A DNA stretch of 64,000 nt from Planctomycetota bacterium (GTDB lineage Bacteria > Planctomycetota > UBA1135 > UBA2386), in contig JBKAGP010000001.1 of assembly GCA_046290465.1 (NCBI GenBank), forward strand, positions 4,832,001 through 4,896,000. Reading direction: 5' to 3'. The notes beneath the pieces were generated by a model, which saw nothing but the letters and a program-made list of their open reading frames with translations, ran no database searches and was not told where the DNA came from. The position numbers were made by a program, and so were the translations under genes. How positions within the stretch are numbered: the first letter of the stretch is position 1; every line of letters starts with the position of its first letter. Positions 1-64,000 of this stretch are shown piece by piece.

Positions 1-404
1 TCGGCGCGGCTGCTGTCGCCGCCGGCGCGTTCCTCGATGACGCGCTCGAGCGCGCTGACCATGAACGTCACGCCGCACGCCTTGATCGGCTGCAGGTCGA
101 CCGGAGCGAGCAAGCGCGGCGCGTCGTCGTCGCGTGGCTGCGCGACGGTGGCCGCCATCAGCTCTTCGAACGAGCCGACTCGCGACAGCGATGCGGTGCC
201 GTTCTGGCGCCAGGCCGTGCCGTTGGCAAACAGCTCCGACGTGGTCGCCGCGATCGGCGACAGGTCGAACACGCCGTCCTCGCGGATCCAGACCGGGCTC
301 GGGCCGGGCTCCGATCCGGTCAGCGTCGCCGGCAGCCACGCGCGGCCGACCAGCGTTCCGGCGAAGCCGTCGTCGGGGAGGAAGGCGCGCAGGTCGTCGT
401 GCAT
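1..404 (-). CDS. Fumarylacetoacetate hydrolase (FAH) family protein, 5' part; runs off the window edge
   Basis: Absent from the ORF track (no stop in window). Manual translation from ATG at 404 gives MHDDLRAFLPDDGFAGTLVGRAWLP...LLAPVDLQPIKACGVTFMVSALERVIEERAGGD, a motif I recognise from FAH-family proteins. Confidence 0.8.
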   Translation of the reverse strand, partial: MHDDLRAFLPDDGFAGTLVGRAWLPATLTGSEPGPSPVWIREDGVFDLSPIAATTSELFANGTAWRQNGTASLSRVGSFEELMAATVAQPRDDDAPRLLAPVDLQPIKACGVTFMVSALERVIEERAGGDSSRA

Positions 405-462
405 GCGCGCACTGGAGCGGCGCCGGTGCGCAGCGGCAAGCGCGCGTTGCGAACCGGCCCGC

Positions 463-939
463 TCAGCGAGCGCCGCGCATCGTGAACACCAGGCTGCCGC
501 CGGTGCCGCCCTCCGGCCGCGCCGAGCGCGCCGAGACGAACTGCCAGTCCGCCGGCAGCTGCACGACCTGTCGCATCGAACGGCGCAGCCGCGCGTCGGG
601 GCCTTCGCCGTCGCTCTCGGGGTCGAGGTCGCGGTAGCTCGCGTCGCAACCGTCGTTGGCGAGCGAGCGGCGCAGCGATTCGCACAGGCTGCGGATCGTG
701 CCGCCCCGGTCGATCTGTCCGTTGGCTTCGTGTTCGGTGCCGTCGGGAGCGCGCGTCACGACCAGCACGCGGACCGCGTAGGGCATCGTGACCGTTGGAT
801 CGCTGAAGGACAGCTCCAGCGTGCGCAGCGTCGGCCGCGACGAGAACAGCGAGCAGCCGGAGCACAGGGAGGCGAGCGCGCCGGCCCACAACAGCGAGCG
901 CAGGGCACGGAACGTCGAAGGGCCGGGGAGTCGGGTCAT
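463..939 (-). CDS. Hypothetical lipoprotein
   Basis: 158 aa; hydrophobic N-terminus ending in the lipobox-like LCSGC. Confidence 0.6.
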   Translation of the reverse strand: MTRLPGPSTFRALRSLLWAGALASLCSGCSLFSSRPTLRTLELSFSDPTVTMPYAVRVLVVTRAPDGTEHEANGQIDRGGTIRSLCESLRRSLANDGCDASYRDLDPESDGEGPDARLRRSMRQVVQLPADWQFVSARSARPEGGTGGSLVFTMRGAR

Positions 940-1025
940 GGTCTCGGCAGATCAGGGTCTCGGCAGATCAGGGTCTCGGTCTCGGCAGGTCAGGGTCTCG
1001 GCAGATCAGGGTCTCAGAAGATCAG
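940..1025. repeat. Tandem repeat of the 16-bp unit GGTCTCGGCAGATCAG, about 5 copies
   Basis: Units start at 940, 956, 978, 994 and 1010, with a 6-bp partial at 972. The last unit overlaps the stop codon of the LpxR-like gene. Confidence 0.9.
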
Positions 1026-1994
1026 GTCCAGCTGGATCGAGGTGAAGTGGGTCGGGTCGCCGACCGGCGACGGTGAGTCGAACTCGGGCGAACGGAACGT
1101 CTCGACGATGCTCAGCCGGATCCGCGGCGTCGGCTCCCACACCAGCCCGACGCGGAAGTCGCTGACGAATACGTTGCGGTCGACGCTCGGTCCGCTGCGC
1201 CAGGTGTTGCCGTCGAGGAAGATGTTGCGCAGCACCACGCGACCTTCGATGCCGGCCTCGAGGTGCACGCGCTGCGGCGCGTCGCCCACCGGGCGCAGCG
1301 CGGCGCCGAAGTGTCGCGGCAGGTTGCAGCCGACGCGCAGCGTCGTGCCGAGGCGGCCGCTGGTCTCGACGTTGCCGAGCCGGCCGCCGATCAGGCCGAT
1401 CAGGTCGGTCGAGAACGGGCCGAGGTAGTGTTCGTGGTACCACGTCCGGAAGCGCCGTTCGTAGCCGAGCACGAAGCCGGGTTCGTCACGCAGCTGGTTG
1501 GACCAGCCGCTCGGTCGCGGCGCGTCGACCATCTCGTGGATCTGGATCTGCAGGTCGTCGGCGAGCGAACTCGGGCCGACGACCCCGAGCTCGAGTTCCC
1601 ACGTGTCGAGGTGGTCGCGGCGGTCGGCGTTGAGCGTCAGCGCCGCATTGCGGTAGCTCAGGTGCAGCCAGCCGGCATACGGTCGGTCCTCCGGGTCGGG
1701 GATCGCCAGCGTGATGTCCTCGGGCGTGTACATGTCCTGCCCGATCGCCAGTTCGTGGGTCGCCGCGTCCGGCGTGCCGCGGAACGGCAGCCAGCTGAGC
1801 GTGTCCGGCTCGGCGGCGAAGGCGGCCGAGAGCTCGAACGCGTTGGTGAAGAACCGGTCGGTGTCGCTGGCCCACGAGTCGTTCTGCCATGGCGTGCGGG
1901 CGCGCACGCCCGGCACGGTGAAGCGGCCGACGGTCTCCTGGGCGCCGATCGAGGTGGCCAGCAGAGCGACGAGGATGGGGGCCGTTCCCTTCAT
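1014..1994 (-). CDS. Lipid A 3-O-deacylase LpxR family (DUF2219) outer-membrane protein
   Basis: Signal peptide MKGTAP...; motifs ND...DRFFTN, IGQDMYTP, DRPYAGWL, GVVGPSS, GWSNQL, RNIFLDGN; C-terminal Phe. Start moved to ATG 1994. Confidence 0.85.
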   Translation of the reverse strand: MKGTAPILVALLATSIGAQETVGRFTVPGVRARTPWQNDSWASDTDRFFTNAFELSAAFAAEPDTLSWLPFRGTPDAATHELAIGQDMYTPEDITLAIPDPEDRPYAGWLHLSYRNAALTLNADRRDHLDTWELELGVVGPSSLADDLQIQIHEMVDAPRPSGWSNQLRDEPGFVLGYERRFRTWYHEHYLGPFSTDLIGLIGGRLGNVETSGRLGTTLRVGCNLPRHFGAALRPVGDAPQRVHLEAGIEGRVVLRNIFLDGNTWRSGPSVDRNVFVSDFRVGLVWEPTPRIRLSIVETFRSPEFDSPSPVGDPTHFTSIQLDLIF

Positions 1995-2051
1995 TCGCGG
2001 TGCAGGGTAGCGGTGGCGGCCGGCCGTGCCCACGGCGATCTGCGTGGCCGA

Positions 2052-2741
2052 TCAGAGCAGCCGGATCGCCAGCTGGATCAACCCGTTGGTCCCGACCACG
2101 AACACGGCGAGCGCCGCGAGCACGCGCAGCAGCAGCCACCGCGCGCGGCCGCGATAGGCGAACCAGAGCGTGCAGCCGGTGTAGAGCACGGCGGCGATGC
2201 CGTCGGCGATCGTGATGGCGGGGCCCCACGCCGACGGCAGCACCAGGCCGAGCAGCGCCAGCGGCGCACGCCACAAGAAGATGTGACCCGCTGCCAACAG
2301 CATCACGAACAGCATCTGCAGCCAGGTGCGGCGGCCGCCGAGGAACGGCAGCCACATGCCCGTCACCAGGATCGGCATCATCGCGAGGTTGAGCCAGTTG
2401 CCGTGGCGCAGGATCGGCGGGATCTCGCCGGCGTTGCGGAGTCCGAAGTTGATCGCCGCCCACCACAGGCCGCACGTCAGGATCGCGTAGCGCACCGGAT
2501 GCACGTAGCGGGCCCGCTGGCCTTCGAGGTAGTCGCGCGCGACCTTGCCCGGGTGCACCGTCAGGCCGCGCACCGTCCGCCACATGGCACCTTCGACGCT
2601 GAACAGCGCCTGGGCGGCGTCGACGAGTGCCGTCGTCAGCCGCAGCTCGAGCCGGCCGTTGTCCTGGCCGCACCGCGGGCAGTAGCGACCGGCCTGCGGC
2701 GTGCCGCAGTTGGGGCAGGTGGTCGGCGCGGCGTCGGGCAC
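2052..2741 (-). CDS. DUF3667-like zinc-ribbon membrane protein
   Basis: N-terminal CPNCG...YCPRCGQ, then PGKVARDYLEGQRARYVHPVR and several hydrophobic helices. Confidence 0.75.
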   Translation of the reverse strand: MPDAAPTTCPNCGTPQAGRYCPRCGQDNGRLELRLTTALVDAAQALFSVEGAMWRTVRGLTVHPGKVARDYLEGQRARYVHPVRYAILTCGLWWAAINFGLRNAGEIPPILRHGNWLNLAMMPILVTGMWLPFLGGRRTWLQMLFVMLLAAGHIFLWRAPLALLGLVLPSAWGPAITIADGIAAVLYTGCTLWFAYRGRARWLLLRVLAALAVFVVGTNGLIQLAIRLL

Positions 2742-2817
2742 GCGGCCACGTTAGCCAATCCGAACCGTGCGAAGAATCGCGTAACGCGACGCCCGCCGGT
2801 CCGCTGGCTCAGGTGGC

Positions 2818-4464
2818 ATGACCCAATCCCTCATCCGGACGACCTCCCTGCTCGCGCTGCTCGCCGCGCCCGCCTTTGCCCAGGACCAGTTGGTCAAGCA
2901 GGCGCTGAAGAAGATCGAACGCGTCGAACAGGCGCTCGCGACGCTGCCGGCCGGCGATGTAAAGGCGGCCAACCGCCTGCTCGGCGACCTCAAGTGGGCC
3001 AACAAGCGGCTTAAGGGTGCCTACAAGAAGACGACCAGCCACTGGCAGGACGCCAACCGCCGGCTGCAGGCCGCCGACCAGGCAGTGCGGGCGCGCGCCG
3101 CGGCGTCGGGGCCGCCTTCCTCCGGCAAGCCGCCGGCGTCCGGCCAACCCACCGGCAAGCAGCCGGCCAGCAAGCAGCCCACCGGTAAGCAGCCAACCGG
3201 TAGCCAACCCACCGGTAGCCAACCCACCGGCAACCAACCCACCGGCAACCAACCGGCGACCGAAGGCCCGGTGATCGGCGCCGACTTCGAGAAGCTCCAG
3301 CAGCTCGACAAGGAGGTGCGCAACGGGTTCCACAACCTCGGGCTGCTCAACAAGTCGTTCATGGGCGACGCCTACCGCGTCGGCTCGATCCAGAAGGAAC
3401 TCACAGGCCTGCGCAAGCGGCTCGCGGCGTTCCCGGCCGGCGACAAGAACGTCAAGATCGTCGCTGCCAACCTGCAGCGCTTCGAAGACCAGTTCACGCG
3501 CTGGCGCGAGGAATACGCCGCCGACCAGGCTGCGGCCGGCGACCTCGGCGCGCAGCTCGAGGCGATCGCCAAGAAGTACGCACACGACCAGCTCCCCGGC
3601 GCGCTGCACTGGCCGTACGAACGCGACAAGCTGACGCAGTGGGCGGCGCGCACGGCGCAGCTGCTCGCCGAGCTGCCGAAGGACGCCGAGATCGTCGGCC
3701 GCGCGCGCGGCAACGCGATGCTGCGCAAGCGCGCCAACAGCCTCTACCACCGCGTCAGTAGCGCACTGCCGCGCCGGCTCGGGGAGCACGTGCAGGCGGT
3801 GCGCTATGGCTGCGACCACGCGGCGAAGGACGCCAGCCGCGTCGCCCGGACGCTGGCCGAGACCGACCCCGCCGATCGCAACGCGGTGGCCAACCGGGTG
3901 CTGATGCCGGGCGCGCTCGAGCGTTCGCTGCGCATGCTGAACGACGGGCTCGAGGCCGTCGACCTCGCCGCGACGCTGGACCGGTCGTTCGCGCCGGAGC
4001 CGCCGGTCGATCGCAAGCAGCAGCGCGCCGAGATCGAACGGTCGATCGCCACGCTGCGGGCGCTGGCGAAGGCTTCGCTGGCGGAAGTGCGCATGCCGGC
4101 GCAGGTCGGGCTACCGGCCGAGAAGGTCGCCGAACTGACCGCGATCGCCGAGAAGGTGTTGGCGCGTGACAAGTACGGCGTGCACCCGATCCAGCGCCTG
4201 ATCGTGACCTCCAAGCCGCAGCGCAAGGAGAAGACCGAGGGATCGATCACCGGCACGGTCACCGGCGCGCGCGTCACCACCTACCACTACGTCTGGGACG
4301 AATACCGCGTCGTCACGGCGGAGAAGGTCGGCGACGAGACCTGGATCTTCCACAACACGCTGAAGTTCTACCACTCGTCCGACTCGGTCACGCCGCAGGA
4401 CGTCTGGATCCTGAGCCGGCGCTTCCAGGGCACGCAGATCCTGGCGGACAACGTTGCCAAGTAG
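2818..4464 (+). CDS. Secreted hypothetical protein with a pentapeptide-repeat linker
   Basis: 548 aa; signal peptide ending AFA-Q; helical content; host-like codon usage. Confidence 0.75.
   Translation: MTQSLIRTTSLLALLAAPAFAQDQLVKQALKKIERVEQALATLPAGDVKAANRLLGDLKWANKRLKGAYKKTTSHWQDANRRLQAADQAVRARAAASGPPSSGKPPASGQPTGKQPASKQPTGKQPTGSQPTGSQPTGNQPTGNQPATEGPVIGADFEKLQQLDKEVRNGFHNLGLLNKSFMGDAYRVGSIQKELTGLRKRLAAFPAGDKNVKIVAANLQRFEDQFTRWREEYAADQAAAGDLGAQLEAIAKKYAHDQLPGALHWPYERDKLTQWAARTAQLLAELPKDAEIVGRARGNAMLRKRANSLYHRVSSALPRRLGEHVQAVRYGCDHAAKDASRVARTLAETDPADRNAVANRVLMPGALERSLRMLNDGLEAVDLAATLDRSFAPEPPVDRKQQRAEIERSIATLRALAKASLAEVRMPAQVGLPAEKVAELTAIAEKVLARDKYGVHPIQRLIVTSKPQRKEKTEGSITGTVTGARVTTYHYVWDEYRVVTAEKVGDETWIFHNTLKFYHSSDSVTPQDVWILSRRFQGTQILADNVAK
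3124..3258 (+). repeat. In-frame 15-bp tandem repeat encoding (G/S)(K/S/N)QP(T/A), about 9 copies
   Basis: Units such as ggtagccaacccacc and ggcaaccaacccacc are directly visible. Confidence 0.85.
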
Positions 4465-4494
4465 CGTCGCCGATAGCGTCGCCAGGGTGGCGCG

Positions 4495-5310
4495 CTAACG
4501 TCCGCGTGGCGGTGCTGGGAACGTGCGCCGTAGCGCGCGCGGCGCCGACGCGCGGTAGATCGTGTCGTGGAACTGCTCTGGCATCGGCTGGTAGTGCCAC
4601 CAGCTGGTGTCGGTGTCGGCGGCGGCCAAGGCGGCGACCAGCCGCTGCGTCGCGGCGATGATGCCCGGCTCGTTGGCGGTCGTCAGGTAGAGCGTGCCGG
4701 CGTCCTCGCCGCGTTGGCCGAGCAATTCGGGCGCGCGCGCGACCAGCTGCGCGTCGTTCCACCACAGGCTCGGACTGAACGCGATGCAGTGGTCGAACAG
4801 CTCCGGCTGCTCGAGGAACGTCTCGACGACGAACAGGCCGGCCAGCGATTCGCCGACCAACGCGGTGACGCCACCGGTGCGGTAGCGTCGCTCGACCTCC
4901 GGCATCAGCTCGTCGCGCAGGAACGTGCGGAACGCGGCGGCACCGCCGGCGCGCGGCGCGATCTCGCGATCCTTTGGAACGTCGGTCGGGCCGGTCAGGT
5001 CGCGGCGCCGGTCGGTGTTCTCGATCCCGACGACGATCACCGGCTGCATCGTGCCCCACAGCTCGCCGGCGGCGACCGCGTCGACGACGTGCGGCAGGTC
5101 CTCGCCGATGCCACCGTCCGGCATGTAGAGCACCGGCAGTCGGGCGTCCGGGGCGTCGTAGCCGCGCGGCAGGTAGACGAACACGCGCCGCTGTTCTGCG
5201 AGCGCGGCGGACCGCAGGGTCCAGGACTGCACGCGCTCGAAGCAGGGCGGCGCATGGGTCGGGGTCGCACAGGCCGGCAGCAGCAGCAGGAGCGGCAGGA
5301 GGGAGCGCAT
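4495..5310 (-). CDS. Alpha/beta hydrolase (putative esterase, IroE/BesA-like), lipoprotein
   Basis: YLP..Y, LPVLYMPDG, RRRDLT, nucleophile elbow GESLAG, SPSLWW; lipobox LPAC. Confidence 0.85.
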   Translation of the reverse strand: MRSLLPLLLLLPACATPTHAPPCFERVQSWTLRSAALAEQRRVFVYLPRGYDAPDARLPVLYMPDGGIGEDLPHVVDAVAAGELWGTMQPVIVVGIENTDRRRDLTGPTDVPKDREIAPRAGGAAAFRTFLRDELMPEVERRYRTGGVTALVGESLAGLFVVETFLEQPELFDHCIAFSPSLWWNDAQLVARAPELLGQRGEDAGTLYLTTANEPGIIAATQRLVAALAAADTDTSWWHYQPMPEQFHDTIYRASAPRALRRTFPAPPRGR

Positions 5311-5623
5311 GGCGTCGCACGCTAACGGGCGCGGCCGGTTCTCCGAGCGGCCGGGCGCAGCGGGTGCCTCGTGGGGGCGGCGTCAGGTCGGCAGTTCTTC
5401 CTGGCAAACGTCGCGAGAAGGTAACTCGGGCAAGGAACGCAGACGCCCCGTGGTTCTCCCTACATGGGTCCCCGTCGCCGGGCGGCAGCGCTGCTGCGCC
5501 GTTGGCTCGCGGCCGGGGAAGGAGCCTGGAGAGCGTCGGCCGGATCGAAGGTGCGAGGACACCGGGTCCGGCCGGCGGGACGCGTTCGTTGCCGCGACCG
5601 CGCGGCGCGGATAAGCAGCGCAC

Positions 5624-6439
5624 ATGCAATCCGTATCGAAGGGGCCCGCGCTGCGCGAGGTCGAGCCCGACGACGACACCCGCGTGCGCGCGGTGCTCGC
5701 CGAGCAGCGGGCGATGCTCGACGTCGTGCGCGGCAACCGCGTCTGGGACTGGCTCGGCGGCATGCCGTCGGGCTTCGGCCATCCCAAGGCGGGGCTCTAC
5801 GGCATCTACCTGGCCGTCGCGTTCGTCGTGATGGCGGCGATCGCGCTGGTCGTCGCCGGCTTCGACCGCGGGGTCTGGCTCGCGACGTTCGTCGGCCTCG
5901 CGCTCGTGTGCCTGCTCGTGCGGGCCGTGGTCGAGGGGTCGGCCGAGCGGCGGACCAAGGCCTTCTACGGCCGCGCGGTGCAGATGCCGGCGGTCGTCCT
6001 GCACGCGCAGGAGCCGGACGACGACGGCGACGACGACGAACCGGCGACGCCGGTCGCGCTGCTGGTCGGCACCGACGTGAGCTCGGCCGACGACCTGGCC
6101 GCGCTGCTCGAGGCTGGTGCACGGTTGCGCGCGGGCATCGAAGATCCCGATGCCTGCGAGCCGGCGCTCGTCGAGCTCGCGCGCACGATCCGCGACGGCC
6201 GCGAGTGCGACGGCAGCCGCATGGCCGCGCCCGAGGCGCTCGGCAAGGCGATGGACGTCGCGTTCGTGGCGGTGTTCGAGGACTGGTTGCCCGAACGCGA
6301 ACTCGACTCACGGCTGGTGTTCGTGCTCGCCGATCCGGACCGTCGCGACGCGCGCCATACCCGCGTCGCGCACCACGCGGCCTGGGGGCCCGGTGCCGTC
6401 AACCTCTGCGCGCGACTGCCGCTGGAGGTCGAGGCATGA
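5624..6439 (+). CDS. Hypothetical membrane protein
   Basis: 271 aa with two TM helices; ATGA overlap with the next gene. Confidence 0.65.
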   Translation: MQSVSKGPALREVEPDDDTRVRAVLAEQRAMLDVVRGNRVWDWLGGMPSGFGHPKAGLYGIYLAVAFVVMAAIALVVAGFDRGVWLATFVGLALVCLLVRAVVEGSAERRTKAFYGRAVQMPAVVLHAQEPDDDGDDDEPATPVALLVGTDVSSADDLAALLEAGARLRAGIEDPDACEPALVELARTIRDGRECDGSRMAAPEALGKAMDVAFVAVFEDWLPERELDSRLVFVLADPDRRDARHTRVAHHAAWGPGAVNLCARLPLEVEA

Positions 6440-7164
6440 ACCTCTCCGCGATCCGTCAGAACCTGACGCGGCTCGAGAAGATGGACGAACTCGAGAAGCT
6501 GCTCGCCGATGCCGACGAGGGGCTGCCGTGGAACGACTTCGTCTGGATGCTGCAGTTCCCCGCGTTCGTCGGCGCGGCGATCCAGATCACGGTCATGGGC
6601 ATGAACGCCAGGCCGGAGGACGATATGCCGCCCGGCGAGGACATGGCGTGGATGCTGCTGCTGGTGCTGCTCGGACTGGGGTTCCGCTTCTTGCACCCCC
6701 TGTTCCGCAGCCGCGTGCAGTCGCTGTGTCGCCGCCTGCGCCGCAACGGCGTGGTCGTGCCGGCGCGGCACGTCCAGGCCAGCCCGATGTGGGGGCAGCT
6801 CGACTGGGTGTGGGGCATCGTGGTCCATTCGCACGATCCGGCCGTGCTGCAGGACCCCGACAAGCTGAGCGCGACCGCCAAGGACCTGTTCGAACTCAAG
6901 TGGCAGGACCGGGGCGCGATGCCCGAGGCCCACGCGGAGCTGGCGTGGATGCTCTACCACGAGATCGCGCCGGTTCGTTCGCTGCCGGTGCCCGCCGAGC
7001 TCTGCCACGGCCTGCAGGACTGCTGGATCGCGACCGTGATGTTGCCAGCCGATCCGCTGCGCAGCGGAGATCTGCTGCTGGCGCTGACGCTGCCATCGCA
7101 GAGCGAGGCGGTCCGGCGGGATCCCAACGCGATCGCCGTGCTGCCTGACGCGGTGCTCGACTGA
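6436..7164 (+). CDS. Hypothetical membrane protein
   Basis: Likely start MNLSAIRQ at ATG 6436 (ATGA overlap) inside the 5464..7164 ORF; two TM helices. Confidence 0.65.
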   Translation: MNLSAIRQNLTRLEKMDELEKLLADADEGLPWNDFVWMLQFPAFVGAAIQITVMGMNARPEDDMPPGEDMAWMLLLVLLGLGFRFLHPLFRSRVQSLCRRLRRNGVVVPARHVQASPMWGQLDWVWGIVVHSHDPAVLQDPDKLSATAKDLFELKWQDRGAMPEAHAELAWMLYHEIAPVRSLPVPAELCHGLQDCWIATVMLPADPLRSGDLLLALTLPSQSEAVRRDPNAIAVLPDAVLD

Positions 7165-7214
7165 CGCGAGACATGCGGCGGCGCGCGGCTACACTCCCCA
7201 ACCCCCTGGAGGTC

Positions 7215-8222
7215 ATGCCCGTGCGTCTGCCAACCGTCGTTTCGTTCCTGATCCTGTCCGTCACGTTCGGCTGCGCGTCGGCGCCGACGCCGCCCGAACT
7301 GACGTGGGCGATCGCGATCCACGGCGGCGCCGGCACCATGGATCCCGACGCCCCGCAGGAGCAGCTGCGCGCCTACGAGGACGCGATGACGCGGGCGTTG
7401 GTGCTCGGCAAGGACATGCTGGCCGAAGGCGCGTCTGCGCTCGACGTCTGCGAGTCGGTGGTGCGTTCGCTCGAGGACAACCCGCTGTTCAACGCCGGCA
7501 AGGGCGCGGTCTTCAACGAGCAGGGCGAACACGAACTCGACGCGTCGATCATGGACGGCGCCACGCTGCGCTGCGGTGCGGTCGCCGGCGTGCGCACCGT
7601 CAAGAACCCGATCTCGCTGGCGCGCAAGGTCATGACCGACACGCGCCACGTGCTGTTGGCCGGCGACGGCGCCGAGAAGTTCGCCGACGTGGCCGGCGTC
7701 GCGCGCGTCGACAACCGGCACTTCGACACCGAGCGGCGGCGGCGCGCGCTCGATCGTCTGCTGCAGGAGCGGCAGCGCACCGGCGCGCTGGTGCCGGCCG
7801 ATCGTCGCTACGACTACGGCACCGTCGGCTGCGTCGTGCTCGATCGCGAGGGGCGCCTCGCGGCAGCGACCAGCACCGGCGGCATGACGGCCAAGAAGTG
7901 GGGGCGGGTCGGCGACACGCCGGTCATCGGCGCCGGCAACTACGCCGACGGCTTCGCCGCGATCAGCTGCACGGGCACCGGCGAGGAGTTCATCCGGCAC
8001 GGGGTCGCGCGGTCGGTGACGGCGCGCATGGCGCTGGCCGGCGAGTCGCTCGCGCAGGCGGCCGGCGCGGTCATCCACGACGTGCTGAAGCCGGACGACG
8101 GGGGGCTGATCGCGGTCGATCGAGACGGCAACATCGCGACGCCGTTCAACTCGACCGGCATGTACCGCGGCATGGCCGACTCGCGCGGCTTGTTCCGCGT
8201 CGCGATCTTCCAGGACCGGTAG
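7215..8222 (+). CDS. iaaA: Isoaspartyl peptidase/L-asparaginase (Ntn hydrolase)
   Basis: IAIHGGAG, FNAGKG, ELDASIMDG, autocleavage G-TVGCV, ATSTGG, GRVGDTP, TGTGEEF; GGAGG RBS before ATG 7215; lipobox-like TFGC. Confidence 0.92.
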   Translation: MPVRLPTVVSFLILSVTFGCASAPTPPELTWAIAIHGGAGTMDPDAPQEQLRAYEDAMTRALVLGKDMLAEGASALDVCESVVRSLEDNPLFNAGKGAVFNEQGEHELDASIMDGATLRCGAVAGVRTVKNPISLARKVMTDTRHVLLAGDGAEKFADVAGVARVDNRHFDTERRRRALDRLLQERQRTGALVPADRRYDYGTVGCVVLDREGRLAAATSTGGMTAKKWGRVGDTPVIGAGNYADGFAAISCTGTGEEFIRHGVARSVTARMALAGESLAQAAGAVIHDVLKPDDGGLIAVDRDGNIATPFNSTGMYRGMADSRGLFRVAIFQDR

Positions 8223-8290
8223 CGGCGCCGTTCCCTTGCCGTCGCTGCCGATGGTCGGTGACCGCCGTGCGCGGCTAGACTAGCGGGGTC

Positions 8291-9664
8291 GTGAAGGGGC
8301 TCGTCTCCATCCTCGCCCTGCTGGCGGCGTTCGCGCTGGTCGCGACGCTGTCGTGGTGCCGCAGCGATCCCGGCGTCGTCGACGCCGGCGGCAGCGGACC
8401 CTCGTCGACGCCCGCGGCAGCACGTCAGGCCGCTCTGGCTTCGGAGCACGAGCGCTCCGCGCCGACCGAACGGGTCGACGTGCACGAGGCTGCGACCGCA
8501 TACCTCGATCCGGTCGCCGTCGTCGGGGCGGGGCCGCACGTGCTCGAGGTCGAGGTCGTCGACGCGCACGGCCGCGCGGCCGTCGGCGCCGAGGTGCTGT
8601 GGCACCAACGTCCGGACGGCGAGCCGGTGGCGACGACGCGGGTGGCGGTCGACGGCCAGAGCCGCGTCGAGGTGTCGCGCGGCCTGCTGTTCGCGCGGGC
8701 GCGGCACCCGGACGTCGGCACCAGCCTGATGCTGGCGCTGTCGACCGAGCATCCGCCGGCGCGCACGCCGAGGCTGGCGCTGTTGCGTCCGTGCCGGATC
8801 GAAGGGGCGCTGTTCGACGAACACGGGGAGCCGGTCGCGGGCGCCGCGGTCCAGCTCGACGGCCGGCTCGGGATCCCGTTCGGGCATGCGGGCGAGTGCG
8901 TGACGCGCTCGTGGGTCCGCTGCGACGCGCACGGCCGCTTCGCGTTCGAGGCGAGCTACGGCACGCACGGCTGGCTGCGGTTCGTCGATCCCGAGGACGC
9001 GGGGCGCAAGGTGGACGTGGCGTTCACGGCCGGCCGCCACCAGCGCGTGCGGCTGCGCCTCGCCACCGGCGGTGAGGTCGTCGGCAGCGCGCTGCCGGCG
9101 GTGCCGGAGCAGGCCCCGACGCCGGTGACGATCGGCGGCGACGTGCGCATCGAGGCGATCGCGCGCGCGGTGCCGGTCGAGCGGCTGCAGGTGTCGTGGC
9201 GGCATCCTCTCGATCGCCCGTACCTGCTGCGCGAGGTCGAACCGAGGCCGTCGCCGCTGCAGTTGGCGAAGGCCGACCTCGACACGTTCGTGTGCTTCTT
9301 GCGGGACCCGGTCAGCGGTTGGTCGAACGGCTTGCTGCCGGGCGAGCTGGCGCGATCCGACACGGTCGCACTGCTGCCGCCGGGGCCGTTCCGCGTGTTG
9401 GTCCACCACGACGGTCGTCCCGCGCGCGGGGTCGATGTCGTGCTGCACCCCGGCGGCCCGTCGCTGCGCGCGGCGGTCGGGGTCGACGGCAACGCATACT
9501 TCGCCAAGGTGCCGGCGGGCCCGGTGCTGATCCATCTGCTGCGCGGCGTCGAACTGCTCGGCGAGCACCGCGCGCGGGTCGGTCCGGACGAACTGGCGAG
9601 CGTCGGGTTGGTCGTCGAACTGGGCGTCGAGGCGGGCGTCGAACTGCGCGGGGAGCCGCGGTGA
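8291..9664 (+). CDS. Membrane-anchored protein with carboxypeptidase regulatory-like (prealbumin-fold) domains
   Basis: N-terminal TM helix; repeated VVDAHGRAAVGAEV / LFDEHGEPVAGAAV / CDAHGRF motifs. Confidence 0.65.
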   Translation: MKGLVSILALLAAFALVATLSWCRSDPGVVDAGGSGPSSTPAAARQAALASEHERSAPTERVDVHEAATAYLDPVAVVGAGPHVLEVEVVDAHGRAAVGAEVLWHQRPDGEPVATTRVAVDGQSRVEVSRGLLFARARHPDVGTSLMLALSTEHPPARTPRLALLRPCRIEGALFDEHGEPVAGAAVQLDGRLGIPFGHAGECVTRSWVRCDAHGRFAFEASYGTHGWLRFVDPEDAGRKVDVAFTAGRHQRVRLRLATGGEVVGSALPAVPEQAPTPVTIGGDVRIEAIARAVPVERLQVSWRHPLDRPYLLREVEPRPSPLQLAKADLDTFVCFLRDPVSGWSNGLLPGELARSDTVALLPPGPFRVLVHHDGRPARGVDVVLHPGGPSLRAAVGVDGNAYFAKVPAGPVLIHLLRGVELLGEHRARVGPDELASVGLVVELGVEAGVELRGEPR

Positions 9665-11208
9665 GCCTGCGCGCGCTGCTCGCCGCAGGGTTGGCGGTCC
9701 TGGTCGCGGCCGTCGCGTGGTGGTGCTCGCAGGTGCCGACCGCGGTGCCGCTGGCGTCCGGCTCGGAGCGGGGCGAGCAGCAGGTCGACGCAGCACTGGC
9801 GCGCGGCCGGCTCGATGCGGGGCGTGCCGAACGCTCGCTGCCTCACGACGCGGTCGAACGGCAGCTCGACGTGACGTGGTCGCTGCAGGTCAAGGTGGTG
9901 GACGCGCACGACGACGGCGTCGCGGGCGCGCGGGTCGAGGTCCGTTCGCAGCGCGGTGGCGAGGTCCGCTGCGAGGGGGTGTGCGACGAGACCGGCGCGG
10001 CCCGAATCGACGTGCAGGGCGACGCGGTGTGGGTGCGCTCGCGCGATGCCGACGTCGGCGCGAGCCTGGAGCGGTCGGTCGGGCGCACCGGTCGCAGCTG
10101 CACGCTGGCGCTGCGACGGCCGGTGCGCATGCACGGCTACGCCTTCGGGGTCGACGGCCAGCCGCTGGTCGATGCGCGCGTCGCGATCCGCACCGGCGAG
10201 GAGGGCATCGTCGCGCAGTTCCTCGGTGGCGACGAGCACGTGCCGGCGGTCCCGGCGACGATGCGCACCGATGCCGCGGGTGGTTTTGCGTTCGAGGTCG
10301 CCGCCGGCTGGTCCGGGGTCGCGCGCGTCGAGATCGACTCGGCGGATGGCTGGCCGGACACCGGCACCGTCGCGTTCACGGCGCGTGAGGGGGGCGAGGT
10401 GCTGGTCGGCCTGCCGGGTGCCTTCGTCGTGCGCGGCGTCATCGTCGACGGTCGCGGCGAGGTCGTCGAGGCGGTCGTCGAGGTGCACGCCGTCGACGGC
10501 AGGCAGGTGCTCGGTGACTACCGCAGGGCCGGACGCGACTTCCAGATCGGCATCGCGCCGGGGAAGCGGATCCGGCTCGTGGCGCGCGCCGACCAGGGAG
10601 AGGGCTACGCCGACGTGGTTGCGACGCGCAGCGACCCGCAGCCGCGGGTCGTGATCCGGCTCGGCGAGGGCCGTGCGACCGAACCGCCGTTCCGAGCGAT
10701 CCCCGACGGCGGCGTCGACGTCGTCGCGACCCTGCCCGACGGCAGCGCGCCGCCGGCGTTGCGCCACCGCTGGGTCGACGTCACGTTCGAGCGTTCGCTC
10801 GGGGACCTGCACCGGGTGGAGGGCGGCAGCTTCCACCTCGGCCATGCGCCGAAGCCGCCGGCGCGGCTGTGGGTCAAGTCGCGCGCCGGCGAGGTCGCGA
10901 CCTGGGTGGTCCCGGCCGGTCCGTTGCCTCGGCGCGTCGAGCTGCGTCTGCAGAAGCCGGTCGACGTCGAGATCTCGGTGCTGCACCGCGGCCGGCCGGC
11001 GCGCGGCCTCGACGTCACGCTGTTGGCCTGCGGCACGCGCGAGACCTTTGCGTTGGGGCCGAGCGGCGTCGCGACGTTCACGTGGATCTGCCCCGGCCCG
11101 GCCAAGGCGGTCGTGACGCGCGGCTGGGAGGTCGTCGGCGAGCAGCAGCTGTTCCTCGCCGCCAGCGGCAGCAACCGGGCGACCGTGCACGTCGACCTGT
11201 CGCGCTGA
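9661..11208 (+). CDS. Paralogous carboxypeptidase regulatory-like domain protein
   Basis: GTG start at 9661 overlaps the previous stop (GTGA); shares DVGASL and HRGRPARGLDV motifs with the upstream gene. Confidence 0.65.
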   Translation: MSLRALLAAGLAVLVAAVAWWCSQVPTAVPLASGSERGEQQVDAALARGRLDAGRAERSLPHDAVERQLDVTWSLQVKVVDAHDDGVAGARVEVRSQRGGEVRCEGVCDETGAARIDVQGDAVWVRSRDADVGASLERSVGRTGRSCTLALRRPVRMHGYAFGVDGQPLVDARVAIRTGEEGIVAQFLGGDEHVPAVPATMRTDAAGGFAFEVAAGWSGVARVEIDSADGWPDTGTVAFTAREGGEVLVGLPGAFVVRGVIVDGRGEVVEAVVEVHAVDGRQVLGDYRRAGRDFQIGIAPGKRIRLVARADQGEGYADVVATRSDPQPRVVIRLGEGRATEPPFRAIPDGGVDVVATLPDGSAPPALRHRWVDVTFERSLGDLHRVEGGSFHLGHAPKPPARLWVKSRAGEVATWVVPAGPLPRRVELRLQKPVDVEISVLHRGRPARGLDVTLLACGTRETFALGPSGVATFTWICPGPAKAVVTRGWEVVGEQQLFLAASGSNRATVHVDLSR

Positions 11209-11326
11209 ACGGCGGCCGTTCGGCGCAGCGTGTGGGCACCGTCGGCTGTCGCGATTCCGGACGCATCGGTCTGGCGGGATGCCTGGACCTGTCCGGATCC
11301 CTGACGCAGGGTGCCGCCGAACGGCA

Positions 11327-11341
11327 TGGCACGGGACTTGG
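11327..11341 (+). promoter_or_regulatory. Putative sigma54 (-24/-12) promoter
   Basis: TGGCAC-GGGAC-TTGG versus consensus TGGCAC-N5-TTGC, about 35 bp upstream of ATG 11377. Confidence 0.55.
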
Positions 11342-11376
11342 GAGGGCGGGCCTGGCCACGGGCCCCTGTTTCCAAG

Positions 11377-12870
<1,494 letters not shown>

Positions 12871-12924
12871 TCGATCGGCGCCGCACTCGCCCGCGGCGCG
12901 TCGCGGCTTCGGTCGCGTGCATCC

Positions 12925-15198
12925 ATGGACCACTTGCTCATGATCCTGGCCGTGCTCGCCACCGGCCTGGTGTTGACCGCGCTGGTGCGTCGGCGCGCTG
13001 CGGCGCGTGCCGACGTTCGCAGCCTCGACGACCGTTCGTTGGCGGTCGAGCGGGGCAGCCACCGTGCCCGCCTGCAGCACCCGAGCGTCGACCTCGCCAA
13101 CTGCATCGGCTGCGGGGCCTGCGTGCGTGCCTGCCCCGAAGAAGGCGTGTTGCAGATGGCCTACGGCCAGGCGGTGGTCGTGCACGGTGCCCGTTGCGTC
13201 GGCCACGGCCTCTGTGCGGAGGCCTGTCCGACCTCGGCGATCGCGCTGACGCTCGGCGATCTGTCGTCGCGCCGCGATCTGCCGGCGGTCGACGAACGCA
13301 ACCAGGCCATCGGTGTCGACGGGCTGTTCCTCGCCGGTGAGATCACCGGCTTCGCTCTGGTGCGGACCGCGGTGGCACACGGTGCCGCCGTGGCGGCAGC
13401 GGTGCGCGAACGCGTCGATGCGGACGCTTGCGACGACGACCTCGCCGACCTGGTCGTGCTCGGCGCGGGCCCGGCGGGGCTTTCGTGCCTACTCGCCGCC
13501 AAGGAACTCGGCCTGCACGCGGTCGGCCTCGACCAGGCGGACGAGATCGGCGGAACCGTCGCCGCCTATCCGCGGCGCAAGCTCGTAATGACGCAGCCGA
13601 TGCGTTTGCCGCTGCACGGCCGACTCGATCGACTCGAGTACACGCGGGAACAACTGGTCGAACTGTGGCAGCAGCTCGCGCGGAACCACGACCTGGACGT
13701 GCGGCTGCGTACGACCGTGCAGCGCATCGAGCGGGCGGCCGACGGCTGCTTCGACGTCGTCACCGACGCCGGTCGCCACCGCGCACGCAACGTCTGCCTG
13801 GCGGTCGGCCGACGCGGTACGCCGCGCCGCCTCGCGGTGCCCGGGGAGGAACTGGACAAGGTGGCCTACGCGCTACTGGATGCCGCGAGTTATCGCGATC
13901 GGAACATTCTGGTCGTCGGCGGTGGCGACAGCGCGGTCGAGGCAGCGCTGGCGCTGGCCGAACAACCCGGTAACGAGGTGGTGCTGAGCTACCGCCGCGA
14001 ACACTTCTCGCGCCTGAAGGCGAAGAACGAGCGGCGCATCCTGGCCGCGTTCGAGGACGGGTTGGTGGTCCCACGTCTCGGTACGGCGGTGACCGAGATC
14101 ACGCCGGCCGGCGTCGCCCTGCGCGCCTTCGGTGCGGCGCAGAGTTCCGATGCCCAAGCCGTCGCGACGGTCGCGACCGAGCGGCTGGCCAACGACCATG
14201 TGTTCGTGTTCGCCGGCGGCACACCGCCGTTCCCGATGCTGGAATCGGCTGGCGTCTCGTTCGACGCCAGCCTGCTACGGGAGCGTGAGGCGCGCGTCGA
14301 CCGCGGCGCCGGCCTGCTGGTATCGCTCACGTTCACGCTGGCCGGTCTGCTCGCACTGGTCGCCGTGCGACTCTGCTTCGCCGTCTACTACGATCTTGAG
14401 GTCGCTTGGCGTCCATCGGCGGAACTGCACCCGCTGTTGCGACCGCAGGGCGCGCTCGGCCTCGCTTGTGGCGCAGCAGCGGTGCTGCTGTTCCTGGCCA
14501 ACGTCTGCTACCTGGTGCGTCGCTCGGCGCGCATCGGGCGCAGGTTGCCCGGCACGTTGCGCAGCTGGATGAACGCGCACGTCGCGACCGGCATCGGTGC
14601 CTTCCTGTGCGCGATCGTGCACAGCGCGTACTCGCTCCGGGACAGCGCCGGTGGTCACGCGCTGCTGGCGATGGGCGTCGTCGTGGGCGCCGGCATCGTC
14701 GGGCGCTGGTTCTACGCGTTCGTCCCGCGGGCGCAGAACGGTCGACAGCAGCGCATCGAAGAACTGTCGCAGCGGGTCGCCGCGATCGCGACGGAGTGGG
14801 ACCGCGATGGACGTGGCATGGGCGTTCAGGCTCGTCGCATGGTCGAAGAACTGGTGGACCGCGCCGAGATCGGCCAGACCCTGCCCGGCCGCATCTGGGG
14901 GCTCGTGCGTAGCCAGTGGCAGCTTCGTCGTCGACTCGAACGATTTGCGGCAGCGGCACGCACCCAGGGGGTGCCCACGCACGACATCGCCCGGATGGTG
15001 CGGCTGTCGCGGCGTTCGTTCCGTCTGGCACTGCAGCTTGCCCACTACGACGACCTGCGGGCCCTGCTGTCGACGTGGCGTTGGCTGCACCGCTGGCTGG
15101 CGCTGCTGTTGGCTGCGCTACTGGTCGTACACGTCGTCTCCGCCGTCCGCTACGGCGGTATCGAGTGGCCGACACCCGGAGCGGAGGGTGGTCGATGA
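12925..15198 (+). CDS. Membrane-bound ferredoxin / FAD-NAD(P)H oxidoreductase fused to a His-containing (cytochrome b-like) membrane domain
   Basis: N-terminal TM; CIGCGACVRACP and CVGHGLCAEACP; GLFLAGEITG, GAGPAG, VGRRGTPRRL.VPGE, VVGGGDSAVE, SYRRE; C-terminal helices with WMNAH, IVHSAY, WRWLHRW, LVVHV. Confidence 0.85.
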   Translation: MDHLLMILAVLATGLVLTALVRRRAAARADVRSLDDRSLAVERGSHRARLQHPSVDLANCIGCGACVRACPEEGVLQMAYGQAVVVHGARCVGHGLCAEACPTSAIALTLGDLSSRRDLPAVDERNQAIGVDGLFLAGEITGFALVRTAVAHGAAVAAAVRERVDADACDDDLADLVVLGAGPAGLSCLLAAKELGLHAVGLDQADEIGGTVAAYPRRKLVMTQPMRLPLHGRLDRLEYTREQLVELWQQLARNHDLDVRLRTTVQRIERAADGCFDVVTDAGRHRARNVCLAVGRRGTPRRLAVPGEELDKVAYALLDAASYRDRNILVVGGGDSAVEAALALAEQPGNEVVLSYRREHFSRLKAKNERRILAAFEDGLVVPRLGTAVTEITPAGVALRAFGAAQSSDAQAVATVATERLANDHVFVFAGGTPPFPMLESAGVSFDASLLREREARVDRGAGLLVSLTFTLAGLLALVAVRLCFAVYYDLEVAWRPSAELHPLLRPQGALGLACGAAAVLLFLANVCYLVRRSARIGRRLPGTLRSWMNAHVATGIGAFLCAIVHSAYSLRDSAGGHALLAMGVVVGAGIVGRWFYAFVPRAQNGRQQRIEELSQRVAAIATEWDRDGRGMGVQARRMVEELVDRAEIGQTLPGRIWGLVRSQWQLRRRLERFAAAARTQGVPTHDIARMVRLSRRSFRLALQLAHYDDLRALLSTWRWLHRWLALLLAALLVVHVVSAVRYGGIEWPTPGAEGGR

Positions 15199-17165
15199 AG
15201 CTCTGGCGTTGGCTGTTGCCAGCCTTGTCGTTGGCTGCCGTGGTCGTCTTCACCTGGTGGGACGTCTCACGGGTGCAGGCCGGTCCGGGACCTCTGCATC
15301 CGGTCCACGCGATGGCGAGCGGGCTCGACCGTGGTGCCAACTGCGCGGGCTGTCACGAGCGCGGTGCGGTGGCCGCCAGCGGTTGCATCGCATGCCACCA
15401 ACCGATCGGCAACCAGCTGAGCACGCATCGCGGCGTTCACGGATCGTTGCCGGCCGCCGCTGCGCGAGCCTGCGGGACCTGCCATTCCGATCACCACGGC
15501 GACCAGCGCCCCCTGCTGCCGACGGTCGCGTTCGTTCGCGCGGGGATCGAGCACGTCGAGGCCTACCGGCACGAACACAATGCGTTCGGGTTGGAAGGTG
15601 TGCACGAGACGCTGGCCTGCGAAGCCTGCCATCCACACGCGCGCGACGAGCATCCGCCCGCCGGTGGACGGTTCCTCGGCAAGTCGCAGCGTTGTGCCTC
15701 CTGCCACAAGGACCCTCACCGAGGTGCGTTCGGTGGCGACTGCGCCGTCTGCCACGTACAGCAGCCAGGCTGGCAGCCGGCGGCGCGCCTACGCCACGAA
15801 CGGTTCGCCTTGGAGCACGGCCACGCAGCCGTCGCCTGCACGGACTGCCACGACGCGGGCGGCGAGCGTTCCGTCTCGCAAGAACTCCAGTCGCAACTGC
15901 CGGTGCGCGTGTGTGCCGACTGCCATGCCAACCCACACGGGACCACGGCGGTTGCGGTTGCGGATCCGTCGGATTGCGCCCGGTGCCACTCGAGCGCGTC
16001 GTTCGGCGGCGTGCTGGCCGCGCCTGATGCGCACGCGGCCCTCGGTCACGAACTGCACGGTGTACACCGCGACGTGTCCTGTCGTTCGTGTCATGGAGAA
16101 CCGGGTGGGCGACCGTCCTGGGGGGCGGGATCCGCACCGACGCCGGCCGACTGTGCGGGCTGCCACGAAGCGCCGCACGATGCGGCGCTGCTGCGCGCGG
16201 CCGACGCGGTCGAGGGAGCCAACGGTTGCGCCGACTGCCACCTCGACTCCGACGCCGGCTTCGAGAGCGGTCGCATCACTCCATCGCTGCATGCGGCCAC
16301 TGGGTTTGCGCTGGCGGCGCCACACGACGAGGTCGCGTGCAGCACGTGCCATGTCGGCGCGACGCGGTCGCTCCGCTTCCCCGACAGACAACCGGGCGAC
16401 TGTCGCGTCTGCCACCCGGGGCCGCACGGAGCGCAGTTCGTGGATGGTGGATCGATGCGGGCCTGCACCGTCTGCCATGCGCGCGACCGCTGGCAGCCGC
16501 ACCACTTCGACGCCAACGCGCATGCGGCCACGTTCCCGCTGACAGGCGCGCACGACGCGGTCGCCTGCACGCTGTGCCACCAACGGGACGACGCTGGCGT
16601 GCGCAGGTTCGTCGGCACGCCGGATGCGTGCGCACACTGTCACGAGGATGTGCACACTGGGCGTTTCGATGCGGAGGGCCTGCCGCGCGAGGTCGACGGC
16701 CGGGACGGTTGCGCCCGTTGCCACGACCCCCGGGGCTTCCGGCAGCTGCGCACGCGGTTCGAGCACGGGCCATGGACGGGTCATCGGCTCGAGGGGGCGC
16801 ACGCGGAGGTTGCGTGCAGTGCCTGCCACGCACGTAGACCTGCGGGCGGCCTTGGCGCCGCTCCGGGCAAGCGTTGCAGCGACTGCCACGACGATGTGCA
16901 CCGCGGCCAGTTCGCCGTTGGCAAGGAGGCGCGGCGGGCGACCGACTGTCGGCGCTGCCACCAGCCGACCAGCTGGCCGGAGATCCGCTTCGACCACGGT
17001 CGCGACAGCCGCTTCCGGCTCGACGCGACCCACCGCCAGCTAGCGTGCTCCAGGTGCCACGTGCCGCGGCAACAGCGCGATGGCAGCACGTTCGTGCGCT
17101 ACCGACCGCTCGGACGCGAATGCGCCGACTGCCATCACTTCGGCGGCAAGGAGTCTGGGCGATGA
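15195..17165 (+). CDS. Multiheme cytochrome c, 23 CxxCH motifs, N-terminal signal/anchor
   Basis: Start MKLWRW at ATG 15195 (ATGA overlap); 23 CxxCH counted by hand; repeated H..F.L.G.H..V.CxxCH modules. Confidence 0.95.
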   Translation: MKLWRWLLPALSLAAVVVFTWWDVSRVQAGPGPLHPVHAMASGLDRGANCAGCHERGAVAASGCIACHQPIGNQLSTHRGVHGSLPAAAARACGTCHSDHHGDQRPLLPTVAFVRAGIEHVEAYRHEHNAFGLEGVHETLACEACHPHARDEHPPAGGRFLGKSQRCASCHKDPHRGAFGGDCAVCHVQQPGWQPAARLRHERFALEHGHAAVACTDCHDAGGERSVSQELQSQLPVRVCADCHANPHGTTAVAVADPSDCARCHSSASFGGVLAAPDAHAALGHELHGVHRDVSCRSCHGEPGGRPSWGAGSAPTPADCAGCHEAPHDAALLRAADAVEGANGCADCHLDSDAGFESGRITPSLHAATGFALAAPHDEVACSTCHVGATRSLRFPDRQPGDCRVCHPGPHGAQFVDGGSMRACTVCHARDRWQPHHFDANAHAATFPLTGAHDAVACTLCHQRDDAGVRRFVGTPDACAHCHEDVHTGRFDAEGLPREVDGRDGCARCHDPRGFRQLRTRFEHGPWTGHRLEGAHAEVACSACHARRPAGGLGAAPGKRCSDCHDDVHRGQFAVGKEARRATDCRRCHQPTSWPEIRFDHGRDSRFRLDATHRQLACSRCHVPRQQRDGSTFVRYRPLGRECADCHHFGGKESGR

Positions 17166-18811
17166 GTCTGGGTGCCTTGCCGCGTGCGTGCATCGTCTGG
17201 TCGCTCGCCGTGGTCGGCGCACTCTCGCAGGAACAGGTGTCGACGCGGGTGGTCGCGGTGCGGGTCGTCAGCGCGACCGCAGACAGCGTCTACCTCGACC
17301 ACGGCCGCGATGTCGGAATCGCGATCGGTGACCGGGTGCTGCTGTTTCCGCCTGGCGGCGGCGACGTGGAGGTCGTCGTGCGTTCGGTCACGCACTCTTC
17401 GGCTCGCTGCGAACCGGCGCCTGGAGTCCCTGTTGCGCCCGTCGGAACGACCGGTGAAGCGGTCGTTCCGAAGACCGCGCCTCGCCAGGATCGCGGGACG
17501 CAGGCTCCGCAGCACGCGCCGTGGGAACGGCCGGTCGCGCCGCGTAGCGCGGACCAGCCGCTGCTCGTGCCGACGTTCGGCCGTCGTCCCGAGGACCGCG
17601 CGACCGAGGTTCGCGGCCGCCTGTTCGGGTTGGCACAGGCCAATCGGGATCGTCAAGGTGGCGACAGCGACTACCTGCTGCTGCGGACCGGGCTGCGGGC
17701 GACCACGGAGAACCTGTTAGGTGCGGCCGACGTCGTGCAGCTCGCCGGCGAGTGGAGCCTGCGTGACGTGTCGATCGAAGGGCGCGAAGGGCAGACCGAC
17801 CAGACTGGCCGGCTCGACCTGGCGTCGGTGTCGCTGGGCACCGAGGACTACGCGCCGGTCGGCTTGCAGGTCGGGCGGTTCCTGTCGCGGCACCTGCCCG
17901 AGATCGGGCTCGTCGACGGCGCCGAGGTCGTGCTGCGCTACGAGGGTGGGCTGCGGGTCGGGGGCGGCGTCGGTGCCTATCCGCGTCCGTATCCGGCGCG
18001 CAATGGGGGCGACGACGTCGGGGTGCATGCGTTCGTCGACTACGTGGCCGACGAGGCGCGTACGTTTGCGGTGGCGCTCGGCGTACAGAAGACCTGGCAT
18101 CGCGGCCGCGCCGATCGTGACCTGGTGGTCGCGCGCGCAGAATGGCGGCCGTCGCGGCGCTGGACGGTGCTCACCAACGCCAGGGTCGACCTCTACACGG
18201 GTGACGAAGCGATCGTGACGTCGAAGGCGGAGCTGACCGAGCTGCTGGCGCAGGTTCAGTGGCGCGGGGATGTCGTCGGGGCGTCGGTGGTCGGCTCGCA
18301 CTTCTCGTGGCCAGAACTGCTGCGTGCCGAGTACCAACTGTTGTCCGCCGAGCTGGTTCGGGACGGCGCGGTCGATCGCGTCGCGCTACGCGGTTGGTGG
18401 CGTCCGGCGGACTGGTGCACTCTTCGGCTGCGCGCCGATCGCTTCGAGGACCAGGCGCGCGACGGCACGTCGGCGCGCGCCGACGCGGAACTGCGCGGCC
18501 TGCTCGGAGAGCGCTCATCGTTGGCGATGGCGGCGTTCCAGAGCGATGGTGGCTACACGTCGGGGCCCGGCGCTTCGGCGATGCTGCGCGAGCAGTTCGC
18601 GGGAGCGCGGCTGCGGCTCGGCTACCGCTGGCATCGCTACTCACTCGACTCGCTCGTGACCGGCCCAGAGACCCGGGTCCGTGAGTCGCTGCAGTTCGGT
18701 TGTTCGTGGCAGCTGTCGGACCGGTGCGACGTCGACGTGCAGGTCGAGCGCTGGTTCGGCGATGGCCAGGACGCGTTCTCGGCCGGCTTGTTCGTGCAAT
18801 GGAGGCTGTGA
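17162..18811 (+). CDS. Probable outer-membrane beta-barrel (porin) with an N-terminal soluble domain
   Basis: Start MSLGAL at ATG 17162 (ATGA overlap); signal peptide; long run of amphipathic beta-strand-like segments; ends FSAGLFVQWRL; lies between two multiheme cytochrome genes. Confidence 0.7.
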   Translation: MSLGALPRACIVWSLAVVGALSQEQVSTRVVAVRVVSATADSVYLDHGRDVGIAIGDRVLLFPPGGGDVEVVVRSVTHSSARCEPAPGVPVAPVGTTGEAVVPKTAPRQDRGTQAPQHAPWERPVAPRSADQPLLVPTFGRRPEDRATEVRGRLFGLAQANRDRQGGDSDYLLLRTGLRATTENLLGAADVVQLAGEWSLRDVSIEGREGQTDQTGRLDLASVSLGTEDYAPVGLQVGRFLSRHLPEIGLVDGAEVVLRYEGGLRVGGGVGAYPRPYPARNGGDDVGVHAFVDYVADEARTFAVALGVQKTWHRGRADRDLVVARAEWRPSRRWTVLTNARVDLYTGDEAIVTSKAELTELLAQVQWRGDVVGASVVGSHFSWPELLRAEYQLLSAELVRDGAVDRVALRGWWRPADWCTLRLRADRFEDQARDGTSARADAELRGLLGERSSLAMAAFQSDGGYTSGPGASAMLREQFAGARLRLGYRWHRYSLDSLVTGPETRVRESLQFGCSWQLSDRCDVDVQVERWFGDGQDAFSAGLFVQWRL

Positions 18812-20532
18812 TGGGTTCCCGTTCGATCGCCACTACGTGTCTGCGTCGTGAATACATCTGCCTGTGGATCTGGTTGCTCGTGGTTGCTTGTGTCAACCTG
18901 GTGCCGCGGCAGGGATGGGACCCCGCGCGAGGCCCGGTCGTGCCGCACGATACGTTTCCGGCAGACTGCGCGCTGTGTCACGAAGGCGGCGACTGGAGCG
19001 TCGTGCGGGCGGACTTCGAGTTCGACCACGAGCGTGAGACCGGCCATGCGCTCGAGGGGGCGCATGCCGACGCCTCGTGCCTGATGTGTCACAACGACCG
19101 GGGCCCGGTGGCGATGTATGCGGCACGTGGTTGCGGCGGCTGCCATGCGGACGTTCACCAGCGGCGCCTCGGCAGCGATTGCAGCACGTGTCACGATCAG
19201 CAGACGTGGCTGCCGCGCGAACAGATCGCCAAGCACGACATGACGCGCTTCCCACTCGTCGGTGCCCACGCCTCGGCTGCGTGCTTCCGGTGCCACCCCG
19301 GAGCGCAGGTCGGCAACTTCGCCGGGACACCGGTCGAGTGCGCGGTCTGCCACGCGCAGGACTACGCGGCGACGACGGCGCCGAACCACGCGCAGGTCGG
19401 CTACGCGCAGGACTGCGAGATGTGCCACCTCGAGACGGGTTGGCAACCCGCGCGCTTCGACCATCCGGGGTCGTTTCCACTCGAACGCGGCCACTTCGGT
19501 CTGGCGTGCGCCGAGTGCCACGAGACCCCAGGTGTGTTCGCGGGGCTATCGACCGATTGCGGCAGCTGCCACGACGACGATCACCAGGCGGTGACCGATC
19601 CGAGCCACCTGGCGGCGGGCTTCGGCCTCGACTGCGAGCAGTGCCACGACACGCGGCTGTGGTCGCGCGTGACCTGGACCCATCCGACCGGGTTCGAACT
19701 GACGTTCGGCCACGCTGGTCGTCGCTGCAGCCAGTGCCACGTCGGCCAGAGCTACGTCGGCACCGGCACCGAATGCGTGTCGTGCCACTTGCCGATCTAC
19801 GAGGCGACGCAGAATCCCAGCCATGTGACGGCCGGGTTCGGGCAGGACTGTGAGAGTTGCCACAACACTGCGATCTGGCAGGGCGCGACGGTCGACCACC
19901 CGGCGAGCTTCCCGCTCGAGAACGCGCATCGCCAGGCGTGTGCGACCTGTCACCAGGTGGTCGGCACGTATGCCGGGCTGGATCCATCCTGTGCGTCGTG
20001 CCACCTGCCCGACTTCCAGACCGCGATCGAACCCAACCACGTCACCGCGGGATTCGGGACAGACTGTCAGACCTGCCATGGTACGACCGCCTGGCAGGGG
20101 GCAACGTTCGTGCACCCGGCGTCGTTCCCGCTGCAGAATGCACACCAGGTTGCCTGCGCGGCCTGCCACCAGAACGGGGTCTACCAGGGGCTCGACCCGT
20201 CGTGTGTCGCCTGCCACATGCCGAACTACCAGGCAACCAACGACCCACCGCACGGCGCGTTCCAGCTCAGCACGCAGTGCGAGCAGTGCCATGCAACGCT
20301 GACCTGGGGCACGGCGCCGGGGTGGCAGCACGCGTTCCCGATCACTTCGGGAGACCACGCCGGAATGACGTGCTTCGACTGCCACACCAATCCGGCCAAT
20401 CGCACCGCGTTCTCGTGCATCGCCTGCCACGAACACAACCAGCAGGAGATGGCGGACGAGCACGACCGCGTGTCTGGCTACCTTTGGGTGTCGGCATCGT
20501 GCTACGGCTGCCATCCGAGCGGGCAGAAGTAG
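18811..20532 (+). CDS. Multiheme cytochrome c lipoprotein, 22 CxxCH motifs
   Basis: Start at ATG 18811 (TGATG overlap); lipobox-like LLVVAC; 22 CxxCH counted by hand; repeated three-heme modules (HPASFPL.NAH...C..CH). Confidence 0.95.
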   Translation: MGSRSIATTCLRREYICLWIWLLVVACVNLVPRQGWDPARGPVVPHDTFPADCALCHEGGDWSVVRADFEFDHERETGHALEGAHADASCLMCHNDRGPVAMYAARGCGGCHADVHQRRLGSDCSTCHDQQTWLPREQIAKHDMTRFPLVGAHASAACFRCHPGAQVGNFAGTPVECAVCHAQDYAATTAPNHAQVGYAQDCEMCHLETGWQPARFDHPGSFPLERGHFGLACAECHETPGVFAGLSTDCGSCHDDDHQAVTDPSHLAAGFGLDCEQCHDTRLWSRVTWTHPTGFELTFGHAGRRCSQCHVGQSYVGTGTECVSCHLPIYEATQNPSHVTAGFGQDCESCHNTAIWQGATVDHPASFPLENAHRQACATCHQVVGTYAGLDPSCASCHLPDFQTAIEPNHVTAGFGTDCQTCHGTTAWQGATFVHPASFPLQNAHQVACAACHQNGVYQGLDPSCVACHMPNYQATNDPPHGAFQLSTQCEQCHATLTWGTAPGWQHAFPITSGDHAGMTCFDCHTNPANRTAFSCIACHEHNQQEMADEHDRVSGYLWVSASCYGCHPSGQK

Positions 20533-20625
20533 CTAGGGACGGCGTGGCGATGGGAGTCTGCGCGATCGGGGCGATGGGGTAGCATTTGTGCGCGCGTGTC
20601 TAGCCGGCGCTGCGACCAACGCCCC

Positions 20626-21954
20626 ATGAACCGAGAAGAAGGCCTGATCGATCGTCCGTCGCCCGCGCGGTTCTTCGTCGACGCGGCGTTCGCTCTGGTC
20701 GCCGGCTGGCTCCTGTATCGATTCTCGTGCGTGCTGGTCGAGCCGAGCCTGATGGTCGGCGGCGGCTTCGAGGTCGACTGGCAGAAGATGTCCGTGGATC
20801 CGTTCGCGCTGCCCGGTCGCTTCCCGCACCGGATCCTGGCGCCGCTGTTGGCGTGGCTGCTCGGCTACGGCGGGGAGGGCTACCTGACGTTCACGCACGG
20901 TCTGCACGTGCTGCTGCTGGCGTCGACGTTCTTCGTGGTCTTGCGGCTGCGCGGTCGCTACCTCGATGCGCTGCTGGTCGGCGCCGTGATCGCGGTGACC
21001 GCGCCGACCCAGATGTACAAGCTGCACTGGAACGGCTACACCGACCCGATCTGCTACACGCTGTTCTTGTGGATGATCGTCGCGGCGCGGCACCCGCACG
21101 TGTTCTGGCCGCTGTTCCTGATCAACCTCACCAACCACGAACTGGCCGGCTTCCTGCTGCCGTGGTTGTTCTTCCTGCGGCGATGCGCGGACCGGCGCTG
21201 GAAGCTCGATCTGGTCTGGATCGCCGCGACCTGCGGCGCCTACGTCGCCTACTACCTGATCGTCAAGTCGAGCGCGCAGCAGCTGTTCAGCGCTGACTAC
21301 TTCCTGGCGCATCCGCTGTTCCCCGGCGGTTCGTTCGCGGTGTGGAACCTCGCGGCCGTTCACCTGGTGACGACCTTCGGCCCGATGCTCGCCGTGCTCG
21401 CGTGGCATCAGCACGGTCGGCCGCTGCCGGGTGAGCGCTGGCACCTGTGGTTAGTGCTGCTCGGCGTGGTGGTCATCTTCTGCATCGCGTTCGACTGGGC
21501 GCGGCACAGCAACCTGCTGATGCTGCCGTTGGTGATCGCGTCGGCGCGCTTCCTGCAGTCGGGCAACGCCTACCGCCTGGTGTTCGCCGGCTTGATCGGG
21601 CTGACGTTGTTCCTGTTCTGGCTGGTGCCGCCGTGGTCGCCGACCGCGTGGCCGACCAACGTCGTCGTCGAGGGCCCGGTGGAATGGCGGCAGGAGTTCA
21701 ACCCGACCAACCATCCCGCCAAGCGCCTGATGATCCAGTCGGGTCTGGTCGTGCCCTATCCGGGCGCGAAGGGGCTGAACATCGGCTTCGGCCCGCTGTC
21801 GTCGGCGCTGCAGGGGTGGCTGCCGGTCGTGTGGCGCACGTTGCTCGTCTGCCACCTGATCGGCGTGGCAATCTGGATCGGCGGATGGCTGCTGACGCGT
21901 CTGCGCCGGTTCGCGCCGCCGCCTCCGAACGGCCACCTGGCCAGCGGTTCGTGA
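20626..21954 (+). CDS. Polytopic membrane protein, possibly a GT-C-like glycosyltransferase
   Basis: About 10 hydrophobic helices; FPHRILAP, YTDP and NHE motifs. Confidence 0.55.
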   Translation: MNREEGLIDRPSPARFFVDAAFALVAGWLLYRFSCVLVEPSLMVGGGFEVDWQKMSVDPFALPGRFPHRILAPLLAWLLGYGGEGYLTFTHGLHVLLLASTFFVVLRLRGRYLDALLVGAVIAVTAPTQMYKLHWNGYTDPICYTLFLWMIVAARHPHVFWPLFLINLTNHELAGFLLPWLFFLRRCADRRWKLDLVWIAATCGAYVAYYLIVKSSAQQLFSADYFLAHPLFPGGSFAVWNLAAVHLVTTFGPMLAVLAWHQHGRPLPGERWHLWLVLLGVVVIFCIAFDWARHSNLLMLPLVIASARFLQSGNAYRLVFAGLIGLTLFLFWLVPPWSPTAWPTNVVVEGPVEWRQEFNPTNHPAKRLMIQSGLVVPYPGAKGLNIGFGPLSSALQGWLPVVWRTLLVCHLIGVAIWIGGWLLTRLRRFAPPPPNGHLASGS

Positions 21955-22039
21955 GTGCTGTCCGCCGCGATCTGGCTGGTCGGTAGGTGGGTGGGGCGTA
22001 GGGTTTTGTCGCGGTGCGGATGTGTCCGATACTGGCGGG

Positions 22040-24097
22040 ATGACCGATGTGATGGCCGGATGGACCTCGGACAACCCGTTCTCGACTCCCAGTGTGCTGC
22101 CGTTCGAGGCTCCGGCGTTCGATCGGATCCGTGAAGAGCACTACCTGCCGGCGTTCCGTGCCGGTATGCAGCGGCACCTCGAGGAGGTGCGCGCGATCGC
22201 CGGCAGCGACGAGGCGCCGACGTTCGCCAACACGGTCGAGGCGATGGAACGGGCCGGCGACGTGCTCGAGCGCACCGCGCGGGTGTTCTTCAACCTGACC
22301 GGTTCGACGACGACCGACGGGCTGCAGAAGATCCAGGCGGAGGTCGCGCCGGAGCTCGCGGCGCACAGCGACTCGATCTGGCTGGACGCGCAGCTGTTCG
22401 CGCGCGTGCAGGAGGTCTACGACCGACGCGACGCGCTGCAGCCGGAGGAGAAGCAGCTGACCGAGCGCTACCACCTGTCGTTCGTCCGTCACGGCGCGCG
22501 ACTCGACGAGGCGCAGCAGCAGCGCATCCGGGAGATCAACGAGCGCAGCTCGCAGCTGACGACCAGGTTTCAGGAGTGCCTGCTCAAGGAGACCCAGGCG
22601 CTCGGCGTGCTCGTCGACGACAAGGCGGAGCTCGCCGGCCTCAGCGACGGCGACGTCTCCGCCGCCGCGGACGCGGCCAAGGCCGCCGGTCACGAGGGCA
22701 AGTACCTGATCACGATCGAGCTGCCGACGTCGCAGGGGATCCTGTCGTCGCTGGCCGATCGCGACACGCGCCGCCGCGTCTACAACGCGTCGATCTCGCG
22801 CTGCAACCGCGACAACGAGCACGACACCAAGGAGATCGCCCGGGAGCTGTGCGCGCTGCGCGCCGAACGCGCCGCGCTGCTCGGCTACGAGACCCACGGT
22901 CACTACGTGCTCGCCGACGAGACTGCCGGCACCCCGGACGCGGTGCGCGAGATGATGGGCAGCATGACCGCGGCGATCGTCGACAAGGCGAAGGCCGAGG
23001 CCGCCGAGCTGCAGAAGCACCTCGACGAACATCTGCCGGGCACGCAGCTCGAGCCGTGGGACTGGGCCTGGGTCGCCGAGCAGGTGCGCCAGGCCCGCTA
23101 CGACCTCGACGAGAACGAGGTGAAGCAGTTCTTCGAGTTCGAGCGGGTCCTGACCGACGGCCTGTTCTTCATGGCCGAGCAGCTCTACGGCGTGACGATG
23201 AAGGAGCGCACCGACCTGCCGGTCTACCACGACGACGTGCGCGTGTTCGAGATGTTCGACGACGCCGGGGAGTCGATCGCGTTGTTCTATGCCGACTACT
23301 ACGCGCGGCCGAGCAAGCGCGGCGGAGCCTGGATGAGCAGCTTCGTCGACCAGTCGACGCTGCACGGCCACAAGCCGGTCGTCGTCAACGTGATGAACAT
23401 CAAGAAGCCGAGCCAGGGTCCGACCCTGATGAGCTTCGACGAGGTCACCACGATGTTCCACGAGTTCGGCCACGGCGTGCACGGCATGTTCAGCCAGGTG
23501 CGCTTCCCGATGCTGTCGGGTACCTCGGTGCCGCGCGACTTCGTCGAGTTTCCGTCGCAGTTCCACGAGGACTTCGCGTTCGACCCGGCAGTGCTGGAGC
23601 GCTGCGCGAAGCACTACCGGACCGGGGACGCGATGCCCGACGAACTGCTGGCCAAGGTCAAGCGCGCCCGCAAGTTCGGCCAGGGCTTCGCGTCGCTCGA
23701 GTACATCGCCGCCGCCTGGCTCGACCTCGCCTGGCACTCGTTGCCGAACGGTACCCAGGTCGACGACGTCGCCGCGTTCGAGCGCCAGGCGCTGCAGGCC
23801 GCGGGTGTGCACATGGAGCTGGTGCCGCCGCGCTACAAGAGCACCTACTTCGCGCACATCTGGCCGGGCGGCTACTCGGCTGGCTACTACGCCTACCTGT
23901 GGAGCGAGGCGCTGGCCGCCGACGGCTTCGCCGGCTGCATGGAGAACGGCGGCATGACGCGCGAGAACGGCCAGCGCTTCCGCGACGCGGTCCTGTGCCG
24001 CGGACTCACCCAGGAACCGCTCGCCCAGTTCCGCTCCTTCCGCGGCCGCGAACTGGACACCACTGCCGTCCTCGAACGCCGCGGCATCGGTTCGTAG
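22040..24097 (+). CDS. dcp: M3 family metallopeptidase (peptidyl-dipeptidase Dcp-like)
   Basis: NPF..P..LPF.AP.FD.I, KRGGAWM, MFHEFGHGVHGM, VPRDFVEFPSQ, GYSAGYYAYLWSE. Confidence 0.92.
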   Translation: MTDVMAGWTSDNPFSTPSVLPFEAPAFDRIREEHYLPAFRAGMQRHLEEVRAIAGSDEAPTFANTVEAMERAGDVLERTARVFFNLTGSTTTDGLQKIQAEVAPELAAHSDSIWLDAQLFARVQEVYDRRDALQPEEKQLTERYHLSFVRHGARLDEAQQQRIREINERSSQLTTRFQECLLKETQALGVLVDDKAELAGLSDGDVSAAADAAKAAGHEGKYLITIELPTSQGILSSLADRDTRRRVYNASISRCNRDNEHDTKEIARELCALRAERAALLGYETHGHYVLADETAGTPDAVREMMGSMTAAIVDKAKAEAAELQKHLDEHLPGTQLEPWDWAWVAEQVRQARYDLDENEVKQFFEFERVLTDGLFFMAEQLYGVTMKERTDLPVYHDDVRVFEMFDDAGESIALFYADYYARPSKRGGAWMSSFVDQSTLHGHKPVVVNVMNIKKPSQGPTLMSFDEVTTMFHEFGHGVHGMFSQVRFPMLSGTSVPRDFVEFPSQFHEDFAFDPAVLERCAKHYRTGDAMPDELLAKVKRARKFGQGFASLEYIAAAWLDLAWHSLPNGTQVDDVAAFERQALQAAGVHMELVPPRYKSTYFAHIWPGGYSAGYYAYLWSEALAADGFAGCMENGGMTRENGQRFRDAVLCRGLTQEPLAQFRSFRGRELDTTAVLERRGIGS

Positions 24098-24167
24098 GCC
24101 CAGTCTCGGTAGGCCCGGTTTCGGTAGGCCCGGTTCCGGTAGTCCCGGTTCCGTAAGTCAGGTTCCG
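24094..24167. repeat. Degenerate 15-bp tandem repeat GTAGGCCCGGTTCCG, about 5 copies
   Basis: Units at 24094, 24109, 24124, 24139 and 24154; the first contains the dcp stop codon. Confidence 0.85.
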
Positions 24168-24211
24168 GGACGAAGCCTCCCGGACCGCCCTGGTCGCGCG
24201 AAGAACGGCCG

Positions 24212-25207
24212 CTACCGGAGCACGTCCCGGTAGGCGAACAGGCTCGGCATGCCGCCAGTGTGCACGAACAGCACGTTCTCGTGCTTGCTGATCGAGCCGT
24301 CGCGGATCATGCCGATCAGGCCGGCGACGATCTTGCCGGTGTAGACGGGGTCGAGCAGGATGCCCTCGCTGCGCGCCATCAGCTGCACGGCCTCGACCAT
24401 CTTGTCATTGGGCACGCTGTACTTGGGCTGCCAGTAGCCGCCGACGCAGTGCACCTTGTCCTCGGGAACGGAGATGCCGAGCTCCAGCAGGTCGCAGACG
24501 GCCTGCGCTTCGCGGCGCACCAGCGGCGCCTGGTCGGCCGGGTCGCGGCTGACGCCGACGCCGGTCAGCGGGATGTCGATGTGGTTGCCCAGAAAGCCCG
24601 CAAGCATGCCGCCGTGCGTGCCCGAACTGCCCGAGCCGACCACGACGCGGTCGATCTGCAGGTCCTGGTCGAACAGCTGCTGCTGCAGTTCCTGCGCGCA
24701 CGCCACGTAGCCGAGGCCGCCCAGCGCATTCGAACCGCCACCGGGAATGATGTAGCCCTTGCGCCCTTCGCTCTCGAGCTGATGCGCGACCTTCTGCATT
24801 GCCGCGCCCATGTCGCTGCCACCGGGCACGACGACGATGTCCTCGACGCCCATCAGCCGGAACAGGAAGTGGTTGCCGTTGGCGTCGTCGTCGTAGCTGC
24901 CCTCGACGCGCTCCTCGATGACGAAGCGGCACTTCAGCCCTTCCTTGATCGCGGCCGACAGCGTGATGCGGCAGTGGTTGGACTGCGGCGCGCCGCAGGT
25001 GATCAGCGTGTCGGCGCCCTGGGCGAGCGCGTCGGCGACCAGGAACTCCAACTTGCGCGTCTTGTTGCCGCCGGGGCTCAGCCCGAGCTGGTCGTCGCGC
25101 TTGATCCAGATCTCGGGCCCGTTCAGCGCCTTGCTGAAGTGTGGCAGGAACTCGATCGGGGTCGGGTGCGAGGTGTAGCGGCGACGCGGGAAGCTCGAGA
25201 GGTCCAT
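24212..25207 (-). CDS. dcyD: D-cysteine desulfhydrase (ACC deaminase/DcyD family, PLP-dependent)
   Basis: IWIKRDD, GGNKTRKLEFL, QSNHCR, IPGGGSN, SGSSGTHGG, LDPVYTGK, HTGG. Confidence 0.85.
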   Translation of the reverse strand: MDLSSFPRRRYTSHPTPIEFLPHFSKALNGPEIWIKRDDQLGLSPGGNKTRKLEFLVADALAQGADTLITCGAPQSNHCRITLSAAIKEGLKCRFVIEERVEGSYDDDANGNHFLFRLMGVEDIVVVPGGSDMGAAMQKVAHQLESEGRKGYIIPGGGSNALGGLGYVACAQELQQQLFDQDLQIDRVVVGSGSSGTHGGMLAGFLGNHIDIPLTGVGVSRDPADQAPLVRREAQAVCDLLELGISVPEDKVHCVGGYWQPKYSVPNDKMVEAVQLMARSEGILLDPVYTGKIVAGLIGMIRDGSISKHENVLFVHTGGMPSLFAYRDVLR

Positions 25208-25281
25208 TGCGACGACAACTTCCGGCGCCGGGGGCCCGCTTGCAAGGCAAACGCGCCGCGTGCGCTACAGTGAGTCGCGCG

Positions 25282-26301
25282 ATGAAGGCCTTCGTGATCG
25301 GGACGATGTGGTGGTTGGGCGTGCCGTGCATCGCGCAAGATCCCGACTATCGCGAGGTCGTGGAGCGCTGGGTCGAGACGGGCGAGCGGCCATCCGGCTA
25401 CACCCCCCGCATGTTGACGACCGCTGCGGTCCGGCTGGTCGAACGCGACGAACTCGCCGCACTCGGGGCGCGCGTCGGCGATGATCCGTCGCAGCAGCCG
25501 GCTGCTCGCCGTCGCGCGACGGAGCTGATGCTGTCCGTGCTCAACGCGCAGGTGTTCGTGGAATGGCAGCAGGACACGCAGGAGGCGGTCGCCAGGGCGG
25601 TGGCACACGCCGCGAACGAGCCGATCCTCGGCGACGCGCTGCGCGGGCGTGCGATTGCCTGCACGGCCTACCTCGTCGGCCGCGACGAGCAGCGCATGTG
25701 GCTGCTCGAGGGCAAGGTCCAGCTCAAGGCGTTCTTGCATCCCAAGCTGCGGCGTTTGCGGCCGCCCAAGGACATCCTCGTGGGGCTGCTGGCGTACTAC
25801 GGCCACCTCGGTCGAGACGCGAAGCCGGCGTTCGACGTGCTGCTCGAGCTGTACGAGAAGGATGCGCTGCCGGAGGCGCGGCGGGACCGTCTGCTCGACG
25901 TGCTGCGCCGCGTCGCGATGGTCTCCGACGAGCAGACCTGCCACCGGCTGTTCGCCGCACTCTGCCGCCGCGTCGCGGACCGCCGGCCGCGGCGGGCCAC
26001 GGCGTTCGTGCAGGCGTGCACCTCGTTGGTCTCCGCGCATCCGGATCTGCTGAAGCGTCCCGAGGCGCGTCGCTACCTGCCCGAGATGATCGCCGCGGTC
26101 GTCCGCCGCGTCGACGAGGGCTACGAATCCTCGACCGACGCCGTGCTGCTCACCTGGTGCCGCGACCTGCGCGCGTTCGTCGACCGGGTCGAGGACCAGA
26201 AGGTGCGAGCGAAGCTGCTGGAACGGGTCCGGGCCGTGGTGCGCCCGATGGCCAAGAGCGACTTCGACACCGTGCGCGTGCTCGCCTCGTACTGGCTCTG
26301 A
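25282..26301 (+). CDS. Hypothetical secreted alpha-helical protein
   Basis: Start MKAFVI at ATG 25282; signal-like N-terminus; Leu/Arg-rich helices. Confidence 0.6.
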   Translation: MKAFVIGTMWWLGVPCIAQDPDYREVVERWVETGERPSGYTPRMLTTAAVRLVERDELAALGARVGDDPSQQPAARRRATELMLSVLNAQVFVEWQQDTQEAVARAVAHAANEPILGDALRGRAIACTAYLVGRDEQRMWLLEGKVQLKAFLHPKLRRLRPPKDILVGLLAYYGHLGRDAKPAFDVLLELYEKDALPEARRDRLLDVLRRVAMVSDEQTCHRLFAALCRRVADRRPRRATAFVQACTSLVSAHPDLLKRPEARRYLPEMIAAVVRRVDEGYESSTDAVLLTWCRDLRAFVDRVEDQKVRAKLLERVRAVVRPMAKSDFDTVRVLASYWL

Positions 26302-26309
26302 CCAACCCG

Positions 26310-26421
26310 CCACCGCATACCGAACCGGGTTCATCCTGCGCCACTTGTCGCGCAAGGCGCGCAGGCGCGCGCGAGGCGCGCGCTAAGTGGCGCAGGATGA
26401 ACCCGGTTCGGTATGCGGTGG
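26310..26421. repeat. Perfect 37-bp inverted repeat with a 38-bp spacer (REP/MITE-like palindrome)
   Basis: CCACCGCATACCGAACCGGGTTCATCCTGCGCCACTT at 26310-26346 and its exact reverse complement at 26385-26421, between convergent genes. Confidence 0.95.
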
Positions 26422-27360
26422 TCAGCGGGGGGTGGCTAGGGCCTTCCAGAGGTCGGTGGGGGAGGCGTCGAGGAGGTCGCCGAGGGGTCGCTTCGGGTTG
26501 GCTCGGGTCCACGCCTCGGCCATCAGCAGGCCGACGTAGTAGCCGCAGCGGTCGGGTGCGCCGGGCACGGCGACGAGGGGTTGCGCCAGGTAGACGAAGC
26601 CGGCGAGGTCCTGGTCCTTGGACGAAGAGCGGCGTTCGGCGAACGCGGCGACGATGGCGTCGCGACGCTGCTCGGCGGCATCCCACGAAGCCTTCGGCCA
26701 GAACATCGCGTCCGGCTTCGACAGGCCGGGCACGAGCTGCAGCGAGACGTAGGTGGCGACGCCTTCGTGCGCGGCGCGGTCCAGCAGCGTCGCGGCGCGC
26801 ATCGGGGCCTGCAGGGTGTGCACCGACTCGTGCACGATCGCCGCCTCGAAGTGGCGGCCGCGCGCCAGCGCCGGCAGGTTCAAGAACACCTTGATCGGCT
26901 CGTCGGGCTTGCCGGATCCCTGCGTGCGCGCGTTGGTCGAACGGCTCCAAGCGTGGAACAGCCAGAAGTCCGGGGCGCGCGGCCGCGTGCGACCCAGCCG
27001 TTCGCAGGTCCGGTGGTAGGCGGCGACGACGTCCTTGCCGACGTCGCGCCCGGCGAAGTGCTTGCGGGCCGCGTCCAGCTCCGCGCGCATCTTGTGCCCG
27101 GTCGTCAGGAAGCGGGCATACACCTCGGGGCTGCCGATCCCGAACAGCCGGTAGAGGCCGCGCTGCCGTTCGACGACGCCCTGGATGCGCGTGCGGTCGT
27201 CGTTGGTCGCGGGCTCGGCGGCCGCGTCGAGCGCGCGCTCGAGGTCGAGGTCGCAGCGATGCAGCGTCGGTTCGGGGCGCTTCGCTCGCTCGGTCTGTCC
27301 CACCGCCACCGCGGAGAGGAGCAGCAGCGCGAGGACGAACGGGACGGGTCGGGCGTGCAT
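26422..27360 (-). CDS. Secreted zinc metalloprotease-like protein (DUF2268-like)
   Basis: Signal peptide; HESVH zinc motif, downstream HEGVA and GYYVG. Confidence 0.7.
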   Translation of the reverse strand: MHARPVPFVLALLLLSAVAVGQTERAKRPEPTLHRCDLDLERALDAAAEPATNDDRTRIQGVVERQRGLYRLFGIGSPEVYARFLTTGHKMRAELDAARKHFAGRDVGKDVVAAYHRTCERLGRTRPRAPDFWLFHAWSRSTNARTQGSGKPDEPIKVFLNLPALARGRHFEAAIVHESVHTLQAPMRAATLLDRAAHEGVATYVSLQLVPGLSKPDAMFWPKASWDAAEQRRDAIVAAFAERRSSSKDQDLAGFVYLAQPLVAVPGAPDRCGYYVGLLMAEAWTRANPKRPLGDLLDASPTDLWKALATPR

Positions 27361-27366
27361 GCTCGA

Positions 27367-27873
27367 TCAGTTGCCGATGGTGCCGTGGCCGGCGCGACCC
27401 CAGGCGACGCCGTTGAGCCCGCCGAGGATGTAGGTCAGCGAGACCGACTGCTGGTAGAAGTCCATGCCGACGAGGCCGACCGCGTTCGGCAGGATCAGGC
27501 TGTTGCTGATCGTCGCGCCGCTGCTCGCCGCGATCGGCATCAGCGCGATCGTGTCGAGCGAGATCCGCAGCTGGCCGCAGCTGCCCGGCGTCGACACCGG
27601 CAACGGCACGCCCTGGAAGGCGGTGTCGGACAATCCGGTCGCAAACAGCCGCAGGTTGCACAGGTAGCCGCAGTCGCCATTCGAGGCCGGCACCTCGACG
27701 GTGAACGTCGTGCCGATGCGCGGCAGGTTGGTCGCGGTATGCGTCACCAACGTGCCGACCGGGCTGCAGCCGACGTTGCCGGCGGCGCCGAAGTAGCTGT
27801 AGGACGCCTGCTGCGCACAGGCGGAAGCGGCGAAGGTGGCCGCGCAGGCGGCGATCAGGAAGGCGCGTTGCAT
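27367..27873 (-). CDS. Small secreted protein made mostly of the shared C-terminal beta domain
   Basis: Signal peptide ACA-Q; SYFGAAG..GC, PRIGTTF.V, LPNAVGLVGMDFYQQ. Confidence 0.7.
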   Translation of the reverse strand: MQRAFLIAACAATFAASACAQQASYSYFGAAGNVGCSPVGTLVTHTATNLPRIGTTFTVEVPASNGDCGYLCNLRLFATGLSDTAFQGVPLPVSTPGSCGQLRISLDTIALMPIAASSGATISNSLILPNAVGLVGMDFYQQSVSLTYILGGLNGVAWGRAGHGTIGN

Positions 27874-28091
27874 GAGAGTCTCGATGTGGGTCGGCGACCG
27901 GCGGGCAGCCTAGCGGGCAAAGCCCCGGTCCGCACGCGTACACGCCGCTTCCGCGATCACGGTCGGCAGCGCGTCCACTACATGGACGCGCTCCTAGACT
28001 AGCACGTCGGCCGGGCTCCGTGGGCGCTACGCCGCCGCGTGCGCGCATGCCCCCGCGACGGCGCGGGCAATGCGCCCGGATCCGTCCCCGC

Positions 28092-30206
28092 TCAGCTCGC
28101 CAGCCTGGCCAGGTCGGCGACGCGGTTCATCAGCGCGTGCAGTTCGCCGAGCAGCGCGTGACGGTTCTTGCGCAGCGCCTCGTCGTCGGCGTTGACCATC
28201 ACCTTGTCGAAGAACGCGTCGACGGGTGCCTTCAGCGCCGCGCAGTCGGCCAGCGCAGCCTCGTAGTCGCCGGCGTCGAACCGGGGGCCGGCCGTCGCCA
28301 CGACCTGCTGCAGCGCCTGGTGCAGCGCCTTCTCCTGGTCGTCCTGCAGCAGCGTCGCGTCGGTCGTGCCGAACGGGCCCTCTTCGCTCTTCTTGAGGAT
28401 GTTGCCGATCCGCTTGTTGGCGGCGGCCAGCGACTCGGCTTCGGGCAGCTTCGAGAACGCGCGCACCGCGCTGAGACGCGCGTGCACGTCGGCGAGCCGC
28501 TGCGGGCGCAGGCTGACGACGGCGTCGATCTCCTGTGGCGTGTAGCCCTGGTCCTTCAGCGAGGTCGCCAGGCGATCGAAGAAGAACTCCTGCAGCTTGC
28601 CGGAGGGGTCTTCGACCTTGTCGCCGAACACCGGCGTCGCCAGTTCGATCAGCTGGTCCAGCTGCAGCGGCAGTTCGCGTTCGACCAGCATGCGGATCGT
28701 GCCGAGCGCGTGGCGGCGCAGCGCGAAGGGGTCCTTGTCGCCGGTCGGCACCTGGCCGATGCCGAACAGGCCGACCAGCGTCTCGAGCTTGTCGGCGAGC
28801 GCGACCGCGACGCCGACCTGGTTGCGCGGCAGTTCGTCTCCGGCGAACCGCGGCTTGTAGTGGTCCTCGATCGCCTCGGCGATCACGTCGGCCTCGCCGT
28901 CGTGGCGCGCGTAGTAGCCGCCCATGACGCCCTGCAGCTCGGGGAACTCGCCGACCATCTCGGTCAGCAGGTCGGCCTTGGCGAGCTGCGCCGCGCGTTC
29001 GCACTGCGTCGCGAGTTCGTCGCCGCCGAGCAGCGCGCCGATCGCCCTGGCGAGCGCGCGCACGCGGTCGATGCGCTCGCCCTGGCTGCCGAGCTGGTTG
29101 TGGTAGACGACCTTCTGCAGGCCCGGAAGGCGCTCTTCGAGCTTCTTCTTCTGGTCGGTCTCGTAGAAGAACTTGGCGTCGGCGAGGCGCGGCCGCACGA
29201 CGCGCTCGTTGCCGCCGATCACGTCGCCGGGGTCGTCGGGGGTGATGTTGCTGACGATCAGGAAGCGGTTGGTCAGCCTGCCGTCCGCGTCGAGCAGCGG
29301 GAAGTACTTCTGGTTGAGCTTCATCGTCAGGATCAGGCACTCCTGCGGCACGCTCAGGAACTCCGGTTCGAACGTGCACAGCAGCACGTTGGGCCGCTCG
29401 ACCAGCGCGGTGACCTCGTCGAGCAGGTCGTCGTCGTCGATCGGCGTCAGCCCTTCGGCCTCGGCCTTCTGCTGCAGCTGGCGCGCGATCTCGGCGCGCC
29501 GCTCCGCGAACGACGCGATCACCGCACCTTCGTCGGCCAGCTGCCGCGCGTAGCCATCGGCGTCGGCGACGGTCAGCACGTCGGCCTTCGACTCGAAGCG
29601 GTGGCCCTGCGTCTGGTTGCCCGAACGGATGCCGAGCGCCTGCACGTCGACGACCTCGCTGCCGTGCAGCGCCGTCAGCCGGTGCGCCGGCCGCACGAAC
29701 TTGACGTTGCTCCAGCCGTCCTGCTGCTGGTAGGTCATGACCTTGGGGATCGGCAGCTTGTCGATCGTCAGGTCCAGCGCCTGCTGCAGGCCTTGCTGCA
29801 GGTCGGCGCCCGGTTCGACGCGGTCGAGCCACAGCGCGTCGTTCTTGCCGTCGGACTTCTGCTTCAGGGTCGGCACCACCGCGTCGATCTGGTCGTCCGC
29901 GATGCCCATGCCCGCGAGCTTCTTCTTGAGTGGCATGGTCGCCTTGCCGTCGCCGTCGAGGCCGACCTTGACCGGCACCAGCTTGACCTCGACCTGCCGA
30001 TCTTCGGCGCGCGCGGCGACCGCTTCGACGTGCACGGCGAGGCGCCGCGGCGTCGCGTAGGTGGTCGCGCCACCGCCCGCGGCACAGAGGCCCTGCTCGC
30101 GCAGGCTGTCGACCAACACCGAACCGAACGCCGCCCCGAGCTTCTTCAGGGACTTCGGCGGCAGCTCTTCGACGAACAGTTCGACCAGCAGGCTCTTGGT
30201 GCTCAT
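28092..30206 (-). CDS. glyS: Glycine--tRNA ligase beta subunit
   Basis: LLVELFVEELPPK, TPRRLAV, FVRPAH, RPRLADAKFF, KADLLTEMVGEFPELQGVMG, DPFALRRHALG, FFDKVMVN. Confidence 0.97.
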   Translation of the reverse strand: MSTKSLLVELFVEELPPKSLKKLGAAFGSVLVDSLREQGLCAAGGGATTYATPRRLAVHVEAVAARAEDRQVEVKLVPVKVGLDGDGKATMPLKKKLAGMGIADDQIDAVVPTLKQKSDGKNDALWLDRVEPGADLQQGLQQALDLTIDKLPIPKVMTYQQQDGWSNVKFVRPAHRLTALHGSEVVDVQALGIRSGNQTQGHRFESKADVLTVADADGYARQLADEGAVIASFAERRAEIARQLQQKAEAEGLTPIDDDDLLDEVTALVERPNVLLCTFEPEFLSVPQECLILTMKLNQKYFPLLDADGRLTNRFLIVSNITPDDPGDVIGGNERVVRPRLADAKFFYETDQKKKLEERLPGLQKVVYHNQLGSQGERIDRVRALARAIGALLGGDELATQCERAAQLAKADLLTEMVGEFPELQGVMGGYYARHDGEADVIAEAIEDHYKPRFAGDELPRNQVGVAVALADKLETLVGLFGIGQVPTGDKDPFALRRHALGTIRMLVERELPLQLDQLIELATPVFGDKVEDPSGKLQEFFFDRLATSLKDQGYTPQEIDAVVSLRPQRLADVHARLSAVRAFSKLPEAESLAAANKRIGNILKKSEEGPFGTTDATLLQDDQEKALHQALQQVVATAGPRFDAGDYEAALADCAALKAPVDAFFDKVMVNADDEALRKNRHALLGELHALMNRVADLARLAS

Positions 30207-30213
30207 TTTGCGC

Positions 30214-30225
30214 CGAAGATCCTAG
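30214..30225 (-). promoter_or_regulatory. CTAGGATCTTCG motif containing a -10-like TAGGAT, upstream of glyS
   Basis: An identical 12-mer lies upstream of glyQ (48211-48222). Confidence 0.55.
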
Positions 30226-30313
30226 CCCGCATCGCGCGCCAGCAACACGCCGGAACGCCGACGAACGGCGAGAACGACCAGACGGCGGGAGTGCGCCCGA
30301 TGCCACCGCGCGA

Positions 30314-31033
30314 CTAGTCGAAGAACCGATACCGCGCGATCGCCCAGGCTGCCGCCACCGCGTCCTTCCAGCCGATCTTCTTGCCGTCGGCGAACGCGCG
30401 GCCGCGGTAGCGGATCGGGGTCTCCCAGATGCGGGCGTCGCTGCGCGCGATCTTGGCGGTCAGCTCTGGCTCGACCGTGAATCGGCGGCTCTTGATGCGG
30501 ATCGGCGCCAGCACTTCGCGGCGGAAGCACTTGTAGCACGTCTCCATGTCGGTCAGGTTGAGGCCGGTCGTCAGGTTGCTGACGAACGTCAGGAAGCGGT
30601 TGCCGAGGTAGTGCACGAACGCGTCGCGTTCGCGGTTGGGGTCGTCCCGGTCGACCAGGTAGCGCGAGCCGTAGACGACGTCGGCGTGGCCGTCGACGAT
30701 CGGCTGGATCAGCGCGCGGTAGTCCTGCGGGTCGTACTCCAGGTCGGCATCCTGGATGACGACGACGTCCCCCTTGGCCGCCTCGAAGCCGGTGCGCAGC
30801 GCCGCGCCCTTGCCGAGGTTCTGCTCGTGCATCAGCACGCGCACGCGGCTGCGCGGTTCGAGGAACCGCAGCAGGCTGCGGCTCGCGTCGGTGCTGCCGT
30901 CGTCGACCAGGATCAGCTCCTTTGGCGTCGGCTCGGCGAGCACGGCGTCGACGATCTCGACGAGGGTCTTCTCCTCGTTGTAGACCGGCATCACGACGGT
31001 CAGCAGGAAGTCGTCGGGGAGCGGTGCGGCCAC
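30314..31033 (-). CDS. Glycosyltransferase family 2 (polyprenol-phosphate glycosyltransferase-like)
   Basis: VVMPVYNE, VDDGSTD, NLGKGAA, IQDADLEYDP, VYGSR, TDMETCYK. Confidence 0.92.
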   Translation of the reverse strand: MAAPLPDDFLLTVVMPVYNEEKTLVEIVDAVLAEPTPKELILVDDGSTDASRSLLRFLEPRSRVRVLMHEQNLGKGAALRTGFEAAKGDVVVIQDADLEYDPQDYRALIQPIVDGHADVVYGSRYLVDRDDPNRERDAFVHYLGNRFLTFVSNLTTGLNLTDMETCYKCFRREVLAPIRIKSRRFTVEPELTAKIARSDARIWETPIRYRGRAFADGKKIGWKDAVAAAWAIARYRFFD

Positions 31034-31091
31034 GTGCTGCTGTGATACGCGGCCGCGGCGCTGCCTTCCAGTCCGACCGCCTTCCAGACGA

Positions 31092-31667
31092 CTACAGGCC
31101 GACCTGATCGACCTTGTCCTCGCCGTCGAAGCGCACCGAGCGGCTCACGAAGCGGCGCCATTCGTAGGTCAGCGTGTTGGCCGTCTCCGACGGGTTGGTG
31201 CTCTTCGGCGGGTAGCCGACCGCGAGGAACACGGCATCGCGCGACATGCCGCGGCGGATCTCGCCGTTCTCGATGCCGGCGCGGTCGACCTCACTGAGGC
31301 CCTCGGGCATCGCGACGGGCGTGTCCGAGAAGTGGCGTTCCTTCCACTCGGTGATCGGCATCTGCGAGTGCTTGGCCACGTAGTCGATGTAGTACTGGTT
31401 GCCGTCGCCGTCGCGCAGCGTGATGCTGCGGCCGGTCATGCCCTCGAGGGTCAGCTGTGTGCCCATCGGCACGAACGTCGGCATGCTCAGGTAGTTGGTC
31501 GAATACATCAGGTAGCGGCCGCGCTTGGTGTCGAACCGCATGCCGACCTTGGTGTAGACCGGCTGGTTGACCGCTTCCGCGGGCAGGATTTCGCGGTTCC
31601 TGGACTTGCAGCCGGCGACGAGCAGCGCGGCGGCGACGAACGTGAGCGAGCGAAGCAGGGTCTTCAT
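31092..31667 (-). CDS. Lipoprotein with SmpA/OmlA-like C-terminus
   Basis: Start MKTLLRS at 31667; lipobox VAGC; C-terminal GMSRDAV..A.GYP motif. Confidence 0.65.
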   Translation of the reverse strand: MKTLLRSLTFVAAALLVAGCKSRNREILPAEAVNQPVYTKVGMRFDTKRGRYLMYSTNYLSMPTFVPMGTQLTLEGMTGRSITLRDGDGNQYYIDYVAKHSQMPITEWKERHFSDTPVAMPEGLSEVDRAGIENGEIRRGMSRDAVFLAVGYPPKSTNPSETANTLTYEWRRFVSRSVRFDGEDKVDQVGL

Positions 31668-31756
31668 GGCGGCAGCGTAACCATCGACGCGATCGGTTTG
31701 TTGCACCGGAATCAGGGGGCATGCGGGTGCCGCGTCCGCGGGCTAGACTCTCCGCC

Positions 31757-34700
31757 ATGCGACGTCTCCCTCGCGCGTCTGCTCGTCCGCTCGGCAGCCT
31801 GGCTGCGGCGGCGCTGCTCCCTGCCGCGCTGTTCGCACAGGCCGAAGGCGCCACGGCGGTCGACTTCGACCGCGACGTGCGCCCGATCCTGTCCAACCAC
31901 TGCTTCTCGTGCCACGGCCCCGACGCCGCGCACCGGCAGGGGGACCTGCGGCTCGACTCGAAGGCCGAGGCGATGCGGGTGATCGCGCCCGGGGACGCCG
32001 CCGGCAGCGAACTGCTGCGCCGCGTGCGCCACCAGGACGTCGACGAACGCATGCCGCCGGCGTCGGCCAACAAGCCGCTCGATGCGGCGCAGGTCGACAC
32101 GCTGGTCCGCTGGGTCGAGCAGGGGGCGCCGTGGGCCGAGCACTGGTCGTTCGTGACGCCGCGGCAGGTCGCGGTGCCGCAGGTGCAGCACGCCGAGTGG
32201 CCGCGCAACGAGATCGACCACTTCGTGCTGGCGCGGCTCGAGCGCGACGGCCTGCGCCCGTCGCCCGAGGCCGACCGGCGCGCGTTGCTGCGCCGGGTCA
32301 CGCTCGACCTGACCGGCCTGCCGCCGACGCTCGACGAGCTGCGCGCGTTTGCCGCGGATGCATCCCCGGACGCCTACGAACGGGCCGTCGACCGGCTGCT
32401 GCGCACCGACGCGCACGCCGAGCACATGGCGCGGTTCTGGCTCGACGCGGCGCGCTACGGCGACACCCACGGCCTGCACCTCGACAACTACCGCGAGATG
32501 TGGCCGTTCCGCGACTGGGTCGTCGGCGCCTTTCGGGACAACCTCGGCTACGACCGGTTCGTGGTCGAGCAGCTCGCCGGCGACCTGCTGCCGGATGCGA
32601 GCGTGGCGCAGCGCGTCGCGTCCGGGTTCAACCGTTGCCACATCACGACCAACGAGGGCGGCTCGATCACCGAGGAGGTCTACGTGCGCAACGTGATCGA
32701 CCGGGTGAGCACGACCGGCACGGTGTTCCTCGGGTTGACGCTCGGCTGCGCGGTCTGCCACGACCACAAGTTCGACCCGATCAGCCAGCGCGAGTTCTAC
32801 GAGATGTTCGCGTTCTTCAACAACGTCGACGGCAGCCCGCTCGACGGCAACCGCAAGGACTACGCGCCGCTGGTGCGGCTGCCGTCCGAACAGCAGAGGC
32901 AGGCGCTCGCGGAGCTGCGCGAGCAGGTCGTCGGCCTCGACGCGCGCATCGCGAAGCAGCTCGCGGCGATCGACTACGTCGAGCCGGCGGCCCCGGCCGA
33001 GGCCGCCGACTGCGGCGAACGGCGCACCATCGTGTGGATCGACGACGCGCTGCCGAGCGGCGCCGAGGTCGACCAGAATCCGTTCGTGTGGACCGACGAC
33101 GCGGACCTCGTGCGCACGGGGCGGCGCGCCATCGAGCGGGTCAGCAGCGGCAACCAGCAGAGCTACTTCCGCAGCGCCGACGTCAAGCTGCGCGTGGCGG
33201 CGGGCGACGTGCTGTTTGCGTGGGTGCGGCTCGATCCCGCCAACCCGCCGCGGCAGATCATGCTGCAGTGGAACGACGACGGTGCCGCCGGCTGGGACCA
33301 CCGCGCCTACTGGGGCGAGAACCTGATCCCGTACGGCAAGGACGGCACGACCGGTCGGCGTCGCATCGGCGATCTGCCCAAGGCCGGCGAGTGGGTGCGC
33401 CTCGAGGTGCCGGTCGCCAAGGTCGGGCTGCGTCCCGGCATGGCCGTGCACGGCGTCGCGGTGACGCAGTTCGACGGCCGCAGCCACTGGGACGAGGTCG
33501 GCATCGAGTCGACCAGCGACCAGGCGGCGGTCGACTTTGCGTGGATCGACGACGCCGCGCCCGAGGGCGCCAGCCTGCAGGGCAACGGTCGGACCTGGCG
33601 CTGGGTCGAGGGTGGCAAGCAGGGCGCGCCGAAGGCTCACTCCGGCAGCCGCGTGCTGCGCCGCAAGGGCCGCGGCCTGATCCAGGACTTCTTCAACGGA
33701 GCGTCGGTGCCGCTCAGGCTGCAGCACGACGACAAGCTGTTCGCGCACGTCTGGCTCGATCCCGAAGATCCGCCGCGCGCGATCCAGCTGCAGTTCCACT
33801 CGGGTGGTTGGGACCACCGCGTGCGTTGGGGCGCCGAGGCGCACGGTCCGGGCCGGCCCAACGGCGCCGACCACCGCGCTGGCGACGTGCCCGAGGCCGG
33901 CCGCTGGGTGCGGCTCGAGGTCGACATCGACAAGGTCGGCCTGCGCGTCGGCGACGTGATCGACGGCTGGGCGTTCACGCAGGTCGACGGCACGGTCTAC
34001 TGGGACGACGCCGGCGTGAGGACCTACGGGCCGCCCGACGACCGGCACCTCTACTCGATGCTCGCGTGGGAGGACATCGGCCGCAACGCGAGCACCACGC
34101 CGAAGCCCGTGCGCGACGCGCTCGCGATCGAGCGCGGCAAGCGCAGCGAGGCGCAGCAGGCGCGCATCCGCGAGCACTACCTGCGCCGCGTGCACGTTCC
34201 GTCGCAGCAGCTGTTCGTGCCGCTCGACCAGGAGCGCGCGCAGCTCGAGCAGCAGCAGAAGGCGATCGAGGGCAAGATCCCGTCGACGATGGTCATGAAG
34301 GAGCGCGCCGCCAGCAAGGACGCGTTCGTGCTGGTGCGAGGGCTCTACGACCAGAAGGGCGACAAGGTCGAGCGGCGCACGCCGGCGGCGCTGCCGCCGA
34401 TGGCCGAAGAGCTGCCACGCGATCGCCTCGGTCTGGCGCGGTGGCTGACCGATCCCAAGCACCCGCTGACCGCGCGCGTCGCGGTCAACCGCTTCTGGCA
34501 ACAGCTGTTCGGCACCGGCATCGTCAGGACCAGCGAGGACTTCGGCAACCAGGGCGAACGCCCGAGCCACCCGCTGCTGCTCGACTGGCTGGCGGTGCGG
34601 TTCGTCGAGGACGGTTGGGACGTGCGCGCGCTGATGAAGCGCATGGTGATGTCGTCGACCTACCGCCAGTCGGCCGAGGTCGGGGACGAGCTGCTGGGGC

Positions 34701-35374
34701 GCGACCCGGACAACCGCCTGCTGGCGCGTGGCGCGCGCTTCCGGCTCGACGGCGAGACGCTGCGCGACCAGGCGCTGATGCTCGCGGGCCTGTTGGTGCG
34801 CGACGTCGGCGGGCCACCGGTCAAGCCGCCGCAGCCCAAGGGGCTGTGGAAGGCGGTCGGCTACTCGAGCTCGAACACCGCCAACTTCCGTGCGGACCAG
34901 GGGCACGACAAGGTGCACCGGCGCAGCCTCTACACGTTCTGGAAGCGCACCGCGCCGCCGCCGCAGATGACGACGTTCGACGCGCCGAGCCGCGAGGAGT
35001 GTCGCGTTCGCCGGGAGCGCACCAACACGCCGATGCAGGCGCTGCTGCTGATGAACGACCCGCAGTACGTCGAGGCGGCGCGCTGCTTCGCCCAGCGCAT
35101 CCTGCGCGAGGGCGGCGGCGGCGACGTCGCCCGGATCCGCTGGGCGCTCGAGTGCGCGACCGGCCAGGAGCCGAAGGCCGACGACGTGCGGGACGTGCGC
35201 GCGCTGCTCGGCAACGAACGGGTGGCGTTCGCTTCGTCGCCCGACGACGCCAGGCTGCTGGTGTCGATCGGCGTCGACGCTCCGAGCGACGAAGTCGCGG
35301 TCGCCGAACTGGCGGCCTGGACGATGGTCGCCAACCTGATCCTCAACCTCGACGCGGTGCTGACCAAGGGCTGA
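31757..35374 (+). CDS. Planctomycete PSD1/PSCyt cytochrome c domain protein (DUF1549/DUF1553)
   Basis: [95 protein letters not shown]. Confidence 0.93.
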
Positions 35375-35378
35375 TCCG

Positions 35379-36845
35379 ATGGACCCACGCAACGAACTCG
35401 TCGACGCGATGACGCGTCGCCACTTCTTCCAGCGCGGCGGTCTCGGCCTTGGCGGTGCCGCGCTCGCTTCGATGATGGGGCGGTCGGCGTCGGCGGCGCA
35501 GCCCGGGGATCCACGCGGCGGCCTCCCCGACGTGCCGCACTTCGCGCCGAAGGCCAAGCGCGCGATCTGGCTGTTCATGGCCGGAGCGCCGTCGCAGCTC
35601 GACACGTTCGACTACAAGCCGAAGCTGCACGACCTGTTCGATACCGACCTGCCGGAGTCGATCCGCAACGGCCAGCGGCTGACGACGATGACGTCCGGGC
35701 AGAAGCGCTTCCCGATCGCGCCGTCGAAGTATCGCTTCACCAGGACCGACAACGGCGGCGATGGCGCGTGGGTGTCGGAGCTGCTGCCCTACACCGCGTC
35801 GATGACCAAGGACCTGGCGATCGTCAAGTCGGTCTACACCGAGGCGATCAACCACGACCCCGCGATCACGTTCATCACCACCGGGCGCGAACTGCCCGGT
35901 CGGCCGAGCCTCGGCTCGTGGCTGAGCTACGGCCTCGGCTCGGAGAATCGCGACCTGCCGGGCTTCGTCGTGATGACGCCGCGATGGAGCGGCCGCCGCG
36001 ACGCGCAGGCGCTCTACAACCGGCTGTGGGGTGCGGGCATGCTGCCGAGCCGCCACGCCGGCGTCGCGCTGCGACCCGAGGGCGACCCGGTGCTGTTCTT
36101 GCAGAACCCGCGCGGCGTGCACGCCGCGTCGCGTCGGCGCATGCTCGACGCGCTCGGTCGCATCAACGAACGGCTGCACGCCGAGGTCGGCGACCCGGAG
36201 ATCCGCACGCGGATTTCGCAGTACGAGCTGGCCTACCGGATGCAGACCTCCGTGCCCGAGCTCAACGATCTCGGCAGCGAGCCGGACAGCACGTTTGCCA
36301 TGTATGGCGAAGAGGCGCGCAAGCCCGGCACGTTTGCGGCGTCGTGCCTGCTGGCGCGGCGCATGATCGAGCGCGGCGTGCGCTTCGTGCAGTTGTTCCA
36401 CCGCGGTTGGGACCAGCACGGCAACCTGGCCGGCGACCTGCCCAAGCAGTGCCGCGACATCGACCAGGCCAGCTGGGCGCTGGTGCAGGACCTCAAGCAG
36501 CGCGGCATGCTCGACGACACGCTGGTCATCTGGGGCGGTGAGTTCGGGCGAACGGTCTACTGCCAGGGTCGCCTGACGCGCGAGAACTACGGCCGCGACC
36601 ACCACCCGCGCTGCTTCTCGATGTGGATGGCCGGCGGCGGCATCCGCGGCGGGCAGGTCTACGGCGAGACCGACGACTTCAGCTACAACGTCGTCGACAA
36701 GCCGATGCACATCCGCGACCTCAACGCGACGATCCTGCACTGCCTCGGCATCGACCACGAACGGCTGACCGTGCCGCACCAGGGGCTCGACGTGAAGTTG
36801 ACCGGCGTGGAGCCGGCCCGGGCCGTGCGCGAGCTGCTGGCGTAG
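35379..36845 (+). CDS. DUF1501 domain protein with Tat signal
   Basis: TRRHFF Tat motif, [34 protein letters not shown]; usual partner of PSD1 proteins. Confidence 0.93.
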
Positions 36846-36891
36846 CCGGGATTCTGCGCAATAGTCTCTGGGCCGCACCGAACGGCCCGGG

Positions 36892-37383
36892 ATGAAGCGC
36901 ACCCTCGCCTACCTCCTCGCCGCTGCCGGCGGTGCCGCCGCCTGGGTGGTTGCCTGCCGAACGACCGGTCAGGCCGAGGCTTGGGACGATGTCTTCTACC
37001 TCCAGCGGGCTCTGCCCGCCCTCGGCGGCTTCGCGCTCCTGCTGGGATTCTGGCTGCGCGAACGCGTCGGCATGCTCGGCATCGCCGCGAGCGTCGGGCA
37101 GATCGCCGGCCTCGCGGTCACCCGCGGCCAGCACGAGATGTGGCCCGTCGACCTCGCGATCCTCTCCGCCCAGGCCGTTCCGTTCGGGATCTGCGCGTGG
37201 CTGGGCAGCGGCGCCCGCCGCCTGCTCGGCGGCACCTTCCGCGTTGCGGGCAAGGGAGTGCGGGTCGCAACCTGGCCGGCGCGTCGCCTGCTCGCGGGCC
37301 ATCGCAAGAGCCACCCGACGCCGCCCGAGCTGCCGACGTCGCGACGCGATGATCATCCGGCTGCGCGGCGCATGTTCATCTGA
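36892..37383 (+). CDS. Hypothetical membrane protein
   Basis: 163 aa with about 4 hydrophobic segments. Confidence 0.55.
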   Translation: MKRTLAYLLAAAGGAAAWVVACRTTGQAEAWDDVFYLQRALPALGGFALLLGFWLRERVGMLGIAASVGQIAGLAVTRGQHEMWPVDLAILSAQAVPFGICAWLGSGARRLLGGTFRVAGKGVRVATWPARRLLAGHRKSHPTPPELPTSRRDDHPAARRMFI

Positions 37384-38000
37384 CTCGAGGTGAGAGGGGC
37401 GGACTCTGACGAACCCGTCCATGTAGCCCGCTCCACCAGAAGGAGAAGCAGACCGACCCATGACGCAGCTGGCCGGCCCTCGGTCCCATGATCGTCGGAC
37501 TGGACGTGGCGACCGGACGACGGATCTCCATGATCTGCACGCGAAATCCGTGCACCCGACTCGTTCGCCGATGGCGGCCAGTTCTCTGTCAGCGGCAGTG
37601 CCCCCGGCGGGCCGACGTCGTGATCGAGGCATAGAAGGCTGGAGCTCCCGACATGCTGGCCAGCGCTCCCCACCGGACCGAGCAAGCTCACGCCGCGCGC
37701 GCGCGGTTCCGAGCGCCCCGGCGCCCGCTCCGCCACGGTTGGGATCGCCCACGAAGTCGATCCGACAACTCGCTCGATGGATTACGGCAGTGTCCAGGTC
37801 GCGCTACCCAGCCCACTCCACGGTCGCGGTGCCGTGTGCGTCCGAAGCCTGCTCAAGCGCGTCGACGATGACGACCCGGGATTAGACAGACCTGTCGAAC
37901 CTCCTGACCAGAATTGGGATCAGTAGGTGGGGGTGTTGGGGCGGGTTGCGGCGATGGGGGTGCGGGATAGCATGACCGGCGGTGGTGGCGGGATTCGGTT

Positions 38001-38022
38001 CGCTGCCTAAGACTAGTTGGGC
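38001..38022 (+). other. Array entry site, attI-like simple site (CGCTGCCTAAGACTAG/TTGGGC)
   Basis: GTTGGGC at 38016 matches the inverse core GCCCAAC (39364) of cassette 1, but no attC hairpin precedes it. It loosely resembles the attI1 end CCCTAAAACAAAGTT. Confidence 0.5.
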
Positions 38023-38065
38023 GGACGCCGAATCTGCGCCCTTGACCTGCTAGACTTCCCTTCGA

Positions 38066-39373
38066 TTGGAGGACCCCGTAGTCGTTGCCCGCATGGAGGA
38101 ATCCGCTGCCGAGCTAGAGTCGATCGCTGAAACGTTGCAGCAGTTGGTCGACCGGTGTGAATCGTCCGAGGGCTGGAAGATGCTCGACGCGGTCGAGGAA
38201 TCTGCCAGTGATGTCGGGAGGTCTTGGAGCGGCTCGTGGCTGGGTTATCACTCCTGTGTTTACTACCGAGACCTGCAGCCGCCCCACGCGGGCCATCACT
38301 TCAGTAGTGAGTGGGGCCTGCAGGACACCATGATCCAGTACACGATTGGTCCATGGCAGGAATACAAGCCCGAGGACGTAGAGCAGGCGGTTTTCACCAA
38401 GGCCGGAAACCCGAAGCTAGACGACGCCCGTGAAATGGCTGATGCCCACGGCCGCGCTTTTGATCACGAGCAAGCAAAGGTTGTCTCGATCCTGGAGCTG
38501 GAGTCCTCAGGAGCCGAGAGCGATTCGCTCAAATCATTCCTGGCGGATGCCAGGAAGCTCGCAGTGCCTAAGCCAAATGACTTCGTCGCCTACATGCGTC
38601 CAGCTGGTCAGTTGATGTCCCGTGATAGTCTCGCTGCGACGCAGGGCGTGAAGACTCCACCGCACTTGAAGATCATTGCTCAGGTGATGGCGACCCGAGG
38701 GGCTAGTGAGGTATGCGGCGAGCTTGCAGCGATCTGCAAGAAGGCCGCAGCGCATCTGCACCGACTCGCAATCAAGCGACAGTCCGCAGGAGGCGCAGGT
38801 GAGCCCGAGTCCAAGGAACCACGTGCGGATGCCAGCAAGATGACGATCAGCGAGCTCGTAGGAGGGCTCCGACCGGCACATCTGTGGAAAGTAGTTGCAG
38901 CGCTCCTAGGGCTGCTTGGTGGGGCCTTTACCTTGGGATATAAAACACATGGAATCATCGGTGACGAAGCAGGTGCCGAGAGCAAACCGGGTCTGGCCGA
39001 GGGGGCACATGCCGAATCGCGGCCGAGCGATACACCCGGCGACAGCGCTGTGCTTGAGCTTGAGCATCGTTGCCACTGGATACGGACGCATGTGCTTGCC
39101 GACAATCTTACTGTGAAGCAAGCATGGGAGGCGCAGCGGGCGCTCGATGGAGGAGGTGGCTCCTTCCGAGCGGCAGATGATCAATATCGCGATCGCAACA
39201 TAGAGGCGGTCACGCGCGAGCGTTCCAATAGGGACCTGTTGTCAGCCATTACCACCCTTCGGCGCCTACTTTCGGAGGTGCCTGAATCTTCTCGGGATGG
39301 GCAGCTTGTGGAGCCTGTGTTGGCAGGCAAGATCCGGACGGCGGCAAGTTGCTTGCCGGGGCCGCCCAACTAG
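38066..39373 (+). CDS. Cassette 1: hypothetical protein with conserved N-terminal SWSGSWLGYH...HFSSEWG domain and one TM helix
   Basis: 435 aa; stop immediately follows the attC inverse core; TM-like LWKVVAALLGLLGGAFTLGY. Confidence 0.75.
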   Translation: MEDPVVVARMEESAAELESIAETLQQLVDRCESSEGWKMLDAVEESASDVGRSWSGSWLGYHSCVYYRDLQPPHAGHHFSSEWGLQDTMIQYTIGPWQEYKPEDVEQAVFTKAGNPKLDDAREMADAHGRAFDHEQAKVVSILELESSGAESDSLKSFLADARKLAVPKPNDFVAYMRPAGQLMSRDSLAATQGVKTPPHLKIIAQVMATRGASEVCGELAAICKKAAAHLHRLAIKRQSAGGAGEPESKEPRADASKMTISELVGGLRPAHLWKVVAALLGLLGGAFTLGYKTHGIIGDEAGAESKPGLAEGAHAESRPSDTPGDSAVLELEHRCHWIRTHVLADNLTVKQAWEAQRALDGGGGSFRAADDQYRDRNIEAVTRERSNRDLLSAITTLRRLLSEVPESSRDGQLVEPVLAGKIRTAASCLPGPPN

Positions 39374-39427
39374 ACACAGGAGCTGACGACGCTTCGCGTC
39401 GCAGCTCAGTGCCCAAAGACGTTAGAC
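39364..39427 (+). repeat. attC site 1 (64 bp)
   Basis: GCCCAAC tagacacag GAGCTGAC GACGC TTC GCGTC GCAGCTC agtgcccaaagac GTTAGAC. Confidence 0.92.
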
Positions 39428-39730
39428 GAGCCTGCCTGCCGCACTCGCGGCTGGCGAGCAGCACATGCCAAGGTTCGCGTGGTAGGCGGCGTGGCTAGCA
39501 AGCGGTCGATGGCTTCGACAGCACAGTCGCCGTTCACCGGCGTGGCAGCGAGGTCGTGGCATCCACGGGCAACGCATCCGAGTGCAGCGACGAGGCAGAG
39601 CCGGTTGAGGCGGCAGGCCGATCAGAGCAGCCACAGGCAGTTGACGAGGGCCTGCCGAGCACCAGAATGGTCGTCTAACTCGTCGCAGGAGCTGACAGCG
39701 CTTCGCGCTGCAGCTCAGCGACCGGAGACG
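39421..39730 (+). other. Cassette 2: gene-less or pseudogenised cassette, copy A
   Basis: Near-identical to 40144-40452. The small ORF present in copy B is broken here by CAG>TAG and a 1-bp indel. Confidence 0.85.
39641..39668 (+). promoter_or_regulatory. Putative sigma70-type promoter in cassette 2 (TTGACG-N16-CAGAAT)
   Basis: Lies just before attC2 and points at the next cassette; conserved in copy B at 40363-40390. Confidence 0.45.
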
Positions 39731-39736
39731 TTGGAC
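39673..39736 (+). repeat. attC site 2 (64 bp)
   Basis: GTCTAAC...GAGCTGAC AGCGC TTC GCGCT GCAGCTC...GTTGGAC. Confidence 0.92.
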
Positions 39737-39754
39737 GGACCGTTGTCGACCCCC

Positions 39755-40096
39755 GTGGATGTCCGTGTTGAAGCACTCCGGGATCTCATCCAGTGCCGGC
39801 GGCCCGTCTCCTCAGCTGTCGATCGGATTGCAAGGTTCGACTTCGCGTGTGCGGGGGAGTTGGTGTCACTTGAGGTTGCTCATGTTCGCGCTGTTTTGGG
39901 TCGCTTCGTTGCGGGCGAGCTGTCTGCAGTAGATGTCGCCGACTGGGCGAGCGCGCTTGAGGGGCGCGAGGATGTTGCGTACTCCCAGCGGGTAGCGGAT
40001 GCGCTTTTCGTGCTGTCTGCACCGGGGATCAACGGTGCGCTGACTCGTTCAGTGGCGCTCGAGATGATGGCTGGCTACGATAGGCCGTCCAACTAG
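39755..40096 (+). CDS. Cassette 3: small hypothetical protein
   Basis: GTG start inside the cassette boundary (the longer 39479 ORF crosses attC2); stop follows the inverse core; motif WASALEGREDV. Confidence 0.7.
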   Translation: MDVRVEALRDLIQCRRPVSSAVDRIARFDFACAGELVSLEVAHVRAVLGRFVAGELSAVDVADWASALEGREDVAYSQRVADALFVLSAPGINGALTRSVALEMMAGYDRPSN

Positions 40097-40150
40097 TCAC
40101 AGCAGCTGACGGGGCTTCGCCCCGCAGCTGAGTGACCAAAGACGTTAGAC
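40087..40150 (+). repeat. attC site 3 (64 bp)
   Basis: GTCCAAC...CAGCTGAC GGGGC TTC GCCCC GCAGCTG...GTTAGAC. Confidence 0.92.
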
Positions 40151-40452
40151 GAGCCTGCCTGCCGCACTCGCGGCTGGCGAGCAGCACATGCCAAGGTTCG
40201 CGTGGCAGGCGGCGTGGCAAGCAAGCGGTCGATGGCTCGACAGCACAGTCGCCGTTCACCGGCGTGGCAGCGAGGTCGTGGCATCCACGGGCAACGCATC
40301 CGAGTGCAGCGACGAGGCAGAGCCGGTTGAGGCGGCAGGCCGATCAGAGCAGCCACAGGCAGTTGACGAGCGCCTGCCGAGCACCAGAATGGTCGTCTAA
40401 CTCGTCGCAGGAGCTGGCAGCGCTTCGCGCTGCAGCTCAGCGACCGGAGACG
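40144..40452 (+). other. Cassette 4: copy B of the duplicated cassette; contains only a doubtful 70-aa ORF (40188-40400)
   Basis: Differs from copy A by 4 substitutions and one 1-bp indel over about 309 bp (manual alignment). Confidence 0.85.
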
Positions 40453-40458
40453 TTAGCA
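40395..40458 (+). repeat. attC site 4 (64 bp)
   Basis: GTCTAAC...GAGCTGGC AGCGC TTC GCGCT GCAGCTC...GTTAGCA. Confidence 0.92.
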
Positions 40459-40477
40459 AGACCGGGAGAGTCGTCGG

Positions 40478-41494
40478 ATGAGTGAGCTGCCATCGCTGGA
40501 TGAAGTCGTGCCCATCGATACGGATGAGACCGTGCACGCCTTGTTGGGCAACGGGTTCAGTCGGGCGTGCAGGGATGACATCTTTGCCTACGACGCTCTG
40601 TTCGAGCAGGCGGACTTCGCGGGGCTGTCTGTTCATGCTCGTGCGGCCTTCGCAACACTCAAGACGACGGACTTTGAGGCTGTGATGACCGCACTGCGTC
40701 ATGCGGCCGAGCTTGTTCGACTGTACGATCCAACGAACTCCGCGTTGTCGAAGCAGTTGCGAGAGGATGCCGATGGCCTGCGCGAGGTCCTTGTGCAGGC
40801 AATCGCAGGTAGCCACCCTGCGCGTCCCCACGAGATCCCCAGCGATTCGTACGAGCGGTGCCGACGTTTCCTCAGCCGTTTTAAGCGCATCTACACCGTC
40901 AATTACGATCTGCTCCTCTACTGGGCCTTGATGCAGTCGGAACTTGGGGAGGAGATCCCGTTTGATGATGGATTCCGTACTCCGGAATCCGGTCCGACGG
41001 ACTACGTGACCTGGGAGCCGTGGAAGAACCACAGCCAGACCGTGTACTACCTTCACGGTGGCCTGCACATCTTCGATGCCAAGTCGGAGGTGCAGAAGTA
41101 CACCTGGATCAACACCGGGGTTCCGTTGATCGATCAGATCCGTCAAGCACTAGAGGATGGCAAATACCCCTTGTTCGTTGCTGAGGGCGAAACTGCGCAG
41201 AAGCTGGCGCGTGTCCGCCACAGCGACTACCTTGCCCGAGCTCTCAAGAGCTTCGCCAACATCGGCGGGACTCTGGTCGTGTATGGGCATTCCTTCGCAA
41301 CCAACGACGACCACATCTTTGATCGGTTGGCCGGTAATCAAGTCCGCAGGCTTGTTGTTGGCATCTACGGCGATCCGGACTCCGCCGACAACAAGCGCAT
41401 TCGTCGTCGAGCTGAGATGCTCTCGGAGCGCCGTTCGGCCAAACGGTCTCTCGACGTGAGCTACTTCGATGCGGCTTCCGCTGAGGTGTGGTAG
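40478..41494 (+). CDS. Cassette 5: DUF4917 family / SIR2-like domain protein
   Basis: LLGNGFS, IYTVNYDLLLYW, DDGF, YYLHGGLH, PLFVAEG, VYGHS...DDHI. Confidence 0.85.
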   Translation: MSELPSLDEVVPIDTDETVHALLGNGFSRACRDDIFAYDALFEQADFAGLSVHARAAFATLKTTDFEAVMTALRHAAELVRLYDPTNSALSKQLREDADGLREVLVQAIAGSHPARPHEIPSDSYERCRRFLSRFKRIYTVNYDLLLYWALMQSELGEEIPFDDGFRTPESGPTDYVTWEPWKNHSQTVYYLHGGLHIFDAKSEVQKYTWINTGVPLIDQIRQALEDGKYPLFVAEGETAQKLARVRHSDYLARALKSFANIGGTLVVYGHSFATNDDHIFDRLAGNQVRRLVVGIYGDPDSADNKRIRRRAEMLSERRSAKRSLDVSYFDAASAEVW

Positions 41495-41503
41495 GCTCGG
41501 GCT

Positions 41504-41567
41504 TGCTAACTAGTCGCAGGAGCTGACAGCGCTTCGCGCTGCAGCTCAGCGACCAAAGACGTTGGAC
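41504..41567 (+). repeat. attC site 5 (64 bp)
   Basis: TGCTAAC...GAGCTGAC AGCGC TTC GCGCT GCAGCTC...GTTGGAC; TGCTAAC complements the cassette-start GTTAGCA. Confidence 0.92.
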
Positions 41568-41583
41568 AGGCCGTCGTCGAATC

Positions 41584-41919
41584 ATGAGTCGAGACGTCGA
41601 GGTCGAGATCACCTACCTGCCAACCGAGCACGGCGGGAGATCGAGCCCAGCTTTCAACGGCTACCGACCGCAGTTCTACTACGCCGGCAACGACTGGGAT
41701 GCGCAGCACGAGTATCCCGACGTGGAGCGAGTAGCGCCGGGCGAGTCGGCCCGTGCATTTCTGAATTTCTTGTCTCCCGCGCAGCACGTCGGACGAGTAG
41801 TCGCCGGCATGCCCTTCTTGATTCGCGAGGGCAACCGAGTTGTTGGCTACGGACGCGTCCGGCGGGTCGTTGACCTCGAGCAGTCCGCGGCACGTGACGA
41901 TCAGCCGCGCAGTGAGTAG
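41584..41919 (+). CDS. Cassette 6: stand-alone EF-Tu C-terminal (domain III)-like protein
   Basis: 111 aa: EHGGRSSPAFNGYRPQFYY...VAPGE...GMPFLIREGNRVVGYG.V resembles EF-Tu EGGRHTPFF.GYRPQFYF...F.IREGGRTVG.G; no GTPase domain. Confidence 0.85.
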   Translation: MSRDVEVEITYLPTEHGGRSSPAFNGYRPQFYYAGNDWDAQHEYPDVERVAPGESARAFLNFLSPAQHVGRVVAGMPFLIREGNRVVGYGRVRRVVDLEQSAARDDQPRSE

Positions 41920-41922
41920 GCT

Positions 41923-41985
41923 GTCCAACTAGGCGCAGCAGCCGGCGACGCTTCGCGTCGCGGCTGAGCGCCAAAGACGTTGGAC
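41923..41985 (+). repeat. attC site 6 (63 bp)
   Basis: GTCCAAC...CAGCCGGC GACGC TTC GCGTC GCGGCTG...GTTGGAC. Confidence 0.92.
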
Positions 41986-42010
41986 AGACCGGTCCGGCCA
42001 AGGAGGAGCC

Positions 42011-42262
42011 ATGAGTGTCGATCAGGTTCGAGTCATCATTCGCTTGTTCGCGTTGGCGACGGTCCTGGTTGGAGCGGTCATGACAACCATGACGCTCATC
42101 GGAGTTGTCGCGTGGGGGCAAGCGACGATCTCGGTTAGCGATCAGGAGTGGAGTGGTGCTGGCATGGATGCCTACGCGATAGCTGCACACGCTTCGATCA
42201 TTGCATGGGGTGTCGGGTTTCACCTTGCCAGCGGGCGGCTTGCCAAACTGGTCGTCAAGTAG
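42011..42262 (+). CDS. Cassette 7: small two-TM membrane protein
   Basis: 83 aa; AGGAG RBS; two hydrophobic helices. Confidence 0.75.
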   Translation: MSVDQVRVIIRLFALATVLVGAVMTTMTLIGVVAWGQATISVSDQEWSGAGMDAYAIAAHASIIAWGVGFHLASGRLAKLVVK

Positions 42263-42276
42263 CGGAATGGTAGGCT

Positions 42277-42342
42277 GTCCAACAAGGCTCAGCAGCTGAC
42301 GCTCGCTTCGCTCGCGCAGCTGAGAGCCAAGAGACGTTGGTC
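42277..42342 (+). repeat. attC site 7 (66 bp)
   Basis: GTCCAAC...CAGCTGAC GCTCGC TTC GCTCGC GCAGCTG...GTTGGTC. Confidence 0.9.
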
Positions 42343-42366
42343 GGACGGGGCGGGAGGTTAGACCGA

Positions 42367-43305
42367 GTGACACTTGAGCAGCTGAGAGCCATCGTGGACC
42401 GCATGGAGGCGCGCAAGCAGCGTGCAGCCGCGCGAGTCAATCCGAGTGAGTCGTCACGCATGTGGTTCGCGATGCTCGGGGTTGAGCTTGAGGCGCCTGA
42501 GCTGCAGATTGGCGAGATCGCCACGCTTCGCCGAGTCGAGGAACCGCCCGGCGAGATCGAGCTAGCATCTGCTCTGCAGGATCGCAGCTTGATGAGTGCA
42601 GTCGGTCGCTACTCATCTTCGATTCGCGCCGAGTTGGGAGTCGAGCGGCTGAGGCCCGAGCATCCGCAGAGTGCTCTGACGCTCGGCTGGTGGTTGATCT
42701 CAGCACTTCGCATCAAGACCCTTGGCGACTTCCTGGTTCCGGCAGTTGCAGACCATCCATGGGGCACCATTGCAGGGCTGCCGGAGACGTCTTGTCACGT
42801 GCAGCTTCTTGAGGATGTTCCAAGGAGTCGACGACTTGAGTCAGTGCCAGCAATTGCCAAGTCAGATCTAGACTGGGTTGAGGAGCACCTAGCCTCGCTT
42901 GCCGAGTTGCTCGAGGTTACGCGATTCCGGCTTGCCGTTGAGTGCCTCACCACGCATCAGCACGAGGGCAGCTTGCGGATGACAGCTGCGTCTCTCTGGA
43001 GCGGGATCGAGGCGCTGTTCGGGGTGACGAGTGAGCTACGGTTTCGGTTGGCGTCCCTGGCAGCTGCCTTCTTGGCGCCCAGGGGCGACGCGCGTGTGCA
43101 GCGCTACCGAGAGACCAAGCGTCTGTACGACGTGCGATCCAAGGTCGTGCATGGTGCCGCAATCGAATCCGATGCGGTCACGCAGCACGTCCTACTAGCG
43201 CGCCAACTCTTGGCAGAGCTTCTATCTCGAATGATCGAGGCTGGTCGAGTTCCGGCAGGTGATGATTGGGACGCGATCCTTCACGGTGAGCCGCCGGCCA
43301 ACTAG
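42367..43305 (+). CDS. Cassette 8: HEPN domain protein (ApeA/RiboL-PSP-like)
   Basis: LWSGIEALF...ELRFRL...LYDVRSKVVHG with an intact RxxxxH motif; GGGAGG RBS before GTG 42367. Confidence 0.8.
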   Translation: MTLEQLRAIVDRMEARKQRAAARVNPSESSRMWFAMLGVELEAPELQIGEIATLRRVEEPPGEIELASALQDRSLMSAVGRYSSSIRAELGVERLRPEHPQSALTLGWWLISALRIKTLGDFLVPAVADHPWGTIAGLPETSCHVQLLEDVPRSRRLESVPAIAKSDLDWVEEHLASLAELLEVTRFRLAVECLTTHQHEGSLRMTAASLWSGIEALFGVTSELRFRLASLAAAFLAPRGDARVQRYRETKRLYDVRSKVVHGAAIESDAVTQHVLLARQLLAELLSRMIEAGRVPAGDDWDAILHGEPPAN

Positions 43306-43359
43306 GCTCAGGAGCTGACGGCGCTACGCGCCGCAGCTCAGAGCCCAAAGACGTTGGGC
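43296..43359 (+). repeat. attC site 8 (64 bp)
   Basis: GGCCAAC...GAGCTGAC GGCGC TAC GCGCC GCAGCTC...GTTGGGC. Confidence 0.92.
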
Positions 43360-43460
43360 AGACGTGTGCGATTCTGCATTCTGGGGCTACCCCTGGAGGC
43401 GCTCGCCCGACCTGAGTGTGCGGGTTTGCCTCCGGATGTCGGACGCGCTTTGATGACGAC

Positions 43461-44258
43461 ATGAGTGAGAAGAGTGCAGAGTCGTCGGGCGTTAATCCCG
43501 GAGAGCCCGATGCCGGGAAAGGCGATCTGACCTCGAAGCTCTTTGGCGTCACCTTGTTGCCCGCGCTCTCGAAGTTGCTCAATCCATCGGCCGAGTTACT
43601 TGGGGCGGAGCTGCGTGCGTCCATTCAGGAGAAGCTGGCGGATTGGAAGGAGCGCGCTCGAGCGCGAAACTTGGCGGGCAACATCCGCATGGCATCGGAG
43701 CGCCTGAAGCGCGAAGACTCCTCAGGCAAGGCTGGCAGCGTTGAAGGCGCCACAGCCTTCGAAGAGTGGTGCGAATGCGCATCCGAGGTCGACCCCGAGT
43801 CGGAGCTCGGCCGAGTATGGCAGGAGATTCTGGTCGACATCGCATTGGGTCGTACGTGGGCGCGGCACCACGTCGATGTGCTGAAGCGGCTGAGCGCCTT
43901 CGAAGCAGAATCGCTCATTCGTCTTGTTGAGACAGGGGGACTCAAGCAGAGGGCTGAGAATGCTGCCATGTTCGCGAAGCTGCGGGAGTTGGGCCTTGCG
44001 AAGAGATTCACGGTGCTGACCGACCTGAAGTTGCTAGGTCTGCTGATAGGTGGCGCGCTGGCCCTATCTCTTGCTACCGCTACGACCTTCGGAATACCGA
44101 GTCTCTGGGAAATGTCGGAGCGCACTAAGCGTTTCTATGGACGGTGTTTACTGGTGGCGTGGGCATTCGTCGGCTACTGTGTGACGCGCTGGCAATACAT
44201 GGGTCACAGGCCCACCCGACTTGCCATTCGCCTAGTGGGTAAGGCGCGGCGTTCATGA
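43461..44258 (+). CDS. Cassette 9: Abi-alpha/DUF2806-like protein with two C-terminal TM helices
   Basis: ASEVDPESELGRVWQEIL...VDVLKRLSAFEAESL resembles the Abi-alpha L..lWa.LL...f..iL..Ls..eA pattern. Confidence 0.6.
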   Translation: MSEKSAESSGVNPGEPDAGKGDLTSKLFGVTLLPALSKLLNPSAELLGAELRASIQEKLADWKERARARNLAGNIRMASERLKREDSSGKAGSVEGATAFEEWCECASEVDPESELGRVWQEILVDIALGRTWARHHVDVLKRLSAFEAESLIRLVETGGLKQRAENAAMFAKLRELGLAKRFTVLTDLKLLGLLIGGALALSLATATTFGIPSLWEMSERTKRFYGRCLLVAWAFVGYCVTRWQYMGHRPTRLAIRLVGKARRS

Positions 44259-44303
44259 GCGACCTTGCGGAGTATTGTGGAGCGCATTGTTGGTATCGTC
44301 GCT

Positions 44304-44367
44304 GCCCAACTAGTCGCTGCAGCTGACGACGCTTCGCGTCGCAGCTGATGGGCCATAGACGTTGTGC
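44304..44367 (+). repeat. attC site 9 (64 bp)
   Basis: GCCCAAC...CAGCTGAC GACGC TTC GCGTC GCAGCTG...GTTGTGC. Confidence 0.9.
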
Positions 44368-44401
44368 ATCGAGCGGCAGCTGTGAGGTCAGGACGTTGGG
44401 C
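44368..44401 (+). repeat. Right-half attC remnant (deleted cassette)
   Basis: GCAGCTGtgaggtcaGGACGTTGGGC matches the right arm of the other attC sites, 34 bp after the previous core. Confidence 0.7.
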
Positions 44402-44414
44402 CGGCGATGACAGT

Positions 44415-44975
44415 TTGCCTTTGATCGACGCACACACAGAGTTCGGCCGAGCCGTCATGGAGACGGTTGCATGGTGTCGGGCGCGCTTCGATGTCGGGGC
44501 CGCGGCCCAGTCGTTGCGATCGCCGGGCCTTCGGCCCGCGCACCACATCGTCGAGTTCGGCGAGGTCGACACCGCTTCGGTGGTGCGCTCGGTCGTTGTC
44601 CGTCGATCAGAGGAGCTGCGACGTTCGGGGTTTGGAGGCCAGGTTTCTTGCTCGGGCGGGCCTTCGCTTGACGGCGGGCGCCTGCTTGCGATGCATCCCT
44701 CCCGGAGCCTGTCTCACGGGTTGTCGGTCGCGCCGACGCGTGGCTTCCTCGACGAAGACGAAGTGCCAGCTTGGGACTCCTGGGTGTGGTTCACGGGCGG
44801 ATGTCTGATCTCGTGGGTGCCTCGTGACCTTGTGTCTGGCGTGCAGGATGCCATCGACTGCAATGCAGAGGAGTCGATCGCCTGGGTGTCTGGATGGCCC
44901 ACAGGTGTCGAGCCGCCAGCAACCGTCGACCCGCGCGTGCCAGCCCGACGGCGGCCGTGGTGGATGTTCTGGTAG
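44415..44975 (+). CDS. Cassette 10: hypothetical protein ending in RRPWWMFW
   Basis: GRLL...GFLD...PAWDSWV...LISWVP motifs; start uncertain (TTG 44415 or ATG 44457). Confidence 0.65.
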   Translation: MPLIDAHTEFGRAVMETVAWCRARFDVGAAAQSLRSPGLRPAHHIVEFGEVDTASVVRSVVVRRSEELRRSGFGGQVSCSGGPSLDGGRLLAMHPSRSLSHGLSVAPTRGFLDEDEVPAWDSWVWFTGGCLISWVPRDLVSGVQDAIDCNAEESIAWVSGWPTGVEPPATVDPRVPARRRPWWMFW

Positions 44976-44998
44976 GGGAGGCAAGGTCTCGTCGAGCC

Positions 44999-45034
44999 GG
45001 CCGACCCGGTGCGGGTGCTGACGGCGCTTGGCGC
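44999..45034 (+). repeat. Decayed attC (left half only)
   Basis: GGCCGAC-N9-GTGCTGACGGCGCTTGGCGC aligns with the same spacing to attC8 GGCCAAC-N9-GAGCTGACGGCGCTACGCGC; no GTT core follows. Confidence 0.6.
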
Positions 45035-45164
45035 GCGCGCCACCGGCATGGAGGCAGGCGGGGCCGCCGGGGTTTTCGCTAGGCAGCGGGCCTCGCTCGG
45101 CCCCGCAGTTGCGCCGACCGTTCCTTGGTGGTCTCGATGCTCGTCGCTCGGTTAGAAGGGCTGC

Positions 45165-45542
45165 ATGACAGATCCAGCAGATGCCTTCCCCGATGACGAA
45201 GATGGCGCCGTGCTCGCCTCGCTGGCCGAGGCCGGTGTCGACCTGAGCAAGCCGATCGAGCTCGAGTTCGTCATCGACGCGCCCGACGAGGCTGCGGCCA
45301 ACCAGATCGCCGCGGCCGTGCGCGCTGCCGGCCACGAGTGTCAGGTCGAGTACGACGAGGGGGAGCCGGACGAGGACGACGAGGCCGATTCCGGCGACGA
45401 GGAGTTCGGCCCGTCGTGGGCGGTCTACGTGAGCCTTGAGGCGGTGGCGGAGCACGCCCGGATCGTGCAGCTGCAGCAGATGTTCACCCAGCTGGCGGAG
45501 CCTCACGGCGGCGCCTGCGACGGCTGGGGTGCGATGGCCTGA
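45165..45542 (+). CDS. Ribonuclease E inhibitor RraB-like protein
   Basis: DGAVLASLAEAGVDLSKPIELEF...HGGACDGWG; highly acidic. Confidence 0.75.
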   Translation: MTDPADAFPDDEDGAVLASLAEAGVDLSKPIELEFVIDAPDEAAANQIAAAVRAAGHECQVEYDEGEPDEDDEADSGDEEFGPSWAVYVSLEAVAEHARIVQLQQMFTQLAEPHGGACDGWGAMA

Positions 45543-45783
45543 GCCGCGGCGTAGCGCTGGAAGGCGGCGTGTCTTGGCGGGGCAGGGCGTCCAGGCAGGG
45601 CAGGGCGTCTCGGTGCGTCACGCGGGAGTAGAAAAATACGTGGAATCGACACTGTAGGAACCCTGAGGGTTACCCAGACGAGGTGTATTGCATACACTCG
45701 ACCAGGATCCGACGGGGAAGGAAGTGTCGTTGGCAGCCAGCGGCCGCTCCGCCGGAGCATTCGGAAACGAAGGAGGATCCGAA

Positions 45784-46377
45784 ATGATCTGGAAGACTCT
45801 CGCTCTGCTGGTCGCGCTCGCCGCGCCCGCACTCGCCGCCAACCACGAAGCGTCCGCCAAGCCGGACCTGATCGTCAACGTCTTCAGCCTCGCGAGCTGC
45901 AAGTGCATCGCGCAGGAGAACATCAACGTGACGTGGGCCTCGGGCCTCTGCACCAGCCAGCAGAACCCGTTCATGCAGCACGAGTGCTTCGTCAAGACCG
46001 AGGTGCCACACCACCCGGCGCCGGCCGAGCCGAACGGCTACTGCCACATCGAGCCGACCTGCCCCGACTCGGCGGCTCCGTGCCAGTTCCGCGGCTACCA
46101 GGTGACCATCAAGCGGCGCTGGTGCCTTGCCAACGACTGCTGCAGCGGTGGTGCGCGGGTCTCGCTCGACGGCGTTGCGCAGGGCGGCCTGCCCGCCGGT
46201 GGCGGCATGGTCGGCCCGATCATCTGTGATCCGGGCGCGCTCGCGTGCGGCAAGGACGTGACGAAGAAGATCAAGGTCTCCTGCGGTGGCGCGATCGTGT
46301 TCCGCGTCGAGGCGTCGTTCGTCTGCAACCCGTGCACGGTCATCTCCGAGGCGCAGGCCGTCGGCGTCGGCAACTAG
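45784..46377 (+). CDS. Secreted cysteine-rich protein (15 Cys)
   Basis: AGGAGG RBS before ATG 45784; signal peptide MIWKTLALLVALAAPALA. Confidence 0.75.
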   Translation: MIWKTLALLVALAAPALAANHEASAKPDLIVNVFSLASCKCIAQENINVTWASGLCTSQQNPFMQHECFVKTEVPHHPAPAEPNGYCHIEPTCPDSAAPCQFRGYQVTIKRRWCLANDCCSGGARVSLDGVAQGGLPAGGGMVGPIICDPGALACGKDVTKKIKVSCGGAIVFRVEASFVCNPCTVISEAQAVGVGN

Positions 46378-46393
46378 CACGAGGAGCCACACG

Positions 46394-47233
46394 ATGAACC
46401 GCCGCACCATGGTCGCGACCGCACTGGCGGTCGCCGTCATCGCTGCCGTCGTGTGGGGCGTGGACTGGGGTGGGCGTGAGCCCGCTCCGGTCGACGTGCC
46501 ACCTGCGGTGCCCGAAGTCGACCTGGAACAGAAGCAGGTCTGGATGGACCGGCTCGAAGAGGCCGGTTCGGTGGTGTTCCGGGAGCAGGCCGGGACCAGG
46601 TCTCCGTCCGACGAGCTGGCGTCGGTCACGGTGACGACCTTCGGTCCGCTGGGGCCCGACGCCCTCGCCCTCGCCACTGAGGACCTGTCGTCCCAGCTGG
46701 TCCACCTGCAGGCGAAGATCGATGCCGTGCCCGGCAGCTCGGCCGAAGCCAAGGGGCGGACCGGCGAGTTGCGGCTGGCGCTCGATGCCGCGCAGTTCTT
46801 GCTGGCCAAGGCGCGGATCGAGTTGGTCGTCGACATGCTCGGGCGCGGCGACTACGCGACGATCGCCGTCGATGCGCCACGCCCTCCGGAAGTGGACGGC
46901 TTCGACCGCGTGATCCACGGACCGGTGCCCGGTCCCGATGGCAAGAGCTGCGAGCTGGTGTTCTTCGTCGACCAGAACAATGCCCGCTTCACCGAGGCGT
47001 CGGAGTATCGCGCTGCCATCTACTGGGAGTACTGGCGCGCCTTCGTCGACGACTTCAACCAGCGATCGATCGAGGATCGCAAGGCGCGCATCGCGCTGCA
47101 CGACCGCGCCCAGGAACAGCGTTCGGGCGGAACGGTCGAGGAGGAGATGACGCCCGAAGAGCTGCAGGCCGCGGTGCTGGTCGGCCCGCTGACCGTCGAT
47201 CGGGTGCAGCACCTGTTGGGCCTGCGCCGCTAG
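46394..47233 (+). CDS. Hypothetical membrane-anchored protein
   Basis: GAGGAG RBS, ATG 46394; N-terminal TM helix; directly downstream of the Cys-rich gene. Confidence 0.65.
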   Translation: MNRRTMVATALAVAVIAAVVWGVDWGGREPAPVDVPPAVPEVDLEQKQVWMDRLEEAGSVVFREQAGTRSPSDELASVTVTTFGPLGPDALALATEDLSSQLVHLQAKIDAVPGSSAEAKGRTGELRLALDAAQFLLAKARIELVVDMLGRGDYATIAVDAPRPPEVDGFDRVIHGPVPGPDGKSCELVFFVDQNNARFTEASEYRAAIYWEYWRAFVDDFNQRSIEDRKARIALHDRAQEQRSGGTVEEEMTPEELQAAVLVGPLTVDRVQHLLGLRR

Positions 47234-47235
47234 CG

Positions 47236-48204
47236 TCAGCGCCCGGTCGCGCCGGCCGGCTTCTTCTTGCCCTTCTTCTTCGCCGCCTTCGCTTCGTCGT
47301 CGGCGATCTTCTTCAGGACCTCGTCGGCCCACTCCCGGTTCGCCATCGGGAAGCCGAGGCGGGCGCGGCTTTCGAGGTAGCTCTTGGCGACGGCGCGCGC
47401 GAGGTTGCGGATGCGGCCGATGTAGGCGGCGCGCTCGGTGACGCTGATCGCGCCCCGGGCGTCGAGCAGGTTGAACGTGTGGCCAGCCTTCAGCAGCTGC
47501 TCGTAGGCAGGCAGCGCCAGCTGCTGCTCCATCAGGTGGTTGGACGTCTTCTCGTGTGCGTCGAACGCCTGCAGCAGGAAGTCGACGTCGCTGTGTTCGA
47601 AGTTGTAGGTGCTCTGCTCGACCTCGTTCTGGTGGAACACGTCGCCGTATTTCAAACCGTCGGCATACGTAAGGTCGAACACGTTCTCGACTCCCTGCAG
47701 ATACATGCAGAGGCGCTCGAGGCCATACGTGATCTCGCCGGTGATCGGGCGGCAGTCGATGCCGCCGACCTGCTGGAAGTAGGTGAACTGCGTCACCTCC
47801 ATGCCGTTGAGCCAGACCTCCCAGCCGAGTCCCCAGCAGCCGAGCGTCGGGTTCTCCCAGTCGTCCTCGACGAACCGCACGTCGTTCTTGTTGAGGTCGA
47901 ACCCGACCGCCTTCAGCGAGCCGAGGTAGAGGTCGAGGATGTCCTCGGGCGCCGGCTTCAGCACCACCTGATACTGGTAGTAGTGCTGCAGGCGGTTGGG
48001 GTTGTCGCCGTAGCGGCCGTCCTTCGGCCGGCGGCTCGGCTGCACGTAGGCGGCCTTCCACGGCTCGGGGCCGATCGCGCGCAGGAACGTCGCCGTGTGG
48101 CTGGTGCCGGCGCCGACCTCCATGTCGTACGGCTGCAAGAGGGCGCAGCCCTGGGCGTCCCAGTACTCCTGGAGGCGGAGGATCAGTTGCTGGAAGGTCA
48201 GCAT
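47236..48204 (-). CDS. glyQ: Glycine--tRNA ligase alpha subunit
   Basis: [74 protein letters not shown]. Confidence 0.98.
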
Positions 48205-48210
48205 GGCGGG

Positions 48211-48222
48211 CGAAGATCCTAG
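48211..48222 (-). promoter_or_regulatory. CTAGGATCTTCG motif upstream of glyQ
   Basis: Identical to the motif upstream of glyS. Confidence 0.55.
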
Positions 48223-48397
48223 GCCGGTTGGCCGCGAGTGCCAGCAATCGCCCGGAACCGTTACCTTCGGGGCCGCGTCCGGCTAGCCCGTCTTGATGGA
48301 GTGGAGACGCCGAGTGCCTGCCCGGCTCGTTGCGCGAGGAATCTCGGGCAACGGGGTTCGCCCGGTCGTCCCGCATGTGCCCTGGGAGAAGCGACCG

Positions 48398-49555
48398 ATG
48401 ACCCCTTGCCTGTTCGTGGCGGCCTTCGTGGCCGCGTTCGTGGCTGCGCCGCGGCCCGAGATGCTGCCGCACCCGACGGTCTACCAGATGGCCAACCGGT
48501 CACGCGCCGTCGTCGAAGGGACCGCCGACGAACGTGGCGTGGTGCGCATCACGCGGCGCTACTTCGTGCATGCGGACGAGCAGATCGGGGCGTCGATCCG
48601 GGTGCCCTCGCTGGTCGGCATGCCGAAGCGGGAACAGAACCTCGGCGGCGTCGCCGGCGACCCGATCCGGCCCGACTCGGTGCTGCTGTTCCTCGCCCGG
48701 CGATCGCACGACGACGTCTGGGAGCCGATCCACCACGTCGGCGACGCGGCGCGCGGCGTCGTGTGGCTGGAGGGTGATGCGGCCTGGGGCTACGCGCAGT
48801 GGATCAACCCGGGGCCGTACCAGCTGTGGCGCTGGGAGATCCAGGACGGCAAGCAGTCGGTTCGCGCCAATCCGAAGGAACTGCGCCAGATCGTCGACCG
48901 TGCGCTCGCCGCGCGCGCCCGCTGGCGTGCTGCGCTCGAGATCGAGGATCCCGACCGGCGCGCCGCCGAACTCGCGAAGTGGTTCTCGCCGTCGACGTCC
49001 CCGGACGGCAAGTGGTGGAGTGGCCGCGTCTGGCCGGACCTGCTGCAGGCGAGCGACGCGCTCGGCGCCCGCATGGCCCGGCCACTCGGGCGCATCGTGC
49101 AGGTGGACGCCGATCCGCAGGCGGTCGCGACCGCGGCCGATGCGCTGGGTCGCCTGGGGGCGCGGGGTCGCGCCGCGACGCCGAGCCTGATCGCGCGGTT
49201 GCGCGACCTGCGCGGCGCGCAGCCGATCTTCCTGGTGCGTTCGCTGCACCGCCTGGCCGACCCGCGGGCGGCGGACGTGCTGCGCGACCTGATGCGGCAT
49301 GAGGACCTGTTCGTCGTCGCCGAAGCGGCCGCGGCGCTGCAGGCGGCCGGCGCCGATGGCGTCGCGCCGCTGCTTCTAGAACGGTTCCCCAGGGCGATCA
49401 CGACGCCGGTCGAGCGCGGCGCGGTCGCGACGATGCTCGGCGTGCTGCGCGACCTGGACGAGGGCGAGGCCGAGCGGCTGGTGCTCGAGCGCTACCGCGA
49501 CGACGAGCAGCTGATGATGCAGCGCCCGTGGCTGCGTCGCCTGCGTCGCTCCTGA
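48398..49555 (+). CDS. Secreted protein with HEAT-like repeats
   Basis: Signal-like MTPCLFVAAF...; C-terminal AADALGRLG / LHRLADPRA / AAAALQ helical repeats. Confidence 0.6.
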   Translation: MTPCLFVAAFVAAFVAAPRPEMLPHPTVYQMANRSRAVVEGTADERGVVRITRRYFVHADEQIGASIRVPSLVGMPKREQNLGGVAGDPIRPDSVLLFLARRSHDDVWEPIHHVGDAARGVVWLEGDAAWGYAQWINPGPYQLWRWEIQDGKQSVRANPKELRQIVDRALAARARWRAALEIEDPDRRAAELAKWFSPSTSPDGKWWSGRVWPDLLQASDALGARMARPLGRIVQVDADPQAVATAADALGRLGARGRAATPSLIARLRDLRGAQPIFLVRSLHRLADPRAADVLRDLMRHEDLFVVAEAAAALQAAGADGVAPLLLERFPRAITTPVERGAVATMLGVLRDLDEGEAERLVLERYRDDEQLMMQRPWLRRLRRS

Positions 49556-49930
49556 TCGCACTGATCACTTGGTTGTTGGTCTTCGCGGCGCGCCTGCCAG
49601 GCGACCTGATCGCGTAGATCCGCCCGGGTGCAGTCGGGTCGCTGGGCCGGCCTCGAGGTCGATCCGGTCCTTTTCCGGCAGGTTCGTGGCCTTTGCCGGC
49701 CCGAAGTCGCGGCATCCGTTCCACGCGCCGGCAAACACCAACAGCCAAGTGGTCAGCTGCATCGGGATCCGTCGGGGCGTATTTGCTCGGACGGAATTCG
49801 CACATCGACCCCCCGACCCCCGTTGATCCCCGTCGAAACCACGAGGTAGGTTTATCCCGCCTGTCTCCCGTGTCCCGATGCCCTTCGGGCCCACTGCCTC
49901 GCCCCCGTCTTCGATCAGACTGAGGTCTCC

Positions 49931-52531
49931 GTGCGTCTTTCCACCCTCTACATCTCGCTGGCAGTGATGTCAGCAACCGCTGGTCTGCGCGCCCAGTGGG
50001 TCACCTACTCCAACCAGACGAACAACCGCGTCTCGGCAGCCGCCTCCCTGGTCACCGGCGACCAGCAGGAGAAGGACTACGCCTGGGGCGACCTGGACAA
50101 GGATGGTGACATCGATCTCGTGATCGTGCGCAAGCAGCCGTTCACGACTGGCGGCCACTTCCCCAACGTTCTGCTGATGAACGAGAACGGCGTGCTGACC
50201 GATCGCTCGGCCACGCTGACGACGTCGACCGTCGCGGGCAGCTCGGGCTTCCTCGACGCGACCAACGACCGCGACGTGGTCATCGCCGACATCAACGGCG
50301 ACGGCTGGGACGACGTGATCACCGCGACGACGCTGACGGCCGGCATGCCGACCTACATCCGCGCCAACCGCGTCTACATCAACCAGGGTGAGCAGAACGG
50401 CGTCTGGCAGGGCCTGCTCTACGACGATGCCCTGCGCATCGACGACACGCCCTACAACGGCGAGCACCGCTTCTGCTCGGTGGCGGCAGGCGACGTCGAC
50501 GGAGACGGCGATGTCGACCTCTACTTCGGCGACTACCAGCAGGGTGGCACGCGCTCGATCGACGTCAACGACCGCCTGCTGATCAACGACGGCACCGGCT
50601 ACTTCACCGACGAGTCGTCGACCCGCATGACCGTCACGATGCTCGAGTCGTCGTTCGGCATGAAGGTGGCGATCCACGACATGAACAACGACGGCAAGCT
50701 CGACATCCTCAAGGATGACGCGCTGAACGCGCCGCAGGCCGTGTCGATCAGCTACAACAACACGGCGACCGAGGGCGTCTTCGGCGACTACACGTTGCCC
50801 TACGGCAACCAGCCGTACCACTTCAACCTCGGTGACCTGAACAACGACGGCTGGACCGACTTCATCGTCAGCGACGACGGTCAGGACCAGTACGTGCTCA
50901 ACCAGGGCGCGACCGGCAGCCAGCCGGCGCAGTTCAGCAACCCGATCGCGTTCAGCTACAGCGGTGGCGGCAACGACGACGGCTTCGGCGGCAACAACAT
51001 CATCGCCGACCTCGACAACGACGGCTGGGCCGACGCGATCGTCGCCGACGTCGACGTCGACATCTCCGGCTGCAACCGTCGCTGCCACATCTTCCGCAAC
51101 CTCGGCAACGCGCCGAACGTCACGCTGCAGGAGCAGATCGTCAACGGCCAGGTGGTCGGCGGCATCACGCCGGCGGCGCTGCAGGGCACGTTCGACGTGG
51201 CGATCTTCGACATCGACGGCGACGGCTGGAAGGACCTGGTCGTCGGTCGCTGCACCGGCACCGAGGTCTACATGTGCGTGCCGCCGGTCGGTCTGACGTT
51301 TGCGTTCGTCGGCGGTCTGCCGTCGATGATCGCGCCGGGCGTTGCCCAGCAGGTCACCGTCGACGCCACCGGCATCGGCGGCGTCACGCCGGTCGCCGGC
51401 ACGGGCGAGCTGTTCTACTCGATCAACAACGCGCCCTTCCAGTCGATCGCGATGAGCGACTCGGGCCCGGGTCAGTTCCAGGCGACGCTGCCGGCGATGC
51501 CCAACTGCGCCGACGGGATCCGCTTCTATGTCAGCGCGCAGGGCAGCAACGGCTCGGTCTACAACGATCCGCCGGCGGCCCCGTCGGGCTACTACTCGGC
51601 CGTCGCCGCGGTCAGCCTCGACACGATCTACTCCAACAACTTCGAGCAGAACGACACCGGCTGGACGGTCGTCAACACCAACCTGACGACGGGTGCGTGG
51701 GAACGCGCCACGCCCAACGGCACCACTCAGGGTGCGGAGATCGCCGCGCCGTTCGACGACGCCGAGGCCGGTGCCGCGACCTTCTGCATGGTCACCGAGA
51801 ACGGCCTGCCCGGCGGTTCGGTCGGCACGGCCGACGTCGACGGCGGCCCGACCGACCTGATCTCGCCGCAGCTCGACTTCGGCGGCACGGACGGCTTCAT
51901 CAGCTACCAGCGCTGGTTCTACTCGAGCGGCGCCGACGTGCTCGAGGTCGCGGTGTCGGGCGACGGCACCAACTGGGTCACGGTCGAGGTCGTCGACGGC
52001 GACAACAACGAGTGGACCCTCAACCAGTTCCGCGTCGGTGCGTTCATCACGCCGACGTCGACCGTGCAGGTCCGCTTCCGCACCGCGGACGTCAGCCCGG
52101 GCAGCATCGTCGAAGCCGCGCTCGACGTCTTCAAGGCGGAGACGTTCAACTGCGACTGGTGCCAGCCGACGTTCCCGCTGACCACGATCGGCACCGGCAC
52201 GCTGTCGATGTGCGGCGACCAGCTCTCGGCCACGACGCCGAGCACGACGCTCAAGGTCGAGAACGTGCCGCCGTCGGCCTACTCACTGCTGCTGTTCGAC
52301 GCGTTCGCCGTGCCGGTCACGTCGCCGTGGAACAGCGGTGAGCTGATCAGCGCCGGGCCCGGCACGATCGGTCCGCTGTTCGCCAACGCCAGCGGCGAGA
52401 TCTCGATCCCGCTCAACATCGGTGGCCTGCTGCCGCCGGGCTGGGCGATCTACCTGCAGGGGCTCTACACCGACGCCTCGCTGCCGGGTCAGGTCGGCAT
52501 CACCAACGCGCTGCGCGTCGAGTGGTACTGA
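49931..52531 (+). CDS. Large secreted FG-GAP repeat protein with a jelly-roll-like domain and the shared C-terminal domain
   Basis: Signal peptide; multiple D.D.DG..D repeats; NFEQ...GW...GAWE...LISP..D segment. Confidence 0.85.
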   Translation: MRLSTLYISLAVMSATAGLRAQWVTYSNQTNNRVSAAASLVTGDQQEKDYAWGDLDKDGDIDLVIVRKQPFTTGGHFPNVLLMNENGVLTDRSATLTTSTVAGSSGFLDATNDRDVVIADINGDGWDDVITATTLTAGMPTYIRANRVYINQGEQNGVWQGLLYDDALRIDDTPYNGEHRFCSVAAGDVDGDGDVDLYFGDYQQGGTRSIDVNDRLLINDGTGYFTDESSTRMTVTMLESSFGMKVAIHDMNNDGKLDILKDDALNAPQAVSISYNNTATEGVFGDYTLPYGNQPYHFNLGDLNNDGWTDFIVSDDGQDQYVLNQGATGSQPAQFSNPIAFSYSGGGNDDGFGGNNIIADLDNDGWADAIVADVDVDISGCNRRCHIFRNLGNAPNVTLQEQIVNGQVVGGITPAALQGTFDVAIFDIDGDGWKDLVVGRCTGTEVYMCVPPVGLTFAFVGGLPSMIAPGVAQQVTVDATGIGGVTPVAGTGELFYSINNAPFQSIAMSDSGPGQFQATLPAMPNCADGIRFYVSAQGSNGSVYNDPPAAPSGYYSAVAAVSLDTIYSNNFEQNDTGWTVVNTNLTTGAWERATPNGTTQGAEIAAPFDDAEAGAATFCMVTENGLPGGSVGTADVDGGPTDLISPQLDFGGTDGFISYQRWFYSSGADVLEVAVSGDGTNWVTVEVVDGDNNEWTLNQFRVGAFITPTSTVQVRFRTADVSPGSIVEAALDVFKAETFNCDWCQPTFPLTTIGTGTLSMCGDQLSATTPSTTLKVENVPPSAYSLLLFDAFAVPVTSPWNSGELISAGPGTIGPLFANASGEISIPLNIGGLLPPGWAIYLQGLYTDASLPGQVGITNALRVEWY

Positions 52532-52703
52532 TCGACCCGACGCCACCCGCCGCGGCGCAAGCTGCGGTGCCGACGAAGGCCCGCGTCCCGCACCAGTGCG
52601 GGCGCGGGCCTTCTCGCTGTCTGGTAGACTTCTCGAACCTGCCATTCCCGTTCCGATCCCCAAGCCTCCCCGGGGCGGGCGCACTCCACAGGAATCTCGT
52701 CAC

Positions 52704-54551
52704 ATGCGTTCCCTCGCACCTTCCCTATTGCTCGTGTCCGTCGCGGCGCCGCTGCTGGCGCAGTCGCCGCAGCCCAAGATGGGCGATCCGCTGTCGGGCC
52801 TCACGGCCACGCAGCTGCAGGCCTTCGAAGACGGCCGCACCGACTTCGGCACGCCGCTCGACGCGGCCGGCGGCCTCGGCCCGATCTTCAACCAGGTCAG
52901 TTGCGCCAACTGCCACAACAACCCGGTCGGCGGCCCCGGCGGCACGACCGTGACGCGCTTCGGCTACGACGACGGCAAGGGCGGCTTCGACCCGCTGGCG
53001 GGCCTCGGTGGTTCGCTGCTGCAGTCGGGCGCGATCGCGCCGGGCGCGGCCGAGGTGATCCCGGCCGCGGCCAACATCACCTCGCAGCGCGTCACCCCGA
53101 GTGCGCTCGGCGCCGGCCTGATCGAGGCGATCCCGGACGCCGACATCGAGGCCAACGAGACCAACCCGCCGAGCGCCAACGTCAGCGGCCGCGTGCACTG
53201 GGTGCAGCCGCTCGAGGACCCGACCGGTCCGCTGCGCGCCGGCCGCATGGGTTGGAAGGCACAGGTCGCGACGGTGCTGACGTTCTCCGGGGACGCCGCC
53301 CTCAACGAGATGGGCCTCACCAACCGCCTGGTTCCGACCGAGAACGCGCCGAACGGCAACCTCGCGATCCTGGCGCAGTACGACACGGTCGCCGATCCGG
53401 AGGACGGCCCCGACGCCAACGGTCTCGACTTCATCGACCGCATCACCAACTTCCAGCGCTACCTCGCCGCGCCGCCGCAGACGCCCAAGGCGGGCATGAC
53501 CGGCGAGACGATCTTCGGCAGCGTCGGCTGCGCCGACTGCCACGTCTCGACCTGGACGACCAGCAACGACCCGGCGCTCGAGGCGGCGATCCGCAACCAG
53601 ACGATCAAGCCGTACAGCGACTTCCTGCTGCACGACATGGGTGTCTCGGCCGACTTCATCGGCGACGGCGACGCGACCACGCAGGAACTGCGCACGCCGA
53701 GCCTGTGGGGCGTGCGTTCGCGCAACGCGCTGTGGCACGACGGCCGCGTCGTCGGTGGCACGCTCGAGACGCGCATCCTCGGCGCCGGCGGCATCATCGA
53801 CCTGCACGCGTCGCTCGGCAGCGAGTCGCGCCCGTCGGCGCTGGCGTTCCAGGCGCTGTCGAATGCCGACCAGCTGGCGGTCGTCGCGTTCCTCGATTCG
53901 CTCGGTCGCGCAGAGTTCGACTTCGACGGCGACAACGATCGCGACCAGGACGACCTGGCGGCGTTCGTCGCGGCGATGGGCGGCGGCCCCTACACGGCGG
54001 ACGACGCCGAGGCGGTCTTCGACATCAACCAGGACGGCTTCGTCGACATCCTCGATCGCGACGCGTTCGCGCTCGTCTACGAGGGCGACTGCAACAACAA
54101 CGGCGTCAACGACCTGGCGGACGTGGTCTTCGGCGGCTTCGACGACGCCAACGAGAACCTGCTGCCCGACGGCTGCGAGCACTGCCAGACCGACCTCGGC
54201 TTCGCCGGCGCCGGCACGCTGCGCCTCGACATCTGCGGCGACGTGCTGACCGACGTCGGTTCGCGCGCATCGTTCCAGCTGGTCGACGGTCCGGTGACCG
54301 CGCCGGTGATCATCGGCATTGGCGTCGCGCAGAACCCGTACCTGATCACGCCGACCGAGTACCTGGTCCCGCTAGAGCCGCTGGCCGCGGTCGTCGAGTT
54401 CTTCATGACCGACGCCAACGGCGAACTGCACGTGCCGCTGATCGGCGGCGGCAACTTCCCGACGTCGACCTGGGTGTTCCAGGCGGCCACGTTCGACGGC
54501 ACCAACTACGACCTGTCGAACGCCCTCGAGGTCGAGGTCGGCGCCTTCTAG
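52704..54551 (+). CDS. Di-heme oxidoreductase (DHOR/DUF1111-like) with EF-hand/dockerin-like repeats and the shared C-terminal domain
   Basis: GLGPIFN..SCANCH, GAGLIEAIPD, GRMGWKAQ, GCADCH, YSDFLLHDMG, RTPSLWG, HDGR; start ATG 52704. Confidence 0.88.
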   Translation: MRSLAPSLLLVSVAAPLLAQSPQPKMGDPLSGLTATQLQAFEDGRTDFGTPLDAAGGLGPIFNQVSCANCHNNPVGGPGGTTVTRFGYDDGKGGFDPLAGLGGSLLQSGAIAPGAAEVIPAAANITSQRVTPSALGAGLIEAIPDADIEANETNPPSANVSGRVHWVQPLEDPTGPLRAGRMGWKAQVATVLTFSGDAALNEMGLTNRLVPTENAPNGNLAILAQYDTVADPEDGPDANGLDFIDRITNFQRYLAAPPQTPKAGMTGETIFGSVGCADCHVSTWTTSNDPALEAAIRNQTIKPYSDFLLHDMGVSADFIGDGDATTQELRTPSLWGVRSRNALWHDGRVVGGTLETRILGAGGIIDLHASLGSESRPSALAFQALSNADQLAVVAFLDSLGRAEFDFDGDNDRDQDDLAAFVAAMGGGPYTADDAEAVFDINQDGFVDILDRDAFALVYEGDCNNNGVNDLADVVFGGFDDANENLLPDGCEHCQTDLGFAGAGTLRLDICGDVLTDVGSRASFQLVDGPVTAPVIIGIGVAQNPYLITPTEYLVPLEPLAAVVEFFMTDANGELHVPLIGGGNFPTSTWVFQAATFDGTNYDLSNALEVEVGAF

Positions 54552-54724
54552 GGCCGACGGCGATCCCCGATCGAACGAGGCGCGGGCGCTCCGCTTCGGG
54601 GTGTCCGCGTTCTTCGTACCAAGGCCCGGTGGCACCGGCGCCTGAGTGTGAGGAAATCGTGAAGATGGCGGCGCCGCGCCGCATGGAGGTCGGGCGTGTG
54701 GCACCATTCTCCGCCCAAACCCCT

Positions 54725-55672
54725 ATGCGTTACGCCAGCCTCAGCCTTCTGCTCGTCCTCGCCATCAGCTGCGACAGCGGCAGCGATGCCCCGGTCACGC
54801 CGACGGTCTCCTTCGAGCCGACGCTCGCGGTCACGGAGGACAACGCGCTCGACTTCGCCAGGGTCGGCATGCGCGCGGTCTTCGACCTGCCCAACCTCGC
54901 CTACATCGGCGCGAGCTTCCTGCGCCAGCCGGTGCCGCAGGACCCCAACGCGCCGAGCAACCCGGGCACGCCGGTGACGCTGTCGGCCGAACGCGCCGGC
55001 CCGGACGGCGGCACCGCCGTCTACTCGTGGGAGGACATCCGTGTCGACAACCTGTTCAGCACGGACGACATCATCACGATCAACTTCGAGGACTACGCCG
55101 ACGGCGACCTGACGCTCAACGGCATCATGATCATCGACGACCTGCGCACGCAGGGCACGGTGACGCAGGGCGGTGGCACCTGGCTCGCGGACGCGACGCT
55201 GCGGCTGCTCAACCTCGAGGTGCAGCTCGGCGCCGGCACGTTCATCCTCAACGAAGAGCTGCCGTTCCGCGTCGAGAACCGCGAGCTGATCGAGATCTTC
55301 GACCTGTTCCTGTTCGAGGACCTGTTCCTCGGCGAGTTCGAGATGAAGCAGAACTCGCGCTGGCTGCGTTACGAGACCGACGACGAGCTGAGCTACCAGG
55401 TCGACGGCTTCGCGTTCTCGCCGGAGCTCGACGGCGTGGTGCGCTTCAAGACCGACAGCGTGGTGTTCGTCAACACGTTCAGCGGCAACCCGACCGAGGG
55501 CTTCGTGGTCGTCAACGGCACGCCCGGCACGTTCATCGAGGTCCAGTCGACGTCGATCTGCTCGCTGCCGATCCCGCTGCCGTGCACGTTCGACGTGCGC
55601 GTCGAGGAGGACGGCGAAGAGGGCTTCGAGACGACCCTGCAGATCACCGCGCCCGAACTGCTGCCGCAGTAG
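54725..55672 (+). CDS. Acidic hypothetical lipoprotein
   Basis: Start MRYASL at ATG 54725; lipobox AISC. Confidence 0.7.
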   Translation: MRYASLSLLLVLAISCDSGSDAPVTPTVSFEPTLAVTEDNALDFARVGMRAVFDLPNLAYIGASFLRQPVPQDPNAPSNPGTPVTLSAERAGPDGGTAVYSWEDIRVDNLFSTDDIITINFEDYADGDLTLNGIMIIDDLRTQGTVTQGGGTWLADATLRLLNLEVQLGAGTFILNEELPFRVENRELIEIFDLFLFEDLFLGEFEMKQNSRWLRYETDDELSYQVDGFAFSPELDGVVRFKTDSVVFVNTFSGNPTEGFVVVNGTPGTFIEVQSTSICSLPIPLPCTFDVRVEEDGEEGFETTLQITAPELLPQ

Positions 55673-56035
55673 TCGCGTCGCTCCGCGGCAGCAGATCCGG
55701 GGCCCGCGAGGTCCCGGCTGGCCGCTCGCAGGCGACGGCGACTGGATCGACGATCACCTGTCGCGTCGACTACGAGTTCGCGCCGTGTGCGCAGCAGTTG
55801 ATGGCCGACTTCGCCAGGCTGTGGGCCGAGCAGCTCGTACCGCAGCGTCAAGGCTGGCTGGACAACCGCAAGTAGCGTGCGGCACCCGTGTTCGCGCCGA
55901 ATCGCCGAGTGTTGGCGTAAGGGGAGATAATCCAACAGACTCGCGCTCGCGCGCGAAGCTGCGATCATCGTGGTTCGCCGCTGCATCACGGGGATGCGGC
56001 GCGGCTGCCTTCTGCTCCCCTCCCCGGAGGTCCCG

Positions 56036-56803
56036 ATGATCGTCAAAGGAATCGCGCTCACCGCTCTCGTCGCTACGACGCCCCTCGCCCTGTTCGTCTC
56101 GCAGGATCCTGCCAAGCAGGATCCCAAGCCTGCCGTGCAGCGGCAGGAGAAGCCGCAGCCGCGCACCGGCGAGCTCCGTCGCGCCGAGTCCAACGTCAAG
56201 CGCGCGCGCGCCGAGCTGAAGAACGCGCAGCGCGACCTGGCGCGGTTGCGCGACCAGCTCAACGCCGCGCTCGACCGCCTCGACCAGCACGTCACGCCGC
56301 AGCGTGAGTCCAACTGCGCGCCGTCGCGCAACCGCACGCTGATGTCGCACTACCAGTGGCTGCGGGACCAGGGCCACCAGCAGCGCGCGCAGGGCACGCT
56401 GGCGTCGGTCGTCAAGCGCGTCGGCGACGACCCGGGCCGCCTCAACAGCGTTGCCTGGGACCTGATGACCGACAAGGCGACCGCCGGCAAGTTCGACGAG
56501 ATGGCGCTGGCGATGACCGAGCGCATGGAGGCGCTGGTCGCCAAGTCGAGCCGCCGTCGCGGCCAGAGCCACTACAACTACCTCGACACCGCGGCGCTCG
56601 CGAACTTCCTCAACGGCAACGTCGAGAAGGCGATCACCCTGCAGCGCACGGCGATCGAGCGCGGCGGCCGCAGCGACGACTTCCGCCGGCGTCTGCGCAC
56701 CTACGAGGCCGCGCAGAGCGCGCTGGTCAAGGCGACGCAGGCCAAGCCGCTGCCGGCCGCGACGATGGTCGCGACCAACCAGGAAGAGGAAGACGAGGAG
56801 TAG
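56036..56803 (+). CDS. Secreted coiled-coil/TPR-like protein
   Basis: GGAGG RBS; signal peptide; LNSVAW...YLDTAA...G..EKAI.LQ..A TPR-like motif. Confidence 0.7.
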   Translation: MIVKGIALTALVATTPLALFVSQDPAKQDPKPAVQRQEKPQPRTGELRRAESNVKRARAELKNAQRDLARLRDQLNAALDRLDQHVTPQRESNCAPSRNRTLMSHYQWLRDQGHQQRAQGTLASVVKRVGDDPGRLNSVAWDLMTDKATAGKFDEMALAMTERMEALVAKSSRRRGQSHYNYLDTAALANFLNGNVEKAITLQRTAIERGGRSDDFRRRLRTYEAAQSALVKATQAKPLPAATMVATNQEEEDEE

Positions 56804-56824
56804 CCTCGCTCGCGGCGCCGCGCG

Positions 56825-57538
56825 CTACGGGCGCGGTGCCTCGCCGTCGCCGGCGCCATCGGCGTCGGCCGCGGCCGCCTGCTGTTCGGCGGCTTCGGCC
56901 TCGCGCTCGGCGCGGATCTGCTCGCGCGCCTCGACCTGCATCGCGGTCGTGTGGCGGGACACGATGCCGAACGCCGAGCCGAGCCCGAGCAGCACGAACA
57001 GGATGTCGAGCGGGTGGAAGTCCTCCTTGAGGTACTCCACGAACCCGAACTGCGCCTGCAGGTTGCCGGCCTCGAAGGTGCGCCAGTCGGCGAGCGTGCG
57101 ATCCGACTCCGCGAGCCAGTTCAGGCGCGGCGCGACCACCGTGCGGAACTCGGCGGCGCTGTCGACATCGTATTCGCGATCGAGCGCGAACTCGGTGACC
57201 TGCTCGTCCGTCGGGCTGGCGCCGAGCGCCTTCCACGCGGTCGCGTCGGCCTTGTAGGCGTCGAACATGTCGTCGGGGAAGGCCTGCTGGGCTGCTTCGT
57301 CGAGCACCGCCTGGTAGGTCGCGTAGCGACCGGTGCCGATCGCCAGCACCGCCAGCACGGCCGCGACGACCGCCAGCATCTGGCCGTGGCCACCGCCCTT
57401 GACCATCGCCAAGCCGATCAGCGCGCCGACGCCCCAGGCGATCCAGCCGATCTGCACGTTGGCGTAGATCGCCAGGGCGGCCCAGACCGCGGCGCCGGCA
57501 AAGGCGGCGCCGCCGGCGAACAGCAGCGCGCGGGTCAT
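56825..57538 (-). CDS. Hypothetical membrane protein
   Basis: Start MTRALLF at 57538 inside the long 56825..60058 shadow ORF; AAVWAA...IGWIAWGVGALIG. Confidence 0.7.
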   Translation of the reverse strand: MTRALLFAGGAAFAGAAVWAALAIYANVQIGWIAWGVGALIGLAMVKGGGHGQMLAVVAAVLAVLAIGTGRYATYQAVLDEAAQQAFPDDMFDAYKADATAWKALGASPTDEQVTEFALDREYDVDSAAEFRTVVAPRLNWLAESDRTLADWRTFEAGNLQAQFGFVEYLKEDFHPLDILFVLLGLGSAFGIVSRHTTAMQVEAREQIRAEREAEAAEQQAAAADADGAGDGEAPRP

Positions 57539-57673
57539 GTTTGGCTCGGGCAGGAGATCCTCGGTGCGCACGTGGCGTGAGGACGTTCGGGGGCGTTCTT
57601 CCACGCGCGCATCTTGCCGGTCCAGGACGGCATTTTCTCGTTCGCAGTCGGATCGCGCGCTTTGATGCGGTGC

Positions 57674-58630
57674 ATGCGAGGTGGCGCAGCAGGGACCCGG
57701 GCGATCGTCATCGGCTGCGGCGTGATCGGGATCACCACCGCGCTGCGGCTGCGCGGCGACGGCTGGCGCGTCGAGATCTGGACGCGCGACGAGCCCGACG
57801 CGACCACGTCGGCGGTCGCCGGTGCGATCTGGTATCCGTTCCTGGCCGAGCCGCGCCAGCGCGTGGCGCGCTGGAGCGCCGCGACCTACGAGCGTCTGCG
57901 CACGCTGGCGGCCACGCCGGCCACCGGGGTGCGCATGGGCGACGTGGTCGAGGTGTTCGACCACGACGATCCCGACCTGTGGTGGGCGGGCAGCGTGCCG
58001 GACGCGCACTGCCTCGCCGCTGCCGAACTGCCACCGGGCTACCGCGCCGGCGTGCGTGCCAGCGTGCCGATCTGCGACGTGCCGCGTCACCTCACGTGGC
58101 TGCTCGCCGAACTGCGGGCCGCCGACGTCGCGATCGTCCGGCGCACCGTGGCCTCGCTCGACGAGCCGCTCGCGCACGCCGACCTGGTCGTCAACTGCAC
58201 CGGCCTCGGCGCGCGAAAGCTGTGCGACGACGCGGAGCTGCGCCCGGTTCGTGGCCAGGTGCTGCGCGTGACCGGCGCCACCGTCGACGCCGCGTGGATC
58301 GACGACACCACGCCGCGGCCGCGCTACGTGATCCCGCGCGCTGACGACGTCGTCGTCGGCGGCACCGCCCAGACCGACGACGAACGGCTGGCGCCCGATC
58401 CCGCCGATACCGCCGCCATCCTCGCAGACGCGGTGCGCGCGATGCCGCAGCTGCGCGATGCGACGATCGAGCAGGTCCGCGTCGGCCTGCGGCCATATCG
58501 CTCGACCGTTCGTCTGGAGCGCGACGATCGCGATGGCAAGGCGCTCGTGCACAACTACGGCCACGGCGGCAGCGGCTATACGGTCTGCTGGGGCTGTGCC
58601 GATGAGGTCGCTTCGCTCGCGCGCGGTTGA
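57674..58630 (+). CDS. FAD-dependent D-amino acid oxidase family protein
   Basis: VIGCGVIG, TTSAVAGA, VVNCTGLGA, PVRGQV, GLRPYR, HNYGHGGSG...WG.A; start uncertain (57665 or 57674). Confidence 0.88.
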   Translation: MRGGAAGTRAIVIGCGVIGITTALRLRGDGWRVEIWTRDEPDATTSAVAGAIWYPFLAEPRQRVARWSAATYERLRTLAATPATGVRMGDVVEVFDHDDPDLWWAGSVPDAHCLAAAELPPGYRAGVRASVPICDVPRHLTWLLAELRAADVAIVRRTVASLDEPLAHADLVVNCTGLGARKLCDDAELRPVRGQVLRVTGATVDAAWIDDTTPRPRYVIPRADDVVVGGTAQTDDERLAPDPADTAAILADAVRAMPQLRDATIEQVRVGLRPYRSTVRLERDDRDGKALVHNYGHGGSGYTVCWGCADEVASLARG

Positions 58631-58660
58631 CGCGCGCGCCGCAGGCGGCACGTTGTTGGC

Positions 58661-60343
58661 ATGCGTCTCGCCATCTGCGCCCTGCTGCTCGTCCACGTCG
58701 CCACCGCCCAGCTGCCGCAGGTCAGCGCCAGCGGCGAGAACATGCGGCTCCGTTCGTCGTCGGTCACCGGCAGCGCCGGCAACTACACGCTGACGTTGCA
58801 GATGGACGACGACAACGGCGACACGTCGCTGCCCACCAGCTTTCGTCGCTGGTGGCACTGTGAGGTGTCCAACCTGGTGGCCGGCACGCAGCTGAACTTC
58901 CGCGTCACCAACGCCGGCTACTCGGACGTGATCCTGCCGGTCTGGTCGCTGTCGACCGACGGCGTGACGTTCGGCGACTACGTGCGCATGCCGACCAGCG
59001 CGACGCCGACCGTGCAGGGAGGCACGCAGCACCTGTTCGGCGCGACGGTGCCGCCGGGCGTCGTCGCGATGCGGCTGGCGAAGTACTTCCCGTACACCGT
59101 GACCCGCAAGAACGCGCTGCTGCAGAGCATCGCCGGCCATCCGCACGTGCAGAGCATCACCTCGCTCGGCAACTCGCAGCAGGGCCGGCCGATCGAGAAG
59201 GTCACCTGGACCGATGTCACGGTGCCCGACGCGGGCAAGCGACGCATCTGGATCCACGCCGGCATCCACCCGGCGGAGACCACCAGCCACCTGATGGTCG
59301 AGGGCCTGTTCGACTGGCTGTCGTCCGGCGACCTGCGCGCCGAGGCGCTGCTCGACGCGGCGCTGATCGAGGTCGTGCCGATGGCCAACCCGGACGGCGT
59401 GTTCCTCGGCAACTACCGCACCAACGCCAACTCGTCCAACCTCGAGGCGCAGTGGAGCGCGCCGTACAACTCGCCGCAGCCCGAACTGGTCGCGCTGCGC
59501 ACGGCGATCGAGGGCTACATGGGCACGGTCGCCAACCCGGCCAGCAACCCGATCGAGGTCCTGCTCAACCTGCACGCGACCCACAACGTGGCGTTCCCGT
59601 TCCACTTCCAGCACGTCGGCAACGCCAGCTGGACGCCGGGCTGCAGCAGTTGCGGGGTGCTGCCGATCGTCAACCAGGTCGAGGCCCAGTGGGTCGCCAA
59701 CTTCGAGGGCCGCAGCTCGTTCGTCGCGCTCGGCTCGACCGCCAACAGCACGCTCGGCTCGCGGCCGTTCGTCGAGTCGATGGTGCACGACCGCTGGACC
59801 GCGGTGCCGGGCTGGCTCGGTGCGCCCAACTTCGAGGAGCCGGTGATGGCGATCACGTTCGAGGGCACCTACGGCCGCGGCCCGGACGGCGTGACCTGGA
59901 ACACCGAGGCCGACTACTTCGACTGCGGCCGCGACATGGGGCTGGCGCTGTTCGACCAGCTCGGCCTGGCGATCTCCGCCAGCACCAGCACCTACGGGGC
60001 CTCGTGCGTGTCGGCGCAGCTGAGCGCGAGTCTGGCCCAGCAGCCCGACCTGAGCCACCAGATGGTGCTGGTGACGTCGTTCGGCCCGGCCAATGGCCTC
60101 GGCGTGCTGGTCGTCGGCGGCTCCCAGGTGCAGGTGACGTTCCCGTCGCCGTGGTCCAACTGCACGCTGCTGGCGCAGCCGGACGCGACGCTCGGCCTGT
60201 TCTTGAGCGGGTTCGGCACCGCGATCACGCCGGTGCCGGTGCCGGCGATCCCCGGCCTGGAGGCCTACGTGCAGGTCGTGACCCTGGACGCGGCCCTGTC
60301 GCTGGACGCGACCAACGGCGTGCGCGTCCAGAACGACTACTGA
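58661..60343 (+). CDS. Secreted M14 zinc carboxypeptidase with the shared C-terminal domain
   Basis: YFPYT, LG.S.QGRPI, IHPAE, VPMANPDGV..GN.R, LNLHA. Confidence 0.85.
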   Translation: MRLAICALLLVHVATAQLPQVSASGENMRLRSSSVTGSAGNYTLTLQMDDDNGDTSLPTSFRRWWHCEVSNLVAGTQLNFRVTNAGYSDVILPVWSLSTDGVTFGDYVRMPTSATPTVQGGTQHLFGATVPPGVVAMRLAKYFPYTVTRKNALLQSIAGHPHVQSITSLGNSQQGRPIEKVTWTDVTVPDAGKRRIWIHAGIHPAETTSHLMVEGLFDWLSSGDLRAEALLDAALIEVVPMANPDGVFLGNYRTNANSSNLEAQWSAPYNSPQPELVALRTAIEGYMGTVANPASNPIEVLLNLHATHNVAFPFHFQHVGNASWTPGCSSCGVLPIVNQVEAQWVANFEGRSSFVALGSTANSTLGSRPFVESMVHDRWTAVPGWLGAPNFEEPVMAITFEGTYGRGPDGVTWNTEADYFDCGRDMGLALFDQLGLAISASTSTYGASCVSAQLSASLAQQPDLSHQMVLVTSFGPANGLGVLVVGGSQVQVTFPSPWSNCTLLAQPDATLGLFLSGFGTAITPVPVPAIPGLEAYVQVVTLDAALSLDATNGVRVQNDY

Positions 60344-60374
60344 TCGGCGGGCCGCTGCGCTATCCTGTCCGCCG

Positions 60375-61346
60375 GTGAGCTATCGCGTCGAACTGCCGGT
60401 CTTCTCGGGGCCCATGGACCTGCTGCTGCACCTCGTGCGGCAGTCCGAGGTCGACATCCACGAGGTCTCGATCGCGCCGATCCTCGATCGCTACCTCGAG
60501 AACCTGAAGGTGCTCCAGCAGCTCGACCTGCAGGACATCGGCGACTTCGTCGTGATGGCGAGCACGCTGATGGAGATCAAGTCGCGTGAGCTGCTGCCCA
60601 ACGAGTCGGTCGAGATCGAAGAAGAGCTCGACCCGCGCGACGACCTGATCCGGCGCCTGCTCGAGTACAAGCGCTACCGCGATCTCGCGCGCGAGCTCGA
60701 CGGTCGCGGCGAGCGCCGCCAGCGACAGAGCAACCTGGTGCTGGCGCAGCCGCCCGAGCTGAAGGGGCCCAAGGACGAGGACCTGCTCGACATGGGCGAA
60801 CTCGGCATCTGGGACCTGACGTCGGCGTTCGCCAAGCTGCTCGACGAGATCGGCAGCCAGCAGTCGCTGGAGGTCGAGGTCGAGAAGCGCGACGTCGGCT
60901 ACTACACGCACTCGCTGCTCGACACGTTCAAGAAGAAGCGCGAGGTGCGCTTCTCCGAGGTCTTCGACAAGAAAGAAGGCCGCTACGGGATGATCGGCAC
61001 GCTGATCGCGCTGCTCGAGATGATGAAGCAGGGCTACCTGCGCGCGTTCCAGAAGCAGTGCTTCGACGACATCAGCCTCGCCTACATCGGCAAGGACGAG
61101 GTCACCGCCGACCAGATCCTCGCCGGCATCTCGGCGGAGGACCTCGCCGAGCAGGAGGAGCAGGACCGCGAACGGCTGGAGCGCGTGCAGCGCGAGGCCG
61201 AGGCGGCGGCGAACGCCGGGGTCGAGGTCGGGGATGACGGGCTGGACGAGGATCTGGCTGCGGATCTCGGTGACGGCTTCGATGGTGAGGGGCTCGACGG
61301 TGATACCTCCGACGGTGGCGCCGAGAAGGCCGAGCCGCAGGGCTGA
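60375..61346 (+). CDS. scpA: Segregation and condensation protein A (kleisin) with acidic tail
   Basis: FSGPMDLLLHLV...EVDI, GDFVVMASTLMEIKSRELLP, DPRDDLIRRLLEYKRY, ALLEMMKQG. Confidence 0.93.
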   Translation: MSYRVELPVFSGPMDLLLHLVRQSEVDIHEVSIAPILDRYLENLKVLQQLDLQDIGDFVVMASTLMEIKSRELLPNESVEIEEELDPRDDLIRRLLEYKRYRDLARELDGRGERRQRQSNLVLAQPPELKGPKDEDLLDMGELGIWDLTSAFAKLLDEIGSQQSLEVEVEKRDVGYYTHSLLDTFKKKREVRFSEVFDKKEGRYGMIGTLIALLEMMKQGYLRAFQKQCFDDISLAYIGKDEVTADQILAGISAEDLAEQEEQDRERLERVQREAEAAANAGVEVGDDGLDEDLAADLGDGFDGEGLDGDTSDGGAEKAEPQG

Positions 61347-61530
61347 TCGCCTGTCCCGGGCTGATGCAACCGGGCGCGCGGCCAACGGCCGTTGATACCG
61401 GGAAATCCGCGAACGTGCGGCGCCGCCGCATCTGGTCGTCCCCATAGCACCGCGCTGGCGGTTACCGTTCTCCGTCCCTCCATCCGCCCGATGGGGTTCG
61501 CCCGCCCGCCCTTCGGCGCCCACGTCTCCT

Positions 61531-64000
61531 ATGCCTGTATCGCCCCGATCGCTGCTCGCCGGCATCTTCTGCCTCGGCCTGTCGATCATCATGTTCGAGA
61601 TCGCGTTGACCCGCGTCTTCGCGATCATGATGTGGCACCACTTCACCTACATGGTGATCTCGATCGGCCTGCTCGGCTTCGGCGCCTCGGGCAGCCTGCT
61701 GACGGCCACCGGCCTCGGCCGCAAGGAGGGCGGCGCGGAGCGCGCGCTGGTGTGGACGAGCCTGGCGTACGGGATCAGCGTGGTGTTGGCGTTCTGCTTC
61801 ACGACGTTCGTGCGCATCGACGGCCTCTCGATCTGGAAGAACTGGTCCAACGCGCTCGCGCTGTTCCTGATCTACCTGATCGTGTTCGTGCCGTTCCTGC
61901 TGGGCGGTCTTGGCATCGGTCTGGCGCTGACGCGCTTCTCGAAGAACGTCAGCAAGCTCTACTTCGCCGACCTGGTCGGTTCGGCCGTCGGTGCCGGCCT
62001 GAGCGTGCTCGCACTGAAGGCCTTCGGTAGCTCGGCGGCGGTCGTCATCGCCGGCTGCTTCGGCCTGCTGGCGGCGTTCTGCTTCAGCTTCACCACGCCG
62101 CTCCGCTACCTGATCCTGAGTGTGCCGGGCCTGCTGATCGGGCTCTGGATGTTCCTCGGCTTCACGGGCCTGGCGACGTCGGTGGTGCCGAAGGTCGACT
62201 GGCGCGTTCCGTACGCGGTGGGCAAGGAGGCGGTGACGGTCGAGGCATTGCTCGCCGACCCCAAGGTGCGCGCCGGGCTCGGGGACGACGCAAAGCTCGT
62301 CAAACTGGCAAGCGCGACCGCCGAGGTCGAGGTCGGCCCGAGCATGCCCGGAGCCCCGATGATCGGCGGCGACATGGGCTTGGTCGACGAGCAGCCGATC
62401 ATCGCGCGCGCCGTGGGACAAGACGGTACGGCGCCGACGATGCTCTACCAGGGCGCGACGGAGCTGGCCAAGTTCCCGTTCCTCGATGATACCCAGGCTG
62501 CGTCGGCGTACGTCGTGCACCAGGCGTCGGGGCGCAAGGATCAGAAGTCGATGGTCATCGGCGTCGGCGGTGGCGTCGACGTGTTGGTGGCGCTTGCCAA
62601 CGGCGCCAAGCACGTCACCGCGGTGGAGCTCAACACCGCGATGATCGAGATGGTCACCGAGCGCTACGACGAGTACCTCGGTGGCCTGTTCACGACGAGC
62701 CCGCTCGCCGAGAAGATCGACCTCGTCAACAGCGAGGGGCGCGCCTGGCTGCGCTCGCACGACGACAAGTACGACGTCATCCAGATGAGCGGTGTCGACT
62801 CGTACACCGCGCTCAGTGGTGGCGCCTACACGCTCTCCGAGAGCTACCTCTACACCGTCGAGGCGGTCGAGGACTTCTACGAGCACCTGAAGCCGGACGG
62901 CATCGTCTGCTACTCGCGCTTCATGCTGAAGGCGCCCAAGGCTGCGCGCGAGACGCTGCGGCTGGCGAACATCGCGGTCGAAGGGCTGCGGCGCGCCGGC
63001 GTCGCCGAGCCGCACAAGCACGTCTGCGTGATGCGCGGCGGCATCGACTGGGCGTCGACGATGATCAAGCAGAGCCCGTTCACCGAGGTCGAGGTGAAGG
63101 CGCTGCGCCAGTTCTCGCGCAAGGAGGCGTTCGTCGGGCTGGTCTACGACCCGCTGATGGCGAAGGACGCGCCGATCGAGCCGCAACCCGAACACTTCTC
63201 GGTGCTGCTGAAGCGCATCAAGGATCCGATCACGGGGGCGTCGAAGGACATTCCGTCGCGGAACGAAGCGATCCGAGCCTGGTTCGCGGCGGCCGCTGAA
63301 GTGGCCAAGGGCAGGCCGGTCGGCAAGGACCTGCTGCCCGAAGCCATGCGCGAAGCTGCGGTGGGCAAGGTGCTCGTCAGCAAGCTCAACCAACTCAAGC
63401 CTGCGATCCTCAGCCAGGCCGAGTACATCCAGAAGACCATTGGCAACTTCCGCGACCTGCTGACCGCCGAGGGGGAGGAGAAGCAGGCCTTCTACGACGC
63501 GTATCCGTTCGACGTGCGCCCGTCGACCGACGACGCGCCGTTCTTCTTCAACTTCTACAAGTGGTCGAGCCTGTTCGGCGGCACCAAGCGCACCAAGGAC
63601 GCCGACGCCTTCAACTACCACACCGATTTTCCGATCGGGCACTTCATCCTGGGCATTTCGATGGTCCAGATCGTGCTGCTGGCCGCCGCGCTGATCTTCC
63701 TGCCGCTGCGCAAGCTCAAGCACGATGGCGTGCGCACGCCCGGCACGCTGCGCATCTTCCTGTACTTCGCCGCGCTCGGCCTCGGCTTCATGTTGTTCGA
63801 GATCGCGCTGATGCAGAAGCTCGTGATCTTCCTCGGCCACCCGACCTACGCGCTGTCGGTGGTGCTCGTCAGCCTGCTCGCGTCGGCCGGCATCGGCTCG
63901 CTGCTGTCGGGTCGCATCCGCCAGGTGCAGAAGAAGCACCTGCTGCTGATCCTGCTCGGCGTGCTCGCGGCGATCGCGATGAACGTCTACGTGGTCAACG
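61531..64000 (+). CDS. Polytopic membrane protein with a spermidine synthase-like SAM-dependent domain; partial, runs off the window edge
   Basis: Absent from the ORF track. Manual translation gives MPVSPRSLLAGIF...FEIALTRVF...MVISIGLLGFGASG, LYFADLVGS, IGVGGGVDV, VTAVELN, EGR, YDVIQ, SESYLYTVEA, STDDAPFF, GLGFMLFEI. Confidence 0.85.
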   Translation, partial: MPVSPRSLLAGIFCLGLSIIMFEIALTRVFAIMMWHHFTYMVISIGLLGFGASGSLLTATGLGRKEGGAERALVWTSLAYGISVVLAFCFTTFVRIDGLSIWKNWSNALALFLIYLIVFVPFLLGGLGIGLALTRFSKNVSKLYFADLVGSAVGAGLSVLALKAFGSSAAVVIAGCFGLLAAFCFSFTTPLRYLILSVPGLLIGLWMFLGFTGLATSVVPKVDWRVPYAVGKEAVTVEALLADPKVRAGLGDDAKLVKLASATAEVEVGPSMPGAPMIGGDMGLVDEQPIIARAVGQDGTAPTMLYQGATELAKFPFLDDTQAASAYVVHQASGRKDQKSMVIGVGGGVDVLVALANGAKHVTAVELNTAMIEMVTERYDEYLGGLFTTSPLAEKIDLVNSEGRAWLRSHDDKYDVIQMSGVDSYTALSGGAYTLSESYLYTVEAVEDFYEHLKPDGIVCYSRFMLKAPKAARETLRLANIAVEGLRRAGVAEPHKHVCVMRGGIDWASTMIKQSPFTEVEVKALRQFSRKEAFVGLVYDPLMAKDAPIEPQPEHFSVLLKRIKDPITGASKDIPSRNEAIRAWFAAAAEVAKGRPVGKDLLPEAMREAAVGKVLVSKLNQLKPAILSQAEYIQKTIGNFRDLLTAEGEEKQAFYDAYPFDVRPSTDDAPFFFNFYKWSSLFGGTKRTKDADAFNYHTDFPIGHFILGISMVQIVLLAAALIFLPLRKLKHDGVRTPGTLRIFLYFAALGLGFMLFEIALMQKLVIFLGHPTYALSVVLVSLLASAGIGSLLSGRIRQVQKKHLLLILLGVLAAIAMNVYVVN

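Follow-up and report, generated by a model that had tools for sequence, protein, structure and literature searches.

The four genes between positions 12925 and 20532 of the window (i.e., the whole 64-kb stretch of planctomycete DNA that was analysed) are, by comparison with published descriptions, best seen as a new variant of PCC3, a predicted porin-cytochrome c cluster (He et al. 2017, PMC5566968; Hoover et al. 2023, PMC10734462). In this variant a ferredoxin and an NADPH-type flavoprotein precede the inner-membrane protein (IMP) in a single chain, giving a protein of 757 aa where the PCC3 IMP has about 300, and we consider it probable that the operon is a self-contained, outward-running electron conduit fed by NADPH. 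To our knowledge, the characterised routes of extracellular electron transfer in Gram-negative bacteria all start at the quinone pool; MtrCAB and the Geobacter systems are fed from quinol via CymA, ImcH or CbcL. PCC3 has been only a prediction since 2017, with its input guessed as quinone. Finding the membrane protein naturally joined to an NADPH flavoprotein identifies a likely donor and predicts a direction.

Organization and conservation of the operon

All four genes are real open reading frames, in the order A-B-C-D, with the following features:

12925..15198, + strand: gene A, 757 aa, fused input subunit with an N-terminal anchor (residues 3-21), ferredoxin, TrxR/YpdA-like flavoprotein and predicted diheme-b membrane domain
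13081..13245, + strand: ferredoxin domain of A, CxxCxxCxxxCP and CxxHxxCxxxCP, with His94 replacing a Cys
13276..14265, + strand: circularly permuted TrxR-fold flavoprotein domain of A, FAD motif ahead of the Rossmann GxGxxG
14311..15147, + strand: PCC3-type inner-membrane domain of A, two WX3HX13H motifs (W548-H552/H566 and W718-H722/H736)
15195..17165, + strand: gene B, 656 aa, cytochrome c with 23 CxxCH and an N-terminal anchor
17162..18811, + strand: gene C, 549 aa, signal peptide, small beta domain and predicted 22-strand outer-membrane barrel
18811..20532, + strand: gene D, 573 aa, lipoprotein cytochrome c with 22 CxxCH

The junctions A/B, B/C and C/D are ATGA, ATGA and TGATG, and 45 of the 51 CxxCH motifs present in all six frames of the window lie inside B and D; the open reading frames, overlaps and motif counts (23 + 22) of the original prediction were thus borne out. 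A second contig, from a separate study, covers positions 11000-22200 without a break and shows 81 substitutions and a single indel outside the genes, and therefore neither the fusion nor the gene order is an assembly artefact. Our gene-neighbourhood comparison confirmed that the four genes form a conserved unit, with the exact A-B-C-D order kept in 45 of 51 assessable fused loci. The flanking genes were rejected as members of this unit, since across 80 loci the downstream membrane gene had no matches and the upstream FG-GAP gene two weak ones. No Rfam family was identified in the 64-kb window, a search for a sigma-70-like promoter found none, and terminators occurred at chance level (4 vs 4.0).

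In 63 of the 80 GTDB loci a single polypeptide contains the flavoprotein, the ferredoxin and the diheme domain, and a full-length match to A is present in 32 of 301 Planctomycetota genomes, in three places with an internal stop. One fused A (L033) has neither a cytochrome nor a porin within 10 kb. Several further phyla have split versions, and the cultured Emticicia oligotrophica DSM 17448 carries one on a plasmid (EMTOL_RS21090-21110); the halves are usually neighbours, for example within 1.5 kb in 14 of 20 loci from one small phylum, and also in Emticicia. A quick tree of 61 of 101 rows, with fused rows thinned to approximately one in three, groups the fused forms in one Planctomycetota clade (support 99), beside which are split operons, with the flavoprotein followed by the membrane protein, and a further fusion in Elusimicrobiota. 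The three rows classed as split inside the fused clade (L037, L076 and L084) are at or near the end of their locus, and the label “Alphaproteobacteria” of another locus (L092) was distrusted, as its GTDB phylum yielded only 52 genomes.

The core of porin, two cytochromes and IMP, which the original prediction did not recognize as known, had been predicted as PCC3 in 2017 (PMC5566968). Common to PCC3 and this locus are an IMP with two WX3HX13H motifs (here on TM3 and TM5), a barrel porin, a periplasmic cytochrome of 21-27 hemes (here the presumably periplasmic B, with 23), and a repeat structure with 22-39 aa per heme (28.5 in B and 26.0 in D, with 3-heme repeats visible). D, with 22 hemes and surface exposure by model, would be the counterpart of the variable-length outer cytochrome of PCC3. 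The PCC3 example of Leptothrix cholodnii is near-identical, with 24 hemes, 22 strands and 22 hemes versus 23, 22 and 22 here. The locus differs in lacking both SGxxG on TM4 and a stand-alone, unannotated IMP of ~300 aa, and its host is a planctomycete whereas PCC3 hosts are proteobacteria. This cluster with a flavoprotein is not described in the available parts of PMC5492636, PMC9386147, PMC13608581, PMC4245776, PMC7399161 or PMC6344600.

He et al. (2017) also describe PCC4 and “MHC + IMP + redox protein” clusters, in which an IMP with two HX13H motifs lies beside multiheme cytochromes, together with an “other redox protein” to which no name is given. In a PCC4-like Sphingobium cluster, a Pyr_redox/cNMP/Fe-S protein, adjoining a distant homologue of our membrane domain, is at this position; in Methylophaga and Alteromonas such homologues adjoin FNR-family FAD/NAD/2Fe-2S reductases. 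Unlike our locus, PCC4-type clusters have 4/5/10-heme cytochromes and no outer wire, and their redox protein is neither fused nor permuted.

The fused input protein and its likely electron source

Homologues of A are of similar size (110 of the 120 listed are 700-850 aa). Its ferredoxin domain matches Pfam Fer4_10 above the cut-off, and H94 is invariant in 88 aligned rows and also in an alignment of 14, most of them split forms. The FAD motif (GLFLAGE), which usually stands near the C-terminus, is here at residues 133-139, i.e., before the Rossmann GxGxxG; the permuted segment weakly matches the C-terminal parts of GltD and TrxR (E 0.04-0.55), and in a non-permuted Sphingobium homologue the same profile segment is located after the NADPH domain. 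The flavin domain contains the NADPH-type signature GGGDSA...YRR and no redox CxxC, and its best PDB matches, which share with A this absence of CxxC, are YpdA/Bdr and TrxR-type ferredoxin-NADP+ reductases (7a76, E 4.5e-17; 7a7b; 3ab1). A differs from these enzymes in being circularly permuted, membrane-bound and fused, and it scores below the equivalog cut-offs of both TrxR (65.6 vs 343 bits) and, by far, YpdA (120.7 vs 340 bits). The Pfam and PDB matches support the earlier claim of a cytoplasmic pyridine-nucleotide flavoprotein at the entry point; what that reading missed is the diheme-b membrane domain fused to it, which would complete a continuous path.

This membrane domain probably has five TM helices, four found by hydropathy and the fifth placed by its His motif, and is predicted to hold two b hemes. 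Both WX3HX13H motifs are present in all 120 listed homologues of A, and H552/H566 and H722/H736 are invariant in alignments of both fused and split forms. The TM4 motif is AGIVG rather than SGxxG, with SG present in only 1 of the 120 listed homologues. Among split homologues, whose membrane proteins are about 290 aa, SGxxG is found on TM4 in 10 of 11. The four His, as two HX13H pairs, correspond to the heme ligands of ferric reductases, and Ferric_reduct (PF01794) matches the domain with 25.8 bits, below the cut-off of 28 (E 1.2e-5). A resembles the ferric reductase superfamily (NOX, FRE, and MsrQ with Fre), in which electrons pass from NAD(P)H to flavin and on to two b hemes within the membrane that have HX13H pairs as ligands. 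In NOX, an FNR-fold FAD/NADPH dehydrogenase domain follows the membrane domain, whereas in A a permuted fold of the Pyr_redox (TrxR) type, together with a ferredoxin, precedes a domain of about five helices, with output into a putative 45-heme wire. MsrQ-like NAD-binding fusions exist within this superfamily (PMC8238504), and for MsrQ itself the electron source is reported to be a cytosolic NADH oxidoreductase (PMC12525009).

Fusion of the membrane part to an NADPH-using enzyme points to direct NADPH input and suggests that electrons leave the cell bypassing the quinone pool. The best-surviving alternative, which we regard as unlikely, is a quinone-linked PCC3 conduit serving respiratory export or uptake, in which the diheme domain links B to the quinone pool by electron exchange and the flavoprotein is an NAD(P)H:quinone entry branch. 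He et al. (PMC5566968) proposed a quinone-active cytochrome b as the PCC3 input, PCC3 as described has four genes with no flavoprotein named, and MsrQ binds ubiquinone (PMC12525009); however, most of the loci compared have the flavoprotein either fused or next door, and the work on MsrQ argues that the quinone is an acceptor, not a donor (PMC12525009). The host genome, which is 94% complete, yielded no gene of the NapC/CymA family.

Cytochromes and the outer-membrane barrel

B starts with a hydrophobic stretch that lacks a lipobox, has a heme count of 23 or 26 in 52 of 54 fused loci, and is inferred to be a periplasm-spanning wire of 3-heme repeats. D has the lipobox VVAC, and its Cys27 (at 18889) is conserved in all 51 of the D N-termini aligned, the rows having been cut at this Cys, and a loose lipobox rule recognizes 51 of 51 D-like versus 3 of 55 B-like proteins. 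D comprises a conserved 7-heme N-terminal domain with variable repeats beyond it, and its heme number ranges from 6 to 43 across 51 loci while the length of B is near-constant, a pattern that fits a B bridging a gap of set width and a D free to lengthen. Two porin-cytochrome fusion proteins (P0343 and P0227) are single sequences and possible artefacts, and were set aside.

An AlphaFold2 run of C from its single sequence (pLDDT 32) was replaced by one with 90 aligned rows (pLDDT 85.4), which gives a beta domain at residues 28-103 and a 22-strand barrel at residues 149-548. Fold searches return outer-membrane barrels, so that C was upheld as a transmembrane beta-barrel. The top structural matches are 22-strand TonB-dependent transporters (FyuA, Z 17.2, rmsd 4.8, 383 aligned), and MtrB is also matched (Z 13.1, rmsd 6.2, 345 aligned). 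C has no Pfam or NCBIfam family, and neither it nor 16 porin homologues have the Plug or TonB-receptor Pfam matches that mark TonB-dependent transporters. An Atlas feature search with the barrel listed a nameless cluster made up mainly of Pseudomonadota (0.96), which we treat as a lead only.

Modelling C with a cytochrome, as proposed alongside the original prediction, placed D inside the barrel, with a score of 0.74 against 0.00 for the best of three controls, contact agreement between runs of at least 71% and partner pLDDT of at least 66; the mark used was passed by 116 of 157 solved pairs and 2 of 215 mismatched pairs. In this model the conserved 7-heme domain of D is threaded through the lumen and contacts 19 of the 22 strands on their polar face (hydropathy -1.18 vs +0.54 for neighbours). 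Counting against it, barrel residues touching D are no better conserved than the rest of the strand residues (0.47 vs 0.46, p=0.71). D was the only cytochrome modelled in C, and its high score may come from a resemblance to the cytochrome-in-barrel arrangement of MtrAB in general. A cytochrome within an outer-membrane barrel is also found in MtrCAB of Shewanella and OmbB-OmaB-OmcB of Geobacter; unlike in these systems, the modelled occupant here is a lipoprotein. C has no MtrB family match, B has 23 hemes rather than being a decaheme MtrA, and the DmsE/MtrA model TIGR03508 gives 45.3 bits against a cut-off of 192.2.

It seems improbable to us that the chain ends at the periplasm or outer membrane, with D a periplasm-facing lipoprotein or capacitor and C a 22-strand TonB-receptor-like import channel delivering a substrate, e.g., an Fe-chelate, for reduction within the envelope. 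The periplasmic face is the default location of lipoproteins, and the transporter matches of C fit such a channel; however, C lacks the two transporter families and has an N-terminal domain of just ~75 residues, D fills the lumen in the complex model, and the contrast between a near-constant B and a variable D also speaks against it.

Proposed path and direction of flow

In the outward, NADPH-fed conduit that we favour, cytoplasmic NADPH would reduce the FAD of A, and electrons would pass over two putative Fe-S clusters to the inner b heme and from there to the outer one, following NOX/ferric-reductase logic. The outer heme would hand them to the membrane-anchored B, which would carry them across the periplasm to the N-terminal hemes of D within the barrel, and the D repeats may then reach an extracellular acceptor, e.g., Fe(III)/Mn oxides or chelates, redox-active organic matter, or O2. 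Electron flow away from the negative face of the membrane, towards the positive one, spends membrane potential, and by this thermodynamic reasoning reductant export is more likely than energy-conserving respiration or electron uptake; its role could be redox relief, metal mobilisation or surface redox chemistry.

The suggestion that the wire could run in either direction was overstated, since inward reduction of NADP+ would be uphill against both the NADPH and the membrane potential. With NADPH at -0.32 V, we estimate that a donor would need about -0.45 to -0.5 V, and an inward conduit, through which an external donor or a partner cell would supply electrons to NADP+ or ferredoxin to support biosynthesis, is very improbable, despite TrxR-type ferredoxin-NADP+ reductases being among the closest solved relatives of the flavin domain and Fe(II) oxidisers carrying and expressing PCC3; the lack of a detected RuBisCO also counts against it. 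The host looks like an aerobic heterotroph, as its genome contains three COX1-family genes and neither RuBisCO nor NiFe hydrogenase was found. Datasets with this DNA that have a habitat label are algal, marine and aquaculture metagenomes, where a mineral acceptor is not obvious. None of the listed datasets is an RNA one, and two poly(A) RNA runs gave 0 reads at the locus, to which we attach no weight.

The system is reduced to four genes, with A a single purifiable enzyme, and a cultured strain carries the split version. If the outward reading is true, the practice of annotating PCC3-like clusters as markers of iron oxidation or respiration has to be revised, and the module would offer a compact link from cytoplasmic NADPH to electrodes. 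More tentatively, and with more doubt than confidence, PCC3-type conduits in general may be a widespread, quinone-independent “NOX with a nanowire”, i.e., a membrane-potential-assisted NADPH valve, with D threading the 22-strand barrel and with swappable tips. This would imply an unrecognised extracellular reducing activity in aerobic, particle- or alga-associated heterotrophs, directed at metals, organic matter or O2. The tips in question are of two types, either long repeats or a separate 11-heme protein.

Operon and input subunit

The operon is real, conserved and intact. Our check of open reading frames and motifs in the window recovered four overlapping genes with 23 and 22 CxxCH motifs, exactly as the original prediction had described them, and in all six frames of the window only 6 further CxxCH motifs lie outside B and D. 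The genes, and the parts of the first, are as follows:

12925-15198 (+): gene A, 757 aa input subunit
A residues 53-107: 4Fe-4S dicluster domain (Pfam)
A residues 175-446: Pyr_redox domain (Pfam)
A residues 463-741: membrane domain with WX3HX13H twice (sequence motif)
15195-17165 (+): gene B, 23-heme cytochrome
17162-18811 (+): gene C, 549 aa barrel
18811-20532 (+): gene D, 22-heme lipoprotein

A contig from another study spans the entire operon and shows a single indel, which lies outside the genes; the host genome, 94% complete, consists of one contig of 6.59 Mb. Planctomycetota are the source of the named homologues, and planctomycete cytochrome domains are present in the window.

The solved structures closest to the flavin domain of A are YpdA/Bdr and the TrxR-type ferredoxin-NADP+ reductases; inspection of the flavoprotein sequence found no redox CxxC, and one Cys of the second Fe-S motif is replaced by His. 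The second dinucleotide motif reads GGGDSA and is followed by YRR/YRK, which we take to be the pattern of NADPH enzymes within this fold, and R357 is invariant in an 88-row alignment. The FAD motif, C-terminal as a rule, precedes the Rossmann fold, which indicates a circularly permuted flavoprotein; the direct match of the displaced segment is weak, and a Sphingobium homologue has the reverse order. Both WX3HX13H motifs are present in 120 of 120 homologues among the matches listed (120 of 276 found). Basic residues after the anchor, TM2 and TM4 place the flavoprotein in the cytoplasm, so both His pairs run in the same direction, and the membrane domain would hold one heme close to each membrane face.

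At three loci (L114:9035-11368, L115:8502-10619 and L116:9481-11778) the permuted flavoprotein has a different membrane partner in the same chain, a Fer4_5 polyferredoxin membrane domain, and no multiheme cytochrome was found nearby; it is apparently a mobile NAD(P)H-to-membrane module. An FNR-family reductase, a related membrane protein and a 7-heme cytochrome lie beside ccm genes on a Methylophaga plasmid (L122:5962-9316) and head a NiFe hydrogenase cluster on an Alteromonas plasmid (L123:5839-9322).

Barrel and cytochromes

B carries its 23 hemes as 3-heme repeats together with an N-terminal anchor, and the heme count of its homologues is 23 or 26 in 52 of 54 fused loci, i.e., those with ferredoxin, flavoprotein and membrane domain in one chain. 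The lipobox of D is conserved, as is its N-terminal domain of 7 hemes (mean column identity 60%), and D homologues carry 6-43 hemes in total. C matches no family and has 1245 relatives (E no higher than 0.001) among 50%-identity representatives. The barrel fold proposed for 17162-18811 was borne out by prediction, which gave 22 strands and a small N-terminal beta domain, with TonB-dependent barrels as best structural matches (Z 17.2) and MtrB at Z 13.1.

Modeled together as two chains, C (24-549) and D (27-226) reached a score of 0.74, which likeness to MtrAB may have raised; the best of the controls, none of them a cytochrome, scored 0.00. At least 71% of contacts were common to runs, partner pLDDT was at least 66, and the pass mark is reached by 116 of 157 solved pairs and 2 of 215 mismatched pairs. 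In this model D residues 84-217 contact alternating polar residues on 19 of the 22 strands, and the C residues contacting D show no extra conservation (p=0.71). Assuming standard barrel topology, D115-119 would lie mid-barrel and D146-169 at the outer rim, which would leave the lipid anchor of D periplasmic and its variable repeats facing outward. Two single database proteins, P0343 (B-like hemes and porin) and P0227 (porin and D-like hemes), may be real fusions or assembly artefacts.

Electron flow and relation to PCC3

A nucleotide donor in the cytoplasm, as in NOX/FRE and MsrQ (PMC12525009, PMC8238504), is suggested by the fusion, by the adjoining split halves and by the distant membrane-domain homologues that pair with other NAD(P)H flavoproteins. 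Electrons would run outward, a direction that the NADPH potential and the membrane potential both favor and in which the latter is dissipated. Since outward flow is favored and inward flow needs a very low-potential donor, we rank a wire exporting reductant first of four readings and consider it probable. A conduit linked to quinones is unlikely. Less likely still is a reductase working inside the envelope behind an import channel, and an uptake wire reducing NADP+ inward, requiring a donor near -0.45 to -0.5 V, is the most improbable. Host genes include those for heme-copper oxidases and one for CcsA-type maturation; CymA/NapC, NiFe hydrogenase and RuBisCO were looked for and not found in the 94% complete genome.

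The operon would work like PCC3, the porin-cytochrome c cluster predicted by He et al. 2017 (PMC5566968), and has most of its features. In that paper, the motifs of PCC3/PCC4 inner-membrane proteins are those of A, except SGxxG, where A reads AGIVG; SGxxG is back in 10 of 11 split homologues. However, as worded, PCC3 has a stand-alone 300 aa membrane protein and SGxxG, and A has neither. By its features, we class the operon as a PCC3-like variant and not a proven member. PCC3 is itself a predicted cluster, and bioRxiv 2025.02.27.639646 gives the function as "not tested".

Outside subscription papers, the literature yielded no account of PCC3 with a flavoprotein fused or coupled to it, although the flavin domain may be named in Fig. 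S4 of He et al., which covers domain architectures, or in the bioRxiv supplements. This covers the accessible portions of PMC5566968, PMC10734462, PMC13386937, PMC6344600, PMC4245776, PMC7399161, PMC8238504, PMC13608581, PMC9386147, PMC5492636, PMC12525009 and bioRxiv 2025.02.27.639646, 2026.05.27.727921 and 2022.03.26.485925. Within these portions, He et al. list "other redox proteins", left unnamed, next to related membrane proteins, 2022.03.26.485925 has unnamed novel cytochrome clusters in Planctomycetota, and 2026.05.27.727921 has clusters of 8-13 hemes, its main text containing neither "NAD" nor "inner membrane". This locus adds the fusion in a single chain, a minimal form of four genes and the modeled threading of the barrel.

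Distribution and related clusters

A scan of GTDB confirmed at least 583 of 599 pattern matches, and the best 80 of these comprise 63 fused loci, 11 split (separate flavoprotein and membrane-protein genes) and 6 with the flavoprotein only. Gene order is conserved: among the 51 fused loci that extend 4.5 kb or more downstream, the order is exactly A-B-C-D in 45, porin and cytochromes are rearranged or interrupted in 5, and both are missing from 1. A porin homologue is present in 13 of 17 non-fused loci. Going by record labels, split forms come from Calditrichota, Zixibacteria, Marinimicrobia, Acidobacteriota, Bacteroidota, Pontiella and Gemmatimonadota, and a fusion from Elusimicrobiota. Of 301 genomes in the host phylum, 49 reach an E-value of 1e-60 or better, and these include 17 of the 28 from the order to which the host belongs; a match is full-length in 32 genomes, and 12 have two. 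In another, small phylum, the membrane protein is present in 26 of 52 genomes, with a flavoprotein at most 1.5 kb away in 14 of 20 loci fetched. Emticicia oligotrophica plasmid pEMTOL02 carries genes for ccsA, membrane protein, flavoprotein, 23-heme and 40-heme cytochromes and porin, the last five homologous to parts found in the window. Because the loci were chosen by similarity to A and are related, the counts represent conservation and not independent trials.

L033:9824-12205 encodes a complete fused A, and the 10 kb on each side of it contain neither a multiheme cytochrome nor a porin. L083:1-7479 (Bryobacteraceae, Acidobacteriota) is a contig-cut cytochrome gene fragment with 102 CxxCH upstream of a porin homologue.

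The host has a distantly related second copy (L001:5750-15272; host contig G000:C1:5,002,749-5,012,274), with 45%, 38% and 28% identity to A, B and C, respectively; its D has 7 hemes and is accompanied by a separate 11-heme protein of 951 aa. In 8 other loci, plus one fragment, such an 11-heme protein likewise comes after a 7-heme D, which suggests that the outer modules are interchangeable. The host also has a PCC4-like cluster (L002:3500-17230; G000:C1 about 2,617,500-2,631,200), made up of a two-HX13H membrane protein, a cNMP/Fe-S protein, cytochromes with 15, 17 and 10 hemes, a Pyr_redox/FHA protein and the product of a porin-like gene.

GC3 of the four genes (window 12925-20532) is 0.80-0.84, lower than the 0.92-0.96 of the paralogue and the median of 0.94 across long ORFs of the genome, possibly reflecting later acquisition or low expression. 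Elsewhere in the window, an island at 38000-46000 (GC 0.61-0.65 versus about 0.70), whose ORFs have GC3 of 0.65-0.72 and mostly no family, one being DUF4917, was probably acquired horizontally, and at 49931-54548 a gene for an FG-GAP repeat protein precedes one for a di-heme oxidoreductase (DHOR) with two CxxCH.
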